The notes under the pieces are model-generated. The model was not told where the DNA came from. It saw nothing but the letters and a program-made list of their open reading frames with translations, and did not search any database. Source: Firmicutes bacterium CAG:345 (GTDB lineage Bacteria > Bacillota_I > Bacilli_A > RFN20 > CAG-288). Taken from it: a DNA stretch of 64,000 bases. Below, piece after piece: positions 1-64,000 of this stretch. The translations under genes were made by a program, and so were the position numbers. Every line of letters begins with the position of its first letter. Position 1 is the first letter of the stretch. Location: assembly GCA_000433315.1 (NCBI GenBank), contig FR893362.1, forward strand, positions 3,941 through 67,940, read 5' to 3'.

Positions 1-148
1 AAATATCACTGATATTAGGAACATTAGATATTATAATTTTTTTACGTAAAAAAATTGCAATTGCTAAAATTGCTAAAGCTTCATTTTTAGAGCCTTGATT
101 TTCTATAGTTCCGAAAAGTTTCTTTCCACCATTAATCACATAGCGCAT
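1..148 (-). CDS. murA: UDP-N-acetylglucosamine 1-carboxyvinyltransferase MurA, N-terminal fragment; the gene continues past the window start
   Basis: The reverse complement from the ATG at 148-146 translates to MRYVINGGKKLFGTIENQGSKNEALAILAIAIFLRKKIIISNVPNISDI. This fits the MurA N-terminal pattern G.KL.G.V..GAKNA.LPI..A.LL....NVP.L.DV. It is too short to appear in the ORF track. Confidence 0.55.
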   Translation of the reverse strand, partial: MRYVINGGKKLFGTIENQGSKNEALAILAIAIFLRKKIIISNVPNISDI

Positions 149-179
149 ATCTATTAAAAGATATGCAAAATAAATAGTT

Positions 180-770
180 TTATACTTTTAATAATTTAGA
201 TAAATATTTATCTGGATATGGCATCACAAGCGAAGAAATTTTAGAATTAAATAAAACTGGAATAAAAAACTTTCCTGGTTCTTTAGGCATTGCAAAATCT
301 TTTTCAAATTCCATCGAACAAACTTGAACAAAATTGTAATCAGTATATTCATCCGGAACATTAAAAAATGATGGTTCTTCTTCTGCGGAAAATAAATTGT
401 TATACAAAATTTTATTAAATCTATTATGTGAAATTTCTCTATTACTATATTTTTTATAAAAATTTAATAAATTATCATACGTTTCTAGCAAAATATTCTT
501 CAAATCATTTTTTCCTTTTGAAGGAGCTATTAAAACATTTGCTCTAAATCTTTCATTATTTTCATCAAAAGTTATATAACAATATCCTAAAGTTAAAAAG
601 CCATTAGTAAATAAATCATATCTTTTCTGTGAATTGTAATTTATAAAACGATTTAATTTCGATAAAAAATTACGTTCTTGCATAAATTTAAAGATTTCAT
701 CTTTTCCTTCATAAGCAATAACTTTCTTGTGTTTTTCTACAATTTCATCAAAATTACATTCTTCAAACAT
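180..770 (-). CDS. hypothetical protein of 196 aa with no recognisable motif
   Basis: Clean 196-codon ORF from the track with coding-like composition and no family motif I can recognise. Confidence 0.45.
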   Translation of the reverse strand: MFEECNFDEIVEKHKKVIAYEGKDEIFKFMQERNFLSKLNRFINYNSQKRYDLFTNGFLTLGYCYITFDENNERFRANVLIAPSKGKNDLKNILLETYDNLLNFYKKYSNREISHNRFNKILYNNLFSAEEEPSFFNVPDEYTDYNFVQVCSMEFEKDFAMPKEPGKFFIPVLFNSKISSLVMPYPDKYLSKLLKV

Positions 771-997
771 ACAATAAGTTTAATAATTATTTTTATTTTT
801 GTCTATATTTTTTCATGAAAATTTACATTATTTTTACACCAATTTTCTTGTAAAAAGCAGCTAATTTTTTTCTTAAAGTTGCTTTCTTTTAAACTCTTTA
901 TCACTATTGACCTATTTTAAATAGCAATTTTTTATACTGCTTTTTTGTTGACTACAAGTATTAGTATTAAAAAAACTTCTTTTGCTATACTAAAATT

Positions 998-2278
998 ATG
1001 AACCAAAACAGCTTAAATAATTTCAAAGATCTTCCCCAAAAAACAATTCTATCAATCGACTTAAAATCATTCTATGCGTCAGTAGAATGTATAGATAGAG
1101 GCTTAGATCCTTTCTATACTCCACTTGTTGTTGCTGATAAATCACGTGGTGATGGAACAATTATTTTAGCCGTTTCTCCTTATCTTAAAACATTAAACAT
1201 TCCATCAAGATTAAGAGTTTTCGAGCTACCAAAAATTGACAATTTAATATTCGCCACGCCAAGAATGCAAAGATACCTTGAAGTTTCTGCCGAAGTAGTA
1301 AAAATTTTTATGGAATTTGTCTCCTTTGAAGATATTTATGTTTATTCTATCGACGAGAGCTTTATAGATATAACTAATTATCCAAATTTAAAAAATATAG
1401 GCGCTTATAATATCGCCAAAAAAATATTTTTAAGAATTAAAGAAAAGTTAAAATTAACTGTAACAATCGGCATAGGCGAAAATATTTTTATGGCCAAAGC
1501 TTGCATGGATATCGAATCAAAGCATAGCAAAGATTTCATCGCTGAATGGAAATATGAAGATATTCCTTATAAATTATGGCCTGTATATCCTCTTAGTAAA
1601 ATGTGGGGTATTGGAAAAAGATTAGAAAAAAAGCTTAATGATATCGGTATATATAAAGTTGGTGATATTGCTACTTGTACTCCAGAATATTTAAAATCTA
1701 AATTCGGCATCATCGGTGAAGAAATATATAATCATTCATTTGGCATAGATTTTGCTGATATTCATGAAAAATACACTCCTAAATCCCATTCATTAAGCGT
1801 AGGTCAAGTTCTATTTGAAGATTATGAATTCAAAAATATTCTTTTCCCTATATATGAAATGGCTGAAGAATTAACCATTAGACTTATGAATGAAAATGTT
1901 CTTGCTGGCGGAATAAGTTTAACATGTATTTATGCTTCAAGATCAGAAGGATTTTCAGAAACAATAATCTTCGGAGCTCCAACAGATGATGAAAAAGAGA
2001 TCAAAAACGCATTAAAAAGTATTCTTATTAAAAAAGCAAACAAATCTTTTAAAATAAGAACCATCAATATCAATGCTATAAAGTTAACTTCTAATGAATA
2101 CTACCAACCAGATTTATTCAGTAATCAAATAGATGACGAAAAGAGAAAAAATTTAGCCCAAATAATATTTAAAATTAAAAAAACATATGGAGAAGAAAAA
2201 ATAACCAAACTCATTTCTGCATACGAAAAATCTAATTTTGAAAAAAGACATAATGAAATTGGAGGACATAAAAAATGA
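998..2278 (+). CDS. Y-family (UmuC/DinB/ImpB-type) translesion DNA polymerase
   Basis: N-terminal SIDLKSFYASVE matches the DxDxFYAxVE catalytic motif, and SIDESFIDIT matches the SIDEAFLD motif. Length is 426 aa. The start follows closely after a TATACT box at 986-991, so the transcript has a short or absent leader. Confidence 0.85.
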   Translation: MNQNSLNNFKDLPQKTILSIDLKSFYASVECIDRGLDPFYTPLVVADKSRGDGTIILAVSPYLKTLNIPSRLRVFELPKIDNLIFATPRMQRYLEVSAEVVKIFMEFVSFEDIYVYSIDESFIDITNYPNLKNIGAYNIAKKIFLRIKEKLKLTVTIGIGENIFMAKACMDIESKHSKDFIAEWKYEDIPYKLWPVYPLSKMWGIGKRLEKKLNDIGIYKVGDIATCTPEYLKSKFGIIGEEIYNHSFGIDFADIHEKYTPKSHSLSVGQVLFEDYEFKNILFPIYEMAEELTIRLMNENVLAGGISLTCIYASRSEGFSETIIFGAPTDDEKEIKNALKSILIKKANKSFKIRTININAIKLTSNEYYQPDLFSNQIDDEKRKNLAQIIFKIKKTYGEEKITKLISAYEKSNFEKRHNEIGGHKK

Positions 2279-2601
2279 TAAATGATCGTGGAATCAAAAA
2301 ATTTGCTGCTTTTAAATCACTAAAGGGGCAATATGAAATATTAAATGAAGAAATTAAAAAAAATAATATGATAGAAATGCCAGAATTACAAGATGATCAA
2401 ATCGAAAAAATCGCTTGTAATTTAGCATTATTAAATAGTAATAATAATCAAACTGTAGATATAAAATACTTCGATAAAGGATATGTTCAATTCTTTTTAG
2501 GTCCTATTAAAAAAATAACTAATAAATATTTAATTTTAGCGAACCAGAAATCTTCTAAAATTATATTTTCAAATATTATTAATTTAGAAATAATCGATTA
2601 A
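2275..2601 (+). CDS. YolD-like small protein, a putative UmuD-like accessory partner of the Y-family polymerase
   Basis: 108-aa ORF overlapping the polymerase stop by 4 nt, which suggests translational coupling. Firmicutes UmuC-type genes are typically followed by a YolD-family gene of about 110 aa. The assignment rests on size and position, not on a motif. Confidence 0.4.
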   Translation: MINDRGIKKFAAFKSLKGQYEILNEEIKKNNMIEMPELQDDQIEKIACNLALLNSNNNQTVDIKYFDKGYVQFFLGPIKKITNKYLILANQKSSKIIFSNIINLEIID

Positions 2602-4016
2602 TACCAGATAAAATATGTATCTTCATTCTTTTTGAAATCATCATAAAAATCCACATTTCTTTCATCATCAATTTTTTGTCTATCTAATTGAGAAAGAACA
2701 TATTGTTCTTGATTTTCCTTTAATACTTCGTCTATTTGAGAACTATATGTCTCGATCAAATGACATATTTCTTCAATAATATCTTTCTCTTCTTGATAAT
2801 ATACACTTATATTATTATAAAGATTCTTATACTGATAAATTAAATATGTATCATCTTTCTCATATTTTAAATTAACTTTTTCTTTATTTTGAAAATCTTT
2901 GTTAGACATAAATTTACTGAGTAATATTGCAAAATTATACGCATCAAAATCAGAATAATAAATATTAGAACAATCAATATTTCCAACTTCTTCAATTTTG
3001 TTTTCAATTACATTTGTATAACTTGTCATAAATTTTAAAAATAATGGTCTCCATTCATTAAAATTATGACTTCTTATATCTTTATATTTTTTTACTAATT
3101 TTTCAAAATCATTTTTAAAACTTGTAATTTGTTTTCCATATTTTATCTTTAAAAAAGATTCCACAAGAGTATTTTTTATTGCCAATATTTTTTCATAAGA
3201 ACAATTTCTATATTTCTCGATTAATTCTTCGATTTTTATTTCATCAGAAAAACAAGATAAATATGTATTTATATTTAAAATAGCTACATATTTTTCAAGA
3301 GATATTTCAAATTTTTTAGCTTCAATTCTGTATTGTTCAAAAAGATCATTATCAGATATTTTTTTACAATCATAAAATTGTGCATAAATATAATTCTTTT
3401 TTAAATAATTAGCTAGCGTTTTTCCAACACGTTTTTTTACTATAATTACATCTGAATCATTTCCATAAAAAAGAACATTTATTTTATTTGGATTATCTTT
3501 TGTTGCATTAACATTTAAATAATAAGAGTTTTTAGAGCTATCAAAAATAAATTTTATAGCTTCATCTAAATCTAATTCGCCTTTTTTATGCGTTTGACCA
3601 ATAGCTATTTTTGCATCCTCATTAGCTGCTATAATATTCTCAACTTTTCCATTTGTTTTAAAACTGATTTCAAAAAAAGGATTATCATCATTTTGATTAT
3701 TTCCTGAAATATAAAAAGAGGTCATAACAGGAGAATTTAATTTGATAGAAGAAGTATCGTATTCAATTTTAATTTCTCCTCCACTTACTATAAGTAAAGC
3801 AATAAGAAGACCATAATTAACAATATTGTCAATATTATCTTTTTGAAAAACTGGAAAAAGAGATTTACAAAGAGTTTTTTTAGGAGGTGTAATATTCTCT
3901 TTATAGAGTCTTTTTAAAAACTTATTTTTTTCCTCCATTGGATTAAATATTTCTTTTGCATCCTCTTTCAATACTATTTTTAAATTTCTACTGCGCATCT
4001 TTTTTTTCCTCTTCAA
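2598..4016 (-). CDS. putative anti-sigma factor: short cytoplasmic N-terminus, one transmembrane helix, large extracytoplasmic domain
   Basis: Overlaps the 3' end of the ECF sigma gene by 29 nt. There is a basic N-terminus, a single hydrophobic segment (NIVNYGLLIALLIVSGG, about residues 65-81) and a roughly 390-aa C-terminal domain of unknown fold. Confidence 0.5.
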   Translation of the reverse strand: MKRKKKMRSRNLKIVLKEDAKEIFNPMEEKNKFLKRLYKENITPPKKTLCKSLFPVFQKDNIDNIVNYGLLIALLIVSGGEIKIEYDTSSIKLNSPVMTSFYISGNNQNDDNPFFEISFKTNGKVENIIAANEDAKIAIGQTHKKGELDLDEAIKFIFDSSKNSYYLNVNATKDNPNKINVLFYGNDSDVIIVKKRVGKTLANYLKKNYIYAQFYDCKKISDNDLFEQYRIEAKKFEISLEKYVAILNINTYLSCFSDEIKIEELIEKYRNCSYEKILAIKNTLVESFLKIKYGKQITSFKNDFEKLVKKYKDIRSHNFNEWRPLFLKFMTSYTNVIENKIEEVGNIDCSNIYYSDFDAYNFAILLSKFMSNKDFQNKEKVNLKYEKDDTYLIYQYKNLYNNISVYYQEEKDIIEEICHLIETYSSQIDEVLKENQEQYVLSQLDRQKIDDERNVDFYDDFKKNEDTYFIWY

Positions 4017-4536
4017 GCAATACTTTTTTTAATTTCTTTAATGAATTTTTATATTTCCACGTAACTGTTCCTAAAGGTAGATTTAATATTTCAGCAATTT
4101 CTCGATGTTTATATTCGCCAATAATATATAAATAAAGAATTTTATAATCTTCTTCTTTTAAAATTTTTTTAGCAAGATTCCAAGTAGAAACATCATTATC
4201 TTTTGGATCAATATATCCTAATTTATTAATAGGATCAGCATCATCCAAAGAAATTAAATCTTTTTTCTTTTTCAATCTTGCAAGAGCGATATTTCTAGAA
4301 ATTTCAAAAATCCAATTTCTTACAGATGTTCCAAAGCGATATTGATCAGCTTTTTTAGCAACAATCATAAAAGTATCCTGAACTATATCTTTGCTTTCTT
4401 CTTCATCATGAATAATAGACATCACAAAAGAAAAGACTGCAGGCGATAAAAGAACATATAAATCTCCTAACGCTGAAGAGTCTTTTAAAGTCATATATTT
4501 TTCTAAATATAATTCCGCTCTATCATTAGTATTCAA
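3988..4536 (-). CDS. ECF-type sigma-70 family RNA polymerase sigma factor
   Basis: 182 aa. Region 2-like DIVQDTFMIVAKK..YRF and region 4 helix-turn-helix EIAEILNLPLGTVTWKYKNSLKKLKK. The start is TTG, with an AGGAGAG ribosome-binding site 5 nt upstream. Confidence 0.8.
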   Translation of the reverse strand: MNTNDRAELYLEKYMTLKDSSALGDLYVLLSPAVFSFVMSIIHDEEESKDIVQDTFMIVAKKADQYRFGTSVRNWIFEISRNIALARLKKKKDLISLDDADPINKLGYIDPKDNDVSTWNLAKKILKEEDYKILYLYIIGEYKHREIAEILNLPLGTVTWKYKNSLKKLKKVLLEEEKKDAQ

Positions 4537-4640
4537 AGTGCTCTCCTATAATAACTTTAATACTCTTCATTATATAAAGAATAAATGTTAAATATTTATT
4601 GGTAAAACAAGTATATCAAAAATTCATAAAAAAGCAATTA

Positions 4641-4666
4641 ACAAAAAACACTGCCAAGGCAGTGTT
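4641..4666 (-). terminator. rho-independent terminator of gltX
   Basis: 9-bp stem aacactgcc/ggcagtgtt (4647-4655 / 4658-4666) with an aa loop, followed on the minus strand by TTTTTTGT. It abuts the gltX stop codon. Confidence 0.6.
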
Positions 4667-6339
4667 TAAGCTAATACTTTAGAATTTAATGTTTTATCAA
4701 TTCTTCTTGAAACTTCTTCTTTTCCAAGAATTTTCATACTTTGGAAAAGGTTAGGACTATTTTTACTTGTTGTAAGAGCAATTCTTACCATTTCAGCAAC
4801 ATCACCTACATGTCCTATAAAATGTTCCTTATCCTTTTTATATTCTTTAAAACTTAAAGCAAATCCATGTTTAGCGCCTAAATTTTTAAGACTATCAAAC
4901 CAACTGCTTTCTTCTTGATCTAAATTCAAACTATCTTTAAATTCAACAAGAATTGTTTTAATTATATTTTTATCTATAAATGGGTTAAATGGTAATTCAG
5001 TATTTTCAAAAAGTTCATCGTAAATATCACAATCAAAGAATTTAATCTTTTCATAAATATCAGAATAAACATCGTAATCTTTTCTTGGATGTTCTTGATT
5101 TCTTTCAATATTCATAATCTTTTCAAATTTAGCTGGATCTTTAGATATTAAATTATATAACTTAGGATCATATTTTTGAGCATATTCGGTTGCATTTTTA
5201 CTTATTGTCGGAGCATCTAGATAAGATAGAACATCTTTGGAAATATTGCGAAGTTTAGGTAAATCAAACAAGGCACCATCCAAGCTCATTTTTTCAAATG
5301 TAAAATTAAATTTTGAAACATCTTCTTTTGGATTTGCTCTTAGCCATTCTTCAAAATTTGAATTAGCAATAGTTAATAAATATTTAATGATTCCCTCAAC
5401 AGGATAACCATGTTCTATAAAATAACTTACAGCCGCTTCTTGATCTTTACGTTTAGATAATTTACGTCTATTTCCATTTTCATCTACCTTCATAATAACT
5501 GGAAGATGAGCATAATCAGGAGCTTTCCATCCCATAGCTTCAAATAATTCTAGATGTATAGGAAGTGAGGATAACCATTCTTCTCCACGGGTAATTGTTG
5601 TTGTTCCCATGAAATGGTCATCAACCAAATGAGCAAAATGATATGTAGGAAGTCCATCTGATTTCATAATGACAATATCTTGATCATTTTGAGAAAGATT
5701 TAAATCACCGCGAATTAAATCATGAACTTTAATATATTTTGTATGATCGCCTAAAGAATGAAAACGAATTACATAAGGTTTTCCTTGCTTTATTAATTCT
5801 GCTGCCTGATCAGGAGTATAATAACGACATTTAGCATATAATCCATAATATCCAGGAATAACTTTATTAGCTTCTTGTGTTTGGCGTAACAAATTCAAAT
5901 CTTCTTGAGAGCAAAAACAAGGATAAGCTCTTCCTCTTCTAATTAATTCTTTTATAACTATCTTATAAATATCAGCTCTTTTAGATTGAACATAAGGTCC
6001 ATAAATACCTTCTTCATGGTCGCCAAAATATCCTTCATCTTGCACAACTCCAAAGTACTTAAGTTGATCGACTAGTTCTTTTCCAGAGCCTTCAATTTCT
6101 CTTTTTTGATCAGTATCTTCAAGTCTAAAGAAATATACACCACCTGATTGTTTACTAACAGTGTATGCAACTAATGCAGTAAATAAACTTCCAGTATGTA
6201 AAAAACCAGTAGGACTTGGAGCAAATCTTGTAACCATCGCTCCTTCTTTTAAATTTCTCTTCGGGTATCTTTTTTCAAGATCTTCTATTGTTCCTGTTAC
6301 ATCAGGAAAAATCAAATCTGCTAATTCACTATATGTCAT
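4666..6339 (-). CDS. gltX: glutamyl-tRNA synthetase
   Basis: Class I HIGH motif RFAPSPTGFLHTGS, KMSKS motif KLSKRK, and overall GluRS-like sequence. GGAGG ribosome-binding site upstream. Confidence 0.9.
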   Translation of the reverse strand: MTYSELADLIFPDVTGTIEDLEKRYPKRNLKEGAMVTRFAPSPTGFLHTGSLFTALVAYTVSKQSGGVYFFRLEDTDQKREIEGSGKELVDQLKYFGVVQDEGYFGDHEEGIYGPYVQSKRADIYKIVIKELIRRGRAYPCFCSQEDLNLLRQTQEANKVIPGYYGLYAKCRYYTPDQAAELIKQGKPYVIRFHSLGDHTKYIKVHDLIRGDLNLSQNDQDIVIMKSDGLPTYHFAHLVDDHFMGTTTITRGEEWLSSLPIHLELFEAMGWKAPDYAHLPVIMKVDENGNRRKLSKRKDQEAAVSYFIEHGYPVEGIIKYLLTIANSNFEEWLRANPKEDVSKFNFTFEKMSLDGALFDLPKLRNISKDVLSYLDAPTISKNATEYAQKYDPKLYNLISKDPAKFEKIMNIERNQEHPRKDYDVYSDIYEKIKFFDCDIYDELFENTELPFNPFIDKNIIKTILVEFKDSLNLDQEESSWFDSLKNLGAKHGFALSFKEYKKDKEHFIGHVGDVAEMVRIALTTSKNSPNLFQSMKILGKEEVSRRIDKTLNSKVLA

Positions 6340-6358
6340 AATTTCCTCCTAAAATATC

Positions 6359-7327
6359 TTATTTAATTGGTCTAATATAAAATTTTCCATATACTTGATA
6401 TGTATTAATAACTGTTACAAAACAATTTGGGTCAACTTCACGCATAACTTTTATAGCCTTTTTTACTTCATTATAAGAAACAACCATGTAAATAATTAAT
6501 CTATCATTACCTGTATATCCACCTTTTCCATCAACTATAGTACATCCATGTGGAAAAGAATGAATCAAAACTTGGGACATCTGGGTTGAAGAAGTAAATA
6601 TTTGAAGTTCAGTTTTCTTATTTTTCTTATTTAAAAGATCAACAACAGTACCTGAAGTAAAAAAGTAAATTACAGTATATAAAGCCATCGTAACAACTTG
6701 CGATACATTTGATTGATCATGCATTATTCTCAAGAATACATAAAGTAAAACAATAGTAGCATTAATTCCAGTTGAATATTTTCCAAGAGATGTCGATTTT
6801 CTTTCAGCTATATATAACGCAATCAAATCTATCCCACCTGTTGAACTATTAGCATATAAAGCTAAAACTACACTTAATCCAGTAAGAATTCCTGCAAATA
6901 GAGCTCTAGCAATATTATCATCTAGAATATTAAAAATAGTTGTCCAACTTTCTGGAATAAGATCTATAAAAACAGAAACTAATAGAACATTTATAAATGT
7001 AAAAATAGTAAATTTCTTTCCTATGCGACACCAAGATAAAATAAATAAAGGTGCATTTATTAAGAAATAAAAAATAGATTGCAGCATTGTACTATCCAAA
7101 TTTGGAAATGGAAAAAGCAATATTTGAATTAAAACCTGAGATATACCTGAAGCACCACCTGAAACCATATGTTCAGCACCGGTAGGTGCAATAAAAGATC
7201 TAAAGCCATAAGCAAATAAAAAAGATGATGTTATAGTTAAGACCATATTAAAGAAATATTCACATGATATTTTTAATTTTGGATGGTCTAATAAGTATTT
7301 TCTTGTATTGTTTATTGTATTATTCAT
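6359..7327 (-). CDS. YitT-family membrane protein (DUF161 with a C-terminal DUF2179 domain)
   Basis: Polytopic N-terminal region followed by a GGYTG...DP.CF soluble domain, as in YitT/YpjC proteins. It lies 19 nt upstream of gltX and is co-directional with it. Confidence 0.7.
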   Translation of the reverse strand: MNNTINNTRKYLLDHPKLKISCEYFFNMVLTITSSFLFAYGFRSFIAPTGAEHMVSGGASGISQVLIQILLFPFPNLDSTMLQSIFYFLINAPLFILSWCRIGKKFTIFTFINVLLVSVFIDLIPESWTTIFNILDDNIARALFAGILTGLSVVLALYANSSTGGIDLIALYIAERKSTSLGKYSTGINATIVLLYVFLRIMHDQSNVSQVVTMALYTVIYFFTSGTVVDLLNKKNKKTELQIFTSSTQMSQVLIHSFPHGCTIVDGKGGYTGNDRLIIYMVVSYNEVKKAIKVMREVDPNCFVTVINTYQVYGKFYIRPIK

Positions 7328-7398
7328 TTTTCCTCACATTGAAAAATCATTAGTATTATAGCAATCACTAAAAAAGTAAACAATAAGCAAAAACTAAT

Positions 7399-7428
7399 TT
7401 AAAATAAAAATGGAGATTAAAATCTCCA
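7399..7428 (-). terminator. rho-independent terminator downstream of rpmF
   Basis: Hairpin GGAGATTAAAATCTCC followed on the minus strand by a T-run (plus-strand aaaataaaaa at 7399-7408). Confidence 0.55.
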
Positions 7429-7455
7429 AAATTTTTAGTTTAGCTTATCAGCCGC

Positions 7456-7638
7456 TTATTTAACTTTAACGTCAATAACCTTTTTGCCGTTATAGTAACC
7501 GCAATGAGAGCAAACTGTATGAGGTTTAATACTTTCTCCACAATTGCTGCAAACAGCGAGGTTTTTAGCTGCTAATTTAAAGTGAGTTCTCCGTAAACGT
7601 TTTGTAGTCTTGGAGGTTCTTCTTGCTGGAACTGCCAT
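7456..7638 (-). CDS. rpmF: 50S ribosomal protein L32
   Basis: [22 protein letters not shown]...CSNCGE...[16 protein letters not shown]. This is the canonical L32 N-terminus and CxxC...CxxC zinc ribbon. AAGGAGAGG ribosome-binding site. Confidence 0.92.
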
Positions 7639-7681
7639 TTTTGCCTCTCCTTTTCTTTACGCCTAATAAGGCTCGTTAGAT

Positions 7682-7710
7682 AGTATAAAAAAACAAATCA
7701 ATAAAGTCAA
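7682..7710 (-). promoter_or_regulatory. sigma-A type promoter for rpmF
   Basis: On the minus strand: TTGACT, 17-nt spacer, TATACT, followed by a leader of about 45 nt. Confidence 0.5.
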
Positions 7711-7732
7711 GTTTTTTCTTTTCCCATAGTAT

Positions 7733-7758
7733 AAAAGCATCCTGTTTAGGATGCTTTT
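7733..7758 (-). terminator. terminator hairpin downstream of the pullulanase gene
   Basis: aaaagcatcctg-ttt-aggatgctttt is a perfect 10-bp inverted repeat flanked by A and T runs, immediately after the stop at 7764. Confidence 0.5.
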
Positions 7759-7763
7759 ATCAA

Positions 7764-10610
7764 TTAATATATAACTATAAGATAACTACAAGAATCCATA
7801 GTTGTTGGTAAAGAAGAAACTTCTTCACCATTATATATAAACTTTTTAGCATTATTTACTAATTCGCTATTATTTAATTCAACAATTTTTGAACTAGTAT
7901 TAAAAACAAAAGCTAATGAACGAGAAGAATCATTAGAAATGCTATATCCTAACATCTTTTCATAATCCAACTCTTCTACACCAATTTCTTCATATGTCAA
8001 TTCACTATATTGCATATTTTCAAATGATGTCGGCTTCAAATTTGCTAAATCTTCAGAATTCCTTAAAGTAATTGCTTTTCTAAAAGCAGTAACCATATCA
8101 TTATTTTCATGGATTAAATTCCAATTGATTGCATTTATTTCATCAGAGAAATCATAAGAATCTGAAACAAAATATCTCGTAGTTTCTCCATTATTAATTG
8201 CAGAATATTTTTCAGTTACCTTATCAGCTCCTTCTAACCATGATGGATCTAATTCTTTGCTTCTAGCAAATTCTTGTCCCAATTGATAAAAAGATACACC
8301 TGTGGAAAACGCAATTATATTATTTATTTCAGTTTGAATTTTATTTCTTTCACTTTCACTTAACATATAATCAGAAGCATATAACTTATCATGAATGGTC
8401 AAATTATCATGACATTCTGCATAATTGATAGAAACACCAGTAAAATCATATGACCATTTTGCAATATTACTTTGCTGTGTACCGACTAAGCCAAATAAAA
8501 TCTTAGTCTTTAATGAATTTAAGCCACTAGTATCAGGATCATATGCAGCCTGGGCAAATCCTCTACTAGAATCATCAAAAACAGATCCTTTAAGTCCATC
8601 ACGAATAGAATCATTAAAGAAACCGATGTCAGATTCATTATCCTTATTAGTAGCCTTAAAAGCACCTTGAACAGCTTGCATCTCTTTCCCCAAATACTTA
8701 TCGCCCTCATACATTGACCATCCTTCACCATATAAAATGATATCTGGATCAAATGATTTTAGATTTGACTCAACCATTTGCATAGCACTTTTAGTGATCA
8801 ATCCCATAAGATCAAAACGGAATCCAGCCAAATTATATCTTTTAACTAATTGTTCTGTGGTTTGAACTATCATATTTTTTACCATAGAGTTTTCACTAGC
8901 TAAATCCGTTCCAGCTCCAGAATAAGAATTTGTTCTAAAATAGTAATTAGGCATTATTTTTTCATATGTTGAATCAGCACCACTTGGCACATGATTGTAA
9001 ACAACATCCATTATTACTCCAATTCCAGCAGCATTATAGGCATTTGTCAATTTTCTAAACTCATTAATTCTTGTTAATCCATCATTAGGATCAGAAGAAT
9101 AAGATCCTTCTAATGAAGAATAGGAATAAGGATCATATCCCCAGTTATAAATACCTCCACGATGTGCAGTTTGATATTTTTTATCATTTAATTTAGTTTC
9201 ATCAACTGATGCAAAATCATAAACCGGTTGAAGTTGAATATGTGTTACTCCGGAATTTTTTATATAGTCAAAGCCTGTTGATTCTCCAGTACTTAATTTT
9301 GTACCTTCCTCAATCATTCCAAGATACTTTCCTCTATTTTCATTTTTTCCATTCCAAGAATCGCTCATAGAAAAATCACGAACATGTGTTTCATAAACCG
9401 TGACACTAGAAGGAGAAACTACTTCTGGAGCGACATTTGTCAAATTAGTTTCAATTTTTTCCCAGTTAACAACTAGACTCCTTTTCCCATTAGCATTTGA
9501 ACTAGATGCATATGGATCAGCAACTTCTTTATTAGTTTTTCCAAGAACATCTATAGTATAGGTATAATATATGCCATGTAAATCTCTATCAGCTTTATAT
9601 GACCAAACGCCTTTTTCGCCTTTTACCATATCAAAAGATTCTTTAATTCCATTACTAGTTGAACTTTCATAAAAATTAATTGTGATAGCACTAGCCGATG
9701 GAGACCAAACCTTAAAAACAGTTTCCGATCCATCAGCATTTACATTTGCACCTAAATCCTTGCCATCATATTGATATAATTTATTAAAAGCAGCTTTATT
9801 AAATACACCTCTATAATTAATAGGATAACTATGTCCATCATAATCTAAATATAATTGTGTTGTAAAATCAGAAAATTCATTTTCCAAAACAAACTCATAA
9901 ATTAAACTACTTTTATTTAGCTTATTGATAGCATATTTTTTATTGCTTTCATCTCTAATAGAAAAATCTTCAACGCTAAGAGATTTTTCAAAGGCAAAAT
10001 ATAAAGACATTTTTATACTTGTCAATGTACTCATTGAAACTTCATTAATTGGAGATGTTGGAATATCCTTTTCATCATAAAATAAAGTTTCATTTCCAGT
10101 AATAGAATAAACTCTGATAATTCCATCATCATCTACTTTAGTTAAATCAACACTGCGATCAGCATCAACATCTTTAGTACCATCACGACTTCTAATAATT
10201 AGATTAGCCCAATACTCCTTTGGTAAGACCGTTTTTTCACTAGAACCAAATCCCCAATCTGTATAAACTTCATAAGATTCATCGAACTTTATTCCTACAG
10301 CTAACCATTTCCATTCACCAGTCTCATTAAGAGTAACAGTAGATGAAGAATCAAACATCATTCCCCTTCCATCAAGACCATCTCCCCAAAACCATGCACC
10401 GACATCGCTATAATTTTCATCGAATCGATAAAAATATAAAATTAAATCAGCATTTTCTAAATTGTTTTTAGAAGATGAACTTGAAGTAGTAGCAGATGTA
10501 TTTGAAGAACTAGAAGTACTAGATGAATTTTCATTTTTATTACATCCAACCATACCTAAAGTTGTTGCTAATAAAGCAGGAATAGTTAATAATTTTATTG
10601 TTTTTTTCAT
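7764..10610 (-). CDS. lipoprotein type I pullulanase (glycoside hydrolase family 13, alpha-1,6-glucanohydrolase)
   Basis: Signal peptide with lipobox LGMVGC and a Ser/Thr-rich linker. GH13 catalytic regions YNHVPS, GFRFDLMG (nucleophile Asp), YGEGWS (acid/base Glu) and YAECHDN. Length 948 aa. GGAGGA ribosome-binding site. Confidence 0.85.
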   Translation of the reverse strand: MKKTIKLLTIPALLATTLGMVGCNKNENSSSTSSSSNTSATTSSSSSKNNLENADLILYFYRFDENYSDVGAWFWGDGLDGRGMMFDSSSTVTLNETGEWKWLAVGIKFDESYEVYTDWGFGSSEKTVLPKEYWANLIIRSRDGTKDVDADRSVDLTKVDDDGIIRVYSITGNETLFYDEKDIPTSPINEVSMSTLTSIKMSLYFAFEKSLSVEDFSIRDESNKKYAINKLNKSSLIYEFVLENEFSDFTTQLYLDYDGHSYPINYRGVFNKAAFNKLYQYDGKDLGANVNADGSETVFKVWSPSASAITINFYESSTSNGIKESFDMVKGEKGVWSYKADRDLHGIYYTYTIDVLGKTNKEVADPYASSSNANGKRSLVVNWEKIETNLTNVAPEVVSPSSVTVYETHVRDFSMSDSWNGKNENRGKYLGMIEEGTKLSTGESTGFDYIKNSGVTHIQLQPVYDFASVDETKLNDKKYQTAHRGGIYNWGYDPYSYSSLEGSYSSDPNDGLTRINEFRKLTNAYNAAGIGVIMDVVYNHVPSGADSTYEKIMPNYYFRTNSYSGAGTDLASENSMVKNMIVQTTEQLVKRYNLAGFRFDLMGLITKSAMQMVESNLKSFDPDIILYGEGWSMYEGDKYLGKEMQAVQGAFKATNKDNESDIGFFNDSIRDGLKGSVFDDSSRGFAQAAYDPDTSGLNSLKTKILFGLVGTQQSNIAKWSYDFTGVSINYAECHDNLTIHDKLYASDYMLSESERNKIQTEINNIIAFSTGVSFYQLGQEFARSKELDPSWLEGADKVTEKYSAINNGETTRYFVSDSYDFSDEINAINWNLIHENNDMVTAFRKAITLRNSEDLANLKPTSFENMQYSELTYEEIGVEELDYEKMLGYSISNDSSRSLAFVFNTSSKIVELNNSELVNNAKKFIYNGEEVSSLPTTMDSCSYLIVIY

Positions 10611-10732
10611 ATTTCCTCCTCATGTATTATAATTAAAGCGCTTCCAAAATGCAAAATAAAATATTGGTTATATCATAATAAATAAGTTATTTTATATAAT
10701 TTTGTTTTTTTCAAAAAAATCGAAAATAATTG

Positions 10733-10762
10733 TTGACAAAAGTATTTACTTTGCCTTACAAT
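10733..10762 (+). promoter_or_regulatory. strong sigma-A promoter driving tRNA-Ile
   Basis: TTGACA at 10733-10738, a 17/18-nt spacer, then TACAAT, about 20 nt upstream of the tRNA 5' end. Confidence 0.6.
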
Positions 10763-10783
10763 ATTAAGGCAGCAAAAAAGGAT

Positions 10784-10860
10784 GGGCCTTTAGCTCAGTT
10801 GGTTAGAGCGCGCCCCTGATAAGGACGAGGTCGAAGGTCCGAGCCCTTTAAGGCCCACCA
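10784..10860 (+). tRNA. tRNA-Ile (anticodon GAT), standalone, with encoded CCA
   Basis: Cloverleaf by hand: acceptor GGGCCTT/AAGGCCC, D-arm GCTC-AGTTGGTTA-GAGC, anticodon loop CTGATAA (U33, GAU, A37), variable loop AGGTC, T-arm GAAGG-TCCGAGC-CCTTT, then ACCA. Non-canonical C55 and a C29-A41 mismatch are noted in the findings. Confidence 0.7.
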
Positions 10861-10871
10861 TGTTGCAATAT

Positions 10872-10897
10872 TCACCGAGTAATCGGTGTTTTTTTAT
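10872..10897 (+). terminator. rho-independent terminator after tRNA-Ile
   Basis: Hairpin caccgagtaatcggtg followed by TTTTTTT. Confidence 0.7.
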
Positions 10898-10936
10898 GCC
10901 ATTTTATTTTTATAAAATTATTACAAAAAAATAACA

Positions 10937-10972
10937 TAAAAAAAGAGGATATAAATTAATATTTACATCCTC
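10937..10972 (-). terminator. putative terminator downstream of tpiA
   Basis: gaggat...atcctc stem with partial inner pairing, followed on the minus strand by a T7 run. The stem is only 6 bp, so this is weaker than the others. Confidence 0.4.
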
Positions 10973-10982
10973 ATTATTTACA

Positions 10983-11738
10983 TTAAATATTCTTTACTAA
11001 TTCAATGAAAGATTCAGCTTTTAAGCTAGCTCCACCAACAAGAGCGCCATCTATATCAGGGCAAGTCATATAACTATGAATGTTATTTGGCTTAACACTG
11101 CCACCATAGAGAATACGTACTTTATCAGCAGTTTCTTGATCAAACATTTCAGCAACTAAAGATCTAATATATCCGCATACATCTTCAGCAATTTCTTCTG
11201 AAGCATTTTTGCCTGTACCAATACTCCATACTGGCTCATATGCTATGACAATATTTGAAACATCTTCCTTCTTTAAGTTCATAAGACCAACAATCATTTG
11301 TTCTTTGACAACATTTCTTGTTAATCCACCTTCAAATTGAGCTAATGTTTCACCAACGCAATAGATTACTTTAACATCATTTTCAAGGCAAGCATGAATT
11401 TTTTGATTGCATGTCAATGAGGTTTCATTGGCATAAAGACGTCTTTCAGAATGTCCTAAAATAGTCCAATTAATTCCCAATTCTTTAATCATTGGAATAG
11501 AAACAAAACCAGTAAAAGCACCGCTAGGAGAAAAATGAACATCTTGGCTAGCAATTATTAAACCGGTATTAGCTTCAGCCATAGTTTGAAGACTTAAAAA
11601 GCTTGGTGCAACACCTATTTCAATATTTTTTTCTTTTGCTAAAGTAACTGCAGCACCTACTTCTGATGCAAATTTCTTTGTTTCAGAAATAAGATGATTC
11701 ATCTTCCAGTTACCGAATAAAAACTTTGTTCTTGTCAT
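10983..11738 (-). CDS. tpiA: triosephosphate isomerase
   Basis: GNWKMN, AYEPVWSIGTG and YGGSV motifs. Confidence 0.95.
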   Translation of the reverse strand: MTRTKFLFGNWKMNHLISETKKFASEVGAAVTLAKEKNIEIGVAPSFLSLQTMAEANTGLIIASQDVHFSPSGAFTGFVSIPMIKELGINWTILGHSERRLYANETSLTCNQKIHACLENDVKVIYCVGETLAQFEGGLTRNVVKEQMIVGLMNLKKEDVSNIVIAYEPVWSIGTGKNASEEIAEDVCGYIRSLVAEMFDQETADKVRILYGGSVKPNNIHSYMTCPDIDGALVGGASLKAESFIELVKNI

Positions 11739-11740
11739 GA

Positions 11741-12955
11741 TTATTTGTCTTCAATAACATCAATGCCAGGAAGATGACCATCATTTTCAATCATCTCTAA
11801 GGAAGCACCGCCACCTGTGGAAACATGGGAGAAAGAATCTTTATATCCGAATTGTTTTGCTGCTGCGGCAGAATCGCCTCCACCGATAACAGAGAAACAA
11901 TGATCATTTTCTGCAATAGCTTTACAAACAGAAATTGTACCAGCTTGATATTCTTCTTTTTCAAAGACACCAGCAGGACCATTCCAGAAAATTGTATTGG
12001 CTTTTTGAATTTCATCATGGAATAAAACACGTGTTTTTGGACCAATATCCATTCCCATGAATCCATCTGGAACATCAAGGCCATCAATAGTTTGAATTAA
12101 ATTTGCATTATCAAAGTCATCAGAAACAATGATATCTACAGGAAGAAGAATTTTTCCATGGCCTTCTTCTAAGCATTTACGAGCATAATCAACTTGATTA
12201 TCTTCAACAGGACTTGTACCAACTGTATGTCCTAAAGCTTTTAAGAAAGTATAGCTCATTGCACCACAAATAATAACTTTATCGCACTTTTTCAAAAGAC
12301 TATCAATAACTTTGATTTTATCAGAAACTTTAAGTCCACCAAGAATAGCTAAATATGGACGATCTGTTGGATTTACAACTTTACCTAAAGAAACGACTTC
12401 TTTTTCAACAAGGTAGCCAACAGCAGTAGGTTTGCCTTCTGCCTTTAAAAGTTCTGGAACACCATATGTAGAGCAGTGGGCACGATGAGCACTACCAAAA
12501 GCATCCATGACAAATGCATCAGCTAAACTTGCCCAAATCTTACTGAGTTCAGGATCATTTTTTGATTCACCTTTTTCATAACGAGTGTTTTGAACAACCA
12601 AAACATCACCATTATTTAAAGAATCTACCATAGAAGTCAATTGTTCACCACGTGTAACAGGGCAAAATTTAACTTCTTTACCAAGTAATTCACCTAAACG
12701 AACAGCAATAGGAGCCATATTGTTTTTCTTTTTAAGAGCTTCTATTTCTTCTGGAGTCTTCTTATAATCAATTTTTCCAAGGTGACTCATTAAAATAACT
12801 TTGGCACCTTTAGAAATCAATTCTTTAATTGTAGGTAATGCAGCGACAATACGATTATCATCGCGAATTGCGCCATCTTTAAGTGGGACGTTGAAATCAC
12901 AACGGACTAAAACGCGCTTGCCTTCAACTTGTAAGTCTTTAACGTGTTGTTTCAT
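11741..12955 (-). CDS. pgk: phosphoglycerate kinase
   Basis: Full-length PGK (404 aa) with RCDFNVP at the N-terminus, and the glycine-rich GGGDS/STGGGASLE motifs at the C-terminus. Confidence 0.95.
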   Translation of the reverse strand: MKQHVKDLQVEGKRVLVRCDFNVPLKDGAIRDDNRIVAALPTIKELISKGAKVILMSHLGKIDYKKTPEEIEALKKKNNMAPIAVRLGELLGKEVKFCPVTRGEQLTSMVDSLNNGDVLVVQNTRYEKGESKNDPELSKIWASLADAFVMDAFGSAHRAHCSTYGVPELLKAEGKPTAVGYLVEKEVVSLGKVVNPTDRPYLAILGGLKVSDKIKVIDSLLKKCDKVIICGAMSYTFLKALGHTVGTSPVEDNQVDYARKCLEEGHGKILLPVDIIVSDDFDNANLIQTIDGLDVPDGFMGMDIGPKTRVLFHDEIQKANTIFWNGPAGVFEKEEYQAGTISVCKAIAENDHCFSVIGGGDSAAAAKQFGYKDSFSHVSTGGGASLEMIENDGHLPGIDVIEDK

Positions 12956-13041
12956 TAATTTTATTAATTCTCCTTTTTATTTTCCTTTTATTATTAAAAT
13001 ACGGCACCGAAAATGGTGCCGTAAGATTTTAAAAGATTAAA

Positions 13042-14070
13042 TTATTTAACACCGAGGATGTGAGCGTAGTGCTTAGCAAGACGGACATATTGGCATGTAT
13101 AAGAATATTCATTATCATACCAAGATATGACCTTGACATATTGTTTGCCTTCTGGGTTAGTGAAGACCTTTGTACCAGTAGCATCAAAGATGGAACCAGC
13201 TGTTGCACCGATGATATCACGGGAAACGATTGGATCTTCAGTATAATCGAGAACGCCTTTTAATGAGCCTTCAGCAGCTTCTTTCATTGCAGCATTGATT
13301 TCTTCAGCTGTAACTTCTTTACCGAGAGTTAAAGAAAGATCAACTAAGGAACCATCAAGAACTGGAACACGGATAGCTCCACCTTGGAGACGACCCTTGA
13401 GTTCAGGAATGACAAGATAAATAGCTTTTGCAGCACCTGTTGAACTTGGGACAATATTTTGTGCACAAGCTCTACCACGACGGAAATCTTTTTCCTTAAC
13501 TAAGTCAAGAGAAGTTTGATCGTTAGTATAAGCATGAACTGTTGTCATGAATCCACCTTCGATACCAAATTTATCTTGCAATACACGGCAAACAGGGCCT
13601 AAGCAGTTTGTTGTGCAAGAAGCGCCAGAAATAACCTTCATATCTGCAGTCAAATCTTTATCATTGACACCATAGACAAATGTTGGAGTTTCTTTATCAG
13701 CTGGAGCAGAGATGACAACACCTTTAGCGCCACCAACTTCAACATGTACTTTAGCATCGTTATAACCTTTGAAACGACCTGTGCATTCTAATACAATATC
13801 AACACCATAATCAGACCATTTAATGAGGTTTGGATCTTTTTGACCAATAACTGGAATCTTCTTTCCATCAAAGACAATATTGTTGTCTTCATAAGATACT
13901 TCGTGGCCCTTTAAAACACCTTGAGCAGAGTCATATTTGAGAAGGTAAGCTAAGTTAGCAGCAGAAGATAAATCGTTAATAGCGACAACTTCCATTCCTT
14001 CATCGATAGCACGGCGGAAAGCAAGACGGCCGATACGTCCAAATCCATTGATTGCAAGTTTAATAGACAT
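13042..14070 (-). CDS. gap: glyceraldehyde-3-phosphate dehydrogenase
   Basis: NGFGRIGR NAD-binding motif and the active-site ASCTTNC. 342 aa. AAGGAGGA ribosome-binding site. Confidence 0.95.
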   Translation of the reverse strand: MSIKLAINGFGRIGRLAFRRAIDEGMEVVAINDLSSAANLAYLLKYDSAQGVLKGHEVSYEDNNIVFDGKKIPVIGQKDPNLIKWSDYGVDIVLECTGRFKGYNDAKVHVEVGGAKGVVISAPADKETPTFVYGVNDKDLTADMKVISGASCTTNCLGPVCRVLQDKFGIEGGFMTTVHAYTNDQTSLDLVKEKDFRRGRACAQNIVPSSTGAAKAIYLVIPELKGRLQGGAIRVPVLDGSLVDLSLTLGKEVTAEEINAAMKEAAEGSLKGVLDYTEDPIVSRDIIGATAGSIFDATGTKVFTNPEGKQYVKVISWYDNEYSYTCQYVRLAKHYAHILGVK

Positions 14071-14099
14071 TATTAAGTCCTCCTTATTTTTGCAATTTG

Positions 14100-14128
14100 A
14101 TTATATATTTACCAGCAATTTACTGCAA
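14100..14128 (-). promoter_or_regulatory. sigma-A promoter of the gap-pgk-tpiA operon
   Basis: On the minus strand: TTGCAG, 17-nt spacer, TATAAT (the -10 at 14100-14105). The leader to the ATG is about 25-30 nt. Confidence 0.55.
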
Positions 14129-14140
14129 GTGTAAGGGCTT

Positions 14141-14155
14141 TTGAAACCGCTTACA
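14141..14155. promoter_or_regulatory. catabolite-responsive element (cre, CcpA site) centred near -56 of the gap promoter
   Basis: tTGAAACCGCTTACA matches the cre consensus WTGNAANCGNWNNCW at every constrained position. Confidence 0.4.
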
Positions 14156-14291
14156 TACGCTTATTCGCTCGCATTGCACGCGCATTTGCATATTAATAAA
14201 GCCTATTTGCGATAAATGCGCACCGACAATTATAGTATTTAAACCGTTAAAAATTTCCATATTGCATATAATTAAAATATGGAGGAATCTT

Positions 14292-14864
14292 ATGCCAATA
14301 ATACCTGCAATTACAATTAAAAATTACGAAGGACAAACTTCATATGATCTTTTTTCACTTCTATTAAAAGAAAGAATAATAATTATTTCTGGAGAGATTA
14401 CCGATCAACTTTCAGAAATAATAACAGCCGAACTTCTATATCTTGAAGCCGAGGACCAAGAATCACCTATAACAATTTATATAAATAGTCCTGGTGGATC
14501 TGTCACTGCTGGAATGGCAGTATATGATATTATAAAATCATTAAAAGTAGAAGTAAAAACCATCGCATTTGGATTAGCAGCTAGTATGGGAGCTTTTTTA
14601 TTATCCTCTGGTACCAAAGGTCAAAGATATGCATATAAACATACTGAAATAATGATTCATCAACCATTAGGTCAAACTCAAGGACAAGTAACTGATTTAA
14701 AAATAATGACTGAGAGATTATTAAAAATAAAAGAAACACTTAACAAAATATTATCCGATAATACCGGAAAAGATTATCAAACAATTGTAAATGACACTGA
14801 AAGGGATAATTTCTTCACTGCTATGGAAGCAAAAAAATATGGCCTTATCGACCATATTCTTTAA
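14292..14864 (+). CDS. clpP: ATP-dependent Clp protease proteolytic subunit
   Basis: ClpP fold with catalytic Ser (GLAASMGA) and His (IMIHQP). The start is placed at ATG 14292, which has a GGAGGA ribosome-binding site 6 nt upstream. The ORF-track start at 14262 lacks a ribosome-binding site and extends past the conserved ClpP N-terminus. Confidence 0.9.
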   Translation: MPIIPAITIKNYEGQTSYDLFSLLLKERIIIISGEITDQLSEIITAELLYLEAEDQESPITIYINSPGGSVTAGMAVYDIIKSLKVEVKTIAFGLAASMGAFLLSSGTKGQRYAYKHTEIMIHQPLGQTQGQVTDLKIMTERLLKIKETLNKILSDNTGKDYQTIVNDTERDNFFTAMEAKKYGLIDHIL

Positions 14865-14865
14865 T

Positions 14866-16218
14866 TTATTTCTTATTCATTGATTTCATCATCTCATTTA
14901 TCATATTTGGATTTCTTTTCATCATTCCTGATACTTGAGACATTTGTTTTTTCATTTTATCGAAACGATCAAGAATTCGATTGACATCTGTAGAAGTAGT
15001 TCCCGATCCTTCAGCTATACGGATCTTACGCGAATTTTTAATAATTTCTGGCTTTTTTCTTTCCTGCAAAGTCATAGAATTAATTATTGTTTCTGTCTTT
15101 TTTAATTCTTTTTCCAATTTATTAGAGTCATCTTCCGAAATTTTCGGCATTCCTGGAAGCATTTTTAAAATACCTCCAAATGATCCTAATTTTTTCATTT
15201 GTTTCATCAAATTTAACATATCATTCAAATCAAACAAGCCATTAGCAATTCTCTTACTTGTTTTCATTGTGACTTCTTCATCGATGTTTTCTTGAACATT
15301 TTCAATAAGAGACAAAACATCTCCCATACCAATGATACGATCAGCCATACGATCCGGATGGAAAACTTCAAGATCTGAAACCTTTTCACCAACACCAGCA
15401 AATTTAATTGGAATATTTGTTAAATGCTTAATTGATAAAGCTGCACCACCACGAGAATCACCATCAAGTTTAGACATTACTAATCCAGTAATATGAAGCT
15501 TTGAATTAAAAGTTGTAGCGACATTTACAGCATCCTGACCAGACATTGCATCAACTAAAAGAATAGTCTCAGTAATATTGACATTTTTTTCAATATCTTG
15601 TAATTCTTGCATCAATACTTCATCAATTTGTAAACGACCTGCAGTATCGATAATAACAACATCATTTTTATTAGCTAAAGCTTGATTATAAGCGTTTTTA
15701 GCGATAATAGGAGGCAAAGTCCCAGTTCTATCAACATAGACATCAACTCCTATTTGCTTCGCTAAAATTTCAAGTTGATCTATAGCAGCTGGACGATAAA
15801 TATCAGCAGCAACAAGCAAAGGTTTCTTTGCATTTTTTCGTTTTAATAAATTTGCTAATTTTGCTGCAGTTGTCGTTTTACCTGTACCTTGTAAACCAAC
15901 AAGCATAATTACAGTTGGCTTTCCAACAGCAAATTTTAAATCTGTATCTCCGCTTCCTAAAAGTTCTGCTAGTTCATCTCTAACAATTTTAACAAACATT
16001 TCTCCAGGGGATAATTTTGTTAAAACTTTTTGACCAATTGCTTTTTCTTTAACATTTCCAACAAATTCTTTAACAACTTTATAATTGACATCAGCTTCAA
16101 GAAGAGCTAAGCGAACTTCTCTAAGCATTTCATCCATATTGCTTTCAGTAATATGGGCTTGGCCTCGCATTTTTTTAAAAATGCTCTGCATTCTTTCTGT
16201 AAGTGATTCAAATGCCAT
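14866..16218 (-). CDS. ffh: signal recognition particle protein Ffh
   Basis: NG domain with GLQGTGKTTTAAKLA, DTAGR and the Met-rich C-terminal M domain. 450 aa. Confidence 0.95.
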   Translation of the reverse strand: MAFESLTERMQSIFKKMRGQAHITESNMDEMLREVRLALLEADVNYKVVKEFVGNVKEKAIGQKVLTKLSPGEMFVKIVRDELAELLGSGDTDLKFAVGKPTVIMLVGLQGTGKTTTAAKLANLLKRKNAKKPLLVAADIYRPAAIDQLEILAKQIGVDVYVDRTGTLPPIIAKNAYNQALANKNDVVIIDTAGRLQIDEVLMQELQDIEKNVNITETILLVDAMSGQDAVNVATTFNSKLHITGLVMSKLDGDSRGGAALSIKHLTNIPIKFAGVGEKVSDLEVFHPDRMADRIIGMGDVLSLIENVQENIDEEVTMKTSKRIANGLFDLNDMLNLMKQMKKLGSFGGILKMLPGMPKISEDDSNKLEKELKKTETIINSMTLQERKKPEIIKNSRKIRIAEGSGTTSTDVNRILDRFDKMKKQMSQVSGMMKRNPNMINEMMKSMNKK

Positions 16219-16525
16219 CTGTCAATACCTCCTTTATTTTTTCTTCAATATCTTTTGAAATATTATTTTCACTCAAAATTTGTAATATCTTCTTTTCTTT
16301 ATAAACACATCTTAATTTTGTCTCATATTCTTTAAGCTTTTCTAAAGATTTCTTTAAAGTATCATATACTGCACTTTTAGAAATATTATGATTCTCAGCA
16401 ATTTCCGAAAGGGACAAATCTTCATTAAAATACTCATCAAGTATCATTTTCTGTTTATCAGTCAATAATATACTATATTGATCAACTAATAATAAATACT
16501 GATTTTTATTTTCTAAATCTTCCAT
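16208..16525 (-). CDS. ylxM: YlxM/UPF0122 helix-turn-helix protein, the conserved Firmicutes partner gene upstream of ffh
   Basis: 105 aa, LSLSEIAENHNISKSAVYDTLKK helix-turn-helix motif, and overlaps the ffh start. Confidence 0.75.
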   Translation of the reverse strand: MEDLENKNQYLLLVDQYSILLTDKQKMILDEYFNEDLSLSEIAENHNISKSAVYDTLKKSLEKLKEYETKLRCVYKEKKILQILSENNISKDIEEKIKEVLTDGI

Positions 16526-16526
16526 T

Positions 16527-16778
16527 TCAAATAAGCTCTATTATACAAGTGCAAACCAATAATACAGCAAGTATTATTCCACCCAGTCTATAAAAATCTT
16601 GTGTTTTATAAAATACTTTTCTCTTTTCTTTTGGAAGCGTTAAAAAGGCATAAACAAATGAAATAACAAAAGAAATTATCATATTAATTAATACACTTGA
16701 AGCAATAAATTGCGATAAAAGAAAAGTCAGTCCAAAATCTAATGCTAATACAAGAAATAACATTATAAAAAAATTCAT
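16527..16778 (-). CDS. small hydrophobic membrane protein (83 aa), translationally coupled to ftsY
   Basis: Three predicted transmembrane segments. Its ATG overlaps the ftsY TGA as ATGA (16775-16778). Confidence 0.45.
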   Translation of the reverse strand: MNFFIMLFLVLALDFGLTFLLSQFIASSVLINMIISFVISFVYAFLTLPKEKRKVFYKTQDFYRLGGIILAVLLVCTCIIELI

Positions 16779-17761
16779 TCTTCTTCTCCTATTAGCAAAC
16801 CATATAAATAATTATCTAAATCAAATTCTTGAAGATCATCAAATTTTTCACCCAATCCTATAAAACGCACAGGGACACCAATTTCATCTCTTATCGCTAG
16901 AATAATACCACCTTTACCTGTTCCATCCATTTTAGAAATTATAACACCAGTTAAATCAGTGCATTCTTTAAAAACTTTGGCTTGAACTACACCATTTTGG
17001 CCTGTATTAGCATCTATAACTAAAAACACTTCATGTGGTGCATCTGGAATTATTTTTTGAATAACCTTTTTCATTTTTCGAAGTTCATCCATCAAATAAC
17101 TTTTATTTTGCAATCTTCCAGCAGTATCAACAATAACTAAATCATAATTATCCTGAGTAGCTTTTTTTATACCATCATAAACAACACTTGCAGGATCAGA
17201 GCCCTCTGGTCCTCTCACAAGCTGACAATTCAATCTGTCTGCCCAAACTTGTAACTGTTCAACTGCAGCTGCTCTAAAAGTGTCACCTGCAATCAATAGA
17301 ACTTTTTTTCCACGATCTTGATATCTTTTTGTAAGTTTAGCGATAGTTGTAGTTTTACCAGAGCCATTTACTCCAACCATCATCAATACTGTTGGTCCAT
17401 TTTCTTTAAATTGAATATCTGTTCTTGTTTCTTCACCACGATTAACATAAGAAATAAACATCTTATCAACCAAAAGTTCATTAATTTTAGCTGGATCATC
17501 AATATGTTCCATTGCTGCTTCTTTTTCTGTTTCAGAAATTATTTCTGAAGTCAATCGTACACCAACATCAGCTTCGATTAATATTTCTTCTAATTCATCA
17601 AAATATTCAGAATTAATTTTGACATATTTTTTTGCTAAAGAATTCAATTTTGAAGAAAAATTTTTCCTTGATTTATCAAGCCCTGCAACATATTTTTCTC
17701 TTATTTCTTCTTGTTCTTTTTTGCCTTTAAATTTTTCTTTTAAATATTTGAATAATCCCAT
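16775..17761 (-). CDS. ftsY: signal recognition particle receptor FtsY
   Basis: GVNGSGKTTTIAKL, DTAGR and the NG domain. Confidence 0.92.
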   Translation of the reverse strand: MGLFKYLKEKFKGKKEQEEIREKYVAGLDKSRKNFSSKLNSLAKKYVKINSEYFDELEEILIEADVGVRLTSEIISETEKEAAMEHIDDPAKINELLVDKMFISYVNRGEETRTDIQFKENGPTVLMMVGVNGSGKTTTIAKLTKRYQDRGKKVLLIAGDTFRAAAVEQLQVWADRLNCQLVRGPEGSDPASVVYDGIKKATQDNYDLVIVDTAGRLQNKSYLMDELRKMKKVIQKIIPDAPHEVFLVIDANTGQNGVVQAKVFKECTDLTGVIISKMDGTGKGGIILAIRDEIGVPVRFIGLGEKFDDLQEFDLDNYLYGLLIGEEE

Positions 17762-18465
17762 TAGTTCACCTTTCTTGTCAATGCATCACCAGCAGCCTCT
17801 TGTTGTGCTATTTTTTTATTTGTGCCTTCACCAACGCCAAGAATAACGCCATCATAAATAACTGCAACTTTATAATGTTTCTTTTGTGCATTTCCTTTTT
17901 CTTCAATTACTTTATACTCTATTTTACCATGTCCTTGACTCTGTAATAATTCTTGAAGTCTTGTTTTATTATCCGTGATATTTTCTTCTGTAACATTATC
18001 GAATTGTGGCAAAAACAAATCAGATATAAACTTATAAACATATTCATAATTATGATCCAAATACATAGCCCCTAAAAAAGCTTCAAACATATCTTCTTTT
18101 AATTTATTTCTATCTAAAGAATTATTTTGTTCACCATTAGACAAACGTGCAAACCTTAAAATATCTAATTTATCAGCTAATTTTGCAAGAAAAGCACCAT
18201 TGACAAAATAAGAACGCAATTTTGATAAAGTTCCAGAACGACTATTAGGAAAATGTTTATATAAAAGGTCAGCGAGAACAATATCTAGTACACTATCACC
18301 TATAAATTCTAGTCTATCATAATCATTTTTAGCATCTGGATGTTCATTGATATAAGAAATATGAGTTAAAGCTGCACTATAAAGATTAATATTATTATAA
18401 GAAACACCTATATCTTCAAAAAATTTTATAAATTTTCTATTCATGAAACTCTTTTTTAATTGCAT
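17761..18465 (-). CDS. rnc: ribonuclease III
   Basis: ERLEFIGDSVLD catalytic signature and a C-terminal dsRBD. Confidence 0.9.
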   Translation of the reverse strand: MQLKKSFMNRKFIKFFEDIGVSYNNINLYSAALTHISYINEHPDAKNDYDRLEFIGDSVLDIVLADLLYKHFPNSRSGTLSKLRSYFVNGAFLAKLADKLDILRFARLSNGEQNNSLDRNKLKEDMFEAFLGAMYLDHNYEYVYKFISDLFLPQFDNVTEENITDNKTRLQELLQSQGHGKIEYKVIEEKGNAQKKHYKVAVIYDGVILGVGEGTNKKIAQQEAAGDALTRKVN

Positions 18466-19420
18466 CGACCATATGATTTTTGCACATTTTATAAGCCATA
18501 ATTAAAGCATGTTCAAAAGCATATCCGTCAGAATTGCCATGTGCTTTAACAGCTACTTTATTCAATCCCAATGCAATCGCACCTCCAACTTTTTTATAAT
18601 TCATTATTTCTTTCATATGTTTAAAACCACGGCGGGCAAGTAAATATCCAATTTTTGAAAAAATATTCTCGCTAAAAGCATTTTTTATAAGCATATTCAT
18701 ATTAGATGCCATTCCTTCGCTAGCTTTAAGATAAATATTTCCAGGAAATCCAGCAGAAACTACAACATCTCTTTTTCCATCCATAACATATCTTGCTTCA
18801 ACATTTCCTTGAAAATTAATCGATGAATCTTCTTTTAATAATTTATATGCGCCTTTTACATAATCAGGTCCTTTTCCTTCTTCAGCACCATTATTTAGAA
18901 GATAAACACTAGGATTTTCAATATTCCACATTGTACTAGAATAAATTTTACCTAATTTTGCAAAGCAAGCCAATTCCTCCGCCGTATTTTCATTAGAAGC
19001 ACCAATATCTAATATAGCAACATATTTTCCTTTTTTTACTGTTAAAAAAGGAGCGCAAAGTCCAGCGCGTAAGACACCTTCAACATTTTTTACAATCAAT
19101 GTAGTCAAAGTTAAAAAGCCTCCTGTGCTTCCAGCAGAAACTACGCCATCCAAATCTTCATCAACTGTACATTGAACAGCTTTCATCATAGATGAATTTT
19201 TCATTCTCAACACTTTAAGAGCTCCAACTTCCATAGGGACTATCTCCTCAGTGCCATGAATAATAACATTTTCTTCAGTAAAACTCTCTTTTAAAATATT
19301 TTCATCTCCAAAAAGATGAAGTTCCACATCATCATAATCTTTTAAAAGAGCTTTTACACCAGGAATTAATCCTGTTGGTCCAAGATCAGAACCCATCATA
19401 TCAATAGCTAATCTTACCAT
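18437..19420 (-). CDS. plsX: phosphate acyltransferase PlsX
   Basis: PlsX family: RLAIDMMGSDLGP at the N-terminus and the GNxD motif region. 327 aa. Confidence 0.9.
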   Translation of the reverse strand: MVRLAIDMMGSDLGPTGLIPGVKALLKDYDDVELHLFGDENILKESFTEENVIIHGTEEIVPMEVGALKVLRMKNSSMMKAVQCTVDEDLDGVVSAGSTGGFLTLTTLIVKNVEGVLRAGLCAPFLTVKKGKYVAILDIGASNENTAEELACFAKLGKIYSSTMWNIENPSVYLLNNGAEEGKGPDYVKGAYKLLKEDSSINFQGNVEARYVMDGKRDVVVSAGFPGNIYLKASEGMASNMNMLIKNAFSENIFSKIGYLLARRGFKHMKEIMNYKKVGGAIALGLNKVAVKAHGNSDGYAFEHALIMAYKMCKNHMVDAIKKEFHE

Positions 19421-19566
19421 AATATCTACCTCATTTACCTTAAGTATATTATCATTAAATTAAAAATTTTTAAACTGCATTACAAAATAAAATCATTTAT
19501 TAAATAAAAATGAATATAAAATATAAAAGCAAACATAATAACTTTGGTTGAATAGAAAGGACAAAT

Positions 19567-19758
19567 ATGAAAAAAGCAAACAAAACCAAAGTTACATGCC
19601 GACCATGTAAAGAAGAAAACAATTGGGAGATAGAAGCCCCAAATGGAAAAGTTTTATCAAAGCACTACAATACTAAATCAGAATGCGTTAAAGCCGGCAG
19701 ACAATATGCTGCTGAATGCGGTGCAACTTTATATATTGAAGATTACGATAAAAAATAA
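19567..19758 (+). CDS. DUF2188-family small protein
   Basis: 63 aa. The W...NG....S..Y.TK.E...AGR..A...G..L.I. pattern is typical of DUF2188. Confidence 0.45.
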   Translation: MKKANKTKVTCRPCKEENNWEIEAPNGKVLSKHYNTKSECVKAGRQYAAECGATLYIEDYDKK

Positions 19759-19770
19759 TAACTAACATAT

Positions 19771-19812
19771 AAAAACTCCTTGGTTAAAAATATAACCAAG
19801 GAATTTTTTATT
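19771..19812. terminator. bidirectional rho-independent terminator
   Basis: 9-bp stem tccttggtt/aaccaagga (19777-19785 / 19794-19802), with T-runs on both flanks. It serves the plus-strand small gene and sits after the minus-strand 1022-aa ORF stop. Confidence 0.6.
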
Positions 19813-22800
19813 TACCCCAACTAGATTTAAAAGTAACTTCTCCATCAGCACTTAGCGTTAGTGTAATGAATAAGCTGCTATTTCCAATATAAACAACTAT
19901 AGAGTAAGTCGCTGATCCATCTGCATTTCTTACAATATTTTGACGGATGTTATCAGAAGTTAACGAAACACAATCAAATGAAGTTGTACCATCCTCATTC
20001 ATTTGATATCCGGTCAAATACATTAAACCATCTTCAAAAGTAAATGTGTAGATAACGTCATCAGTTTCACCTTCTATTTCATAAATTCCATTGAATTGCG
20101 TGTAGAAATCAGAATAGAAAACTTCACCAGACAATATAGGATTAGAAGAGAGGGTACCAACAATATTTCCAGAAACAACTTCAACTGTAAAATCAATATT
20201 CAAGACATAAACGAATTCATTGAAATAATAAACCGATAATTGATTGATAATTGCAGTTCCATTATTGTCAGAATCTAAATCAACACTAACAATATCTTGG
20301 CCAACTAAATATGTCATTCCATTTTCAACAACATAATCTAAGCTTTCATATTCATAGTGCAAATCACCACCATCTAAAACAGCACCTGAACTGGAAATAT
20401 TCAATGTATAATTTGTGCCATATCCATAATCGATCCAAGTTCCATAAAAATTAAAATATGAACTCTTATGCAATGTCATATTGGATAATGAAGATCCGCC
20501 ATTATAATAGCAAAGTAACTCAGTTCCATCACCAATAAGAATATAAGCAGGTTTCCCTTCAATAAGAGCATAAAAAGATGCACTCTCACTAACAAAAAAT
20601 AGACTTGCTTCAATTGGAGTAGATTCAACGCCATCAACAATTGTCTTAAATGTCATCACCAAATGATTTTCGGCATTATCAGGATCTTCAGCAATTGTAT
20701 CTTGCTTGATAGTAATAACAATCGAGTCGCCATTTCTATCAATTATTTTCCAAGTTCCAGTAACATCGCTTTCATATTGATCAAAGGCGCTTCTTAAAAC
20801 TGCATAATATGTAGGAGTAGAAGATGAACTGGAAATAAGATTTATAACTAATGTATCACTATATACTTCTTTGTTGATAGTTGGTTCATAATCTAAACGA
20901 TAATTATTACCACCATCAGTAAATGATAAATTACCATATTTATCAACTGTAATATTAACTTCTTTCTTATTATGACTTAAATCGTAATAAGTCATAGTTA
21001 ATTTTTCTTTTCCACCAATACTTTTTATAGCAAAAGATAAATCTTCATAGAAATAAGTTGAATTTTGAAAATCGCTAACTGGTAAAACCAATTCTTCAAA
21101 TATATATGAATAATTAGCATTTAAATCAAATACTTCAGAACCATTTAAAGTAAAACGATAATTGTTTTTATTAGATATATTAATTGCTAGAACATCACTT
21201 CCAGAAGTAACATTAATAACATTTGGTTTATTTAAATCAAATGAATAAGTATATTCACCCGAAACAACACCATCAAGAATAGAATTATCTGAAAAAGCAA
21301 TAAATTTATGTTTGAAAATTTTCAAAACATTATCTGCTAGTTCTTTATTAATAAGACCTTCAGAAACAAATTGTCCGTTTTCTAAAGTATAAATAGAAGC
21401 AAAATTATAACTATTTTGAACTAAATATTTTTCTTTTCCTTCATCAGTAAATCTAATCGCCATCTGTGCTTTAGATTTATTATCTAATTTTATAAAAGCA
21501 TAATCATAAGAATAATTTTTTCCATTAAAAGTTAAGCTTTCATCATTGATAGTTAAAGAAGCATCATTTCCTTTGCACCACGTTTCATTATCAAAAAGAT
21601 TTGTGTAATTCTTTAATCTCACATTTGAAACAATAGTTTTATCATTTTCCAAAACTTCAAGATAAATAGCAACACCTATTGCTGAATTAGAATCAAAACG
21701 TGTTGATAAAACAAATTTCTTTCCATCAGCTTCAAAATAATATCCATAAGATCCATCGCTAAAAATATCAATTTTTGGAGTATATATACCACCATTATAA
21801 ATAACCGAAAGAGTTCCATCACTTTCAAGTTTTGTTTTAAATGAATAATCGGCATTAGAAACACCAATAGTATTTAAAGAAGATGGGATACTATCCGAAG
21901 TCAAAAGACCTTCAAAAGGTGTATATGGTATTGTATAAATAGTTTTATCAGATTTACCACTTTCATAATCATAATATTTAACAATAGAACTCTTATCTTG
22001 ATATAAAAATTCAGCTACTTTATTGCCTTTTTCATCAGATAAAGTAAATCCAACATTTTTTTCTGAAGAGGTTGCAGATAAAATATTATAAATAGTATAT
22101 GTATATTTATTTCCATTCATGTCGATGGCAGTTTGATCTTCTAGATTCATACTGTAACCCAAATTGCCACTAACAAATAATGTTTGAGAATAGATCTTAG
22201 CGATATCAGGACTATTGACGTTACCAGTCAATTTAATCCATTCTCCGTCAACTTCTTCCTCATACATAATAAATGATTTAATAGTACTATCAACTAATCT
22301 TTGTTCATAAACACGATAATTAGTACCATCTACAACAAAAGAGAAATACACTCTTTCATATTTATCTGTAGAATCAATTAATTTTCCAGAAGAATACATT
22401 AGATAACTTCCAAGCTCTGCTGTAACAGTTGCTGAAACATTTTCAAATTTTATTCCTTTGGAATCACTAGTTGGTAAAACACCAGAAACCAAAACATTTT
22501 TATTGCTGTCTTCATGTATATTAACTGATTCATTTTCATCATGAATCCAATTTCCAGTTAAAGAATCATAAGAAATTAATTTTGCTTTTAAAGAAATATC
22601 TGCATAAAGAGGATATTCAGCTGAATAATAATATTCAGCATCTCCAATAGATAAAACATAACTGTTTGATAAAACAACATTATTTTGTTGATTTATTACC
22701 TTAGCATCGGAAGAGCTGAAGTTTTCACCATATCCAATCTTAGTAACATCAGTATAAGTTGTTCCATCAGAATTATAATTTAATAAAGTAACAGTTAATT

Positions 22801-22876
22801 CTTTATGAGTTGTTGGAATAACTTTTAATTCCACACTATCATTTGCTATAGCCCAGTTTTCTTTGCTCCACGGCAT
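19808..22876 (-). CDS. large secreted or surface beta-rich protein (1022 aa) with no signal peptide or ribosome-binding site of its own; in frame with the upstream Glug lipoprotein ORF
   Basis: Rich in S/T/N/Y/G, and no Shine-Dalgarno sequence before its ATG. It shares a reading frame with ORF 22922-24319 and is separated from it only by one TAA plus 15 stop-free codons. Confidence 0.55.
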   Translation of the reverse strand: MPWSKENWAIANDSVELKVIPTTHKELTVTLLNYNSDGTTYTDVTKIGYGENFSSSDAKVINQQNNVVLSNSYVLSIGDAEYYYSAEYPLYADISLKAKLISYDSLTGNWIHDENESVNIHEDSNKNVLVSGVLPTSDSKGIKFENVSATVTAELGSYLMYSSGKLIDSTDKYERVYFSFVVDGTNYRVYEQRLVDSTIKSFIMYEEEVDGEWIKLTGNVNSPDIAKIYSQTLFVSGNLGYSMNLEDQTAIDMNGNKYTYTIYNILSATSSEKNVGFTLSDEKGNKVAEFLYQDKSSIVKYYDYESGKSDKTIYTIPYTPFEGLLTSDSIPSSLNTIGVSNADYSFKTKLESDGTLSVIYNGGIYTPKIDIFSDGSYGYYFEADGKKFVLSTRFDSNSAIGVAIYLEVLENDKTIVSNVRLKNYTNLFDNETWCKGNDASLTINDESLTFNGKNYSYDYAFIKLDNKSKAQMAIRFTDEGKEKYLVQNSYNFASIYTLENGQFVSEGLINKELADNVLKIFKHKFIAFSDNSILDGVVSGEYTYSFDLNKPNVINVTSGSDVLAINISNKNNYRFTLNGSEVFDLNANYSYIFEELVLPVSDFQNSTYFYEDLSFAIKSIGGKEKLTMTYYDLSHNKKEVNITVDKYGNLSFTDGGNNYRLDYEPTINKEVYSDTLVINLISSSSSTPTYYAVLRSAFDQYESDVTGTWKIIDRNGDSIVITIKQDTIAEDPDNAENHLVMTFKTIVDGVESTPIEASLFFVSESASFYALIEGKPAYILIGDGTELLCYYNGGSSLSNMTLHKSSYFNFYGTWIDYGYGTNYTLNISSSGAVLDGGDLHYEYESLDYVVENGMTYLVGQDIVSVDLDSDNNGTAIINQLSVYYFNEFVYVLNIDFTVEVVSGNIVGTLSSNPILSGEVFYSDFYTQFNGIYEIEGETDDVIYTFTFEDGLMYLTGYQMNEDGTTSFDCVSLTSDNIRQNIVRNADGSATYSIVVYIGNSSLFITLTLSADGEVTFKSSWGK

Positions 22877-22921
22877 TGCTGAAAAATCTTGAAGATAAAA
22901 TTCATTTTTACTGGAATAAGA

Positions 22922-24319
22922 TTAAAAACATAAAGAAAAATCACCATATCCAGCACCTAAAAGGTAATAAGATACATCATCTTGAGAAACATAAGTTGAT
23001 TGATAGAAATTACCATCAAATAAGGATGCGTAAATCTTAGAATCTTCCGAAAGATAAGCTACTAATCCGCCTAATGTAGCCGTTCTATAATTTCCTAAAT
23101 AAGCTCCTGAATAACTCTGTGAAATAAATGAATTATTAGAAGCATAACCAACTAATCCACCAATAAGACTTCCACCAACTACTTCTCCTTTAACTAAGCA
23201 AGAATCTATTGTAGTATCTTCTATTTCACCAACTAATCCACCTACAGTAGCCCGTGACGCTCCTTTATAACCAATATCAATATTGACATTAAGTTCAATC
23301 CCAACTAAAGTAGAATTTATTGCTCTGCCTGCTAAACCACCAACTTTGGAATTATTGATATTGGCATTTTTACTGCTAACTGCAATATCTAACTTCAAAT
23401 TACTAATTTGGGCATTAATCAATTCAGTGAAAAAACCAACAGATGAATTTTGTGATGCTGGAGAAATAGTAATTCCAGAAATCTTATTTCCATTGCCATC
23501 TATAATGCCTGAAAATACAGGAAATCCGGAAAATTTATCTTCTTCCGTTAATTCAATATTATTTTCAAGAGAATAATAACCAGTAGAGTAATTTACTCCA
23601 TTTTTATAAGAACCATTAGATATCAATTTAGCTAATTCAATAATATCAGTTTTAGTTTTTAATAAGAAAGGAGAAGAAGATGTTCCATCTCCTTCAAGTT
23701 CATATGTAAAATTAGGTGTTAACCTAATATCTGAAGTTATAGCAGAAGCAAAAATAAACTCTTTTCCATCGAGCAACCAGTTATTAAAAGTAAAGTGCTC
23801 TGGTGCTTCAATCGCAGGAGCTTCGCTTGCTTTTATAGAATTTCCATAAACAACTTTTTTTACTTCTAAAACATTATTATCAGAATCAAGATATGTAACA
23901 GAATAATAATAACGTGCTTGCAAAGTAATACGTGAATTTATCGGTGTATTCTCATCAAAAGGTTTTCCTTGATAATACCATCCAGCAAACTCATGTCCTG
24001 AACCATCATCAATTACTTCAGGAAATTCAGCTATTTTTCCACCTTTTTCAACGGATGTACTTCCTAAATTTGTTGAACCATTTTGATCAACAAATGTTAC
24101 GACATAAGTTCTAACATTCGGATTAGAAGAAATAGATGAAGTAGAACTCGAACTCGAAATAGTAGAAGAAATGCTTGATGAAGTTGACGTTGAGATAGAT
24201 GAAGAAGATGATGAAGTAGAACTTGAACTATTTGGTTTATTGCAAGATGCTAATCCTAAAGAAAGTATTCCAGAAGCAAGTAATATTGTCCAAATAGAAA
24301 CTTTGAATTTATTTTTCAT
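22922..24319 (-). CDS. lipoprotein with a Listeria-Bacteroides (Flg_new) repeat and Glug-type repeats
   Basis: Signal peptide plus lipobox LGLASC, a poly-Ser/Thr linker, EFAGWYYQGKPF (Flg_new-like), and multiple GGLAG/GGLVG Glug motifs. Confidence 0.6.
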   Translation of the reverse strand: MKNKFKVSIWTILLASGILSLGLASCNKPNSSSSTSSSSSSISTSTSSSISSTISSSSSTSSISSNPNVRTYVVTFVDQNGSTNLGSTSVEKGGKIAEFPEVIDDGSGHEFAGWYYQGKPFDENTPINSRITLQARYYYSVTYLDSDNNVLEVKKVVYGNSIKASEAPAIEAPEHFTFNNWLLDGKEFIFASAITSDIRLTPNFTYELEGDGTSSSPFLLKTKTDIIELAKLISNGSYKNGVNYSTGYYSLENNIELTEEDKFSGFPVFSGIIDGNGNKISGITISPASQNSSVGFFTELINAQISNLKLDIAVSSKNANINNSKVGGLAGRAINSTLVGIELNVNIDIGYKGASRATVGGLVGEIEDTTIDSCLVKGEVVGGSLIGGLVGYASNNSFISQSYSGAYLGNYRTATLGGLVAYLSEDSKIYASLFDGNFYQSTYVSQDDVSYYLLGAGYGDFSLCF

Positions 24320-24334
24320 AGATTCTCCTTTTTA

Positions 24335-24586
24335 TTAATGAAGCCATAAATACATAAGAAATATGGCTAATGAGAACGCAGCAATAACAATTAGAAAAAT
24401 AGGTGCATAAATAGAAAACGCAGCGCGAATCATCGCCCAGCGTTCTCTAAATGTTATCTTCAAATCATCTGCTTTTTTATTTTTTTTACGATCATGCCAT
24501 TTAAAACCTTCGATATCCATATTATAAACAGTATGACCATCATCGACATATTTTGGTTTCTTTTCTTTTTTATTTTTCATAAGCAA
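24335..24586 (-). CDS. small membrane protein with a basic N-terminus and a C-terminal transmembrane helix
   Basis: 83-aa ORF, 4 nt downstream of oppF. Confidence 0.4.
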   Translation of the reverse strand: MLMKNKKEKKPKYVDDGHTVYNMDIEGFKWHDRKKNKKADDLKITFRERWAMIRAAFSIYAPIFLIVIAAFSLAIFLMYLWLH

Positions 24587-24590
24587 GAAA

Positions 24591-25841
24591 CTATTTATCT
24601 TTTTTATTTAATTTTTTTATAAAATTCTTAACATCCAATTTTTTCTTAGGTTCTTCTAGAACTTCTTCTGTCACTGGATGATTCTTTTTCTCTTCCTCTT
24701 CCGCTAATTTCTTAGCTTCCAATTCTTTATTTTTTTCTAACATATATTCATCATATAAGTGACAAGCTACAAAATGATCTTTACCATGTTCTAAATAACG
24801 CGGTGCACAAACCTTACAAACTTCCATGCAAGAAGAACATCTTGTGTGGAATTTACATCCCTTAGGAGGATTAGCCGGTGAAGGAATATCTCCTTCGAGA
24901 ATAATTCTATTCATCTTAGCATCAGGATTTGGTACTGGTACTGCAGAGAATAAAGCTTTTGTATATGGATGTAATGGATTTTTAAAAATTTCTTGTGTAT
25001 TTCCAAGTTCCATCATGTTTCCTAAATACATAACTAAAATTCGATCAGTAATATATTTAACAACCGATAAATCATGGGAAATAAACACATATGTCAAGCC
25101 CATCTTATTTTGCAAATCTTTTAAAAGATTGATAATTTGAGCTTGAATGGAAACGTCAAGAGCTGAAACTGGTTCATCGCAAATAACAAGTTTTGGATTA
25201 ACTGCTAAAGCTCTAGCAATACAAATTCTTTGACGTTGTCCACCAGAGAACTCATGTGGATAGCGATCATAATATTGAGGTTGTAATCCACATAAAGACA
25301 TGATCTTATGAACATGTTCTTTAACTTTATCTTTCGGAACAATTTGATGAACTTTTACAGCTTCGGAAATAATAGCTCCAACTGTCATTCTAGGTGGTAA
25401 AGAAGAATAAGGATCTTGGAAGATAAGTTGCATATCAACTCTCATCTTCAACAAATCTTTTTTCTTAATCTTTGCTAAATCCTTGCCTTCGAAGAAAACT
25501 CGACCACCTGTAATTGGATATAATCTAAGTATAGTTCTACCTAAAGTAGTTTTACCACAACCAGATTCACCAACAACACCAATTGTTTGTCCTTTCTTTA
25601 CTCCAAAAGAAACATCATCTACTGCACGTAAATATGAACTAGGCCTTCCAAATACATCAGGATTTAATGGAAAATATTCTTTTAAATGTTGAACTTCCAA
25701 AATATATTCAGGATTAGGTTCACTATATTCATTATTATCGTTAATAATTTTACCTTTTTTTATAATCAATTCATCAGAAGTAGATGCTTTTTTATCAACT
25801 TTATTATTTTTCATCATTTCCTCCTTTGTTTTGATTATCAT
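24591..25841 (-). CDS. oppF: oligopeptide ABC transporter ATP-binding protein (OppF-like) with a long charged C-terminal extension
   Basis: Walker A GESGCGKTT, signature LSGGQRQR, Walker B LVICDEPVSALD, and a C-terminal oligopeptide (HPYT) domain. Confidence 0.85.
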   Translation of the reverse strand: MIIKTKEEMMKNNKVDKKASTSDELIIKKGKIINDNNEYSEPNPEYILEVQHLKEYFPLNPDVFGRPSSYLRAVDDVSFGVKKGQTIGVVGESGCGKTTLGRTILRLYPITGGRVFFEGKDLAKIKKKDLLKMRVDMQLIFQDPYSSLPPRMTVGAIISEAVKVHQIVPKDKVKEHVHKIMSLCGLQPQYYDRYPHEFSGGQRQRICIARALAVNPKLVICDEPVSALDVSIQAQIINLLKDLQNKMGLTYVFISHDLSVVKYITDRILVMYLGNMMELGNTQEIFKNPLHPYTKALFSAVPVPNPDAKMNRIILEGDIPSPANPPKGCKFHTRCSSCMEVCKVCAPRYLEHGKDHFVACHLYDEYMLEKNKELEAKKLAEEEEKKNHPVTEEVLEEPKKKLDVKNFIKKLNKKDK

Positions 25842-27030
25842 ATAAATGGCAATAAACTAAATGAGTTGGCGATACATTAGATATTGTTGGATAATGACCA
25901 TCGCATGCTTTTGTACAACGATTGCAACGATCTTTAAAGAAACAATAATCTGGCATATTAATCGGATTAGGAACTTGTCCAGGAATCGAATAAAGTGGCT
26001 CATTTGCATCTGATGTAATGAGTGGTTTACTCTTTTGTAACCCTATTGTATATGGATGTTTCGGTGTATAGAAAATTTCACGAACAGTTCCTTTTTCAAT
26101 AACACGCCCAGCATACATAACAACAACTTCATCAGCCATTTCTGCAATAACACCCAAATCATGCGTAATGAGCATGATAGCACAACCTGTTTTCTTTTGG
26201 ATACTCTTTAATAGATCAAGAATTTGAGCTTGAATAGTAACATCAAGAGCAGTTGTAGGCTCATCAGCAATAATTAGTTTCGGATTACCTGACAAAGCCA
26301 TAGCAATCATAACACGTTGTCTCATACCACCAGATAATTCATGTGGATATGAATTATAGACGCGTTCTGGCATAGAAATACCTACAGTTTTAAGCATTTC
26401 AATACTATGTCTTTTTGCTTCTTCTTTCGATGTTTCAGGATAATGGATAAACATAACTTCATCCATTTGATTACCGATTGTAAAAATAGGATTTAAGCTT
26501 GTCATCGGTTCCTGGAATATCATTGTAATATCTTTACCACGGACATTATACATTTGTTTTGTCGGCATTTTAGCAATATCATATGCTAATTTGTTGCCAT
26601 TTTCATCTTCGCCAAGATCATCGGAATTAAACCTAATTTGACCACCGACAACTTGACCTTGTGGCGATTGAACAAGTTGCATAATAGATAATGAAGTAAC
26701 TGATTTACCACAACCTGATTCACCAACAACACCGACAATTTTTCCTTTTGGAATATTAAAGGAAACTTTGTTGACAGATTTAACTGTACCATTATCAGTA
26801 AAGAAGACTGTCTCTAAGTCTTCAATTTCAATAATATTATTCTTATCCTTCATCGTTGTAATATAATTAGAAGGATCTGTATTTTTCTTTTTTAAATTTT
26901 CGTAGTACCGCATTTGTTGAATATTATGCTTTAAAATATTGCGGCTTTCTTTTAAAGTCATGTAATTAGAGTTCTTTTTTCCTTCTTTCTTTTTATTAAG
27001 AAGATTTTTGAAAGTAGTTACTAATTTCAT
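25804..27030 (-). CDS. oppD: oligopeptide ABC transporter ATP-binding protein (OppD-like)
   Basis: GESGCGKSVT, LSGGMRQR, IIADEPTTALD, HPYT. Confidence 0.85.
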   Translation of the reverse strand: MKLVTTFKNLLNKKKEGKKNSNYMTLKESRNILKHNIQQMRYYENLKKKNTDPSNYITTMKDKNNIIEIEDLETVFFTDNGTVKSVNKVSFNIPKGKIVGVVGESGCGKSVTSLSIMQLVQSPQGQVVGGQIRFNSDDLGEDENGNKLAYDIAKMPTKQMYNVRGKDITMIFQEPMTSLNPIFTIGNQMDEVMFIHYPETSKEEAKRHSIEMLKTVGISMPERVYNSYPHELSGGMRQRVMIAMALSGNPKLIIADEPTTALDVTIQAQILDLLKSIQKKTGCAIMLITHDLGVIAEMADEVVVMYAGRVIEKGTVREIFYTPKHPYTIGLQKSKPLITSDANEPLYSIPGQVPNPINMPDYCFFKDRCNRCTKACDGHYPTISNVSPTHLVYCHLYDNQNKGGNDEK

Positions 27031-27038
27031 ATTTTCAC

Positions 27039-28139
27039 CTACTTTCTAGCCTTTGGATCCATGGCATCACGCAAGCCATCACCAATAAAGTTAAATCCAA
27101 GAACAGCTAATGCAATAAGCAAACCAGCTGGCAACCATACAAATACATAGTTATTTAATACAACTGGGTCATTTGATAAAGAAATCATAGTACCCCAAGC
27201 AGCATAAGGAACTTGAACACCTAAGCCTAAGTAACTCAATGTTGATTCATAAAGAATAACACTACCTAAACCTAATGTCATTGAAACAATAAGCTGAGGC
27301 ATAACATTTGGAATCAAATGCTTAAATATTTTTCTCCATGTAGGTAAACCCATAACTTCTGTAGCAGTTATATATTCTTGTTCACGAAGACTTAAAATTT
27401 GACCACGAACCATACGAGCTGTTCCAGACCAACCAAAGATAGTAATAATTACCATCAACCAATAAATTCTTAAACTTCCTGGAACTCCATTTGCATCAAG
27501 AATAGAGGAAGCAATAAGAAGAATAGGCATTGTAGGAAGACAGTTAAATACATCGACTATACGCATGATTATTTGATCAACCCATTTGCCAAAGTAACCA
27601 GAAATTCCACCGATTATCGTTCCTAAAACAGTTTCCAAAATAACAACGATAAAACCGATTGCTAAAGAGATTCTACCACCATACATCAATCTGGCAAATA
27701 CATCCATTCCTTTATCATCTGTTCCAAGTAAATGTGTCCAGCTTGGAGAAGCAAAGGAATTTATGCTCTTATAATAAGGAACTACTTCTTTAATTGTTAC
27801 TTCTTTACCATCTGGAGTAACAAAAGTAACAAGTCTCTCAGTAAAAGCTAAAATTTGAGTTCTATCTACTTCTGTTTCTCCCCACGCACGATAGATAACA
27901 GGGCCAAGGAAAGAGAATAAGAAGAGAAATACAATAATTACAATACCAACTATAGATAATTTAGAACGGAAGAAACGTCTCATGACCAAACGAATTGGAG
28001 ACATTTCCTTATAATTGGCGAACATATCTTCTTGACTAGATTCGCCATTATTTTGATTGTCCCCATTTTGTTCTTCAGAGGTTTTAAAAATTTCTTCTTG
28101 TTCGTTTTCTAATTTTTTTTCTATTTCCATAATAATCAC
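27039..28139 (-). CDS. oppC: oligopeptide ABC transporter permease (OppC-like)
   Basis: Polytopic protein of the binding-protein-dependent transport family with an EAA-like loop, positioned between oppB and oppD. Confidence 0.8.
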   Translation of the reverse strand: MIIMEIEKKLENEQEEIFKTSEEQNGDNQNNGESSQEDMFANYKEMSPIRLVMRRFFRSKLSIVGIVIIVFLFLFSFLGPVIYRAWGETEVDRTQILAFTERLVTFVTPDGKEVTIKEVVPYYKSINSFASPSWTHLLGTDDKGMDVFARLMYGGRISLAIGFIVVILETVLGTIIGGISGYFGKWVDQIIMRIVDVFNCLPTMPILLIASSILDANGVPGSLRIYWLMVIITIFGWSGTARMVRGQILSLREQEYITATEVMGLPTWRKIFKHLIPNVMPQLIVSMTLGLGSVILYESTLSYLGLGVQVPYAAWGTMISLSNDPVVLNNYVFVWLPAGLLIALAVLGFNFIGDGLRDAMDPKARK

Positions 28140-29143
28140 CTGCTTAAACGAACACGTGGATCAACCACGGAATACATAATATCTGAGAACAAAGTTCCAA
28201 GGACAGATAAAATAGCTAAGAACATGTTGTATCCCATAACAAATGGAATATCAGCCTGTGTTGTAGCTTTATATGCAAGGTTACCAATACCATTGATACC
28301 GAATACTTGTTCAGTAATCATCATACCACCAAATAATGATGGTAAGATTCCTGCGAGGAGTGTAACAAGTGGAATAAGTGTATTTCTAAAAGCATGTTTA
28401 TAGATAACTCTTTTTTCACTTAAACCCTTAGCACGAGCTGTTCTAATGTAATCAGCACTTAATACTTCCAAAGTGTTTGTTCTTGTATAACGCATCAAAC
28501 CACCAATGGAAAGAAGAACAGATACAAAGATTGGCAAAACTAAGTGCCATGCCATCGAACCAAGTTTTTGGAAAAAGCCTCCGATAGTATTTGGGAAGGT
28601 TGCTGAAGCATCGATAAGTCCACTAGCTGGGAACCATCCTAAATCAACAGCGAATACTTTGATAACAATTGCACCAAAGAAATATGTTGGAAGGGATATG
28701 CCTAACATCGTTAATACAGTAACTGTATAGTCGCGGACTGAATATTGGTGAGTAGCACTGGAAACACCAAGAGGAATTGCAATTAAGAATTGGAAAATTG
28801 TTGCAATCAAAGCTATGCTGAAAGATACCCACATATTTTCAGAAATGACTTGGGCGACAGGTTTACGATAAATGAAGGAAACACCTAAATTTCCACGTAA
28901 CATATTGCCTAACCAGCCAATATATCCTTTGCATATTCCTAAAAATGAATTGTCATCCAATCCATATAATTTCAAATAAATATCAATACTCTCTTGAGAT
29001 ACAGCTCCTGACATCAATTGCGATGAGAATTTTTGCATAATATAGTTGTTAGGAATTAAACGAACCATAAAATAAATAATTACAGAAACGCCAAGAAGTA
29101 CTACTAAAGATATCAATATACGCTTAACTATATATTTAAACAT
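28136..29143 (-). CDS. oppB: oligopeptide ABC transporter permease (OppB-like)
   Basis: Six-transmembrane ABC permease. The EAA-like loop reads YIRTARAKGLSEKRVIYKHAFRN. Confidence 0.8.
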   Translation of the reverse strand: MFKYIVKRILISLVVLLGVSVIIYFMVRLIPNNYIMQKFSSQLMSGAVSQESIDIYLKLYGLDDNSFLGICKGYIGWLGNMLRGNLGVSFIYRKPVAQVISENMWVSFSIALIATIFQFLIAIPLGVSSATHQYSVRDYTVTVLTMLGISLPTYFFGAIVIKVFAVDLGWFPASGLIDASATFPNTIGGFFQKLGSMAWHLVLPIFVSVLLSIGGLMRYTRTNTLEVLSADYIRTARAKGLSEKRVIYKHAFRNTLIPLVTLLAGILPSLFGGMMITEQVFGINGIGNLAYKATTQADIPFVMGYNMFLAILSVLGTLFSDIMYSVVDPRVRLSR

Positions 29144-29147
29144 AATA

Positions 29148-29173
29148 CCACCAAAAGCAAGGCGATTTCTCGC
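29148..29173 (-). promoter_or_regulatory. GC-rich 11-bp stem-loop between oppA and oppB, a likely intra-operon attenuator or partial terminator
   Basis: aagcaaggcga-tttc-tcgccttgctt is a perfect 11-bp stem in an otherwise AT-rich genome. Confidence 0.5.
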
Positions 29174-29185
29174 CTTGCTTAATTA

Positions 29186-31780
29186 TTATTTTCTATTAGA
29201 GAAATCGTTGTTGTTGCCAACGTAACCAACTTCCCAAATTTTACTTAATAAGCCATTATATGAAGAACGATCACTTTCTTTTGTAAATGTGCTTTCATCA
29301 AGTTTATTCTTATTGTAAGCGAATAAATCATCTCTTTGATATGTTGGAAGTTCAACAGCCAAATCCATAACTAAGTCTAAACATTCAGAATAAATAGATT
29401 TACGTGTATTTTCATTTAATGTTTTACGAGCAGCATCAATTTTTGGAGATAACTCATTTTTAATAAGATTTTCTTCAAAGTCATACTTACCACCAGCATT
29501 TTTTCTAATAGCATTATAACCCCAGTTCAATGTTGAAGTTGCTTTTGAATCCCAGTGATAAACTTGATACATATCTGGATCAATTGTACTACCCCAAGCA
29601 GCTGCCCAAACAGTCAAAGCACCGATTGATAATTTACTTAAAGCATTGGAGTCATTTGTAACTGTAATCTTAAATCCATGTTCATTTAAAATTTCAGAAG
29701 CATGGAGCAAAGCATTATATGCAGGGTGATCAGTTTCTGCACCAGCAATAGTGAATGTATATTCAAGCTTATCGCCATTTAATTGATAAATACCATCTCC
29801 ACCTTTTGTATATCCAGCATCGATAACTAAATCTTCTGATATCTTACCAGTGCTATCATAATCATAATATAATCCAGCTTCTTTTGGATAAGCCCAAGAA
29901 GAACGGGACATAGAACGATAAACAGGAGAAGCAGAGTCACCATAATATGTTACAGTTTCTTGAATATCAATAGCATGCATAATAGCACGACGAACGTTGA
30001 CACTAGGAACTTTAGCAGCATTGATACCAATATAACCATAACCAGCAGTTTCAATAGAAGTGCTGCCAATTCCTTGAGAAGACAAATTATTTAATTGTCT
30101 AACAATTTCAGGTTTACAGTTAGGTTGAGTAAAGTCAACTGCACCAGTTGTCAAAACGTCGACCATACGTGATGTAGGGACAATTTGATAACGAAGATAT
30201 TTGATAAGTGGTTTTCCTAAAAGGAATTTATCATTTCTTTCATAGTAGATAACGTTATTGTTGCGGAAACTACCAGATGTAACATTTTCAGTTCCACCAT
30301 TGCTATTAGCAGCAACATATGGACCAGCACCAACTGGAACGCCAACTTTATCAGGACTATTTACAACGTTTTCATAGAATTCTGAATTACCATATTCAAC
30401 ACCGAAATTAGATTCATAGTCAAAAGCTTTGATATGTTCAGCATCAGAATAATAATACATTGGAGCAACACCGAAGGAGAAGTTCCAAATAGCTTTAGGG
30501 TCAACATTATTAATAGTGATGGACAAAACTTCATTATAGTCTTTATTGACAGAACCATCAGCATTATAATGTGTTCCACAAGCTTCATAAGTTTTGCCAT
30601 TTACTGTAACAGCTTCATCCTTATTGACAAATTTAATACCAGAAATATTAGGGAATTGACGTTTTCCAGAGTTCTTTAAGTCTTCGAAGTATTTAGATTT
30701 TGCTTGATTGACTAAATAAGTATCTAAATCAGAACCAGCAGACCAATAATCAATAACTTCAGAAACACCAGTTGGATCACTCATTTTATGATTATAAACA
30801 GCGTTGATTGCTTGTTCAGAAGTCCAAGAGCGAACTTCTTTATAATCACTGGCTAAATCACATGTAAACGAACCTTGACCTTTTTTATTGAATTGAATAT
30901 AACCTTCACTATATAAGAAAGCTTCAACATCTGTAGTGAAAACATTCTTTAATGTGCCACCATCTTCGTTTTTAAAACTATAATCTGTAGCTGAACCTTT
31001 AGCATTAGTAAAGTCAGTTTCAAGCATTTCCTTAAATAAAGATAAAAGTTTTTGGAAATCTTCAGCAACATGTTCATAAACACCAGAAGAAGACTTGCTA
31101 GCAAGGTATGAATAAATTTGATCAGAAGTTAAAGATTCATCATGTTCATCATCAATTTCCTGAAGAGCTGCTTTTAAATCATCAATACGAGCAGTAGCTT
31201 CGATTTGGAATTGTGATTCGAATCTATCTTGTTCATCCTTTCCTTCCTTACCTGTACGATATTCACTAAGACCAACAATGTCTGTGGAATAAATTGTACT
31301 TGAACCACTATAAACTGGATCAAGGTAAGTATAAAGATTGAATAAAACATCCTTCATTGTTAATGGTGAACCATTTGAGAAAAGAATATCGTTTTTTAAG
31401 ACAAAATAATAGGTTGTCTTTAAATCAACATCTTCTACACCATTATTGCTCTCTTGAGCATAATCTAAAACAACTGTGGCTTCATTTTCACCATAGGCAA
31501 TATTACCTTGTTTATCATTGGTGAGCATACCTATCTGTGTTAAGCTAATAACATTAGAGTCGGCAGTATTTGTTGAGTAAAATGGGTTAAAAACACCATC
31601 TACTTCAGCAGATGACATAACAAAAGGTGTTGTATCATTATTATAATTAGTTGTACTTCCAGAACTGTTAGATGAATTTGAAGAATTGGAAGTGTTAGAA
31701 TTTGAACAACCTGTTAAAACTAATGATGATAAAAATAAAGCAGATAATAAATAATTCTTTTTCATTTTTTCTCCTTTCAA
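29186..31780 (-). CDS. oppA: large oligopeptide-binding lipoprotein (OppA, solute-binding family 5, Mollicutes-like size of 864 aa)
   Basis: Lipobox LVLTGC, a Ser/Asn-rich linker, and family-5 substrate-binding-like sequence. It sits immediately upstream of oppBCDF. Confidence 0.7.
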   Translation of the reverse strand: MKGEKMKKNYLLSALFLSSLVLTGCSNSNTSNSSNSSNSSGSTTNYNNDTTPFVMSSAEVDGVFNPFYSTNTADSNVISLTQIGMLTNDKQGNIAYGENEATVVLDYAQESNNGVEDVDLKTTYYFVLKNDILFSNGSPLTMKDVLFNLYTYLDPVYSGSSTIYSTDIVGLSEYRTGKEGKDEQDRFESQFQIEATARIDDLKAALQEIDDEHDESLTSDQIYSYLASKSSSGVYEHVAEDFQKLLSLFKEMLETDFTNAKGSATDYSFKNEDGGTLKNVFTTDVEAFLYSEGYIQFNKKGQGSFTCDLASDYKEVRSWTSEQAINAVYNHKMSDPTGVSEVIDYWSAGSDLDTYLVNQAKSKYFEDLKNSGKRQFPNISGIKFVNKDEAVTVNGKTYEACGTHYNADGSVNKDYNEVLSITINNVDPKAIWNFSFGVAPMYYYSDAEHIKAFDYESNFGVEYGNSEFYENVVNSPDKVGVPVGAGPYVAANSNGGTENVTSGSFRNNNVIYYERNDKFLLGKPLIKYLRYQIVPTSRMVDVLTTGAVDFTQPNCKPEIVRQLNNLSSQGIGSTSIETAGYGYIGINAAKVPSVNVRRAIMHAIDIQETVTYYGDSASPVYRSMSRSSWAYPKEAGLYYDYDSTGKISEDLVIDAGYTKGGDGIYQLNGDKLEYTFTIAGAETDHPAYNALLHASEILNEHGFKITVTNDSNALSKLSIGALTVWAAAWGSTIDPDMYQVYHWDSKATSTLNWGYNAIRKNAGGKYDFEENLIKNELSPKIDAARKTLNENTRKSIYSECLDLVMDLAVELPTYQRDDLFAYNKNKLDESTFTKESDRSSYNGLLSKIWEVGYVGNNNDFSNRK

Positions 31781-31785
31781 AATTA

Positions 31786-32973
31786 TTAATATAATGTTTT
31801 TTCTAAAGTGATTTGATATAAAGAAACGGCTTCTGTAGTAACTCTCAAATCATTCATAGTTGTTTGAGTAATACTGAAATTTGTTACTGTAGAATTACCA
31901 TCTTCATCTTCGAAAATAGCCTTGCTTAAATCGTATTCTAATGGACGATTTGTCCTGCTAGAGATATTGACGGTGTAATTAGAAACAGCAACATTATTTA
32001 TTATAGCACCTTTTGCACGTCCAGCCAAAGAACTAATATAAACATTTTGTGTACGAGTATTTTGTGTTTCAACATCGACTGAGAAGTTGTCAAATGTAAC
32101 ATCTTTAACAGTGGCTTCATTTAAATATGGGAATATTGCAATATATAAATCACCTTGAGTTTGTTTATTATATTGTAATTTGAAATTTCTAATTGTGTGG
32201 CCGTTGCCATTGAATTCTCCACGATAATTATTGAATAATGGGAAATTCTCGCCATTAAAATCGATATCATTATAAAGTAAGACATTGGCAGAACCACTTA
32301 CTTTTCTTAAATCGGAAATAGTGCGAACAACCGTATAATCACCTTCATAGAATTTAGCATAAACATTAACTACTGGAGATTCCTTATCTCCAGGATGTTT
32401 AAACTTAGAATCCCATAAAGTTGTTAATTCTTCATCGCTATAAAAATCTAAGAATGTGTATCCTTCAAGAGATTTAGTATAATTTCTATAATCCTCGAAT
32501 TCCGCTCCTTTTTCAGTATCATAGACACCTAATGATTTAACTTCTCCAGAAACAGGATCAGTATAGCAAACATTGTATTGGAATTTGACATCTTCAGTCC
32601 AACAAGCATAAAGTGTTAAACCTTCAATACCAACTTTTTCAGTTTCGAAATCAAATGGATCTGAATATGTATAACTAGGATTATCTTCAGTACTTGTTGA
32701 ATCAAGAGTTCTAGTTTTATACCAACCTGTTAAAACATATCCTAATTTTCCGACAGTGCCTGCTTGATAAGGATCGAAAAGATAAGTTCTATCCTCTTTA
32801 CTTTCTAATTCATATTTATACTTAATGTATTCAGTATCTTTTTCATTGCACTGGCCACCATTTAAATAGAAATAAACTTCTGTTTCAATAGAGCCGTTAT
32901 TATTTGAATTACAAGAAACTAATCCAATTGAAGCGATTAACAAAGATAATAATAAAAACTTACTTCTTTTCAT
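31786..32973 (-). CDS. lipoprotein with a Flg_new (Listeria-Bacteroides repeat) domain
   Basis: Lipobox LVSCN and the LTGWY repeat signature. 395 aa. Confidence 0.55.
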   Translation of the reverse strand: MKRSKFLLLSLLIASIGLVSCNSNNNGSIETEVYFYLNGGQCNEKDTEYIKYKYELESKEDRTYLFDPYQAGTVGKLGYVLTGWYKTRTLDSTSTEDNPSYTYSDPFDFETEKVGIEGLTLYACWTEDVKFQYNVCYTDPVSGEVKSLGVYDTEKGAEFEDYRNYTKSLEGYTFLDFYSDEELTTLWDSKFKHPGDKESPVVNVYAKFYEGDYTVVRTISDLRKVSGSANVLLYNDIDFNGENFPLFNNYRGEFNGNGHTIRNFKLQYNKQTQGDLYIAIFPYLNEATVKDVTFDNFSVDVETQNTRTQNVYISSLAGRAKGAIINNVAVSNYTVNISSRTNRPLEYDLSKAIFEDEDGNSTVTNFSITQTTMNDLRVTTEAVSLYQITLEKTLY

Positions 32974-32984
32974 TTTTCGCCTCC

Positions 32985-33662
32985 TTAATTTGCAGAATAA
33001 TCAATAACTATATTATCGTAAGAAAAGTTATAAACTGCTTTAGCTTCTAAAGATAAATTATCTCCAAAATCAATATAAGAAAAAGTAAATGAAGTAAAAT
33101 GATCATTTTCAACTTTCAATTCAAATGCAAAATCTTTAACATTAGTAAAAGAACTTTCATTAAAGAAATTAGATAAAGAATCCTGTTTAACGTTTCCTTT
33201 AAATCCATCTGAAGTTTCAGTAACATTTTCAAGATATTTATCTTCAAAAGTGAAACTTAAGAATTGCTCAGGAATAACATAACTTTTTTCAGTAGTAATT
33301 CCATAGTTATCAGTATAGTATTGTGTTTCACCAATTGTTACATAAGAAGTATTTTCAATATTGTACTTATTAGGATAAGCAATACTGAAGTTAGGATTTA
33401 ATCTACTGGTTGAAGTTGAAAGACTTGTCCTGATTGAATCACCTCTTTGAATTTTGAATTCATTAGAAGTTTCATAAACTATATCATCACCATCTATCAA
33501 TTTGTAATTGCTAGAGTAAGATGTGAAATTATCAGAAGTATTAATATAAATTTGTTCGAGTTTAGAATGTGGAACATTTGAAGAAGAGCTATTGTTATTA
33601 TTGCAGCTAACTAACGAAATTGCCACTAAAGGGAGAAGGGCAACAATTAAAGATTTTCTCAT
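32985..33662 (-). CDS. hypothetical lipoprotein (225 aa)
   Basis: Signal peptide plus lipobox LVSCN. It overlaps the stop of the giant gene (ATGA). Confidence 0.5.
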   Translation of the reverse strand: MRKSLIVALLPLVAISLVSCNNNNSSSSNVPHSKLEQIYINTSDNFTSYSSNYKLIDGDDIVYETSNEFKIQRGDSIRTSLSTSTSRLNPNFSIAYPNKYNIENTSYVTIGETQYYTDNYGITTEKSYVIPEQFLSFTFEDKYLENVTETSDGFKGNVKQDSLSNFFNESSFTNVKDFAFELKVENDHFTSFTFSYIDFGDNLSLEAKAVYNFSYDNIVIDYSAN

Positions 33663-36600
33663 AATGCTGCACCTCCTTTCTTTTTAGTAACAATTAAGGC
33701 AACACCAGCTGCAGATACTAAAGCAACGATAGATGCAGTTACTGCAACTGCAACATTGCCAATTTTATTTACTGCTGCAGAATTTTCAATCTTGCTATTC
33801 AATGCATCAGTATAAGCTTTAAATTGAGCTTGGAAAGCATCTAATTTAGAAGTATCAAGATATTGACGATCTTCTTGATCGATCTTATTGACATTTCTTA
33901 ATATAGCAAGGTATTCATCAAGCTTAGATATACTGAACGAACCTAAATTATTGATATCATCTACCAAATAATCATAAGTCTTAGAAACTTGTTCACTCTT
34001 CAAATCATAATAAGTATTATAGGCATCTTCAAGTTTTAAAGCTAAATCAGTAACATCAGCAGATGAGTAGCCAAATTTTGTTAAATCTTGATTTAACGCA
34101 TTGTAATATGTACGACCATTTAATATAGCATCCTTATCTTTCAAAGTAATATTTTCAGGTAAAGAATTAACTGTATCAATATAATTCAAAGAATTTCTAT
34201 TCAATGTTTCACCAACTTCAGTTGTATTAACTTTATCGAAGTCGAAGTAAATAATATAAGGAATAGAAGAATATGTAGAAGCAACATAGTTAGATGGAAC
34301 AGCAACGCTCAATCTGCTAACAGTTCCAACATATCCAACAAATTGATTGTATCCAAGTTTAATATCACCATTGAAGTTAAGATATGCTGTCAAAATTTTA
34401 TAAATTTCAGAAGAGGTATCATAAGAAATACTGCTATTTAAAATTGTTGTAGTCAATTGTTCATCATAACTTAAAACTGGTAATTCATTTTGATTATCGA
34501 CAACATTCATTGCTTCAAGAGCAGGGGCATTAGTAGAACGGAAAGTAACTTTATTTAAATTGTTAGATCCGCTGAATGCACCGATTCCAATTTTAACTAA
34601 AGCATTAGATAATGTCACTCTTGTAAGATTTCTGACATTGCTTACAGCATACATTTGAATGTATGTTGCATCATCTTTCATAACAAAATCAACATCAGTC
34701 TTACTAGATGGATAACAGTTAAGAGCATACTTACCATTATTCATCTTAACATATAAAACGCCATTATCAATTAAGCAATAATCATTGACTTCACTTGTAA
34801 TCATGCCAAAGTTTGTGAAAGATGCTAATTTTACATTATTATAGAAGGCTGTTTCTCCTATATAAGAAATAGTACTTGGAATATCAACTGTTGTAATATC
34901 AAGTCCAGAGAAAGCTTGTTTTCCAATGTAATTAACGTTTGGCATATCAATTGTTTTAACTGCAGAAGCAGCTAAGAAAGCAAAATCACCAATTGTTTTA
35001 GCAGAAGATAAACTCAAAGAAGTTAATCCTTTAGCGGCATAGAAAGCACCTTTGCCGAAAGTTTCAACTTTACTTAAATTAATTGAAGAAAGTTTTGTAG
35101 TATTCTTAAATGCTTCGCTGCCAATATTTGTAATATTAGTAGCATTGACTGTAACAAGACTTGAATCGCCACTGAAAGCAGAATCGCCAATACTAGTTAC
35201 TTTTTCGCCTAAGCTAACTGTTGTTAAAGAAGTACAATTAGCAAAGCAAGATGTTGGTAATGAAGATAAAATACTAGATAAATTAGTTACTGTTCTTAAA
35301 CGTGCGCAATTTTCAAAAGCAGAATCACCAACATATGAAACATTGCTTGGAATTGTAATTTCGTTCATTCTAGAACCATAGAAAGCTTGACTACCGATAG
35401 ATGTTAATTTATTGCCAAGAGTAACTCTCATATTAGAATTAGAAATAGAAGCAAAGGCATTATCGCCAATTTCCTCAACATTTTCCAAATCTATTGTTGT
35501 CAATGAGTAATCGCCACTAAAAGCACCATTGCCAACACGACCAGCAAGGAATTTAAAATTGAACGAAGATAAACTTGTACATCCAGCAAAAGAATTATCA
35601 CCAACTACAACATTGCCACTTCCAACAAAACTTACTTTTGTTAAAGATGTAAGATTTCTAAAAGCATCAGTTCCTAAAGTAACATCTTGTCCAATAGTAA
35701 GAGAAACTAAGCGTGTACCTGCTAAAACATCAGCACCAACTTTAACCCCATTAGGAAGTACAAAGTCAGTAATTGATGTTCCACTAAATGCATTATCACC
35801 AATTTCTTTTAAAGTAGTAGGAAGTACAATTTCAGAAATAGAAGTATTTTTGAAAGCATTTTTCCCAATAGTTAATAATCCTTCTGGAAGTTTAACACTA
35901 GTTAAATCAGCAACTTTTTCAAAAGCATTATTTCCAATTGTTTTTAAAGTAAGAACGTTGCTTAAATCAATTGAAGTTAAACCTTTAATTGCACTGAAAG
36001 CACCAGAAGAAATTGTTTCAAGTCCTGGGAATTCAGTAGCAAAATCAAACGAAGTTATATTGCTATTTGGAGCAACTAAATAAATAGTTTTTCCATCAGC
36101 ACTAACCAAAACATTATTTGATATATTGGTTTTATAATTGATATTATCAGTAGCTACTTCAAAAGATGATACAGTGTTTGGAACAACAGAAGTACCAATC
36201 TTTTCAATGAATGTCTTACTGGCTAAAACTAATTTATCCAAATTGGTGCAACCAGAAAATACATCATCTTCTAAAGTAATATTGCTAGATGGAAGAGTGA
36301 AAGTTGTTAAGCTTAAGCAATCAGCAAAAGCTTCATTATCAAAGTATTCCACACCGCCTTTAAATGTAACTGAACTTAATGAAGTATTATTTTTGAAGGC
36401 ATATTGGCCTACAAAGATTAAGTCATTTTCAACAGTGACTTTCTTTAAAGAAGTGCAATCTTCAAAGCAACCTTCTGGAATTCTATCAGTATAAATAGTG
36501 ACATCTTCTAGTCCAGATCCTTTGAACATATTTTTAGAAAGTTTGGTATATTCACCAGAAGTAAATGATTTTAAAGAAGTACAATTTTCAAATGCTCCTG

Positions 36601-39600
36601 TACCTGCATTTCTAAGTGTCGTTATGTCAACAGTTTTTAAAGAAGTACAATTTCTAAATGCATTTTCTGCAAGAGCATAAATGTTAGAAAGATCAGCTTC
36701 CTCTAAAGCAACACAACCATCAAAGGCAGCTTTATTAATTATAGAAACAGTTCCAATATTAGCTTTCTTTAAAGAAGTACATTTTTGGAAAGCATATTGA
36801 TTGATTGTTGTAATGTTTTGATTAGAAGTTGGAGTTGCATTTGGATTGACTTTAAATTCAACTTCTTGAAGATTCGAACAATTGTAGAATGCATATTTGC
36901 CAATTGTATTAACAGAATAAGGAATGATTACTTTTGTAATAAATTCATTGCCAGCAGGGATTTTATTAGCATCCCAATCGTCTTCATTGACAATAATCGA
37001 CATATCTGTTGTATAAGAAGCGAAAGCATAATCAGAAATTTCAGTCAAGTTAAGTCTTTCTGGAATCTCAACAACACCATTTTCATCGCCTATACCTTTA
37101 TAAGCAACTAATTTACCATTTTCAACAACAAATGGACTATTGACTACAATACGTTTACTAGCTAAGATGCTCGATTGTACGCCATCAATTGATACTCTCA
37201 ATGTTAAAGTAGCAGAGCCTTCTTTGAGAGCAACAACATGGCCATCTTGATCAACTGATAAAACGTTAGGATTAGATGTTGACCAAGTTAATTCATAGCC
37301 TTGTAAATTCCATGGAGTAATTTCATAGTGCATGTAGATTTTTTCACCTGGATACATAGATATAGCACCAGTATATGAAGAAACATAGTTTGAACTGCCT
37401 GTAGTTCCAATATTAGCAGTTTGTCCCCCACGAGGGAAAGCAAACTCTGTATCAAAATATGTAAATTGAATATCTTTTAAAGTTGTAGCAGCTTTTAAAA
37501 TCTTATTCGAATTACGAGTGACGATCAAACGCAATGTTGCTCTTGCAACATATCCATCTGTTGTAACAAAGCTAGCTGTAATAGTTGAAGTGCCAGCAGA
37601 TAAGCAATCTACTTGACCACCTTTAATAATAGCAACTGATTCATTGCTTGAAGACCAAGCAAGTGAAGACATATATTTTTGTTTTTCAGCTTCATTCAAA
37701 TTTTTAAAATTTTCAGAAGAAGAATTGATATATTGTGTTAAATCTATTGTTTCACCAACTTTTCCAGAAATTGATTGAAGAGCTAATCCTTCTGAATTAA
37801 CAAAGTTAATAGAGCCTTTAGAATCAATATCTGTACCTGGAAGATTGACAAAATAGTAATTGGAATTCATTGCATAGTCTTCAACCATGATACCTATACC
37901 ATTGGTTAAAGCTAAACCATTAGCACCTGAGCCATTTGCTAAGCTTGGCAAATAATCAGTGATTTCAAATCTTACAGAAGATGTAGTTCCTTTTTCTGTT
38001 CCATAAACTGGAATTGGAGTAGAAGAAAGATCAACTAAACTGCCAGCTTGTAAAATAAATGGACGAATATCCATAGCATAGTGATTATCATAAACTTCAA
38101 CAGTTAAATAATAGCGATAATCTCTTAAAGAGCGATCATATTCTGATTCATATTTAACATTTTTAATAATAGGAGCTTCATTATCAGCTGTAAATTTAAA
38201 TGAGAATGTATTATTTAAATTTGTATTGACGCCACCATCACCATAGTCTAATTTAGCTTCCATAGAAACTGTGTAAGTTGAATTATTCTTAAGACCTACT
38301 TCAGTAGCTAAGATATTCAATAAATCAGTAGAAGGATAGCCATTATATGCACGAATCTGATCATGATTTACATGATAATAAATCACTTCGCCTGTAGCAT
38401 CATCAGTAATTTTAGTAATTACTTCTTTACCACCTCTCATCAAACCGGCATAAATTGTTGTAATACCATTGATAGATGTAGAACTTGTACTAATTGCAGC
38501 ATGTTCCTCAGATGCTGGAATAGCGTCGTATCCACTAGGAATATCATAAACATAAGAACCTAATGGAATAATGTAGTTAGAGAAATATGTTCCATAAGGA
38601 GTTGTAGCATAATAATCAGCTTTAATTTTATCTTCATCATCTATTGCTTGATTATGAGCAGTAGATTCAACTTCATAGAAAGTCTTATCAAATATTGGAG
38701 CCTTTGTCCAATCGCCAAAGAAGCCAAGATATGGAGCATTTAAATCGATTTTAGCTTCGGTATTATCTTTGAGACAAGTGAAACCTTCGATATACATACC
38801 ATTAGGGAATAATTCCTTAATTGATCTTTTTTCTTCAGCAGAAAGAGTTAAAGTTTGTTCTATTGTTACAACACTATTAGCAGGAACTGTAACAACATCG
38901 CCTTCTAATGTACCAACATCAGAAAGAAGTTCTACTGATTGTGAAGGATTTAACATATTTGCGTGTTCAGCAACATATCTACTATCATAAGTCGAAACAG
39001 ATTCAGTCATTGTTTCATTGCTTATTGTATATGAAAGTGAGTCTGTAGAACTCATATTTACAATATTATATTTGAGTTTATAAACACCAGTTTCATTTGG
39101 ATCATCACCTATTTCAAGTTTACTTCTATCAGTGCCATCAACAGTGATATATCCTTGAGTGGTTGTAGCTTCCTTTAAACTGGCTAAACCAGCGCCTTGC
39201 TTACGAGGAGAATATGGGTTTCCATATTGATCCAAAGCAATAGTTGCAGTAGACATTAAAAGTTGCATTGATAAAGCATTGACTTCTGTTGGTTTAAATT
39301 CTGGGAATTTTTGTTTAACGTATTGACGAATTAAAACAATAGCACCACACATGTTAGGTGAAGCCATAGAAGTACCACTTAATGTATTGTATTTGTTTCC
39401 TGGGATAGCTGAAAGAATATTACCACCATGAGCAGTAATTTCTGGTTTTAATTTTAAATCAGGAGTTGGACCCCAGCTAGAGAAATTTGACATGAATGGT
39501 CCAGCTTGTTGTTCGCGGCTAAATGTTAAAGAACCACTAGATTTTTTAGCTAAAACTTCACCATCATCTTGGCTGATTGAACAGAAAGGAATAGCTAAAT

Positions 39601-48583: not shown

Positions 48584-49282
48584 ATGATCAAACTTGTTGT
48601 ATTTGATTTAGATAATACTCTTGCTCCGATGTATAGTCCAATGAAAGAAAATACTTTGGCTAGTTTAAAAGATTTATCAAAAAAAGTTCATCTTGCTGTT
48701 GCATCCGGAAAAACTCCTTTTTATCTAGCTGGCTTTTTTCGTCAAGCCGGAATTAAAGATATAAAACTAATAGGAGAAAATGGAGCGGTAACTTATCTAA
48801 ATAGTGATCTTCCATGCGAAGTTATCTATGCCCGTGTATCTCAAAAATATCTTGAAAATAGAGAAAAAATATTTTCTGACATTAAAAAATTACTCAGCAA
48901 CAAAATTTGCTTTCAACCAAATGAAATTGCATTATCGTTTTTTTATAAAGGAAAAAAAGATAAAGAAAAAATTGAAAATTATTTAAAATCTCAAAACTAT
49001 AATGACATTGATATCTATTATTTTGATAAATCAGTAGATATATGTCCAAAAAATGTTAACAAAGCTTATGGAATAAATCGCCTTGCAAAAAAAATGGAAA
49101 TTGAACCAAATGAAATTATTATTGTCGGTGATAGCGAAAATGATATTTCTATGGCAAAATTCACACCTTATTCAATTGGAATAGGAAATTTAAAAGAAAA
49201 CGTTAGATACAACGTAAAAGATATTAATAGTGCATTACATTTATTAAACATTATGGGAGATGAAATAGGATGGAAATTATAG
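48584..49282 (+). CDS. HAD-superfamily hydrolase (Cof-like, subfamily IIB phosphatase)
   Basis: DLDNTL motif I, the GDSENDISM motif, and an AGGAGGA ribosome-binding site. Confidence 0.7.
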   Translation: MIKLVVFDLDNTLAPMYSPMKENTLASLKDLSKKVHLAVASGKTPFYLAGFFRQAGIKDIKLIGENGAVTYLNSDLPCEVIYARVSQKYLENREKIFSDIKKLLSNKICFQPNEIALSFFYKGKKDKEKIENYLKSQNYNDIDIYYFDKSVDICPKNVNKAYGINRLAKKMEIEPNEIIIVGDSENDISMAKFTPYSIGIGNLKENVRYNVKDINSALHLLNIMGDEIGWKL

Positions 49283-50472
49283 GAAATGTACTTTATGGCC
49301 AATCCGGCGGTCCAACAAGTGTCATAAATTCTTCTGCTTTTGGACTTATAGAAGAAGCATATAAATTAGGTATAAAAAAAGTATATGCCGCTAGATATGG
49401 TATTGATGGAATAATAAACGATGATTTAATAGATTTATCTATCTTTTCAGAAAATGAATTAAAAGAACTCAAAACTATTCCTGGTGCATCATTTGGATCA
49501 GTAAGATACAAACTTCCAGAGTACGAAAAAGATTGTTCACCATTTGAAGAAATATTAAAAACTTTTAAAAAATATAACATCCGTTATTTCTTTTATAATG
49601 GTGGTAACGATTCCATGGATACTTGTTATAAAATTGATAGATTCCTTAAAACTATTAATTATCAATGTTATGTTATTGGAATTCCAAAAACTATCGATAA
49701 TGATTTAGTTGAAATCGATCATACTCCAGGTTATGGAAGTGCAGCTAAATATGTAAAAGATACAGTTGAAGAAATTGTATCTGATAATCTTTCTTATAGA
49801 AATGCAAAAGTAAATATAATAGAAATAATGGGAAGAAGCGCTGGATGGTTAGCAGCTTCAAGTGCATTAGCTCATTTATCAGGATTAGGTCCTGATTTAA
49901 TTTATCTTCCTGAAACCACTTTTTATATCGATGATTTTATAAAAAATGTAAAAAATATATACGATAAAAACAAAAGAATAAATATCGTTGTAAGTGAAGG
50001 AATTAAAGATAAAAATAACAATTTTATATCAGCCAGTCAAAAACAAGATATATTTGGTCATAACAATTTAGGTGGAGTCGGACAATATTTGCTTGGATAT
50101 GTAGAAGAAAAATTGCATCTTTCAGGAAGAGCAATAGAATTATCAATTCCACAAAGAGCAGCTATTCATGATATTTCAAAAGTAGATCAAAAAGAAGCTA
50201 TATTATGTGGAAGATATGCGATAAGAAAAGCGATAAATGGAACATCAGGAGTAATGATAAGCATGAAAAGAAGTTCTAATGATAGATATAAAATATCTTA
50301 TGTCACTTCTTCTCTTGAAAAAGTTGCTAATGGTGTAAAACTTGTACCAAGCTTTATGATCGATGAAAAAAATCATCAAATGACAAAAGAATTTTTTACA
50401 TATATCTGTCCTATTGTTGGAGCAGAAAATAAAGTTCATTTAAAAATAAATAGTAAAATTCTAAAAAAATAA
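49270..50472 (+). CDS. pfp: 6-phosphofructokinase, probably pyrophosphate-dependent (PPi-PFK)
   Basis: PFK family: GGNDS in place of GGDGS (Asp at the equivalent of position 104), PKTIDND (Lys at the equivalent of position 124) and the MGR catalytic motif. Asp104 and Lys124 together are the PPi-PFK signature. It overlaps the HAD gene by 13 nt. Confidence 0.75.
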   Translation: MEIIGNVLYGQSGGPTSVINSSAFGLIEEAYKLGIKKVYAARYGIDGIINDDLIDLSIFSENELKELKTIPGASFGSVRYKLPEYEKDCSPFEEILKTFKKYNIRYFFYNGGNDSMDTCYKIDRFLKTINYQCYVIGIPKTIDNDLVEIDHTPGYGSAAKYVKDTVEEIVSDNLSYRNAKVNIIEIMGRSAGWLAASSALAHLSGLGPDLIYLPETTFYIDDFIKNVKNIYDKNKRINIVVSEGIKDKNNNFISASQKQDIFGHNNLGGVGQYLLGYVEEKLHLSGRAIELSIPQRAAIHDISKVDQKEAILCGRYAIRKAINGTSGVMISMKRSSNDRYKISYVTSSLEKVANGVKLVPSFMIDEKNHQMTKEFFTYICPIVGAENKVHLKINSKILKK

Positions 50473-50483
50473 AAGCATATCAA

Positions 50484-50512
50484 TTGCTGTGTAAAAATAT
50501 AATTGCTATATT
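50484..50512 (+). promoter_or_regulatory. promoter of the superoxide reductase gene, with an overlapping 7-5-7 AT-rich inverted repeat (PerR/Fur-like box candidate)
   Basis: TTGCTG, 17-nt spacer, TATATT. The inverted repeat AAATATA-attgc-TATATTT (50495-50513) overlaps the -10 element. Confidence 0.4.
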
Positions 50513-50550
50513 TTTTATAGAAAGAAATTTGCTTTCAAAAAGGAGAAAAT

Positions 50551-50910
50551 ATGAAATTTTACACATCAAAAGAAAATAGATTAACATTCGTAGTCTCAAA
50601 TAACGAATTAAAAGATGAAAATTTAATAGAATTAACTGCTAATACTCAAGAAGCCGCATTAGAAAAACATCTTCCTGTTGTCAATATTATCGGTAATAAA
50701 ATTGAAATCACTGTAGGATCTATTCTTCATCCAATGACAGAAGCACATTTAATAGGTGCCATAGTTTTAGTCACGACAAATAAAGTTTATATAACTAACT
50801 TAAAATCTACAGATAAACCTCTAACTAATTTTATTTTAGAAGATGGTGAAAAGCCAATTGAAGTTTACGAATACTGCAATCTTCATGGACTTTGGAAAGT
50901 TTCTATTTAA
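50551..50910 (+). CDS. sor: superoxide reductase (1Fe-SOR, neelaredoxin/desulfoferrodoxin centre II type)
   Basis: EKHLPVV, HPMTEAH and CNLHGLW supply the His4Cys iron ligands. There is no N-terminal desulforedoxin CxxC centre. AAAGGAG ribosome-binding site. Confidence 0.8.
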   Translation: MKFYTSKENRLTFVVSNNELKDENLIELTANTQEAALEKHLPVVNIIGNKIEITVGSILHPMTEAHLIGAIVLVTTNKVYITNLKSTDKPLTNFILEDGEKPIEVYEYCNLHGLWKVSI

Positions 50911-50942
50911 AAATTTCTTTTAGTATTAATTAAATTATATGA

Positions 50943-50976
50943 GGAATAGTATTAAATACAATATTATTCCTTTTTT
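50943..50976. terminator. bidirectional terminator between sor and the convergent HAD gene
   Basis: 7-bp stem aggaata/tattcct followed by TTTTTTGTTTT on the plus strand. Confidence 0.55.
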
Positions 50977-50979
50977 GTT

Positions 50980-51639
50980 TTAACCATTTATTGATTTAAT
51001 AAAATCTATAACATCTAATAAAGAAGAAAAAATCTCCACTTTGTCCAAAAATTGTGAATCGATATTGACTAAATCTGGAATCATAACTGTGTTAAATCCA
51101 CCATTAATAGCAGCTTCGATTCCAGAATTCGCATCTTCAACAACAAGACAATTTTCTACAGGAACATTTAATACTTTGCTTGCTTTTAAAAATATATCTG
51201 GATTTGGTTTTCCTTTTTCTACCATATCTCCTGTTATCAAAACATCAAATTTATCAAACAAATCACTATAATTTCTATATTCATCTATTATTTTGGAATA
51301 TGTTGAAGTACATATAGCCTTTTTTATATTTTCATTATTCAAATAATCAATAATTTCTTTAGTTCCTTTTTTTAATATTAAGCCTTTTTCTTTTAATTCA
51401 TCAAATATCATCTGTCGTCTTTTCTTACGAAAATATTCTGTTGGAACATTCTCTCCATATTTACTTCGCATAAAAGCATCTGAATTAGATCTTGCTAACC
51501 CCAAAGTTTTTTTAGCATCCTCATATGAAATATCATAGCCAAATTCTTTTCCGCCTTCGACCTTAGAAAGAATAGTAAAACGTTCTGTATCTATCAACGT
51601 TCCATCTAAATCAAATAAAACAGCTTCTATTTTTTTCAT
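50980..51639 (-). CDS. HAD-superfamily hydrolase, subfamily IA (beta-phosphoglucomutase or phosphatase-like)
   Basis: FDLDGTLIDTE motif I, and a DANSGIEAA motif IV-like region. Confidence 0.7.
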   Translation of the reverse strand: MKKIEAVLFDLDGTLIDTERFTILSKVEGGKEFGYDISYEDAKKTLGLARSNSDAFMRSKYGENVPTEYFRKKRRQMIFDELKEKGLILKKGTKEIIDYLNNENIKKAICTSTYSKIIDEYRNYSDLFDKFDVLITGDMVEKGKPNPDIFLKASKVLNVPVENCLVVEDANSGIEAAINGGFNTVMIPDLVNIDSQFLDKVEIFSSLLDVIDFIKSING

Positions 51640-51728
51640 ATATAAAATTTTATCAACTTAAAAATTTTACTTCAATAAAAAATGGTGCAAACCATTTTAA
51701 GTTTAAACACCATCTTTAATACGATAAA

Positions 51729-53657
51729 CTAATACTTTGAATTAACTCTCATAGCATTTAATATAGCGATAACTGCTACACCAACATCACCAAAAACAGC
51801 AATCCACATATTAGTAATACCAAAAGCTGATAATATAAGAATTAACATTTTAATAGCTAAAGAGAAAATAATATTTTCGTAAGCAATTCTCATAGTTTTC
51901 TTAGATATTTTTTTAGCGATAATCAAATCCTTTAAATCATCATGCATGAGAACCATATCAGCAGCTTCAATTGCCGCATCACTTCCTACCCCGCCCATAG
52001 CGATACCTATATCGGATCTCATTAAACTTGGAGCATCATTAATTCCATCTCCAACAAAGCAAATGACATCTTCTTTCTTCTTTTCTTTGAAAATTTTATC
52101 TATTTCTTCAACTTTATTTTGAGGTAGTAAAGAAGCTTTATAATCTGTTAACTTCAAACTTTCTGCAACACTTTCAGCAATTTTTTCATTATCACCGGTG
52201 AGCATAATTGTTTTCCCACCATTTTTACTAAGACTTTCGATAGTTTCTTTCGCACCATCTTTTATTTCATCAGCTATGATAATTGATCCAAAAAATTTAT
52301 CATTTTTAGCCACATAAACAACAGTGCCAACTTCTTCATTTTTAATAAAGTTGATATTATTATTTTCCATTAATTTTTCATTACCGCAGTATATCTTTTC
52401 ACCATTTTTTTCAGCGATAATTCCTTCACCGGCAACATTAGTCAATACATAGTCCTTTTCAAAATCTTTACCATAAGAATTCATAATTGATAATGCGATA
52501 GGGTGATTAGAATTGCATTCAGCTATACTTGCCAAATGTAAAATTTCATCTTTTTTCTCTATTGGATAAACGTTCTTAATAGCAAAGTTTCCTTTTGTTA
52601 AAGTTCCCGTCTTATCAAAAATAAATGTATTTGCTTTATTAAATTTTTCCAAATAGTTTGTTCCCTTAATTAGAATACCATATTTAGATGCAGCACCAAT
52701 TCCAGCGAAAAATGATAGTGGAATAGAAATAACTAAAGCACAAGGACAAGATACAACTAAGAAACTTAGCGCTCTATAAATCCATACTGACCATTCACCA
52801 GTAATTAAACTAGGAATAATAGCTAATAATACTGCTAAACCAACAACGATAGGAGTATAAAAACGAGCAAATTTAGTAATGAAATTTTCTGCCTTAGATT
52901 TTTGTGAAGTTGCATTTTCAACTAATTCAAGAATTTTTGAAACAGTAGAATCATAAAATTCTTTTTCTACTTTAATTTCTAACTGTGAAGTTAAATTAAT
53001 TGTACCGCTGATGGCTTCATCTCCTTCTAAGACTTCTTTTGGTAGAGATTCACCAGTTAGCGCTTTAGTATCTAATGTTGATGCACCTTTAATTATTTTT
53101 CCATCAAGAGGTATTTTTTCACCAGGATTTACTACTATGATATCATCTATTTTTACTTCTTCTGGATCAACTTCTTCAACTCCATTTTCTGTTTTTAAAT
53201 TTGCATAATCTGGACGAATATCCATTAAAGAAGTAATAGATTTTCTCGATTTTCCAGTAGCATAACTTTGGAAAAATTCGCCTACTTGATAAAATAGTAA
53301 AACTGCACAAGCTTCATCAAAACCTTCGATATCAAAATGATTTACGCCGCGATATATTGCCAATCCAAAAGCTCCAAAAGTTGCAACAACCATCAGAAAA
53401 TTTTCATCGAGAAATTCTCCGTGAAAAATATTAGCAAATGCTTTATATATAACATCATATCCAATTGTAATATATACAATTAAATATAAAGCAAAAGGGA
53501 AAAGCCAATTTAAATTACCATTAAAAACTGTATCTAGTTTAACAATTTTGTCAGTTATAAAAATCGCAAAAAATAATATTAAACTGGCAATAATTCTAAT
53601 TAATTTTTTCTTATCACGTTTAGACATAAAATTAATTACTTTCTTATAATTCGGCAA
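51729..53657 (-). CDS. cadA: heavy-metal (Cd/Zn/Co-type) translocating P1B-type ATPase lacking its own N-terminal metal-binding domain
   Basis: CPC transmembrane motif (SCPCALVISIP), phosphorylation site DKTGTLT, and GDGINDAP. It opens with TTG immediately after an in-frame TGA, with no Shine-Dalgarno sequence. Confidence 0.8.
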   Translation of the reverse strand: MPNYKKVINFMSKRDKKKLIRIIASLILFFAIFITDKIVKLDTVFNGNLNWLFPFALYLIVYITIGYDVIYKAFANIFHGEFLDENFLMVVATFGAFGLAIYRGVNHFDIEGFDEACAVLLFYQVGEFFQSYATGKSRKSITSLMDIRPDYANLKTENGVEEVDPEEVKIDDIIVVNPGEKIPLDGKIIKGASTLDTKALTGESLPKEVLEGDEAISGTINLTSQLEIKVEKEFYDSTVSKILELVENATSQKSKAENFITKFARFYTPIVVGLAVLLAIIPSLITGEWSVWIYRALSFLVVSCPCALVISIPLSFFAGIGAASKYGILIKGTNYLEKFNKANTFIFDKTGTLTKGNFAIKNVYPIEKKDEILHLASIAECNSNHPIALSIMNSYGKDFEKDYVLTNVAGEGIIAEKNGEKIYCGNEKLMENNNINFIKNEEVGTVVYVAKNDKFFGSIIIADEIKDGAKETIESLSKNGGKTIMLTGDNEKIAESVAESLKLTDYKASLLPQNKVEEIDKIFKEKKKEDVICFVGDGINDAPSLMRSDIGIAMGGVGSDAAIEAADMVLMHDDLKDLIIAKKISKKTMRIAYENIIFSLAIKMLILILSAFGITNMWIAVFGDVGVAVIAILNAMRVNSKY

Positions 53658-53857
53658 TCAGGTTCAATTTTTTTACAAATTTTAACAGCTTCATCCACAA
53701 TGCTTTCAAATTTTTCATCATCAGCAACTAGTGTTAACTTTTGGGTTAAAAAATTAACATTAACCTCTTGAACACCATCAATTTTAGAAATAGCATGTTC
53801 CATTTTTCCTGCACATACTGCACACTCTAAGTCTTCTAATCTGTAAATTTTTTTCAT
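53636..53857 (-). CDS. heavy-metal-associated (HMA) domain protein, probably the detached N-terminal metal-binding domain of cadA
   Basis: MKKIYRLEDLECAVCAGKMEH matches the CadA-type C..CAGK.E metal-binding motif. The start is set at ATG 53857, which has a GGAGG site 5 nt upstream. The ORF-track N-terminal extension runs through that ribosome-binding site, so it is spurious. The ORF overlaps the ATPase by 22 nt in a different frame. Confidence 0.6.
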   Translation of the reverse strand: MKKIYRLEDLECAVCAGKMEHAISKIDGVQEVNVNFLTQKLTLVADDEKFESIVDEAVKICKKIEPDCRIIRK

Positions 53858-53897
53858 ATGTACCTCCAAACTTACCAAATTTGAATAATTCATTAAT

Positions 53898-53911
53898 TGA
53901 ACACATGTTCA
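53898..53911. promoter_or_regulatory. SmtB/CzrA-type (ArsR family) operator palindrome upstream of the HMA-cadA unit
   Basis: TGAACA-ca-TGTTCA is a perfect 6-2-6 inverted repeat and matches the TGAACA..TGTTCA core of 12-2-12 SmtB-family operators. Confidence 0.5.
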
Positions 53912-53941
53912 TATAATGTTTGAATAAAATAGGATTTTAAC

Positions 53942-54277
53942 CTATTTTCCTTCATTAACATGAGTTAAACCATATTCCATAATTTTTGAAACATGATCAT
54001 CATCAATAGAATAAAGAACTTCTTTTCCCATTTTAATTCCTTTGACTAATTTACTAGATCTAAGGACTCTTAATTGATGAGATACAGCAGAAGATGACAT
54101 ATTAAGTATATCTGCAATCTCATAAACATAAAGGCTTTTCACTTGTAAACAGCTGAGAATCTTTGCTCTAGTTGAATCGCCAAACATTTTGAACAAATTA
54201 GCTAAAGCATCAATGGTATTTTCATCAGGAATCTTATTTTTAATAATCTCAGAATTTATTGCTTGTTGTTCTTCCAT
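53942..54277 (-). CDS. ArsR/SmtB-family metal-responsive repressor (CadC/CzrA-like)
   Basis: Winged helix-turn-helix (STRAKILSCL...VYEIADILNMSSSAVSHQLRVLR). It lies adjacent to the P1B-ATPase, with a GAGGAA ribosome-binding site. Confidence 0.8.
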   Translation of the reverse strand: MEEQQAINSEIIKNKIPDENTIDALANLFKMFGDSTRAKILSCLQVKSLYVYEIADILNMSSSAVSHQLRVLRSSKLVKGIKMGKEVLYSIDDDHVSKIMEYGLTHVNEGK

Positions 54278-54290
54278 CGTTCCTCACATT

Positions 54291-54304
54291 TGAACATTTA
54301 TTCA
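54291..54304. promoter_or_regulatory. second SmtB/CzrA-type operator, at the arsR-family gene promoter (autoregulation site)
   Basis: TGAACA-tt-TATTCA, compared with the S. aureus CzrA operator core TGAACAAATATTCA. It lies 4 nt upstream of the regulator gene's ribosome-binding site. Confidence 0.45.
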
Positions 54305-54488
54305 TATGTTCTTTTATATTGTATTTCACTTATATTTTTTTGTCAATACTTTTTCTTTTCTTAAACTTTTTTCAATATACAATTTTCAAAATATTTTTCA
54401 TATTTTTTACAAAAAAATTATTTTAATCTAGATATAAAAAATGTATAATGTCAATATAATATGTAAGCGGTTACAATAGGAGGAAAAT

Positions 54489-56552
54489 ATGACTTACACA
54501 CCGGATAAAATTAGAAATATTGCTATCGTTGGGCACCAGGGCAGTGGAAAAACCAGTTTGGTTGAATCTTTAGCGTATAAATCTCAACTGATTAAAATCA
54601 AAGGAACAATAGAAAATAAAAATACCATTTCTGATTATCTTCCAGATGAAAAGAAAAAGCAGTCTTCTTTATCATCTTCAATTATTCCACTTACTTATAA
54701 TGGTTATAAATTGAATTTAATTGATATACCTGGCAATGATGACTTTATTTTTGAAACAATAGGCATTACTAGGCTAGTAAAAGGAGCAATCTTAGTTATC
54801 GATGCCTCTAAAGGAGTTTTAGTCAACACTATAAAAAGTTTTAATCTGTTAAAAAAGCGTGGTGTTCCTATTTTTATATATGTTAATAAAATGGATAAAG
54901 AGAATATAAAATTTACCAACTTATTAACAGAAATAGAAGAAAAATTAGGTGGGAAAAAGTGCGTTCCATTTTCCTATCCTATCGGCAAACAAGATTCATT
55001 TGATGGTTTTGTCAATATTGTCGACCTTAAAGCAAGAAAATATAACGGAAAAGAATGCGTTGATGATGTCATTTATGATGATAAAAAACAAATTGTTTTC
55101 GAACTTCATAATAGATTATGTGAAGCTGTTGCAACAACTAATGATGAAATGTTAGAAAAGTTCTTTTCCGGAGAACCATTATCAAATGAAGAGATCAAAG
55201 CAGGATTGCGCCAAGGTGTTTTAAATGGAGAATTATATCCAGTTATCGTCGGTTCTGCTTTAAAAGATATAGGCATCAATACATTACTTGAAATGATGGT
55301 CGATTACTTACCTTCTCCTACTGATTTAAAACCTATTTCTGCTTTTGATGAAAATGGAAAAGAAATAACTATTAAAACAGAAATAAATGCTCCTATGAGT
55401 TTACAAGTGTTTAAAAACACATATAATCAATATCAAGGTCTTATCAGTATATTCAAAGTTCAATCTGGAAAAATTAAAGTTGGGGATGAAATATATTGTC
55501 CTAACAACAAAAAATTCTATCGTATTAATTTTTTATTTTCTGTTGAAGGTGAAAAATTATTACCAATTGATGAAGCAACTGCTGGTGATATCGCAGCAAC
55601 AAATAGATTAGAAGAAATTAAATTATCATATACGTTATGCGATAAAGATTACCATATTAGATTTAAAACTGTTTCTTATCCTACATCTACTTATTTCAAA
55701 GTTATAGTTCCTGATACAAAAAAAGATTCTGATAAATTATTCCCTAGCGTTGAAAAAATAATGCTTGAAAATCCGACAATTTCATTAAGAAAAGATGAAG
55801 CTACTAATCAAATTCTATTTGGGGGTCTTTCAACAACACATTTAAATTACATGTTCTCTCGATTAGAAAATGAATATCAAATAAAATTCAAAGTTGAACA
55901 ACCAAAAATTTCTTATCGTGAAACTATAACCACTACAGCCGAGAGTGAAGGAAGATATGTTAAACAATCTGGCGGAAGCGGATATTATGGAATTGTCAAT
56001 ATGGAATTTTCTCCAAGCGATCACACCGAATTTATTTCAACAGTATTTGGAGGACATATTGATAAAGGATATTTCCCTGCAGTTGAAAAAGGTTTCTTAG
56101 AAGCATTAAAAGAAGGCGGACTAATCAAAGCCCCTGTAATTAATGTTAAAGCAAATTTAAAAGACGGAAAACAACATTCAGTAGATAGTAACGAAATAGC
56201 CTTTAAAAATGCTGCTATACTAGCATTCAAAGAAGCATATAAAAAATGTAACCCTATAATACTTGAACCATATGATAAAATTATAGTCATTGTACCTAGT
56301 GAATATCTTGGAGCAATATTAAGTGATTTAGCAAAAAGAAGAGCAAGAATTTTATCAACCGATGAAGATGAAGGAGTTAATTTAAAGGTTACAGCGATTG
56401 TTCCAGAGTCTGAAATTCTTGAATATTCAAATGAAATCAAATCTTTAAGTAAATCTACTGCTTTCTTCAATTTGAGTTTCTACGATTACGAACAAGTACC
56501 AGAATTAATTTCTAATAAAATCTTAGCTACTTACAACAATGAAAAGAAATAG
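54489..56552 (+). CDS. elongation factor G paralog (EF-G-like trGTPase) with a degenerate G domain
   Basis: Clear EF-G-like domains III-V (YVKQSGGSGYYGIVNMEFSP, compared with [20 protein letters not shown] in fusA). G1 is GHQGSGKT. There is no RGITI switch-I motif. G3 is DIPGNDDF, so the catalytic His is replaced by Asn. G4 NKMD is present. AGGAGGA ribosome-binding site. Confidence 0.75.
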   Translation: MTYTPDKIRNIAIVGHQGSGKTSLVESLAYKSQLIKIKGTIENKNTISDYLPDEKKKQSSLSSSIIPLTYNGYKLNLIDIPGNDDFIFETIGITRLVKGAILVIDASKGVLVNTIKSFNLLKKRGVPIFIYVNKMDKENIKFTNLLTEIEEKLGGKKCVPFSYPIGKQDSFDGFVNIVDLKARKYNGKECVDDVIYDDKKQIVFELHNRLCEAVATTNDEMLEKFFSGEPLSNEEIKAGLRQGVLNGELYPVIVGSALKDIGINTLLEMMVDYLPSPTDLKPISAFDENGKEITIKTEINAPMSLQVFKNTYNQYQGLISIFKVQSGKIKVGDEIYCPNNKKFYRINFLFSVEGEKLLPIDEATAGDIAATNRLEEIKLSYTLCDKDYHIRFKTVSYPTSTYFKVIVPDTKKDSDKLFPSVEKIMLENPTISLRKDEATNQILFGGLSTTHLNYMFSRLENEYQIKFKVEQPKISYRETITTTAESEGRYVKQSGGSGYYGIVNMEFSPSDHTEFISTVFGGHIDKGYFPAVEKGFLEALKEGGLIKAPVINVKANLKDGKQHSVDSNEIAFKNAAILAFKEAYKKCNPIILEPYDKIIVIVPSEYLGAILSDLAKRRARILSTDEDEGVNLKVTAIVPESEILEYSNEIKSLSKSTAFFNLSFYDYEQVPELISNKILATYNNEKK

Positions 56553-56555
56553 TAA

Positions 56556-56590
56556 AAATCTCTGCAATAGCAGAGATTTTTAAATTTTTC
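56556..56590 (+). terminator. rho-independent terminator after the EF-G paralog
   Basis: 10-bp stem aaatctctgc/gcagagattt with an aata loop, followed by TTTAAATTTTT. Confidence 0.65.
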
Positions 56591-56600
56591 TTAACTAAAT

Positions 56601-56629
56601 TTGTATTGACAATATTTGAATGTTATAAT
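56601..56629 (+). promoter_or_regulatory. extended -10 promoter for the 281-aa gene
   Basis: TTGTAT, 17-nt spacer, then TGtTATAAT. Confidence 0.45.
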
Positions 56630-56660
56630 TTTTTTATAAAGCTTAAGGAGCCCCCCTTCA

Positions 56661-57506
56661 ATGAAAAATCCTGATGATATAATCTCTACTACAGACGACT
56701 TATTCTTTTCAGCTCGAAATTATTATAATCATGGAAAGATAGAAGATTGTTACAAAATTATTAATAAACTTGCTTATGAAAATAATCCCCGTGCATTATT
56801 CATAAAAGGAATTATGATTTTAAATAAATGCATATCTTCAAATGATGATGGTGAAAAATATATCTATCTAGCAGCAAAATATGATTATCCACTTGCTTTC
56901 TCATTACTTATACTTAATAAAATAAGTAATTCTGATTTTGGTAATGCAATAAATTTTTATAAAGAAAATAATAGAATTGATGAGCCATTATTCAAATTAT
57001 TTTACGCAATGGCGCTATTAAATATTGGAGAAAAACATCCATATTACGATATGGCATATGATATTTTGCAAAACATAAAACCAGAGATACAAAAAATAAA
57101 AGATAAAACCATTGAAAACTATTCACTTTATGAAGAATTCAATCTTTATAATAAAAACTTCTATTTAAATTTAGATGAAATATTGGCTGCTTATCATTGT
57201 GACTTCATGCTCTTTTATTATGTTCTTCCACAAAAAGCTACAAAGGATTTATATTTATCTAATGCTGATTCAGCAAATAAATATATCAGCACTCCGCGAA
57301 GTAAATTCTACTATTTAAAAATATTGCTCTTAACTAGAATGAAAAATTATTTTAATCTAGGAATAGAAGAAAACATCAATAAAGAAATAGAAGAGTTTAA
57401 AATTGCCTTCAAAAACTTAAAAGAACACGAAAGAAATTATTATAAAGCAACATATAATCAAATACTTGAAATATTTAGTAGCGCTCCATATAAAATAAAT
57501 GAATAA
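56661..57506 (+). CDS. hypothetical helical-repeat protein (281 aa, possibly TPR/Sel1-like)
   Basis: ORF from the track with an AAGGAG ribosome-binding site. A C6 tract lies in the spacer between the ribosome-binding site and the ATG. Confidence 0.5.
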   Translation: MKNPDDIISTTDDLFFSARNYYNHGKIEDCYKIINKLAYENNPRALFIKGIMILNKCISSNDDGEKYIYLAAKYDYPLAFSLLILNKISNSDFGNAINFYKENNRIDEPLFKLFYAMALLNIGEKHPYYDMAYDILQNIKPEIQKIKDKTIENYSLYEEFNLYNKNFYLNLDEILAAYHCDFMLFYYVLPQKATKDLYLSNADSANKYISTPRSKFYYLKILLLTRMKNYFNLGIEENINKEIEEFKIAFKNLKEHERNYYKATYNQILEIFSSAPYKINE

Positions 57507-57634
57507 AAGTTAAATATTTATTAAACATGATGTTTCATAAAAGCTGAAATGATTGCTTTTGTAAAACATCGTGTTTTATTTTTCAAAAAATAAATTTTAT
57601 TGAACAAAACACATAGTTTTATTCATTATTTTAA

Positions 57635-57663
57635 TTGAAAAGAAAAACAAAAATACGTATAAT
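57635..57663 (+). promoter_or_regulatory. near-consensus sigma-A promoter generating a leaderless transcript for the ABC ATPase
   Basis: TTGAAA (57635-57640), 17-nt spacer, TATAAT (57658-57663), then attc and ATG at 57668. Confidence 0.55.
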
Positions 57664-57667
57664 ATTC

Positions 57668-58591
57668 ATGTTTTGTGGGGTATTTATTTTGATTCTTTCT
57701 TATAAAAGTGGCACTATTTTTTCAAAATATAATTATCAAAATAAAGAAATTGTAAAAGATGTGTCTTTTAAGATTGCTGAATCCTCTTCTTTAGCCATAA
57801 TAGGAGAAACTGGATCAGGCAAAACAATTATTGCTAACTCAATAATGAATTTGTTACCACCAGATATCAAATCGACTAATAATGAAATAATATTTGAAAA
57901 TAAGAATATAACCAATTACAAAAAAATAAAAAAACTACTCGGTAGCAAAATAATTTACATTCCACAAAGCGGTAAAGATGCTCTTTCTCCAAATCTAACA
58001 ATAAAAAAACATTTTATAAATATTCTTAAAAGGAACAAATATAAGAAAAAAGACTTTAATAATATAATCGCAGAAAAATTAAACAACGTTGAAATATCAA
58101 ACTATGAAGAAATATTAAATAAATATCCTTTTGAAATTTCTGGTGGAACTGCTCAAAAAATAGTTATTGCTTTATCTTCCTGTTCATCTGCCTCCTTAAT
58201 TATCGCCGATGAAATGACAAATGGAATTGCTGAAAAAGAGAAAATAGAAAAGTTTAATCTTATTGATAGACTATTTCCTACTGCTGGGAAAATTTATATT
58301 ACTCATGATATTTCCATCGCTAAACTATGTGATGATATTCTAGTTCTAAACCATGGAAAAACTATGGAACAAGGACCAGCTAAAAAAGTTTTAATCAATC
58401 CTCATCATCCTTATACTAAAGCACTTTTATCATCACTACCAGAAAATGGCTTAAATACAATTCCTTTGCTGTCATATTTGAAAGGATATTGTCCATTTTA
58501 TCAGCGTTGTCAAAATAGAAAAGACAAATGTCTTATCAGTTTCAAAAAAAAACAACTGGATAAAATAGTATGGTACTGCAATTATGATTGA
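57668..58591 (+). CDS. Opp/Dpp/Nik-family ABC transporter ATP-binding protein (OppD-like, degenerate motifs)
   Basis: Walker A GETGSGKT, signature ISGGTAQK, Walker B LIIADEMT, H-loop ITHD, and a C-terminal HPYT oligopeptide domain. The start is moved to ATG 57668 because the ORF-track TTG at 57635 is the -35 hexamer. Confidence 0.65.
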   Translation: MFCGVFILILSYKSGTIFSKYNYQNKEIVKDVSFKIAESSSLAIIGETGSGKTIIANSIMNLLPPDIKSTNNEIIFENKNITNYKKIKKLLGSKIIYIPQSGKDALSPNLTIKKHFINILKRNKYKKKDFNNIIAEKLNNVEISNYEEILNKYPFEISGGTAQKIVIALSSCSSASLIIADEMTNGIAEKEKIEKFNLIDRLFPTAGKIYITHDISIAKLCDDILVLNHGKTMEQGPAKKVLINPHHPYTKALLSSLPENGLNTIPLLSYLKGYCPFYQRCQNRKDKCLISFKKKQLDKIVWYCNYD

Positions 58592-59222
58592 AATTAGTAA
58601 TATTTGTAAATCTTTTGGAAATAAAAGAGTTTTAAACAATTTTTCTCTTAAAATAGAAGATAAATGCATTGTTGGAATATATGGAAAAAATGGTTGTGGT
58701 AAATCAACTTTATCACGAATTTTATCTGGGTCATTAAAGCCAGATGAAGGAAAAATCTTTATTAATAATTCAGAAGTTGTTTCAAAAGACATATATAAAT
58801 ATGTTCAAATGGTTTATCAGCAGCCTTTCGCATCATTTGATCCGGTAAAAAGAATAAAGAGTGGAATAAAAGAAATTATAAAATATTATAATTTAGTTCC
58901 CAAAAAAGAAATAAATTCATACATTGTATATCTGCTACAAAATATGGAATTAGATAAAAAAATTCTTAATCATTTCCCACATCAAATTTCAGGAGGCGAA
59001 GCTCAAAGAATAGCAATTTTGAAATGTTTGCTATTAAAGCCGCAATTATTAATTCTCGATGAATCAACATCTATGCTAGATGTAACTACTCAAGCTAACA
59101 TTTTAAGTTATATAAAATCTCAAGTTATCAGCTATGGTGGTTCAATAATGATCATAAGTCACGATTATAAGTTATTAGAAGCCTATTGTAACAAAATTTA
59201 TAATATAGAGGAGCACATATGA
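58584..59222 (+). CDS. ABC transporter ATP-binding protein (short OppF-like)
   Basis: GKNGCGKST, ISGGEAQR, LILDESTSMLD, ISHD. 212 aa. Confidence 0.8.
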   Translation: MIEISNICKSFGNKRVLNNFSLKIEDKCIVGIYGKNGCGKSTLSRILSGSLKPDEGKIFINNSEVVSKDIYKYVQMVYQQPFASFDPVKRIKSGIKEIIKYYNLVPKKEINSYIVYLLQNMELDKKILNHFPHQISGGEAQRIAILKCLLLKPQLLILDESTSMLDVTTQANILSYIKSQVISYGGSIMIISHDYKLLEAYCNKIYNIEEHI

Positions 59223-60826
59223 AAAAAAATAAATTTTTACCAATCACAATCATCCTTTTAGGATTGATTAATACTGGATGTCAAAATAAAAACACATTAG
59301 AAAATAATAAAAATATTACCATCGGCACTTCAATGAAATTGGAAAAAGCCACTCGTGATGAATATAATTACGACACTCTGTCTAGTGGCATTTCTGAACT
59401 ACCTCTAGTTTCTAAAAATACTGATGGAACTTTCTCGCCATTATTAGTCGATTACACTACTAGCGACTCTAAAATTTGGACTCTCACTCTTAACGACAAC
59501 TATCGATGGTCAGATGGCAACAATGTTACTGCCGAAGATATTCTCTTTTCTTTAGAATATGAATGGGATAACAATACACCTTTATTTTCAAATTCTAATG
59601 AAAAAGGTGAATTTGAAACATATTCTATTTCTGAAGATAATAAAAGCATATCTTTAACTTTAGAAAAAGCTAATATAAAATATCTCGACAATTTAACAAC
59701 TTTTAGAATAAGACCTAAACATATATACAACAATAAAAATACTGATGAAATTACAGTTTCTGATGCCAGAGTTTCTTGTGGACCTTACATTTTAAATAAT
59801 TTTAGTCTTGAAACTAATTCTTTGGTTTTTACTAAAAATCCATATTATCCTAAAGAAACAAAATTAAAAAAAATTACTTATATTTTATTTAATAATGAAG
59901 AAATGCTTTATAATAGTTTAAATCAAAATTCTGTCGATTTTATTTGGAACTACTCTATTGGTATTCCTACATCCTACCAAAGTATTCTATCTCAAAATGA
60001 TAATATAAAATTTGCTTCTATTACTGCTTCCAATTGCCCAGCAATATTGCTTTTTAATAATAAAAAAGGATTTGGCTCGGATAAAAATATAAGAGCCGCT
60101 ATTTCCTATGCCTTAAATTATCAAGATTTTAAAAAATATTTTGGAAGTGAATTTGCTTCTACTCCTAATAAAAGTTTTGCTCCAAGCTCTCTTACGGGAT
60201 ATAAAGAAACAGAACATTTAGTAACTGATTATAGTATCGCTGACGAATATATGAAAAAAGCAGGATATATTAAAGAAGACACTACTTATAAAAAGCAAGG
60301 CGTTGAAGCTTGCTTAAATCTAACAATTAATTCAAAAAAGGAAACACACATAAGCTATGGCGAATTTGTAAAAACACAATTAGAAAAATTTGGAATAAAA
60401 GTAAATTTAGACACTGTTGATTCTACCCTTTTCAACGAAAAAACGAGCCATAAATTTGCTACAGAAGGTCCTGATGGTTTCAATGAAATAACTATGGAAG
60501 CTGCAATTATGGGATTTACTGCCTACGGAATGAAAAATCTCGGTGGAATGTATATTAACGGAAACAATAATGTTCAAGGTGGTGGAGAAGTCTATAATGA
60601 AGAACTAGATAATATTATGAATTCTATGGAAAGTTCCAAAACAATAGAAGAATATATGATCTACACTGGACAATTACAAGACTTTTATGCAAATGAACTT
60701 CCTGCTATCGCTTTATTTTGGGATAACACTATTTATGCTTATTCGAAAAATTTAAAAAATGTTCATATCGATAGCGTTTTCGGTTTGAATAACTATAAAA
60801 ATTTCACAGAAATGATTAAAGAATAG
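59219..60826 (+). CDS. solute-binding family 5 lipoprotein (oligopeptide/nickel-type substrate-binding protein)
   Basis: Lipobox LINTGC. At 535 aa it is typical of family-5 substrate-binding proteins. Confidence 0.7.
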   Translation: MKKNKFLPITIILLGLINTGCQNKNTLENNKNITIGTSMKLEKATRDEYNYDTLSSGISELPLVSKNTDGTFSPLLVDYTTSDSKIWTLTLNDNYRWSDGNNVTAEDILFSLEYEWDNNTPLFSNSNEKGEFETYSISEDNKSISLTLEKANIKYLDNLTTFRIRPKHIYNNKNTDEITVSDARVSCGPYILNNFSLETNSLVFTKNPYYPKETKLKKITYILFNNEEMLYNSLNQNSVDFIWNYSIGIPTSYQSILSQNDNIKFASITASNCPAILLFNNKKGFGSDKNIRAAISYALNYQDFKKYFGSEFASTPNKSFAPSSLTGYKETEHLVTDYSIADEYMKKAGYIKEDTTYKKQGVEACLNLTINSKKETHISYGEFVKTQLEKFGIKVNLDTVDSTLFNEKTSHKFATEGPDGFNEITMEAAIMGFTAYGMKNLGGMYINGNNNVQGGGEVYNEELDNIMNSMESSKTIEEYMIYTGQLQDFYANELPAIALFWDNTIYAYSKNLKNVHIDSVFGLNNYKNFTEMIKE

Positions 60827-60845
60827 ATAATAAAGGATTTTAATA

Positions 60846-61829
60846 ATGAAGAAATATATAAAACACATCATCATCGCCTTTATCAGTTTCCTTTTGATTG
60901 TGATTTTAAATTTTCTTCTACCAAGATTATTGCCTGGAAATCCTATAGGATATTTAACTGGACTTAATGAAGAAGGTATGTCTGCCGAAAAATATGCTTT
61001 TTATTACCATGCTCTTCATTTAGATGAAAATATATTATCTCAATTTAGGTATTATCTAATTGATATTTTCAATGGTACTTTAGGCTATTCATATAAAAAA
61101 GAGGCTACTATAAGTTCTCTTATATTTTCAAAAATTGGTGTATCTTTACAAATAACTTTTCCAGCTGCTTTTTTCTCTATACTAATAGGAATATTATGGG
61201 GCGTAGAAAGTGGGTATAAGAAAAATGGTTTTTTTGATAATTTTTCTACAATTCTATTATTGACTTTGAATACTATTCCTCTTTTCGCCATCGCTTTAAT
61301 TTTAATAATTCTCTTTTGCTTTAATTTAAACATTTTTCCATATTATGGTATATCAAGTGGAATTTATTCACCAGGTTCAATCGAATTTTTCTTTGATAGA
61401 TTATATCATCTTGTCCTTCCGATTTTAACCATAATTATTGGTTCATTCCCATCAAAATATTTATTACTAAGAAATACAACAGCACAATTTGTTGACAATA
61501 AATGTGTCTTATATGCTAAGCAATGTGGATTATCAAATTCAAAAATTAAATTTTCTTATATCTTAAAAAATATATCACAACCAGTAATAGCTATGATCGG
61601 AACTACAATAGGAAATTGTTTTGTCGGTTCTATAATTGTAGAAAATATATTCTCCATAAACGGAGTAGGTGGGCTATTAAATGATGGAATCAATACTCTA
61701 GATTATCCATTAATTCAAGGAATACTTTTTGTAACAACACTTTTTATGGTAATTTGTGTAATGATTTCAGATATTTTATGTCTATTAGTTGATCCTAAAT
61801 TAAGAAAGGAAAAAGAAAATGAAAATTAA
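60846..61829 (+). CDS. ABC transporter permease (OppB/DppB-like)
   Basis: Six-transmembrane protein of the binding-protein-dependent family. Confidence 0.75.
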   Translation: MKKYIKHIIIAFISFLLIVILNFLLPRLLPGNPIGYLTGLNEEGMSAEKYAFYYHALHLDENILSQFRYYLIDIFNGTLGYSYKKEATISSLIFSKIGVSLQITFPAAFFSILIGILWGVESGYKKNGFFDNFSTILLLTLNTIPLFAIALILIILFCFNLNIFPYYGISSGIYSPGSIEFFFDRLYHLVLPILTIIIGSFPSKYLLLRNTTAQFVDNKCVLYAKQCGLSNSKIKFSYILKNISQPVIAMIGTTIGNCFVGSIIVENIFSINGVGGLLNDGINTLDYPLIQGILFVTTLFMVICVMISDILCLLVDPKLRKEKENEN

Positions 61830-62631
61830 ACGTCTTCCTTTTTTAATTATTGGCATCATACTATTGCTAACTTTTTTAACTATGGCAATATTCCCACAAT
61901 TTTTCACAAGTTACAATCAAAAGTATTCTTTTGAGCCTTGGCTTCCCCCTTCTTTTTCTCATATTCTTGGAACAAATTCGCTCGGTTATGATATTTTTGC
62001 TGAATTAATCTATGGGGCAAGACAAACTATTCTTATTTCTTTAACTGCTAGTTTAGGTTCATTAATAATTGGTGTTATCATTGGAATACTTGCATCATTT
62101 GATTCTATTATTGGAACCTTTTTCAATGGAATTATCAATATTTTTGTCTTGCTTCCTAAATTATTAATATTAATTGTTTTCGTAAGTTTCCTTAACAACA
62201 ACAATTTAACTTTGATAATTTTAATTTCCTGTTTTACTTGGGTTTCCACTGCAAGATCAATTAAAGCAAAGCTTATCAATTTAAAAAAACAACAATTTAT
62301 CGAAGTAAATAGACATTATGGCTTTCCAAAAATTCATAATATATGTATACATATTTTGCCAAATTTAAAAGACATAATTATGACAAGACTACTTTTAGGA
62401 ATAACCACTTGTATCATGATGGAATCGACTTTAAGTTTTTTAGGTTTTGGTAATTTATATTATCCAACATGGGGTGTCATGATAAATTTTGCAAGAAATA
62501 GAGGAGCATTAGTTCATCAAGCTTATGGATATTTAATAGCTCCTTGTTTATGCATTGCCTTTTTATCTCTTTCTTTTTACTTCATTTCTATTTATTTTGA
62601 AGCTAAACAAACTATAATAGATAAGGATTGA
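61819..62631 (+). CDS. ABC transporter permease (OppC/DppC-like)
   Basis: Polytopic ABC permease, overlapping the upstream gene. Confidence 0.75.
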   Translation: MKIKRLPFLIIGIILLLTFLTMAIFPQFFTSYNQKYSFEPWLPPSFSHILGTNSLGYDIFAELIYGARQTILISLTASLGSLIIGVIIGILASFDSIIGTFFNGIINIFVLLPKLLILIVFVSFLNNNNLTLIILISCFTWVSTARSIKAKLINLKKQQFIEVNRHYGFPKIHNICIHILPNLKDIIMTRLLLGITTCIMMESTLSFLGFGNLYYPTWGVMINFARNRGALVHQAYGYLIAPCLCIAFLSLSFYFISIYFEAKQTIIDKD

Positions 62632-63467
62632 CTATGAATAAAGAAAAAGAAATTTGGTTAAAAATTAAACCTCATCATCATACTCATTTAGCTGAAATAA
62701 GATCTGACCAATATAATGAATTATTTGAAAAAAAATCAGTTATCCAAGATTCAGATGAAGTAAAAAAAGCTAAAAAGAAAATAAAAGATGAAGGAGAGAC
62801 AATCGATAATATTTTAAATCTCATCCAGTGTTTAAATAGTCAACTAAGATATAACGATTCTATTTTTTATCTTGAAAAAGCTCTTAAAACTTTCCCAGAA
62901 AACTATCGTTTAGAAAGAGCCCTAGCTATAAGGTATCTTACTGCAAATAAAATAGAAAAAGCATTATTTCTATTTAAAAAAATATTCGAAAAAACAGATG
63001 ATAAATTAGATATTACTTACCGTATCGGATTAGCATATTTTTATCTAAAACAATATAATTTTGCCAAAGAAAATTTTTTAATTTCTTTAAATCTTTCAGA
63101 AAAAAATAAAGAAATGTATATTGCCTGCATATACTGGCTATTATTGACAAACGTACAACTTAAAGAGAGCATAAATGAAACATTAAATAATTACCATGAC
63201 TTTTTTGTAACCCACCATGCTGGTTATGAATATGCTGTTCGCTTGTTTTTAAATGAACCTTTATCAGATTATGAAGAAATTTCTAAATCTGATAATTTGA
63301 CAAGGGTAATGTTTCTTTTTGGCTTGTACCATTTTTATCTTTACAAAAATGATACAAAAAAAGCCGAAGAAACTTTTTCACTCGGCTTAAAATGTGATGA
63401 ATATTGGGCTAGTTTTTCTGGGCTAGGATTTTACTACTTATTAATCTCCAACAATTTTCTTTCTTAA
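62628..63467 (+). CDS. TPR-repeat protein (279 aa)
   Basis: Repeated helical pairs with A/Y/L TPR-like periodicity ([20 protein letters not shown]..., [20 protein letters not shown]). It overlaps the permease stop. Confidence 0.55.
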
Positions 63468-64000
63468 TAACGATGGTTCAGAAGGAGGAATAAAAACCGG
63501 AGAATGTGAATCACGATTTAAAAAGAGATTAAGTCTTTCATTATCGCATTCTTCAAAAATATATTGTGGTGTTCCTTCACAAGCTATCAATCCTTTATCC
63601 ATGAAAATAACCTTATCAGATACATCACGAGCAAATTTCATCTCATGAGTAACAACAATCATAGTAATATGTTGCGAAGCTAATTCCTTCATTACTTTTA
63701 AAACTTCATTAACCATCTCTGGATCTAAAGCAGAAGTTGGCTCATCAAATAATATTATATCTGGATTCATACTTAAAGCTCTTGCAATAGCAACTCTTTG
63801 CTTTTGACCACCAGAAATATCTCTAATTTTAAAATGAACTCTATCTGACATTCCAACTTTTTCTAAGTTTCTTAAAGCAATTTCTGTAGCTTCTTTTTTA
63901 CTTCGCTTTAATACTTTTGTTTGACCTATAACACAATTTGTTAGTACATCCATATTGTTAAACAAATTAAAAGATTGAAAAACCATAACAAGGCGTGAAC
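63441..64000 (-). CDS. polar amino-acid ABC transporter ATP-binding protein (GlnQ/ArtP-like), truncated at the window end
   Basis: Signature LSGGQKQR, Walker [14 protein letters not shown]-loop VTHE. The N-terminus, including Walker A, lies beyond position 64000. Confidence 0.8.

Follow-up and report, generated by a model that had tools for sequence, protein, structure and literature searches.

The window analysed in this study is a 64-kb stretch of DNA from Firmicutes bacterium CAG:345. Its minus strand carries two consecutive open reading frames (ORFs), deposited as CDD22529.1 (465 aa) and CDD22528.1 (1022 aa, annotated as 'unknown'). The original prediction held that the two lie in the same frame, separated by one TAA and 15 codons, and make up one surface protein gene. 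The coordinates and the frame proved correct: the minus-strand region 24319..19808 translates as a single 1504-codon frame with one internal stop, at codon 466 (Table 1). The length of the intact gene, which had been given as 1488 codons, was corrected to 1503 (465 + 1 + 15 + 1022). The reported lack of a Shine-Dalgarno sequence and a signal peptide on the downstream ORF was reproduced as well. No match of four or more bases to AGGAGGT was present within positions −20 to −4 of the ATG at 22876, and a signal peptide was not found on the 1022-aa ORF. The downstream fragment is without translation and export signals of its own, and its Met is a conserved internal residue.

Table 1 Features of the split gene and its surroundings (positions refer to the window)
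Feature	Position	Strand	Basis
Whole ancestral gene, 1503 codons and stop	19808..24319	−	Translation and intact alleles
Premature TAA, codon 466	22922..22924	−	TAA in the window and L001–L005; CAA in other loci
Remaining 465-codon ORF	22925..24319	−	Translation; GenBank CDD22529.1
15 sense codons, SYSSKNEFYLQDFSA, codons 467–481 of the intact protein	22877..22921	−	Same residues in P0001
ATG called as start of the 1022-aa ORF, in fact internal Met482	22874..22876	−	MPW..NW motif kept in distant orthologue
Cut-off C-terminal part, residues 482–1503, and own stop (19810..19808)	19808..22876	−	CDD22528.1
Shine-Dalgarno AGGAG, 5 nt 5' of the true start ATG 24319	24325..24329	−	Motif match
Private synonymous change of the TAA strain, codon 800, ACG>ACA	21920	−	Strain comparison
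Private non-synonymous change of the TAA strain, codon 1215, GAT>AAT, D1215N, 3' of the stop	20677	−	Strain comparison
Possible second nonsense allele G405* (GGA>TGA), L007 only; window has wild-type G	23107	−	Locus comparison
Upstream operon context	24335..31780	−	Domain matches and gene order
OppA-like SBP_bac_5 protein	29186–31780	−	
OppB / OppC	28136–29143 / 27039–28139	−	
OppD / OppF	25804–27030 / 24591–25841	−	
Conserved small membrane protein, 81–83 aa	24335–24586	−	Ends 15 nt before the lipoprotein start

The 465-codon ORF comprises a signal peptide, a Ser-rich linker, Listeria-Bacteroides (Flg_new) repeats and a GLUG-like region. Read from the translation, the signal peptide is that of a lipoprotein with the lipobox LASC (MKNKFKVSIWTILLASGILSLGLAS-C26), scored by eye against the criterion [LVI][ASTVI][GAS]C without a dedicated predictor. 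Flg_new (PF09479) was matched with 45.1 bits at residues 72–135 of the 465-aa product (Pfam cut-off, 27). For residues ~200–440, phmmer found homologues in more than 75 large PF07581-bearing surface proteins, with E-values down to 8e-28. The Pfam GLUG model itself (PF07581, cut-off 20.5 bits), however, gave nothing on the window's allele, and nothing at E≤5 on P0001, the intact representative described below. Judging from this significant homology and the missed Pfam threshold, the region is best called 'GLUG-like'. The earlier designation as a 'Glug' lipoprotein was thus upheld by homology to PF07581 proteins and not by the Pfam model. A weak NCBIfam match was to ZmpA, residues 895–1077.

The distal part of the protein is a near-orphan. 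Only three matches were obtained among 1.84 billion representatives, and relatives of the distal ~1000 residues are confined to the same species and one other lineage. Pfam and NCBIfam searches with the 1022-aa part returned zero families. An AlphaFold2 model of this part, built from a two-sequence alignment, had a mean pLDDT of 33 and a pTM of 0.22, and was unusable. The distal part is predicted to be mostly beta strand. Repeated lipocalin-like modules had been guessed from G-x-W motifs, and the idea was dropped when a lenient self-BLAST of the distal part did not find internal repeats. Across strains, pN/pS was 0.08 for codons 1–465 and 0.26 for codons 467–1503, the latter value indicating that, within the species, the distal part is coding sequence under constraint.

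Alleles of the gene from other strains were then compared. The 90%-identity cluster of the protein has 791 members, and its representative, P0001, is 1503 aa long and shares 99% identity with the fused query over 100% of its length, with Gln at position 466. Among the cluster members listed, 12 distinct intact alleles of 1503 aa were present, all with Q466. One of them (P0105) occurs on at least 24 contigs from many runs, and for the intact alleles together, the 40 members listed include at least 76 contigs. At the nucleotide level, codon 466 is CAA in 12 of 12 loci outside the strain of the window that span it (L006, L007, L010, L011, L013, L014 and L026–L031). The ORF is uninterrupted in 11 of these, the exception being L007, which carries G405*. 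The alignments are gap-free over 4512 nt, and TAA differs from CAA only in the first base of the codon, a C>T transition on the coding strand (G>A at position 22924 of the plus strand). The ancestral state at this codon is CAA.

A distant orthologue, P0118 (1633 aa, 31% identity), also spans the junction as one polypeptide. Its alignment with the fused protein is unbroken from residue 83 to 789, with a sense codon or a gap at the position of the stop, and MPWSKENW aligns with MPWLATNW in P0118, so that Met482 is conserved. P0118 has the same architecture of lipoprotein, Flg_new repeats and GLUG-like region; its lipobox region reads LGVAGC, Flg_new is matched with 95.3 bits in three stretches, and GLUG reaches 15.9 bits against the cut-off of 20.5. 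The comparison of orthologues proposed along with the original prediction therefore revealed an uninterrupted ORF of about 1500 codons in conspecific strains and in the 31%-identical orthologue. The two parts were not encoded there as separate genes, and the frame assignment held. Scans of contigs of GTDB genomes, with a 335-aa query spanning the junction and with a P0001/P0118 alignment, did not find an orthologue and gave only domain-level matches to unrelated GLUG or Flg_new proteins. A literature search on 'CAG-345' returned only Mendelian-randomization papers and nothing on the lipoprotein gene.

The single-gene reading follows from these homologues and not from the statistics of stop codons. 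It had been argued that a stop-free linker in the same frame is unlikely to arise by chance in a genome with stops at about 8% of codons. The rate was accurate (0.082 stops per codon from base composition), but the argument itself is weak. The probability of 15 stop-free codons is 0.28, and only ~0.09 is reached even with the same-frame requirement; we thus dropped the argument as evidence.

The TAA allele was examined in public assemblies. TAA is the consensus in five contigs (L001–L005) from runs ERR321150, ERR209142 and ERR209143 and from sample SAMEA2142583. The contigs go back to different assemblers: Logan, one in the MEGAHIT style (k127) and one behind a scaffolded ENA assembly. The three runs span two ENA projects, with the sample as one further record. 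These runs possibly derive from one individual or from the source samples of CAG:345 itself, and their independence is one of runs and assemblers, not necessarily of hosts. Over alignments of up to 6252 bp, the five contigs match the window with 100.000% identity, and other strains show an identity of ~99.76%. TAA is thus reproducible and confined to one strain, and the allele is probably real. Apart from the stop, the TAA strain has two private changes in the gene, both G>A transitions, with no frameshift and no second stop. As private changes are so few, both halves of the gene are under purifying selection and further decay is absent, the mutation must be recent.

Taken together, these results are best explained by a recent strain-specific nonsense mutation, from CAA (Gln466) to TAA, in one clone of Firmicutes bacterium CAG:345, a reading to which we assign a probability of roughly 0.9. 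In the TAA strain, translation would start normally at the ATG at 24319, with its Shine-Dalgarno sequence, signal peptide and lipobox, and would end at 22924..22922. The product would be a membrane-anchored lipoprotein of 465 residues in which the Ser-rich linker, the Flg_new repeats and the larger part of the GLUG-like region are retained and the distal ~1037 residues are missing. Codons 467–481 (SYSSKNEFYLQDFSA) would now be untranslated in this strain. The 1022-aa ORF would not be a gene but an untranslated remainder opening at the conserved internal Met. Any re-initiation product from it should be scarce and cytoplasmic, because the ORF has neither a ribosome-binding site nor an export signal. 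We infer that in the TAA strain the shortened lipoprotein is stable and the distal part remains unexpressed, and that the TAA allele was not selected but is neutral or mildly deleterious. One surface protein gene split by an in-frame TAA, as originally predicted, is thus what the intact alleles of conspecific strains and of the orthologue bear out. Among the options then offered, that of a recent nonsense mutation stands, although the term 'pseudogene' attached to it is somewhat too strong, since the strain can still make a 465-residue lipoprotein with Flg_new and the larger part of the GLUG-like region.

The other two options, a sequencing error and regulated readthrough or suppression, fared poorly. 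An error would mean that the genome truly carries CAA and that TAA is an artefact of the deposited assembly. The change is indeed a single-base substitution in a metagenome-assembled genome, and every TAA contig comes from one strain and possibly from related samples. Nevertheless, the same consensus base was obtained in five contigs with different assemblers, from three runs and one sample record. Substitution errors do not repeatedly become the consensus at one site, and the flanks of the stop contain no homopolymer or repeat prone to systematic miscalls. With TAA recurring across runs and pipelines, we consider an error highly improbable. Programmed readthrough or suppression, in which TAA is sometimes decoded by a suppressor tRNA or in a leaky context to give both short and full-length proteins, could account for a frame that stays open for 1037 codons past the stop and for a linker with the same residues as the intact allele. 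However, both features are equally expected of any recent nonsense mutation. Recoding signals such as selenocysteine insertion at UGA, or the readthrough that extends the coat protein of Q-beta, are kept among relatives and need specific contexts or RNA elements. Such systems share with the present locus only the superficial picture of a stop followed by a long open frame. Here, the stop is private to one strain; it is missing from all other strains examined and from the distant orthologue, and is thus not a conserved signal. The context is that of a standard terminator: of 43 long ORFs in the window, 26 end in TAA, the main true stop, and 14 in TAAT, the most common context, and UAA followed by U is an efficient terminator in bacteria. 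When 131 nt from just before the stop were folded, RNA structure better than that of shuffled sequences was not found (minimum free energy −18.9 kcal/mol, shuffle mean −20.3 kcal/mol, z = +0.39). There is no other long in-frame split in the 64 kb, the stop at codon 466 being the only in-frame one with at least 120 open codons on each side, and the sole tRNA in the window is Ile-GAT. On what the window shows, readthrough is extremely improbable, and the TAA is best read as an ordinary nonsense mutation rather than a recoding signal.

We also considered the possibility that truncation is adaptive, with the distal 1000–1100 residues repeatedly lost under selection in the gut, for example through escape from phages that use the protein as a receptor or from host antibodies. 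Independent stops near the end of the GLUG-like region would then be expected in different strains. G405* lies 61 codons upstream of Q466* in the background of another strain (L007), which has Q466 intact. Two contigs assembled from other samples stop exactly at the G405* nucleotide (L008 at nt 1212 and L009 at nt 1213), and both stops are at or near the point where the widely shared GLUG-like module gives way to the orphan distal part. L024 contains two frameshifts in the distal part. On the other hand, one Q466* strain and one G405* contig stand against 12 intact alleles, which account for at least 76 contigs in the 40 members listed, and purifying selection acts on the distal part (pN/pS of 0.26). 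G405* is known from a single Logan contig, contigs also share an end at nt 1609 (L003 and L012) where there is no known variant, and the indels in L024 are deletions within homopolymers, as platform errors typically produce. For an accessory gene of 4.5 kb, two nonsense alleles over hundreds of metagenomes are, moreover, unremarkable. We regard adaptive truncation as unlikely. A more elaborate reading, somewhat less likely still, takes the lipoprotein as the terminal conserved component of a peptide-acquisition locus consisting of a cell-envelope subtilase, OppABCDF, the small membrane protein and the giant lipoprotein. The orphan distal part would be an exposed module under conflicting selection, and independent stops at its border with the GLUG-like part (Q466* and G405*, possibly segregating in additional samples) would switch it on or off as recurrent, selected variants and would not reflect random decay. 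The ends of L008 and L009 could also represent an assembly-graph branch at a within-sample polymorphism. Two further candidates were set aside. L024 was not counted as a third disrupted allele, its two 1-nt homopolymer deletions in one contig being a probable platform error. The non-matching ends of L015 and L016, considered as structural variants, are high in GC and without a match in the window, and were taken as chimeric joins in ~2x contigs.

The allele resembles the premature stop codon (PMSC) alleles of inlA in Listeria monocytogenes, which, according to two reports, are natural single-base nonsense changes that segregate among strains and give a truncated product (PMC12427964, PMC5131979). 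In both cases, a large Gram-positive surface protein loses its C-terminal part while many or most strains remain intact (PMC12427964, PMC5131979). The lipoprotein also has the Listeria-Bacteroides/InlB B-repeat type of domain (Flg_new) found in internalins. InlA, however, is held by a C-terminal LPXTG anchor and is released by truncation, whereas here the anchor is the N-terminal lipid and the truncated product would stay attached. In addition, inlA has many independent PMSCs and a phenotype of attenuated invasion, in contrast to one well-supported and one weakly supported allele here, seen at the gene level only. With GLUG proteins (PF07581; among them InlB B-repeat-containing proteins and the N-terminal parts of Zmp metalloproteases from streptococci), the lipoprotein shares homology over residues ~200–440 and the typical upstream position of Flg_new. 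It differs from them in falling below the Pfam GLUG threshold and in having no protease or other catalytic domain.

In terms of annotation, CDD22529.1 and CDD22528.1 are two pieces of one gene. CDD22528.1 is not an independent protein, and is unfit as the seed of a family or as an entry in gene counts. In-frame splits of this kind in metagenome-assembled genomes can be settled quickly with conspecific alleles from public assemblies. Biologically, the TAA allele is a routine segregating loss-of-function variant in an uncultured bacterium of the human gut.

In two lineages whose proteins share only ~30% identity, the gene lies at the 3' end of an operon for an Opp peptide transporter, and for a giant lipoprotein that is nearly an orphan, this linkage provides a testable hint at function. 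The gene order around the distant orthologue, in L018, is the same as that in the window, and the small ORFs of the two loci share 61% identity.

Translation of the minus strand from 24319 to 19808 gave a single reading frame of 1504 codons, in which a TAA at codon 466 was the only internal stop. Downstream of the TAA, SYSSKNEFYLQDFSA preceded the Met that opens the second ORF (see table). The frame, the stop and the 15-codon linker of the original prediction were thus confirmed, and the length of the intact gene, put there at 1488 codons, was corrected to 1503. The translated 465-aa ORF begins with a lipoprotein signal peptide with a lipobox (MKNKFKVSIWTILLASGILSLGLAS-C) followed by a long Ser-rich linker, and AGGAG is located 5 bases ahead of its ATG. 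As had been predicted, the 1022-aa ORF displayed neither a signal peptide in its translation nor any Shine-Dalgarno core match of at least 4 bases in the region from -20 to -4. A stop-free linker in the same frame had also been considered unlikely to arise by chance. The stop rate used for this argument fits (0.082 per codon), but the argument is weaker than stated, as the probability of a stop-free 15-codon linker at this rate is 0.28, or about 0.09 when the same frame is required. The uniqueness of the split is more telling: apart from codon 466, no in-frame stop in the 64-kb window is flanked on both sides by 120 or more open codons.

Positions of the features discussed (window coordinates unless a locus is named)
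Feature	Position	Strand	Length or remark
Upstream ORF	22922..24319	minus	465 aa
Downstream ORF	19808..22876	minus	1022 aa
TAA, codon 466	22924..22922	minus	
ATG opening the downstream ORF	22876..22874	minus	
G405* stop	L007:2468-2470 = window 23107..23105		one contig
Coincident contig ends, gene nt 1609	22711		
Opp genes and small ORF	24335-31780		
ORF next to Opp cluster	31786-32973		
ORF next to Peptidase_S8 gene	32985-33662		
Peptidase_S8 (subtilase) + PA + seven BspA-type LRR stretches	33659-41212	minus	2517 aa
EF-G-like genes	42762-44834 and 54489-56552		
Opp genes, small ORF and giant lipoprotein gene around P0118	L018:496-12902		
Broken distal part	L024:1-2776		
High-GC contig ends	L015:1-253, L015:1509-1947, L016:1302-2154		

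A search with the fused sequence identified one close cluster of 791 member sequences. Its representative, P0001 (1503 aa, 99% identity over 100% of the query), carries Gln at the position of the window's stop. Exact look-up revealed that CDD22529.1 and CDD22528.1, deposited for 'Firmicutes bacterium CAG:345', are the two window ORFs and both belong to this cluster. Among the matches listed, exact look-up also gave 12 distinct 1503-aa alleles on many contigs, all 12 with Gln466; allele P0105 by itself accounts for at least 24 contigs, drawn from many sequencing runs. Codon 466 was CAA in every one of the 12 other-strain loci that span it (L006, L007, L010, L011, L013, L014 and L026-L031), and the only sequences with TAA were the window and contigs L001-L005. 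Because CAA faces TAA in DNA alignments without gaps across all 4512 nt, the event is a C>T transition at one base of the coding strand (Q466*), which bears out the first of the options raised, a nonsense mutation splitting one gene.

The 1022-aa part was then compared with 1.84 billion cluster representatives by exhaustive phmmer, and only three proteins were matched. One, P0117, is a fragment belonging to the species itself; P0119 gave a weak repeat-protein match; and the third is P0118 (1633 aa). P0118 is the sole real relative of the distal ~1000 residues (482-1503) outside the species among these representatives, and this region is almost an orphan. Pfam and NCBIfam assigned it to no family, internal repeats were not detected, and its AF2 model, although mostly beta, reached only pLDDT 33 and could not be used. 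In P0118, a lipobox (LGVAGC) is accompanied by a linker rich in Ser and Thr, by three Flg_new repeats and by a GLUG-like region. Its alignment with P0001 is a single continuous HSP (residues 83 to 789, 31% identity) that spans the junction, with ...GDFSLCFQSYSSKNEFYLQDFSAMPWSKENW... in P0001 facing ...GEFYAC--AYARNNGLVVAD---MPWLATNW... in P0118. The orthologue is thus a single polypeptide over the junction and not two genes, and because of this unbroken alignment the Met opening the 1022-aa ORF is a conserved internal residue. In the Logan and metagenome assemblies covered here, conservation of the lipoprotein gene was 99.6-100%. Contig scans of the GTDB species-representative collection yielded no genome with the gene; the species representative may lack the region or be absent from the scanned collection.

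Sequencing error and regulated readthrough or suppression had been raised as alternatives to a mutation. Concerning the former, the same TAA is the consensus in five contigs built by different pipelines, which derive from runs ERR321150 (one Logan and one k127 ENA assembly), ERR209142 and ERR209143, and from an ENA scaffold of sample SAMEA2142583. Over up to 6252 bp, none of the five differed from the window (100.000% identity), against ~99.76% identity for other strains. This identity points to a reproducible allele of a single strain; the source runs are possibly of one person. Since a consensus-level substitution error repeated over runs is very unlikely, we treat the TAA allele as real (probability about 0.95). 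As for readthrough or suppression of codon 466, nothing supports it. The stop is unconserved, with CAA in 12 of 12 other-strain loci. Of the 43 long ORFs in the window, 26 end in TAA, 14 of them with a T next to it, which is the commonest stop context there and one at which bacteria terminate translation efficiently. The 131 nt from just ahead of the stop folded no better than shuffled sequence (z = +0.39), Ile-GAT is the sole tRNA within the 64-kb window, and no other gene in it is split likewise.

Translation from the ATG at 24319 would stop at codon 466 with loss of the distal 1037 residues, and the 465-aa product is still expected to be exported and displayed, with lipidation at Cys26. This product retains the Flg_new repeats (45 bits, Pfam) and almost the entire stretch with homology to GLUG-motif surface proteins (residues about 200-440, fading by about 470). 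Re-initiation at the downstream ATG, 45 nt beyond the stop and without a Shine-Dalgarno sequence, would have low efficiency, and its product would be a piece of an extracellular protein left in the cytoplasm. No polarity effect on other genes is expected, because the gene is the last in its transcription unit, with a hairpin and a convergent small gene coming next. The closest parallel known to us is the premature-stop alleles of Listeria inlA, natural nonsense polymorphisms that leave some strains with a truncated surface protein, as described in two reports (PMC12427964, PMC5131979). Unlike inlA, the anchor here is N-terminal, so that the truncated product should stay on the cell. The Q466* split is real and belongs to a familiar class, and it matters chiefly for annotation, as the two deposited CDS (CDD22529.1 and CDD22528.1) belong to one gene.

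Besides Q466*, the TAA strain carries only two private changes in the gene, a synonymous ACG>ACA at codon 800 and GAT>AAT at codon 1215 (D1215N), and its copy contains no frameshift or second stop. Across strains, 21 synonymous, 15 non-synonymous and 2 nonsense sites segregate, with pN/pS at 0.08 before the stop position (codons 1-465) and at 0.26 after it (codons 467-1503). These values and the few private changes indicate that the distal part is a constrained coding region within the species and that the stop is recent.

A second stop allele was found on a single contig, L007 (ERR13285115): GGA>TGA at codon 405 (G405*), while codon 466 is CAA and the SNP background is a different one. Contigs L008 (to gene nt 1212) and L009 (to nt 1213), from two other samples (ERR11503985 and SRR30025666), end exactly at the G405* nucleotide. 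These ends might mark an assembly-graph branch at a within-sample polymorphism; a site-specific G>T artefact or coincidence could also be the cause. The inference is weakened because contig ends do not fall randomly along this gene: at nt 1609, where no variant is known, L003 ends and L012 starts, and these come from unrelated assemblies of different strains. In L024 (ERR4091225), an A6 and a T6 run have each lost 1 nt (at about nt 2799 and 3721 of the gene), and the distal part is broken into three ORFs, probably through homopolymer sequencing error and less likely in a decayed allele. G405*, the coincident L008 and L009 ends and the L024 deletions leave a small chance that truncation is recurrent and selected. 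We regard this as improbable, as intact alleles are the overwhelming majority and the low pN/pS argues for ordinary, rare loss-of-function variants. The high-GC ends of L015 and L016, low-coverage metagenome contigs, are unrelated to the window and look like sequence of other organisms joined on in chimeric assembly.

A small membrane-protein ORF (81-83 aa) ends 15 nt ahead of the lipoprotein gene, and is preceded by OppF, OppD, OppC, OppB and an 864-aa OppA-like SBP_bac_5 protein. The order OppA-B-C-D-F, small ORF and giant lipoprotein is also found around P0118 (locus L018), where the OppA-like protein is 858 aa and a Peptidase_M3 gene comes after the giant lipoprotein gene. Between the two lineages the small ORF is 61% identical, the lipoprotein only ~31%. 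Because the gene order is conserved in two lineages, this linkage suggests that the lipoprotein may work with peptide uptake, and that both it and the small membrane protein may serve such a system in an accessory role. Two ORFs with no Pfam family separate the 2517-aa Peptidase_S8 protein from the Opp cluster downstream; this protein and Opp resemble the arrangement of a cell-envelope proteinase plus peptide transporter. The window also contains two EF-G-like genes. The 690-aa one adjoins EF-Tu in a str-operon-like block of higher GC (about 40%), and its 687-aa paralogue lies on the opposite strand with weaker domain scores.

Follow-up and report, generated by a model that had tools for sequence, protein, structure and literature searches.

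EF-G2 (EFG II) is a widespread, fast-evolving second elongation factor G. A defining trait is the loss of the RGITI motif, in place of which stands the consensus xxxSx with Ser (or Thr) at the fourth position; the subfamily keeps G1, G3 (DxPG), G4 (NKxD), and G5 (Margus et al. 2011, PMC3150367). EFG II co-occurs with another EF-G in the same genome, usually EFG I, and is known to split along phylum lines. Two sets of residues mark the subfamily: the type I differential residues, in 1WDT numbering (16 Gly, 25 Leu, 61 Ser, 291 Thr, 333 Gly, and 352 Lys or Arg); and the type II positions D216, V250, L264, K471, K472, E513, and G603, for which conservation across the family is only 84-96% (Margus et al. 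2011, PMC3150367). A search of the text of that study turned up no Firmicutes, Bacilli, Mollicutes, Tenericutes, or Acholeplasma; one of Atkinson 2015 turned up neither EFG II nor Tenericutes.

Three members serve as points of reference. Thermus thermophilus EF-G2 (1WDT/2DY1) carries HRTTV at G2 and DAPGYGDF at G3; despite the Tyr at the position of the catalytic His, ribosome-dependent and intrinsic GTPase as well as translocation activity have been reported (PMC3150367). Bacteroides thetaiotaomicron EF-G2 (FusA2, BT2167; 7UVP, 8DMF) carries YGYSV and DCPGSDDF, with Ser at the His position. As related in papers that cite Han et al. (2023, EMBO J), the Bacteroides factor "enables GTP-independent translation"; carbon limitation induces it 238-fold, and gut colonisation depends on it. 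The Mycobacterium smegmatis protein (9K0Z/9K10), in which Tyr replaces the catalytic His, is without ribosome-dependent GTPase, and H88Y in EF-G1 nearly abolishes activity. This EF-G2 is reported to lack translocation and recycling activity, and is described as a stress-specific factor that binds non-ratcheted 70S and 50S particles. Because it appears to be a stress regulator rather than a translocase, EF-G2 proteins are not mechanistically uniform. In canonical EF-G, the Escherichia coli H91Q variant hydrolyses GTP at the wild-type rate (174 vs 202 s-1), and its Pi release is about 20-fold slower.

A 64,000-nucleotide stretch of the Firmicutes bacterium CAG:345 genome (hereafter, the window) encodes a new member of this known subfamily, not a new kind of protein. 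The coding sequence occupies positions 54489..56552 (+ strand), exactly the open reading frame first noted as an EF-G paralogue, and specifies 687 residues. The five-domain architecture of an EF-G homologue is evident from its Pfam matches: GTP_EFTU (1.5e-41), EF-G D2, EFG_III, EFG_IV (3.3e-33), and EFG_C. The AlphaFold model is confident (pLDDT 90.2, pTM 0.82). A Foldseek search against the PDB gave TM 0.85-0.92 to ribosome-bound structures of EF-G and EF-G2 alike, confirming the EF-G fold without separating the two types.

Signals read from the sequence frame the gene closely. A Shine-Dalgarno element, AGGAGG (54478..54483, +), lies 5 nt 5' of the ATG; and a terminator-like hairpin (56553..56582, +), with a 13-bp stem and T-rich tails on both strands, directly follows the stop codon, which suggests that the gene is monocistronic. 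Across the whole window, the sole Rfam match was one tRNA elsewhere, with neither a riboswitch nor a leader 5' of the gene. The flanks are, as originally described, a metal-efflux operon (with an ArsR regulator, an HMA protein, and a P-type ATPase) and an Opp-type ABC importer. This arrangement is not conserved: when the open reading frames of the window and of 80 related loci were clustered, no neighbour was shared by more than 11 of the 81 loci, so the surroundings are incidental. The locus shows no mobile-element context and is not part of the str operon.

Canonical fusA (42762..44834, - strand) belongs to that operon (rpsL(?)-rpsG-fusA-tuf), which the window also contains. Both rpsG and tuf were identified, and a 137-residue open reading frame at 45342-45755 is the candidate rpsL. 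This fusA, with RGITI and DTPGHVDF as the initial annotation stated, scores 1057.6 bits against the canonical EF-G equivalog TIGR00484 (cutoff 659.4) and has the EFG I state at six of six type I positions (A, T, T, I, A, G). It serves as the housekeeping EF-G alongside the EF-G2 paralogue, just as EFG II is generally accompanied by EFG I. The paralogue is 32% identical to it, and 32-33% identical to canonical EF-Gs such as this one and that of Staphylococcus aureus; shared with the canonical type are the five-domain fold, the length, the domain IV loops, and NKMD.

Alignment of the paralogue to the window fusA and to Staphylococcus aureus EF-G (2XEX) was free of gaps across G1-G4. The P-loop region, V14-GHQGSGKTSL-24 (54528..54560, +; AHIDAGKT in fusA), contains the EFG II-type residues Gly15 and Leu24. 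Gln17 replaces a hydrophobic-gate Ile and Gly18 replaces the P-loop Asp; the second gate Ile is Ser59 (gate positions being those defined in published work on M. smegmatis EF-G2). The G2 motif in switch I is K57-Q-S-S-L61 (54657..54671, +) where fusA has RGITI: Lys57 replaces the switch I Arg, and Ser60 occupies the position of the Mg-coordinating Thr. RGITI is indeed absent, as initially noted, but to call the switch I sequence unrelated overstates the case, for it has canonical length, keeps D49, E54, and S60, and fits the EFG II pattern xxxSx without gaps.

The G3 motif in switch II reads D79-IPGNDDF-86 (54723..54746, +; DTPGHVDF in fusA), placing Asn83 (54735-54737) where canonical EF-G has its catalytic His. 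Residues 40-95 contain no His at all; because the alignment is also ungapped, neither a catalytic His nor a switch I motif is hidden by an indel. Two further motifs are retained: G4, NKMD (54885..54896, +; NKLD in fusA), which confers guanine specificity; and G5, GSALKDIG (55251..55274, +; GSAYKNKG in fusA). Thus, the elements for nucleotide binding are kept (the P-loop GSGKT, a Ser at the Mg-coordinating position, DxPG, NKMD, and G5), whereas every canonical element for ribosome-activated hydrolysis is gone (the catalytic His, both gate Ile residues, the P-loop Asp, and the switch I Arg). Replacement of the His, both gate residues, and the P-loop Asp makes impaired ribosome-stimulated GTP hydrolysis plausible, judging from these motifs.

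Assignment to EFG II draws on several kinds of evidence. The type I residues are G15, L24, S60, N310, G354, and R373: five of six are in the EFG II state and none is in the EFG I state, N310 (1WDT position 291) being neither. On the other side, only four of seven type II positions match (V252, L266, K492, and E533), and N218, V491, and S623 differ. G1, G3, G4, and G5 are all retained (GHQGSGKT, DIPG, NKMD, and GSALK), and are conserved across the 80 related loci. The G domain finds its best matches among solved structures in the EF-G2 of B. thetaiotaomicron (7UVP/8DMF, 6.7e-30) and that of T. thermophilus (1WDT, 5.5e-24), neither of which has RGITI or the His; both outrank all canonical EF-Gs. 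In the 150 nearest representatives of 50%-identity clusters, the His position is occupied by Y (60), F (29), S (10), D (10), N (8), H (5), and others, and just three combine RGITI with His. A neighbour-joining tree (100 bootstraps; distance-based and without outgroup, so that the split is unrooted) separated canonical EF-G in 100 of 100 replicates and placed the paralogue on the side of 1WDT and 7UVP; the grouping of the paralogue with the Mollicutes-like clade was recovered in 85 of 100. The paralogue therefore clusters with a known family that shares its substitutions, and the initial view that it is not a standard EF-G2 does not stand.

A further point for EFG II is that the paralogue falls below the cutoff for the canonical model TIGR00484 (532.5 bits vs 659.4); RGITI and the His are both absent. 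It also falls below cutoff for two narrow EF-G2 models: NF058620 for Bacteroidota (528.6 vs 1000), the match to which is split into two stretches (the best covering 2-509), reflecting a missing domain IV insertion; and NF009377, "EF-G-like protein EF-G2" (440.7 vs 890). It does pass NF009381, an "elongation factor G" subfamily (728.3 vs 583). This model was rejected as a specific assignment because the window fusA (776.6) clears its cutoff too, as does a representative of Bacteroidota EF-G2 (854.9). A recycling-only EF-G paralogue (spdEFG2 or mitochondrial EF-G2) was likewise rejected: this type requires G1-G5 with the catalytic His, which the paralogue lacks, and mtEF-G2 retains all G motifs along with His145.

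Orthologues define a clade of EF-G2 that spans gut Bacilli of the RF39 type and lineages resembling Acholeplasma, Anaeroplasma, and Haloplasma. All 80 orthologous loci, from species-level genomes (RF39, Acholeplasma, Anaeroplasma, and Haloplasma), contain intact open reading frames of about 680 residues. NKMD is present in each, and GxxxxGKT is likewise invariant. In the P-loop region, Gly15 is found in 80 of 80 and Leu24 in 69; position 60 is Ser in 74 and Thr in six. No clade member has His at the catalytic position, which is N in 59, S in 15, and I, Y, or A in two each. Within a closer circle, PGNDD is found in 120 of the 120 closest homologues. The exact protein sequence recurs on 11 contigs read from public metagenome assemblies, and 188 sequences belong to its 90% cluster. 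Protein identity to the nearest DNA relatives is about 70%, a distance at which synonymous sites would be saturated.

Domain IV (Pfam EFG_IV, residues 472-587; 55902..56249, +) is the best conserved domain of the clade, with 46 of 119 columns at least 90% conserved. Its tip, the part that reaches the decoding centre, is conserved as well; the tip loops are KQSGGSGYYG and DGKQH563SVDSNE, and His563 is present in all 80 clade members. The gene is a vertically distributed core gene of the whole lineage. It is functional and not decaying, given the 80 intact orthologues, the invariant motifs, the strong Shine-Dalgarno element, the terminator of its own, and its recurrence in metagenomes.

How does the paralogue compare with its described relatives? 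Like T. thermophilus EF-G2, and EFG II at large, it lacks RGITI, has Ser at the G2 Thr position in keeping with the EFG II pattern, carries the Gly16, Leu25, Gly333, and Lys/Arg352-type residues, keeps G1, DxPG, G4, and G5, conserves domain IV best, and has a fusA companion. The residue after DxPG is in neither case His (Tyr in 1WDT, Asn here). Differences are the Asn in place of Tyr or Phe at that position, the G4 motif (NKMD here, TKLD in 1WDT), Asn at the 291 equivalent, three of the seven type II positions, and the source lineage, RF39/Mollicutes-like Bacilli. B. thetaiotaomicron EF-G2 is very similar in switch II (DCPGSDDF against DIPGNDDF), and shares a GSGKTTL-type P-loop and the domain IV tip DGK.H.VDSNE. 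Both hosts live in the gut and carry canonical fusA elsewhere in the genome. Nonetheless, the two proteins are only about 33% identical, the paralogue lacks the domain IV insertion of about 30 residues (687 vs 718 residues in all), and its NKMD and KQSSL correspond to NQLD and YGYSV. The Cur/BT4338-type regulation of the Bacteroides gene is neither known nor expected here. M. smegmatis EF-G2 is part of the EFG II radiation too: its switch I likewise fails to conserve Arg, Ile, and Thr, and the structures are similar (TM 0.90). It differs in that its P-loop, G4 (TKLD), and G5 are also changed and its C-terminal helix is shorter.

By analogy with Bacteroides EF-G2, the paralogue probably acts as an alternative translocase that binds GTP but hydrolyses little or none of it upon stimulation by the ribosome. 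Modelled on the B. thetaiotaomicron protein, it would bind GTP and the ribosome, and would drive slow translocation of tRNA and mRNA with little or no GTP hydrolysis. It would thereby offer an energy-saving or stress-time alternative to FusA, not a replacement for it. Some residual GTPase may persist, since GTP hydrolysis is seen with T. thermophilus EF-G2 as well as with E. coli EF-G H91Q; the conserved Asn83, with an amide side chain like that of the H91Q Gln, could support such hydrolysis. A more particular proposal, that the clade is a mechanistically distinct EF-G2 in which the conserved switch II Asn (PGNDDF) makes a slow, His-independent GTPase in the manner of the Ras Gln, or else a hydrolysis-free translocase that even strongly genome-reduced, energy-poor gut Bacilli keep because surviving starvation in the gut requires it, is offered as rather speculative.

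The question of residual activity shades into the chief alternative, a possible though not favoured one: an EF-G2-type protein that is still a working, if slower, ribosome-dependent GTPase, in which placement of the water or the gamma-phosphate falls to Asn83 or a different residue, and which therefore acts as an alternative translocase that consumes GTP. The reported GTPase and translocation activities of T. thermophilus EF-G2 with its DAPGYGDF, the H91Q variant with only its Pi release slowed, the fairly conserved Asn (in 59 of 80 clade loci and all 120 closest homologues), and the intact nucleotide-binding motifs are all consistent with this. However, the position is nearly free in the wider family (Y, F, S, D, N, L, A, T, I, G, V, E, Q, or M), and some clade members have S, I, A, or Y instead of N, a pattern that argues against a catalytic role for Asn83. 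The Asn side chain also has one methylene fewer than that of Gln; the loss extends to the gate Ile residues and the P-loop Asp; and the Bacteroides (Ser) and mycobacterial (Tyr) proteins are without the activity. A role as a non-translocating, stress-specific regulator that occupies the factor site of idle or stationary-phase ribosomes has its precedent in M. smegmatis EF-G2, a member of the same radiation that binds non-ratcheted 70S and 50S without GTPase or recycling activity. Such a role appears unlikely here: domain IV is the best conserved part, the tip loops that are critical for translocation do not vary, nor does His563, in line with Bacteroides EF-G2 and canonical EF-G, and the paralogue keeps the NKMD and G5 that the mycobacterial protein has changed.

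Other readings fit the evidence poorly. The initial annotation favoured a new pseudo-GTPase class separate from EF-G2, and the failure of the narrow NCBIfam models (NF009377 and NF058620), together with the minority status of Asn at the His position (eight of 150 representatives), might seem to agree. Yet those models are phylum-specific, and EFG II itself divides along phylum lines; the diagnostic residues, best solved relatives, nearest-neighbour composition, and tree all point to EFG II, making a separate class very improbable. The idea of a pseudo-GTPase, moreover, has already been demonstrated experimentally for Bacteroides EF-G2 (Han et al. 2023, as cited by other papers) and for mycobacterial EF-G2. 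The PDB molecule name of the Bacteroides protein, "Tetracycline resistance protein TetQ," and weak matches of the paralogue to tet_protect models could suggest a Tet(M)/Tet(O)-like role in ribosomal protection or antibiotic resistance. This is highly improbable, as the initial annotation also judged: the score against NF012153 (Tet(M)/Tet(O)-type protection) is 284.7 bits against a cutoff of 775, every Tet model falls far under its cutoff, and the motifs are not intact; domain IV is full-length and of EF-G type, with KQSGG and His563; and the gene is a vertically distributed core gene of its lineage, free of mobile-element context. Finally, a decaying, non-functional duplicate of fusA might be imagined from the lost catalytic residues and the 32% identity to the local copy. 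Intact orthologues in 80 species-level genomes, invariant nucleotide-binding and domain IV residues, a confident predicted fold, and the flanking Shine-Dalgarno element and terminator leave this scarcely credible.

As a discovery this adds little, since the loss of RGITI in EFG II was described in 2011, and the loss of the His with hydrolysis-independent translocation was described for Bacteroides EF-G2 in 2023. Annotation models call both paralogues "elongation factor G," and so hide the distinction between them. A clade with a fairly conserved Asn and an intact NKMD provides a clean comparison case for the question of which EF-G2 proteins still hydrolyse GTP. Moreover, EF-G2 has been kept throughout RF39 and related Mollicutes-like lineages, and its retention in such small genomes argues against its being a dispensable luxury.

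Two EF-G homologues are encoded in the window: canonical fusA (42762..44834, −), flanked by rpsG and tuf, and an EF-G2-type paralogue of 687 residues (54489..56552, +). The two proteins share 32% identity and align without gaps across motifs G1 to G4, as does the paralogue with S. aureus EF-G. Paired motifs (paralogue, then fusA) are: G1 or P-loop, GHQGSGKT and AHIDAGKT; G2 or switch I, KQSSL and RGITI; G3 or switch II, DIPGNDDF and DTPGHVDF; G4, NKMD and NKLD; and G5, GSALKDIG and GSAYKNKG. These alignments bear out the initial annotation, which had noted that RGITI and the catalytic His are absent and that the GSGKT P-loop and NKMD are present. Its description of switch I as unrelated is overstated: the segment is of equal length, retains D49 and E54, and places Ser60 at the position of the Mg-coordinating Thr. 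(A catalytic His shifted by an indel was considered and ruled out: the alignments are gap-free and residues 40–95 contain no His, which therefore has not been displaced.)

Margus et al. 2011 (PMC3150367) delimited the EFG II (EF-G2) subfamily by the following traits: RGITI is missing and the consensus there reads xxxSx; G1, G3, G4, and G5 are kept; six residues are differentially conserved; and a canonical EF-G constantly co-occurs. The paralogue has the EFG II state at five of those six residues (Gly15, Leu24, Ser60, Gly354, and Arg373) and neither state at the sixth, whereas the window fusA has the EFG I state at all six; weaker "type II" positions match EFG II at four of seven. (For this mapping, the 1WDT sequence was checked against the PDB and that of 7UVP was taken from an alignment.) In a search with the G domain alone (residues 1–150) across all PDB sequences, every canonical EF-G ranked below the pair of solved EF-G2 proteins: B. 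thetaiotaomicron EF-G2 (7UVP/8DMF; 6.7e-30; YGYSV, DCPGSDDF), then T. thermophilus EF-G2 (1WDT; 5.5e-24; HRTTV, DAPGYGDF). Neither has RGITI or the His.

HMMER, run exhaustively over 1.84 billion cluster representatives, placed the protein in similar company. In the 150 nearest proteins (50% identity level), DxPG is followed by Y in 60, F in 29, S in 10, D in 10, N in 8, L in 7, A in 5, and H in 5, with others in the remainder; RGITI and DTPGHVDF occur together in only three. The nearest sequence space thus overwhelmingly lacks both features. A neighbour-joining tree was built from 165 sequences, with 100 bootstraps on a 65-taxon subset; its main limitation is that it is distance-based and unrooted. 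Canonical EF-Gs (the window fusA, S. aureus EF-G, and three His-bearing representatives) split off in 100/100 replicates, leaving the paralogue on the side holding 1WDT and 7UVP, where it groups with RF39-, Acholeplasma-, Anaeroplasma-, and Haloplasma-type sequences (85/100). Together, the diagnostic residues, PDB matches, nearest representatives, and tree make membership in EFG II very probable, and contradict the earlier view that this is not a standard EF-G2.

Neighbouring categories do not fit. The protein is neither a canonical EF-G (532.5 bits against the NCBIfam equivalog cutoff of 659.4) nor a ribosomal protection protein; it fails all NCBIfam Tet models, in line with the original rejection of a Tet(M)-type function. 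Nor is it a recycling-only paralogue, as the G motifs of those are intact. It also lies outside the Bacteroidota EF-G2 sub-group, lacking the domain IV insertion and scoring below the model cutoff, and fails both narrow NCBIfam EF-G2 models. It passes NF009381, "elongation factor G" (728.3 bits; cutoff 583), but so do the window fusA (776.6) and a Bacteroidota EF-G2 representative (854.9); that model therefore does not discriminate paralogues, and NCBIfam is unhelpful for naming here. Outside Bacteroidota, and wherever the narrower EF-G2 models all fail, the two paralogues would alike receive the plain name "elongation factor G", as "Bacilli bacterium" homologues already have. The molecule name in the 7UVP/8DMF sequence files is "Tetracycline resistance protein TetQ" (the 8DMF title says EF-G2), so that a name-based reading would wrongly point to a ribosomal protection protein.

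The predicted fold is that of EF-G. A confident AlphaFold2 model (48-sequence alignment; pLDDT 90.2, pTM 0.82) matches ribosome-bound EF-G structures at TM 0.85–0.92, and EF-G2 structures at 0.89 (Bacteroides, 8DMF), 0.90 (M. smegmatis, 9K0Z), and 0.83 (1WDT), a comparison that does not tell subfamilies apart. Pfam finds the complete architecture: GTP_EFTU (1.5e-41), EF-G D2, EFG_III, EFG_IV (3.3e-33), and EFG_C (9.2e-21).

The gene has its own Shine-Dalgarno sequence (AGGAGG, 54478-54483, +), five bases ahead of the ATG, and a 13-bp hairpin with T-rich tails (56553-56582, +) directly follows the stop codon; these features suggest a monocistronic gene that is expressed independently. At about 0.29, its G+C content is in keeping with the rest of the window. 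A 149-residue antisense frame entirely within it (56021-56470, −), with a low-complexity translation, is almost certainly a shadow ORF. Past the terminator, a 281-residue ORF (56661-57506, +) gave no Pfam match at the thresholds applied, and belongs to no ORF cluster common to at least five related loci. As first described, the gene sits between a metal-resistance operon (ArsR/HMA/P-type ATPase) and an Opp-type importer. Across related loci no neighbour is conserved, and these flanks are uninformative on function.

Elsewhere in the window, a 2517-residue ORF immediately downstream of tuf (33659-41212, −) carries many BspA-type leucine-rich repeats (LRR_5, 4e-129) along with S8 subtilase and PA domains, and resembles a giant protease or adhesin of the cell surface, here in a gut bacterium with a small genome. 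Peptide ABC systems of the Opp/Dpp type occur twice, at separate sites (24591-31780, −; 57635-63467, +). The former has an unusually long family-5 solute-binding protein (864 residues) and two ATPases (416 and 408 residues) whose ABC domains begin only at about residue 75–87. The only Rfam match, a tRNA (10784-10857, +), lies just upstream of the gene for a 948-residue pullulanase/alpha-amylase-type protein with CBM48 and PUD domains (7764-10610, −). Four further minus-strand ORFs lack Pfam matches at the thresholds used: 19808-22876 (1022 residues), 31786-32973 (395), 32985-33662 (225), and 46084-46683 (199).

Scanning a single genome for each GTDB species yielded 264 stretches encoding relatives; the 80 loci retained belong to Candidatus Enterosoma and other RF39-type Bacilli MAGs, Acholeplasma oculi, A. 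equifetale, Anaeroplasmataceae, Haloplasmataceae, Mariniplasma, and Izemoplasmatales. All 80, the present gene included, lack the switch II His (N 59, S 15, I 2, Y 2, A 2) and keep both NKMD and GxxxxGKT; at position 60, 74 have Ser and six have Thr. Among the domains, conservation peaks in domain IV, where 46 of 119 columns reach at least 90% and the tip loops (KQSGG.G, DG..H.VDSNE) and His563 are invariant. PGNDD occurs in all 120 closest homologues (69–100% identity), and the exact protein is on 11 contigs from public metagenome assemblies, with the same local context in the four loci shown. The gene appears to be under purifying selection, with nucleotide binding and decoding-centre contact apparently preserved and the His position relaxed. 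Eight loci (L001, L002, L008, L031, L032, L046, L047, and L048) carry Bacilli/RF39-type EF-G2 on contigs whose deposited names belong to unrelated taxa (Prevotellaceae, Paludibacteraceae, Alistipes onderdonkii, Phocaeicola dorei, Gemmiger formicilis, Slackia, and Acutalibacteraceae). L046–L048 are identical to a Bacillales MAG locus, L043, in their P-loop and in both switch strings (I and II). These look like mis-binned or mislabelled MAG contigs, not horizontal transfer.

Judged from its motifs, the nucleotide-binding pocket is intact and the canonical activation apparatus dismantled. Besides Asn83 for His, four more residues differ from fusA: in the P-loop, Gln17 replaces the gate Ile and Gly18 the Asp; in switch I, Ser59 replaces the gate Ile and Lys57 the Arg. 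According to the M. smegmatis EF-G2 paper, the canonical residues at these four positions place the catalytic His and make contact with the sarcin-ricin loop. By analogy with B. thetaiotaomicron EF-G2, the protein would bind GTP and the ribosome, and would promote translocation while ribosome stimulation would cause it to hydrolyse little or no GTP. Published accounts state that the Bacteroides EF-G2 "enables GTP-independent translation", undergoes 238-fold induction when carbon is limiting, and is necessary for colonising the gut; it is also cited as an EF-G paralogue catalysing translocation without GTP hydrolysis. M. smegmatis EF-G2 (His to Tyr) has no ribosome-dependent GTPase, and H88Y in EF-G1 nearly abolishes activity. 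However, T. thermophilus EF-G2 (Tyr) reportedly retains GTPase and translocation activity (PMC3150367; M. smegmatis EF-G2 paper), and the mycobacterial protein seems to act as a regulator under stress rather than as a translocase. Moreover, the H91Q change in E. coli EF-G leaves GTP hydrolysis as fast as in the wild type and slows only Pi release; an amide at the His position is therefore not necessarily dead. We accordingly give a hydrolysis-poor translocase even or slightly better than even chances.

The proposal that first drew attention to this gene, an EF-G-fold protein with impaired GTP hydrolysis, is thus reasonable, and such impairment is already established for the EF-G2 family. Two points are mildly new: an EF-G2 paralogue is kept throughout RF39/Mollicutes-like lineages, groups not found by text search of the 2011 survey; and this clade prefers Asn at the switch II His position.
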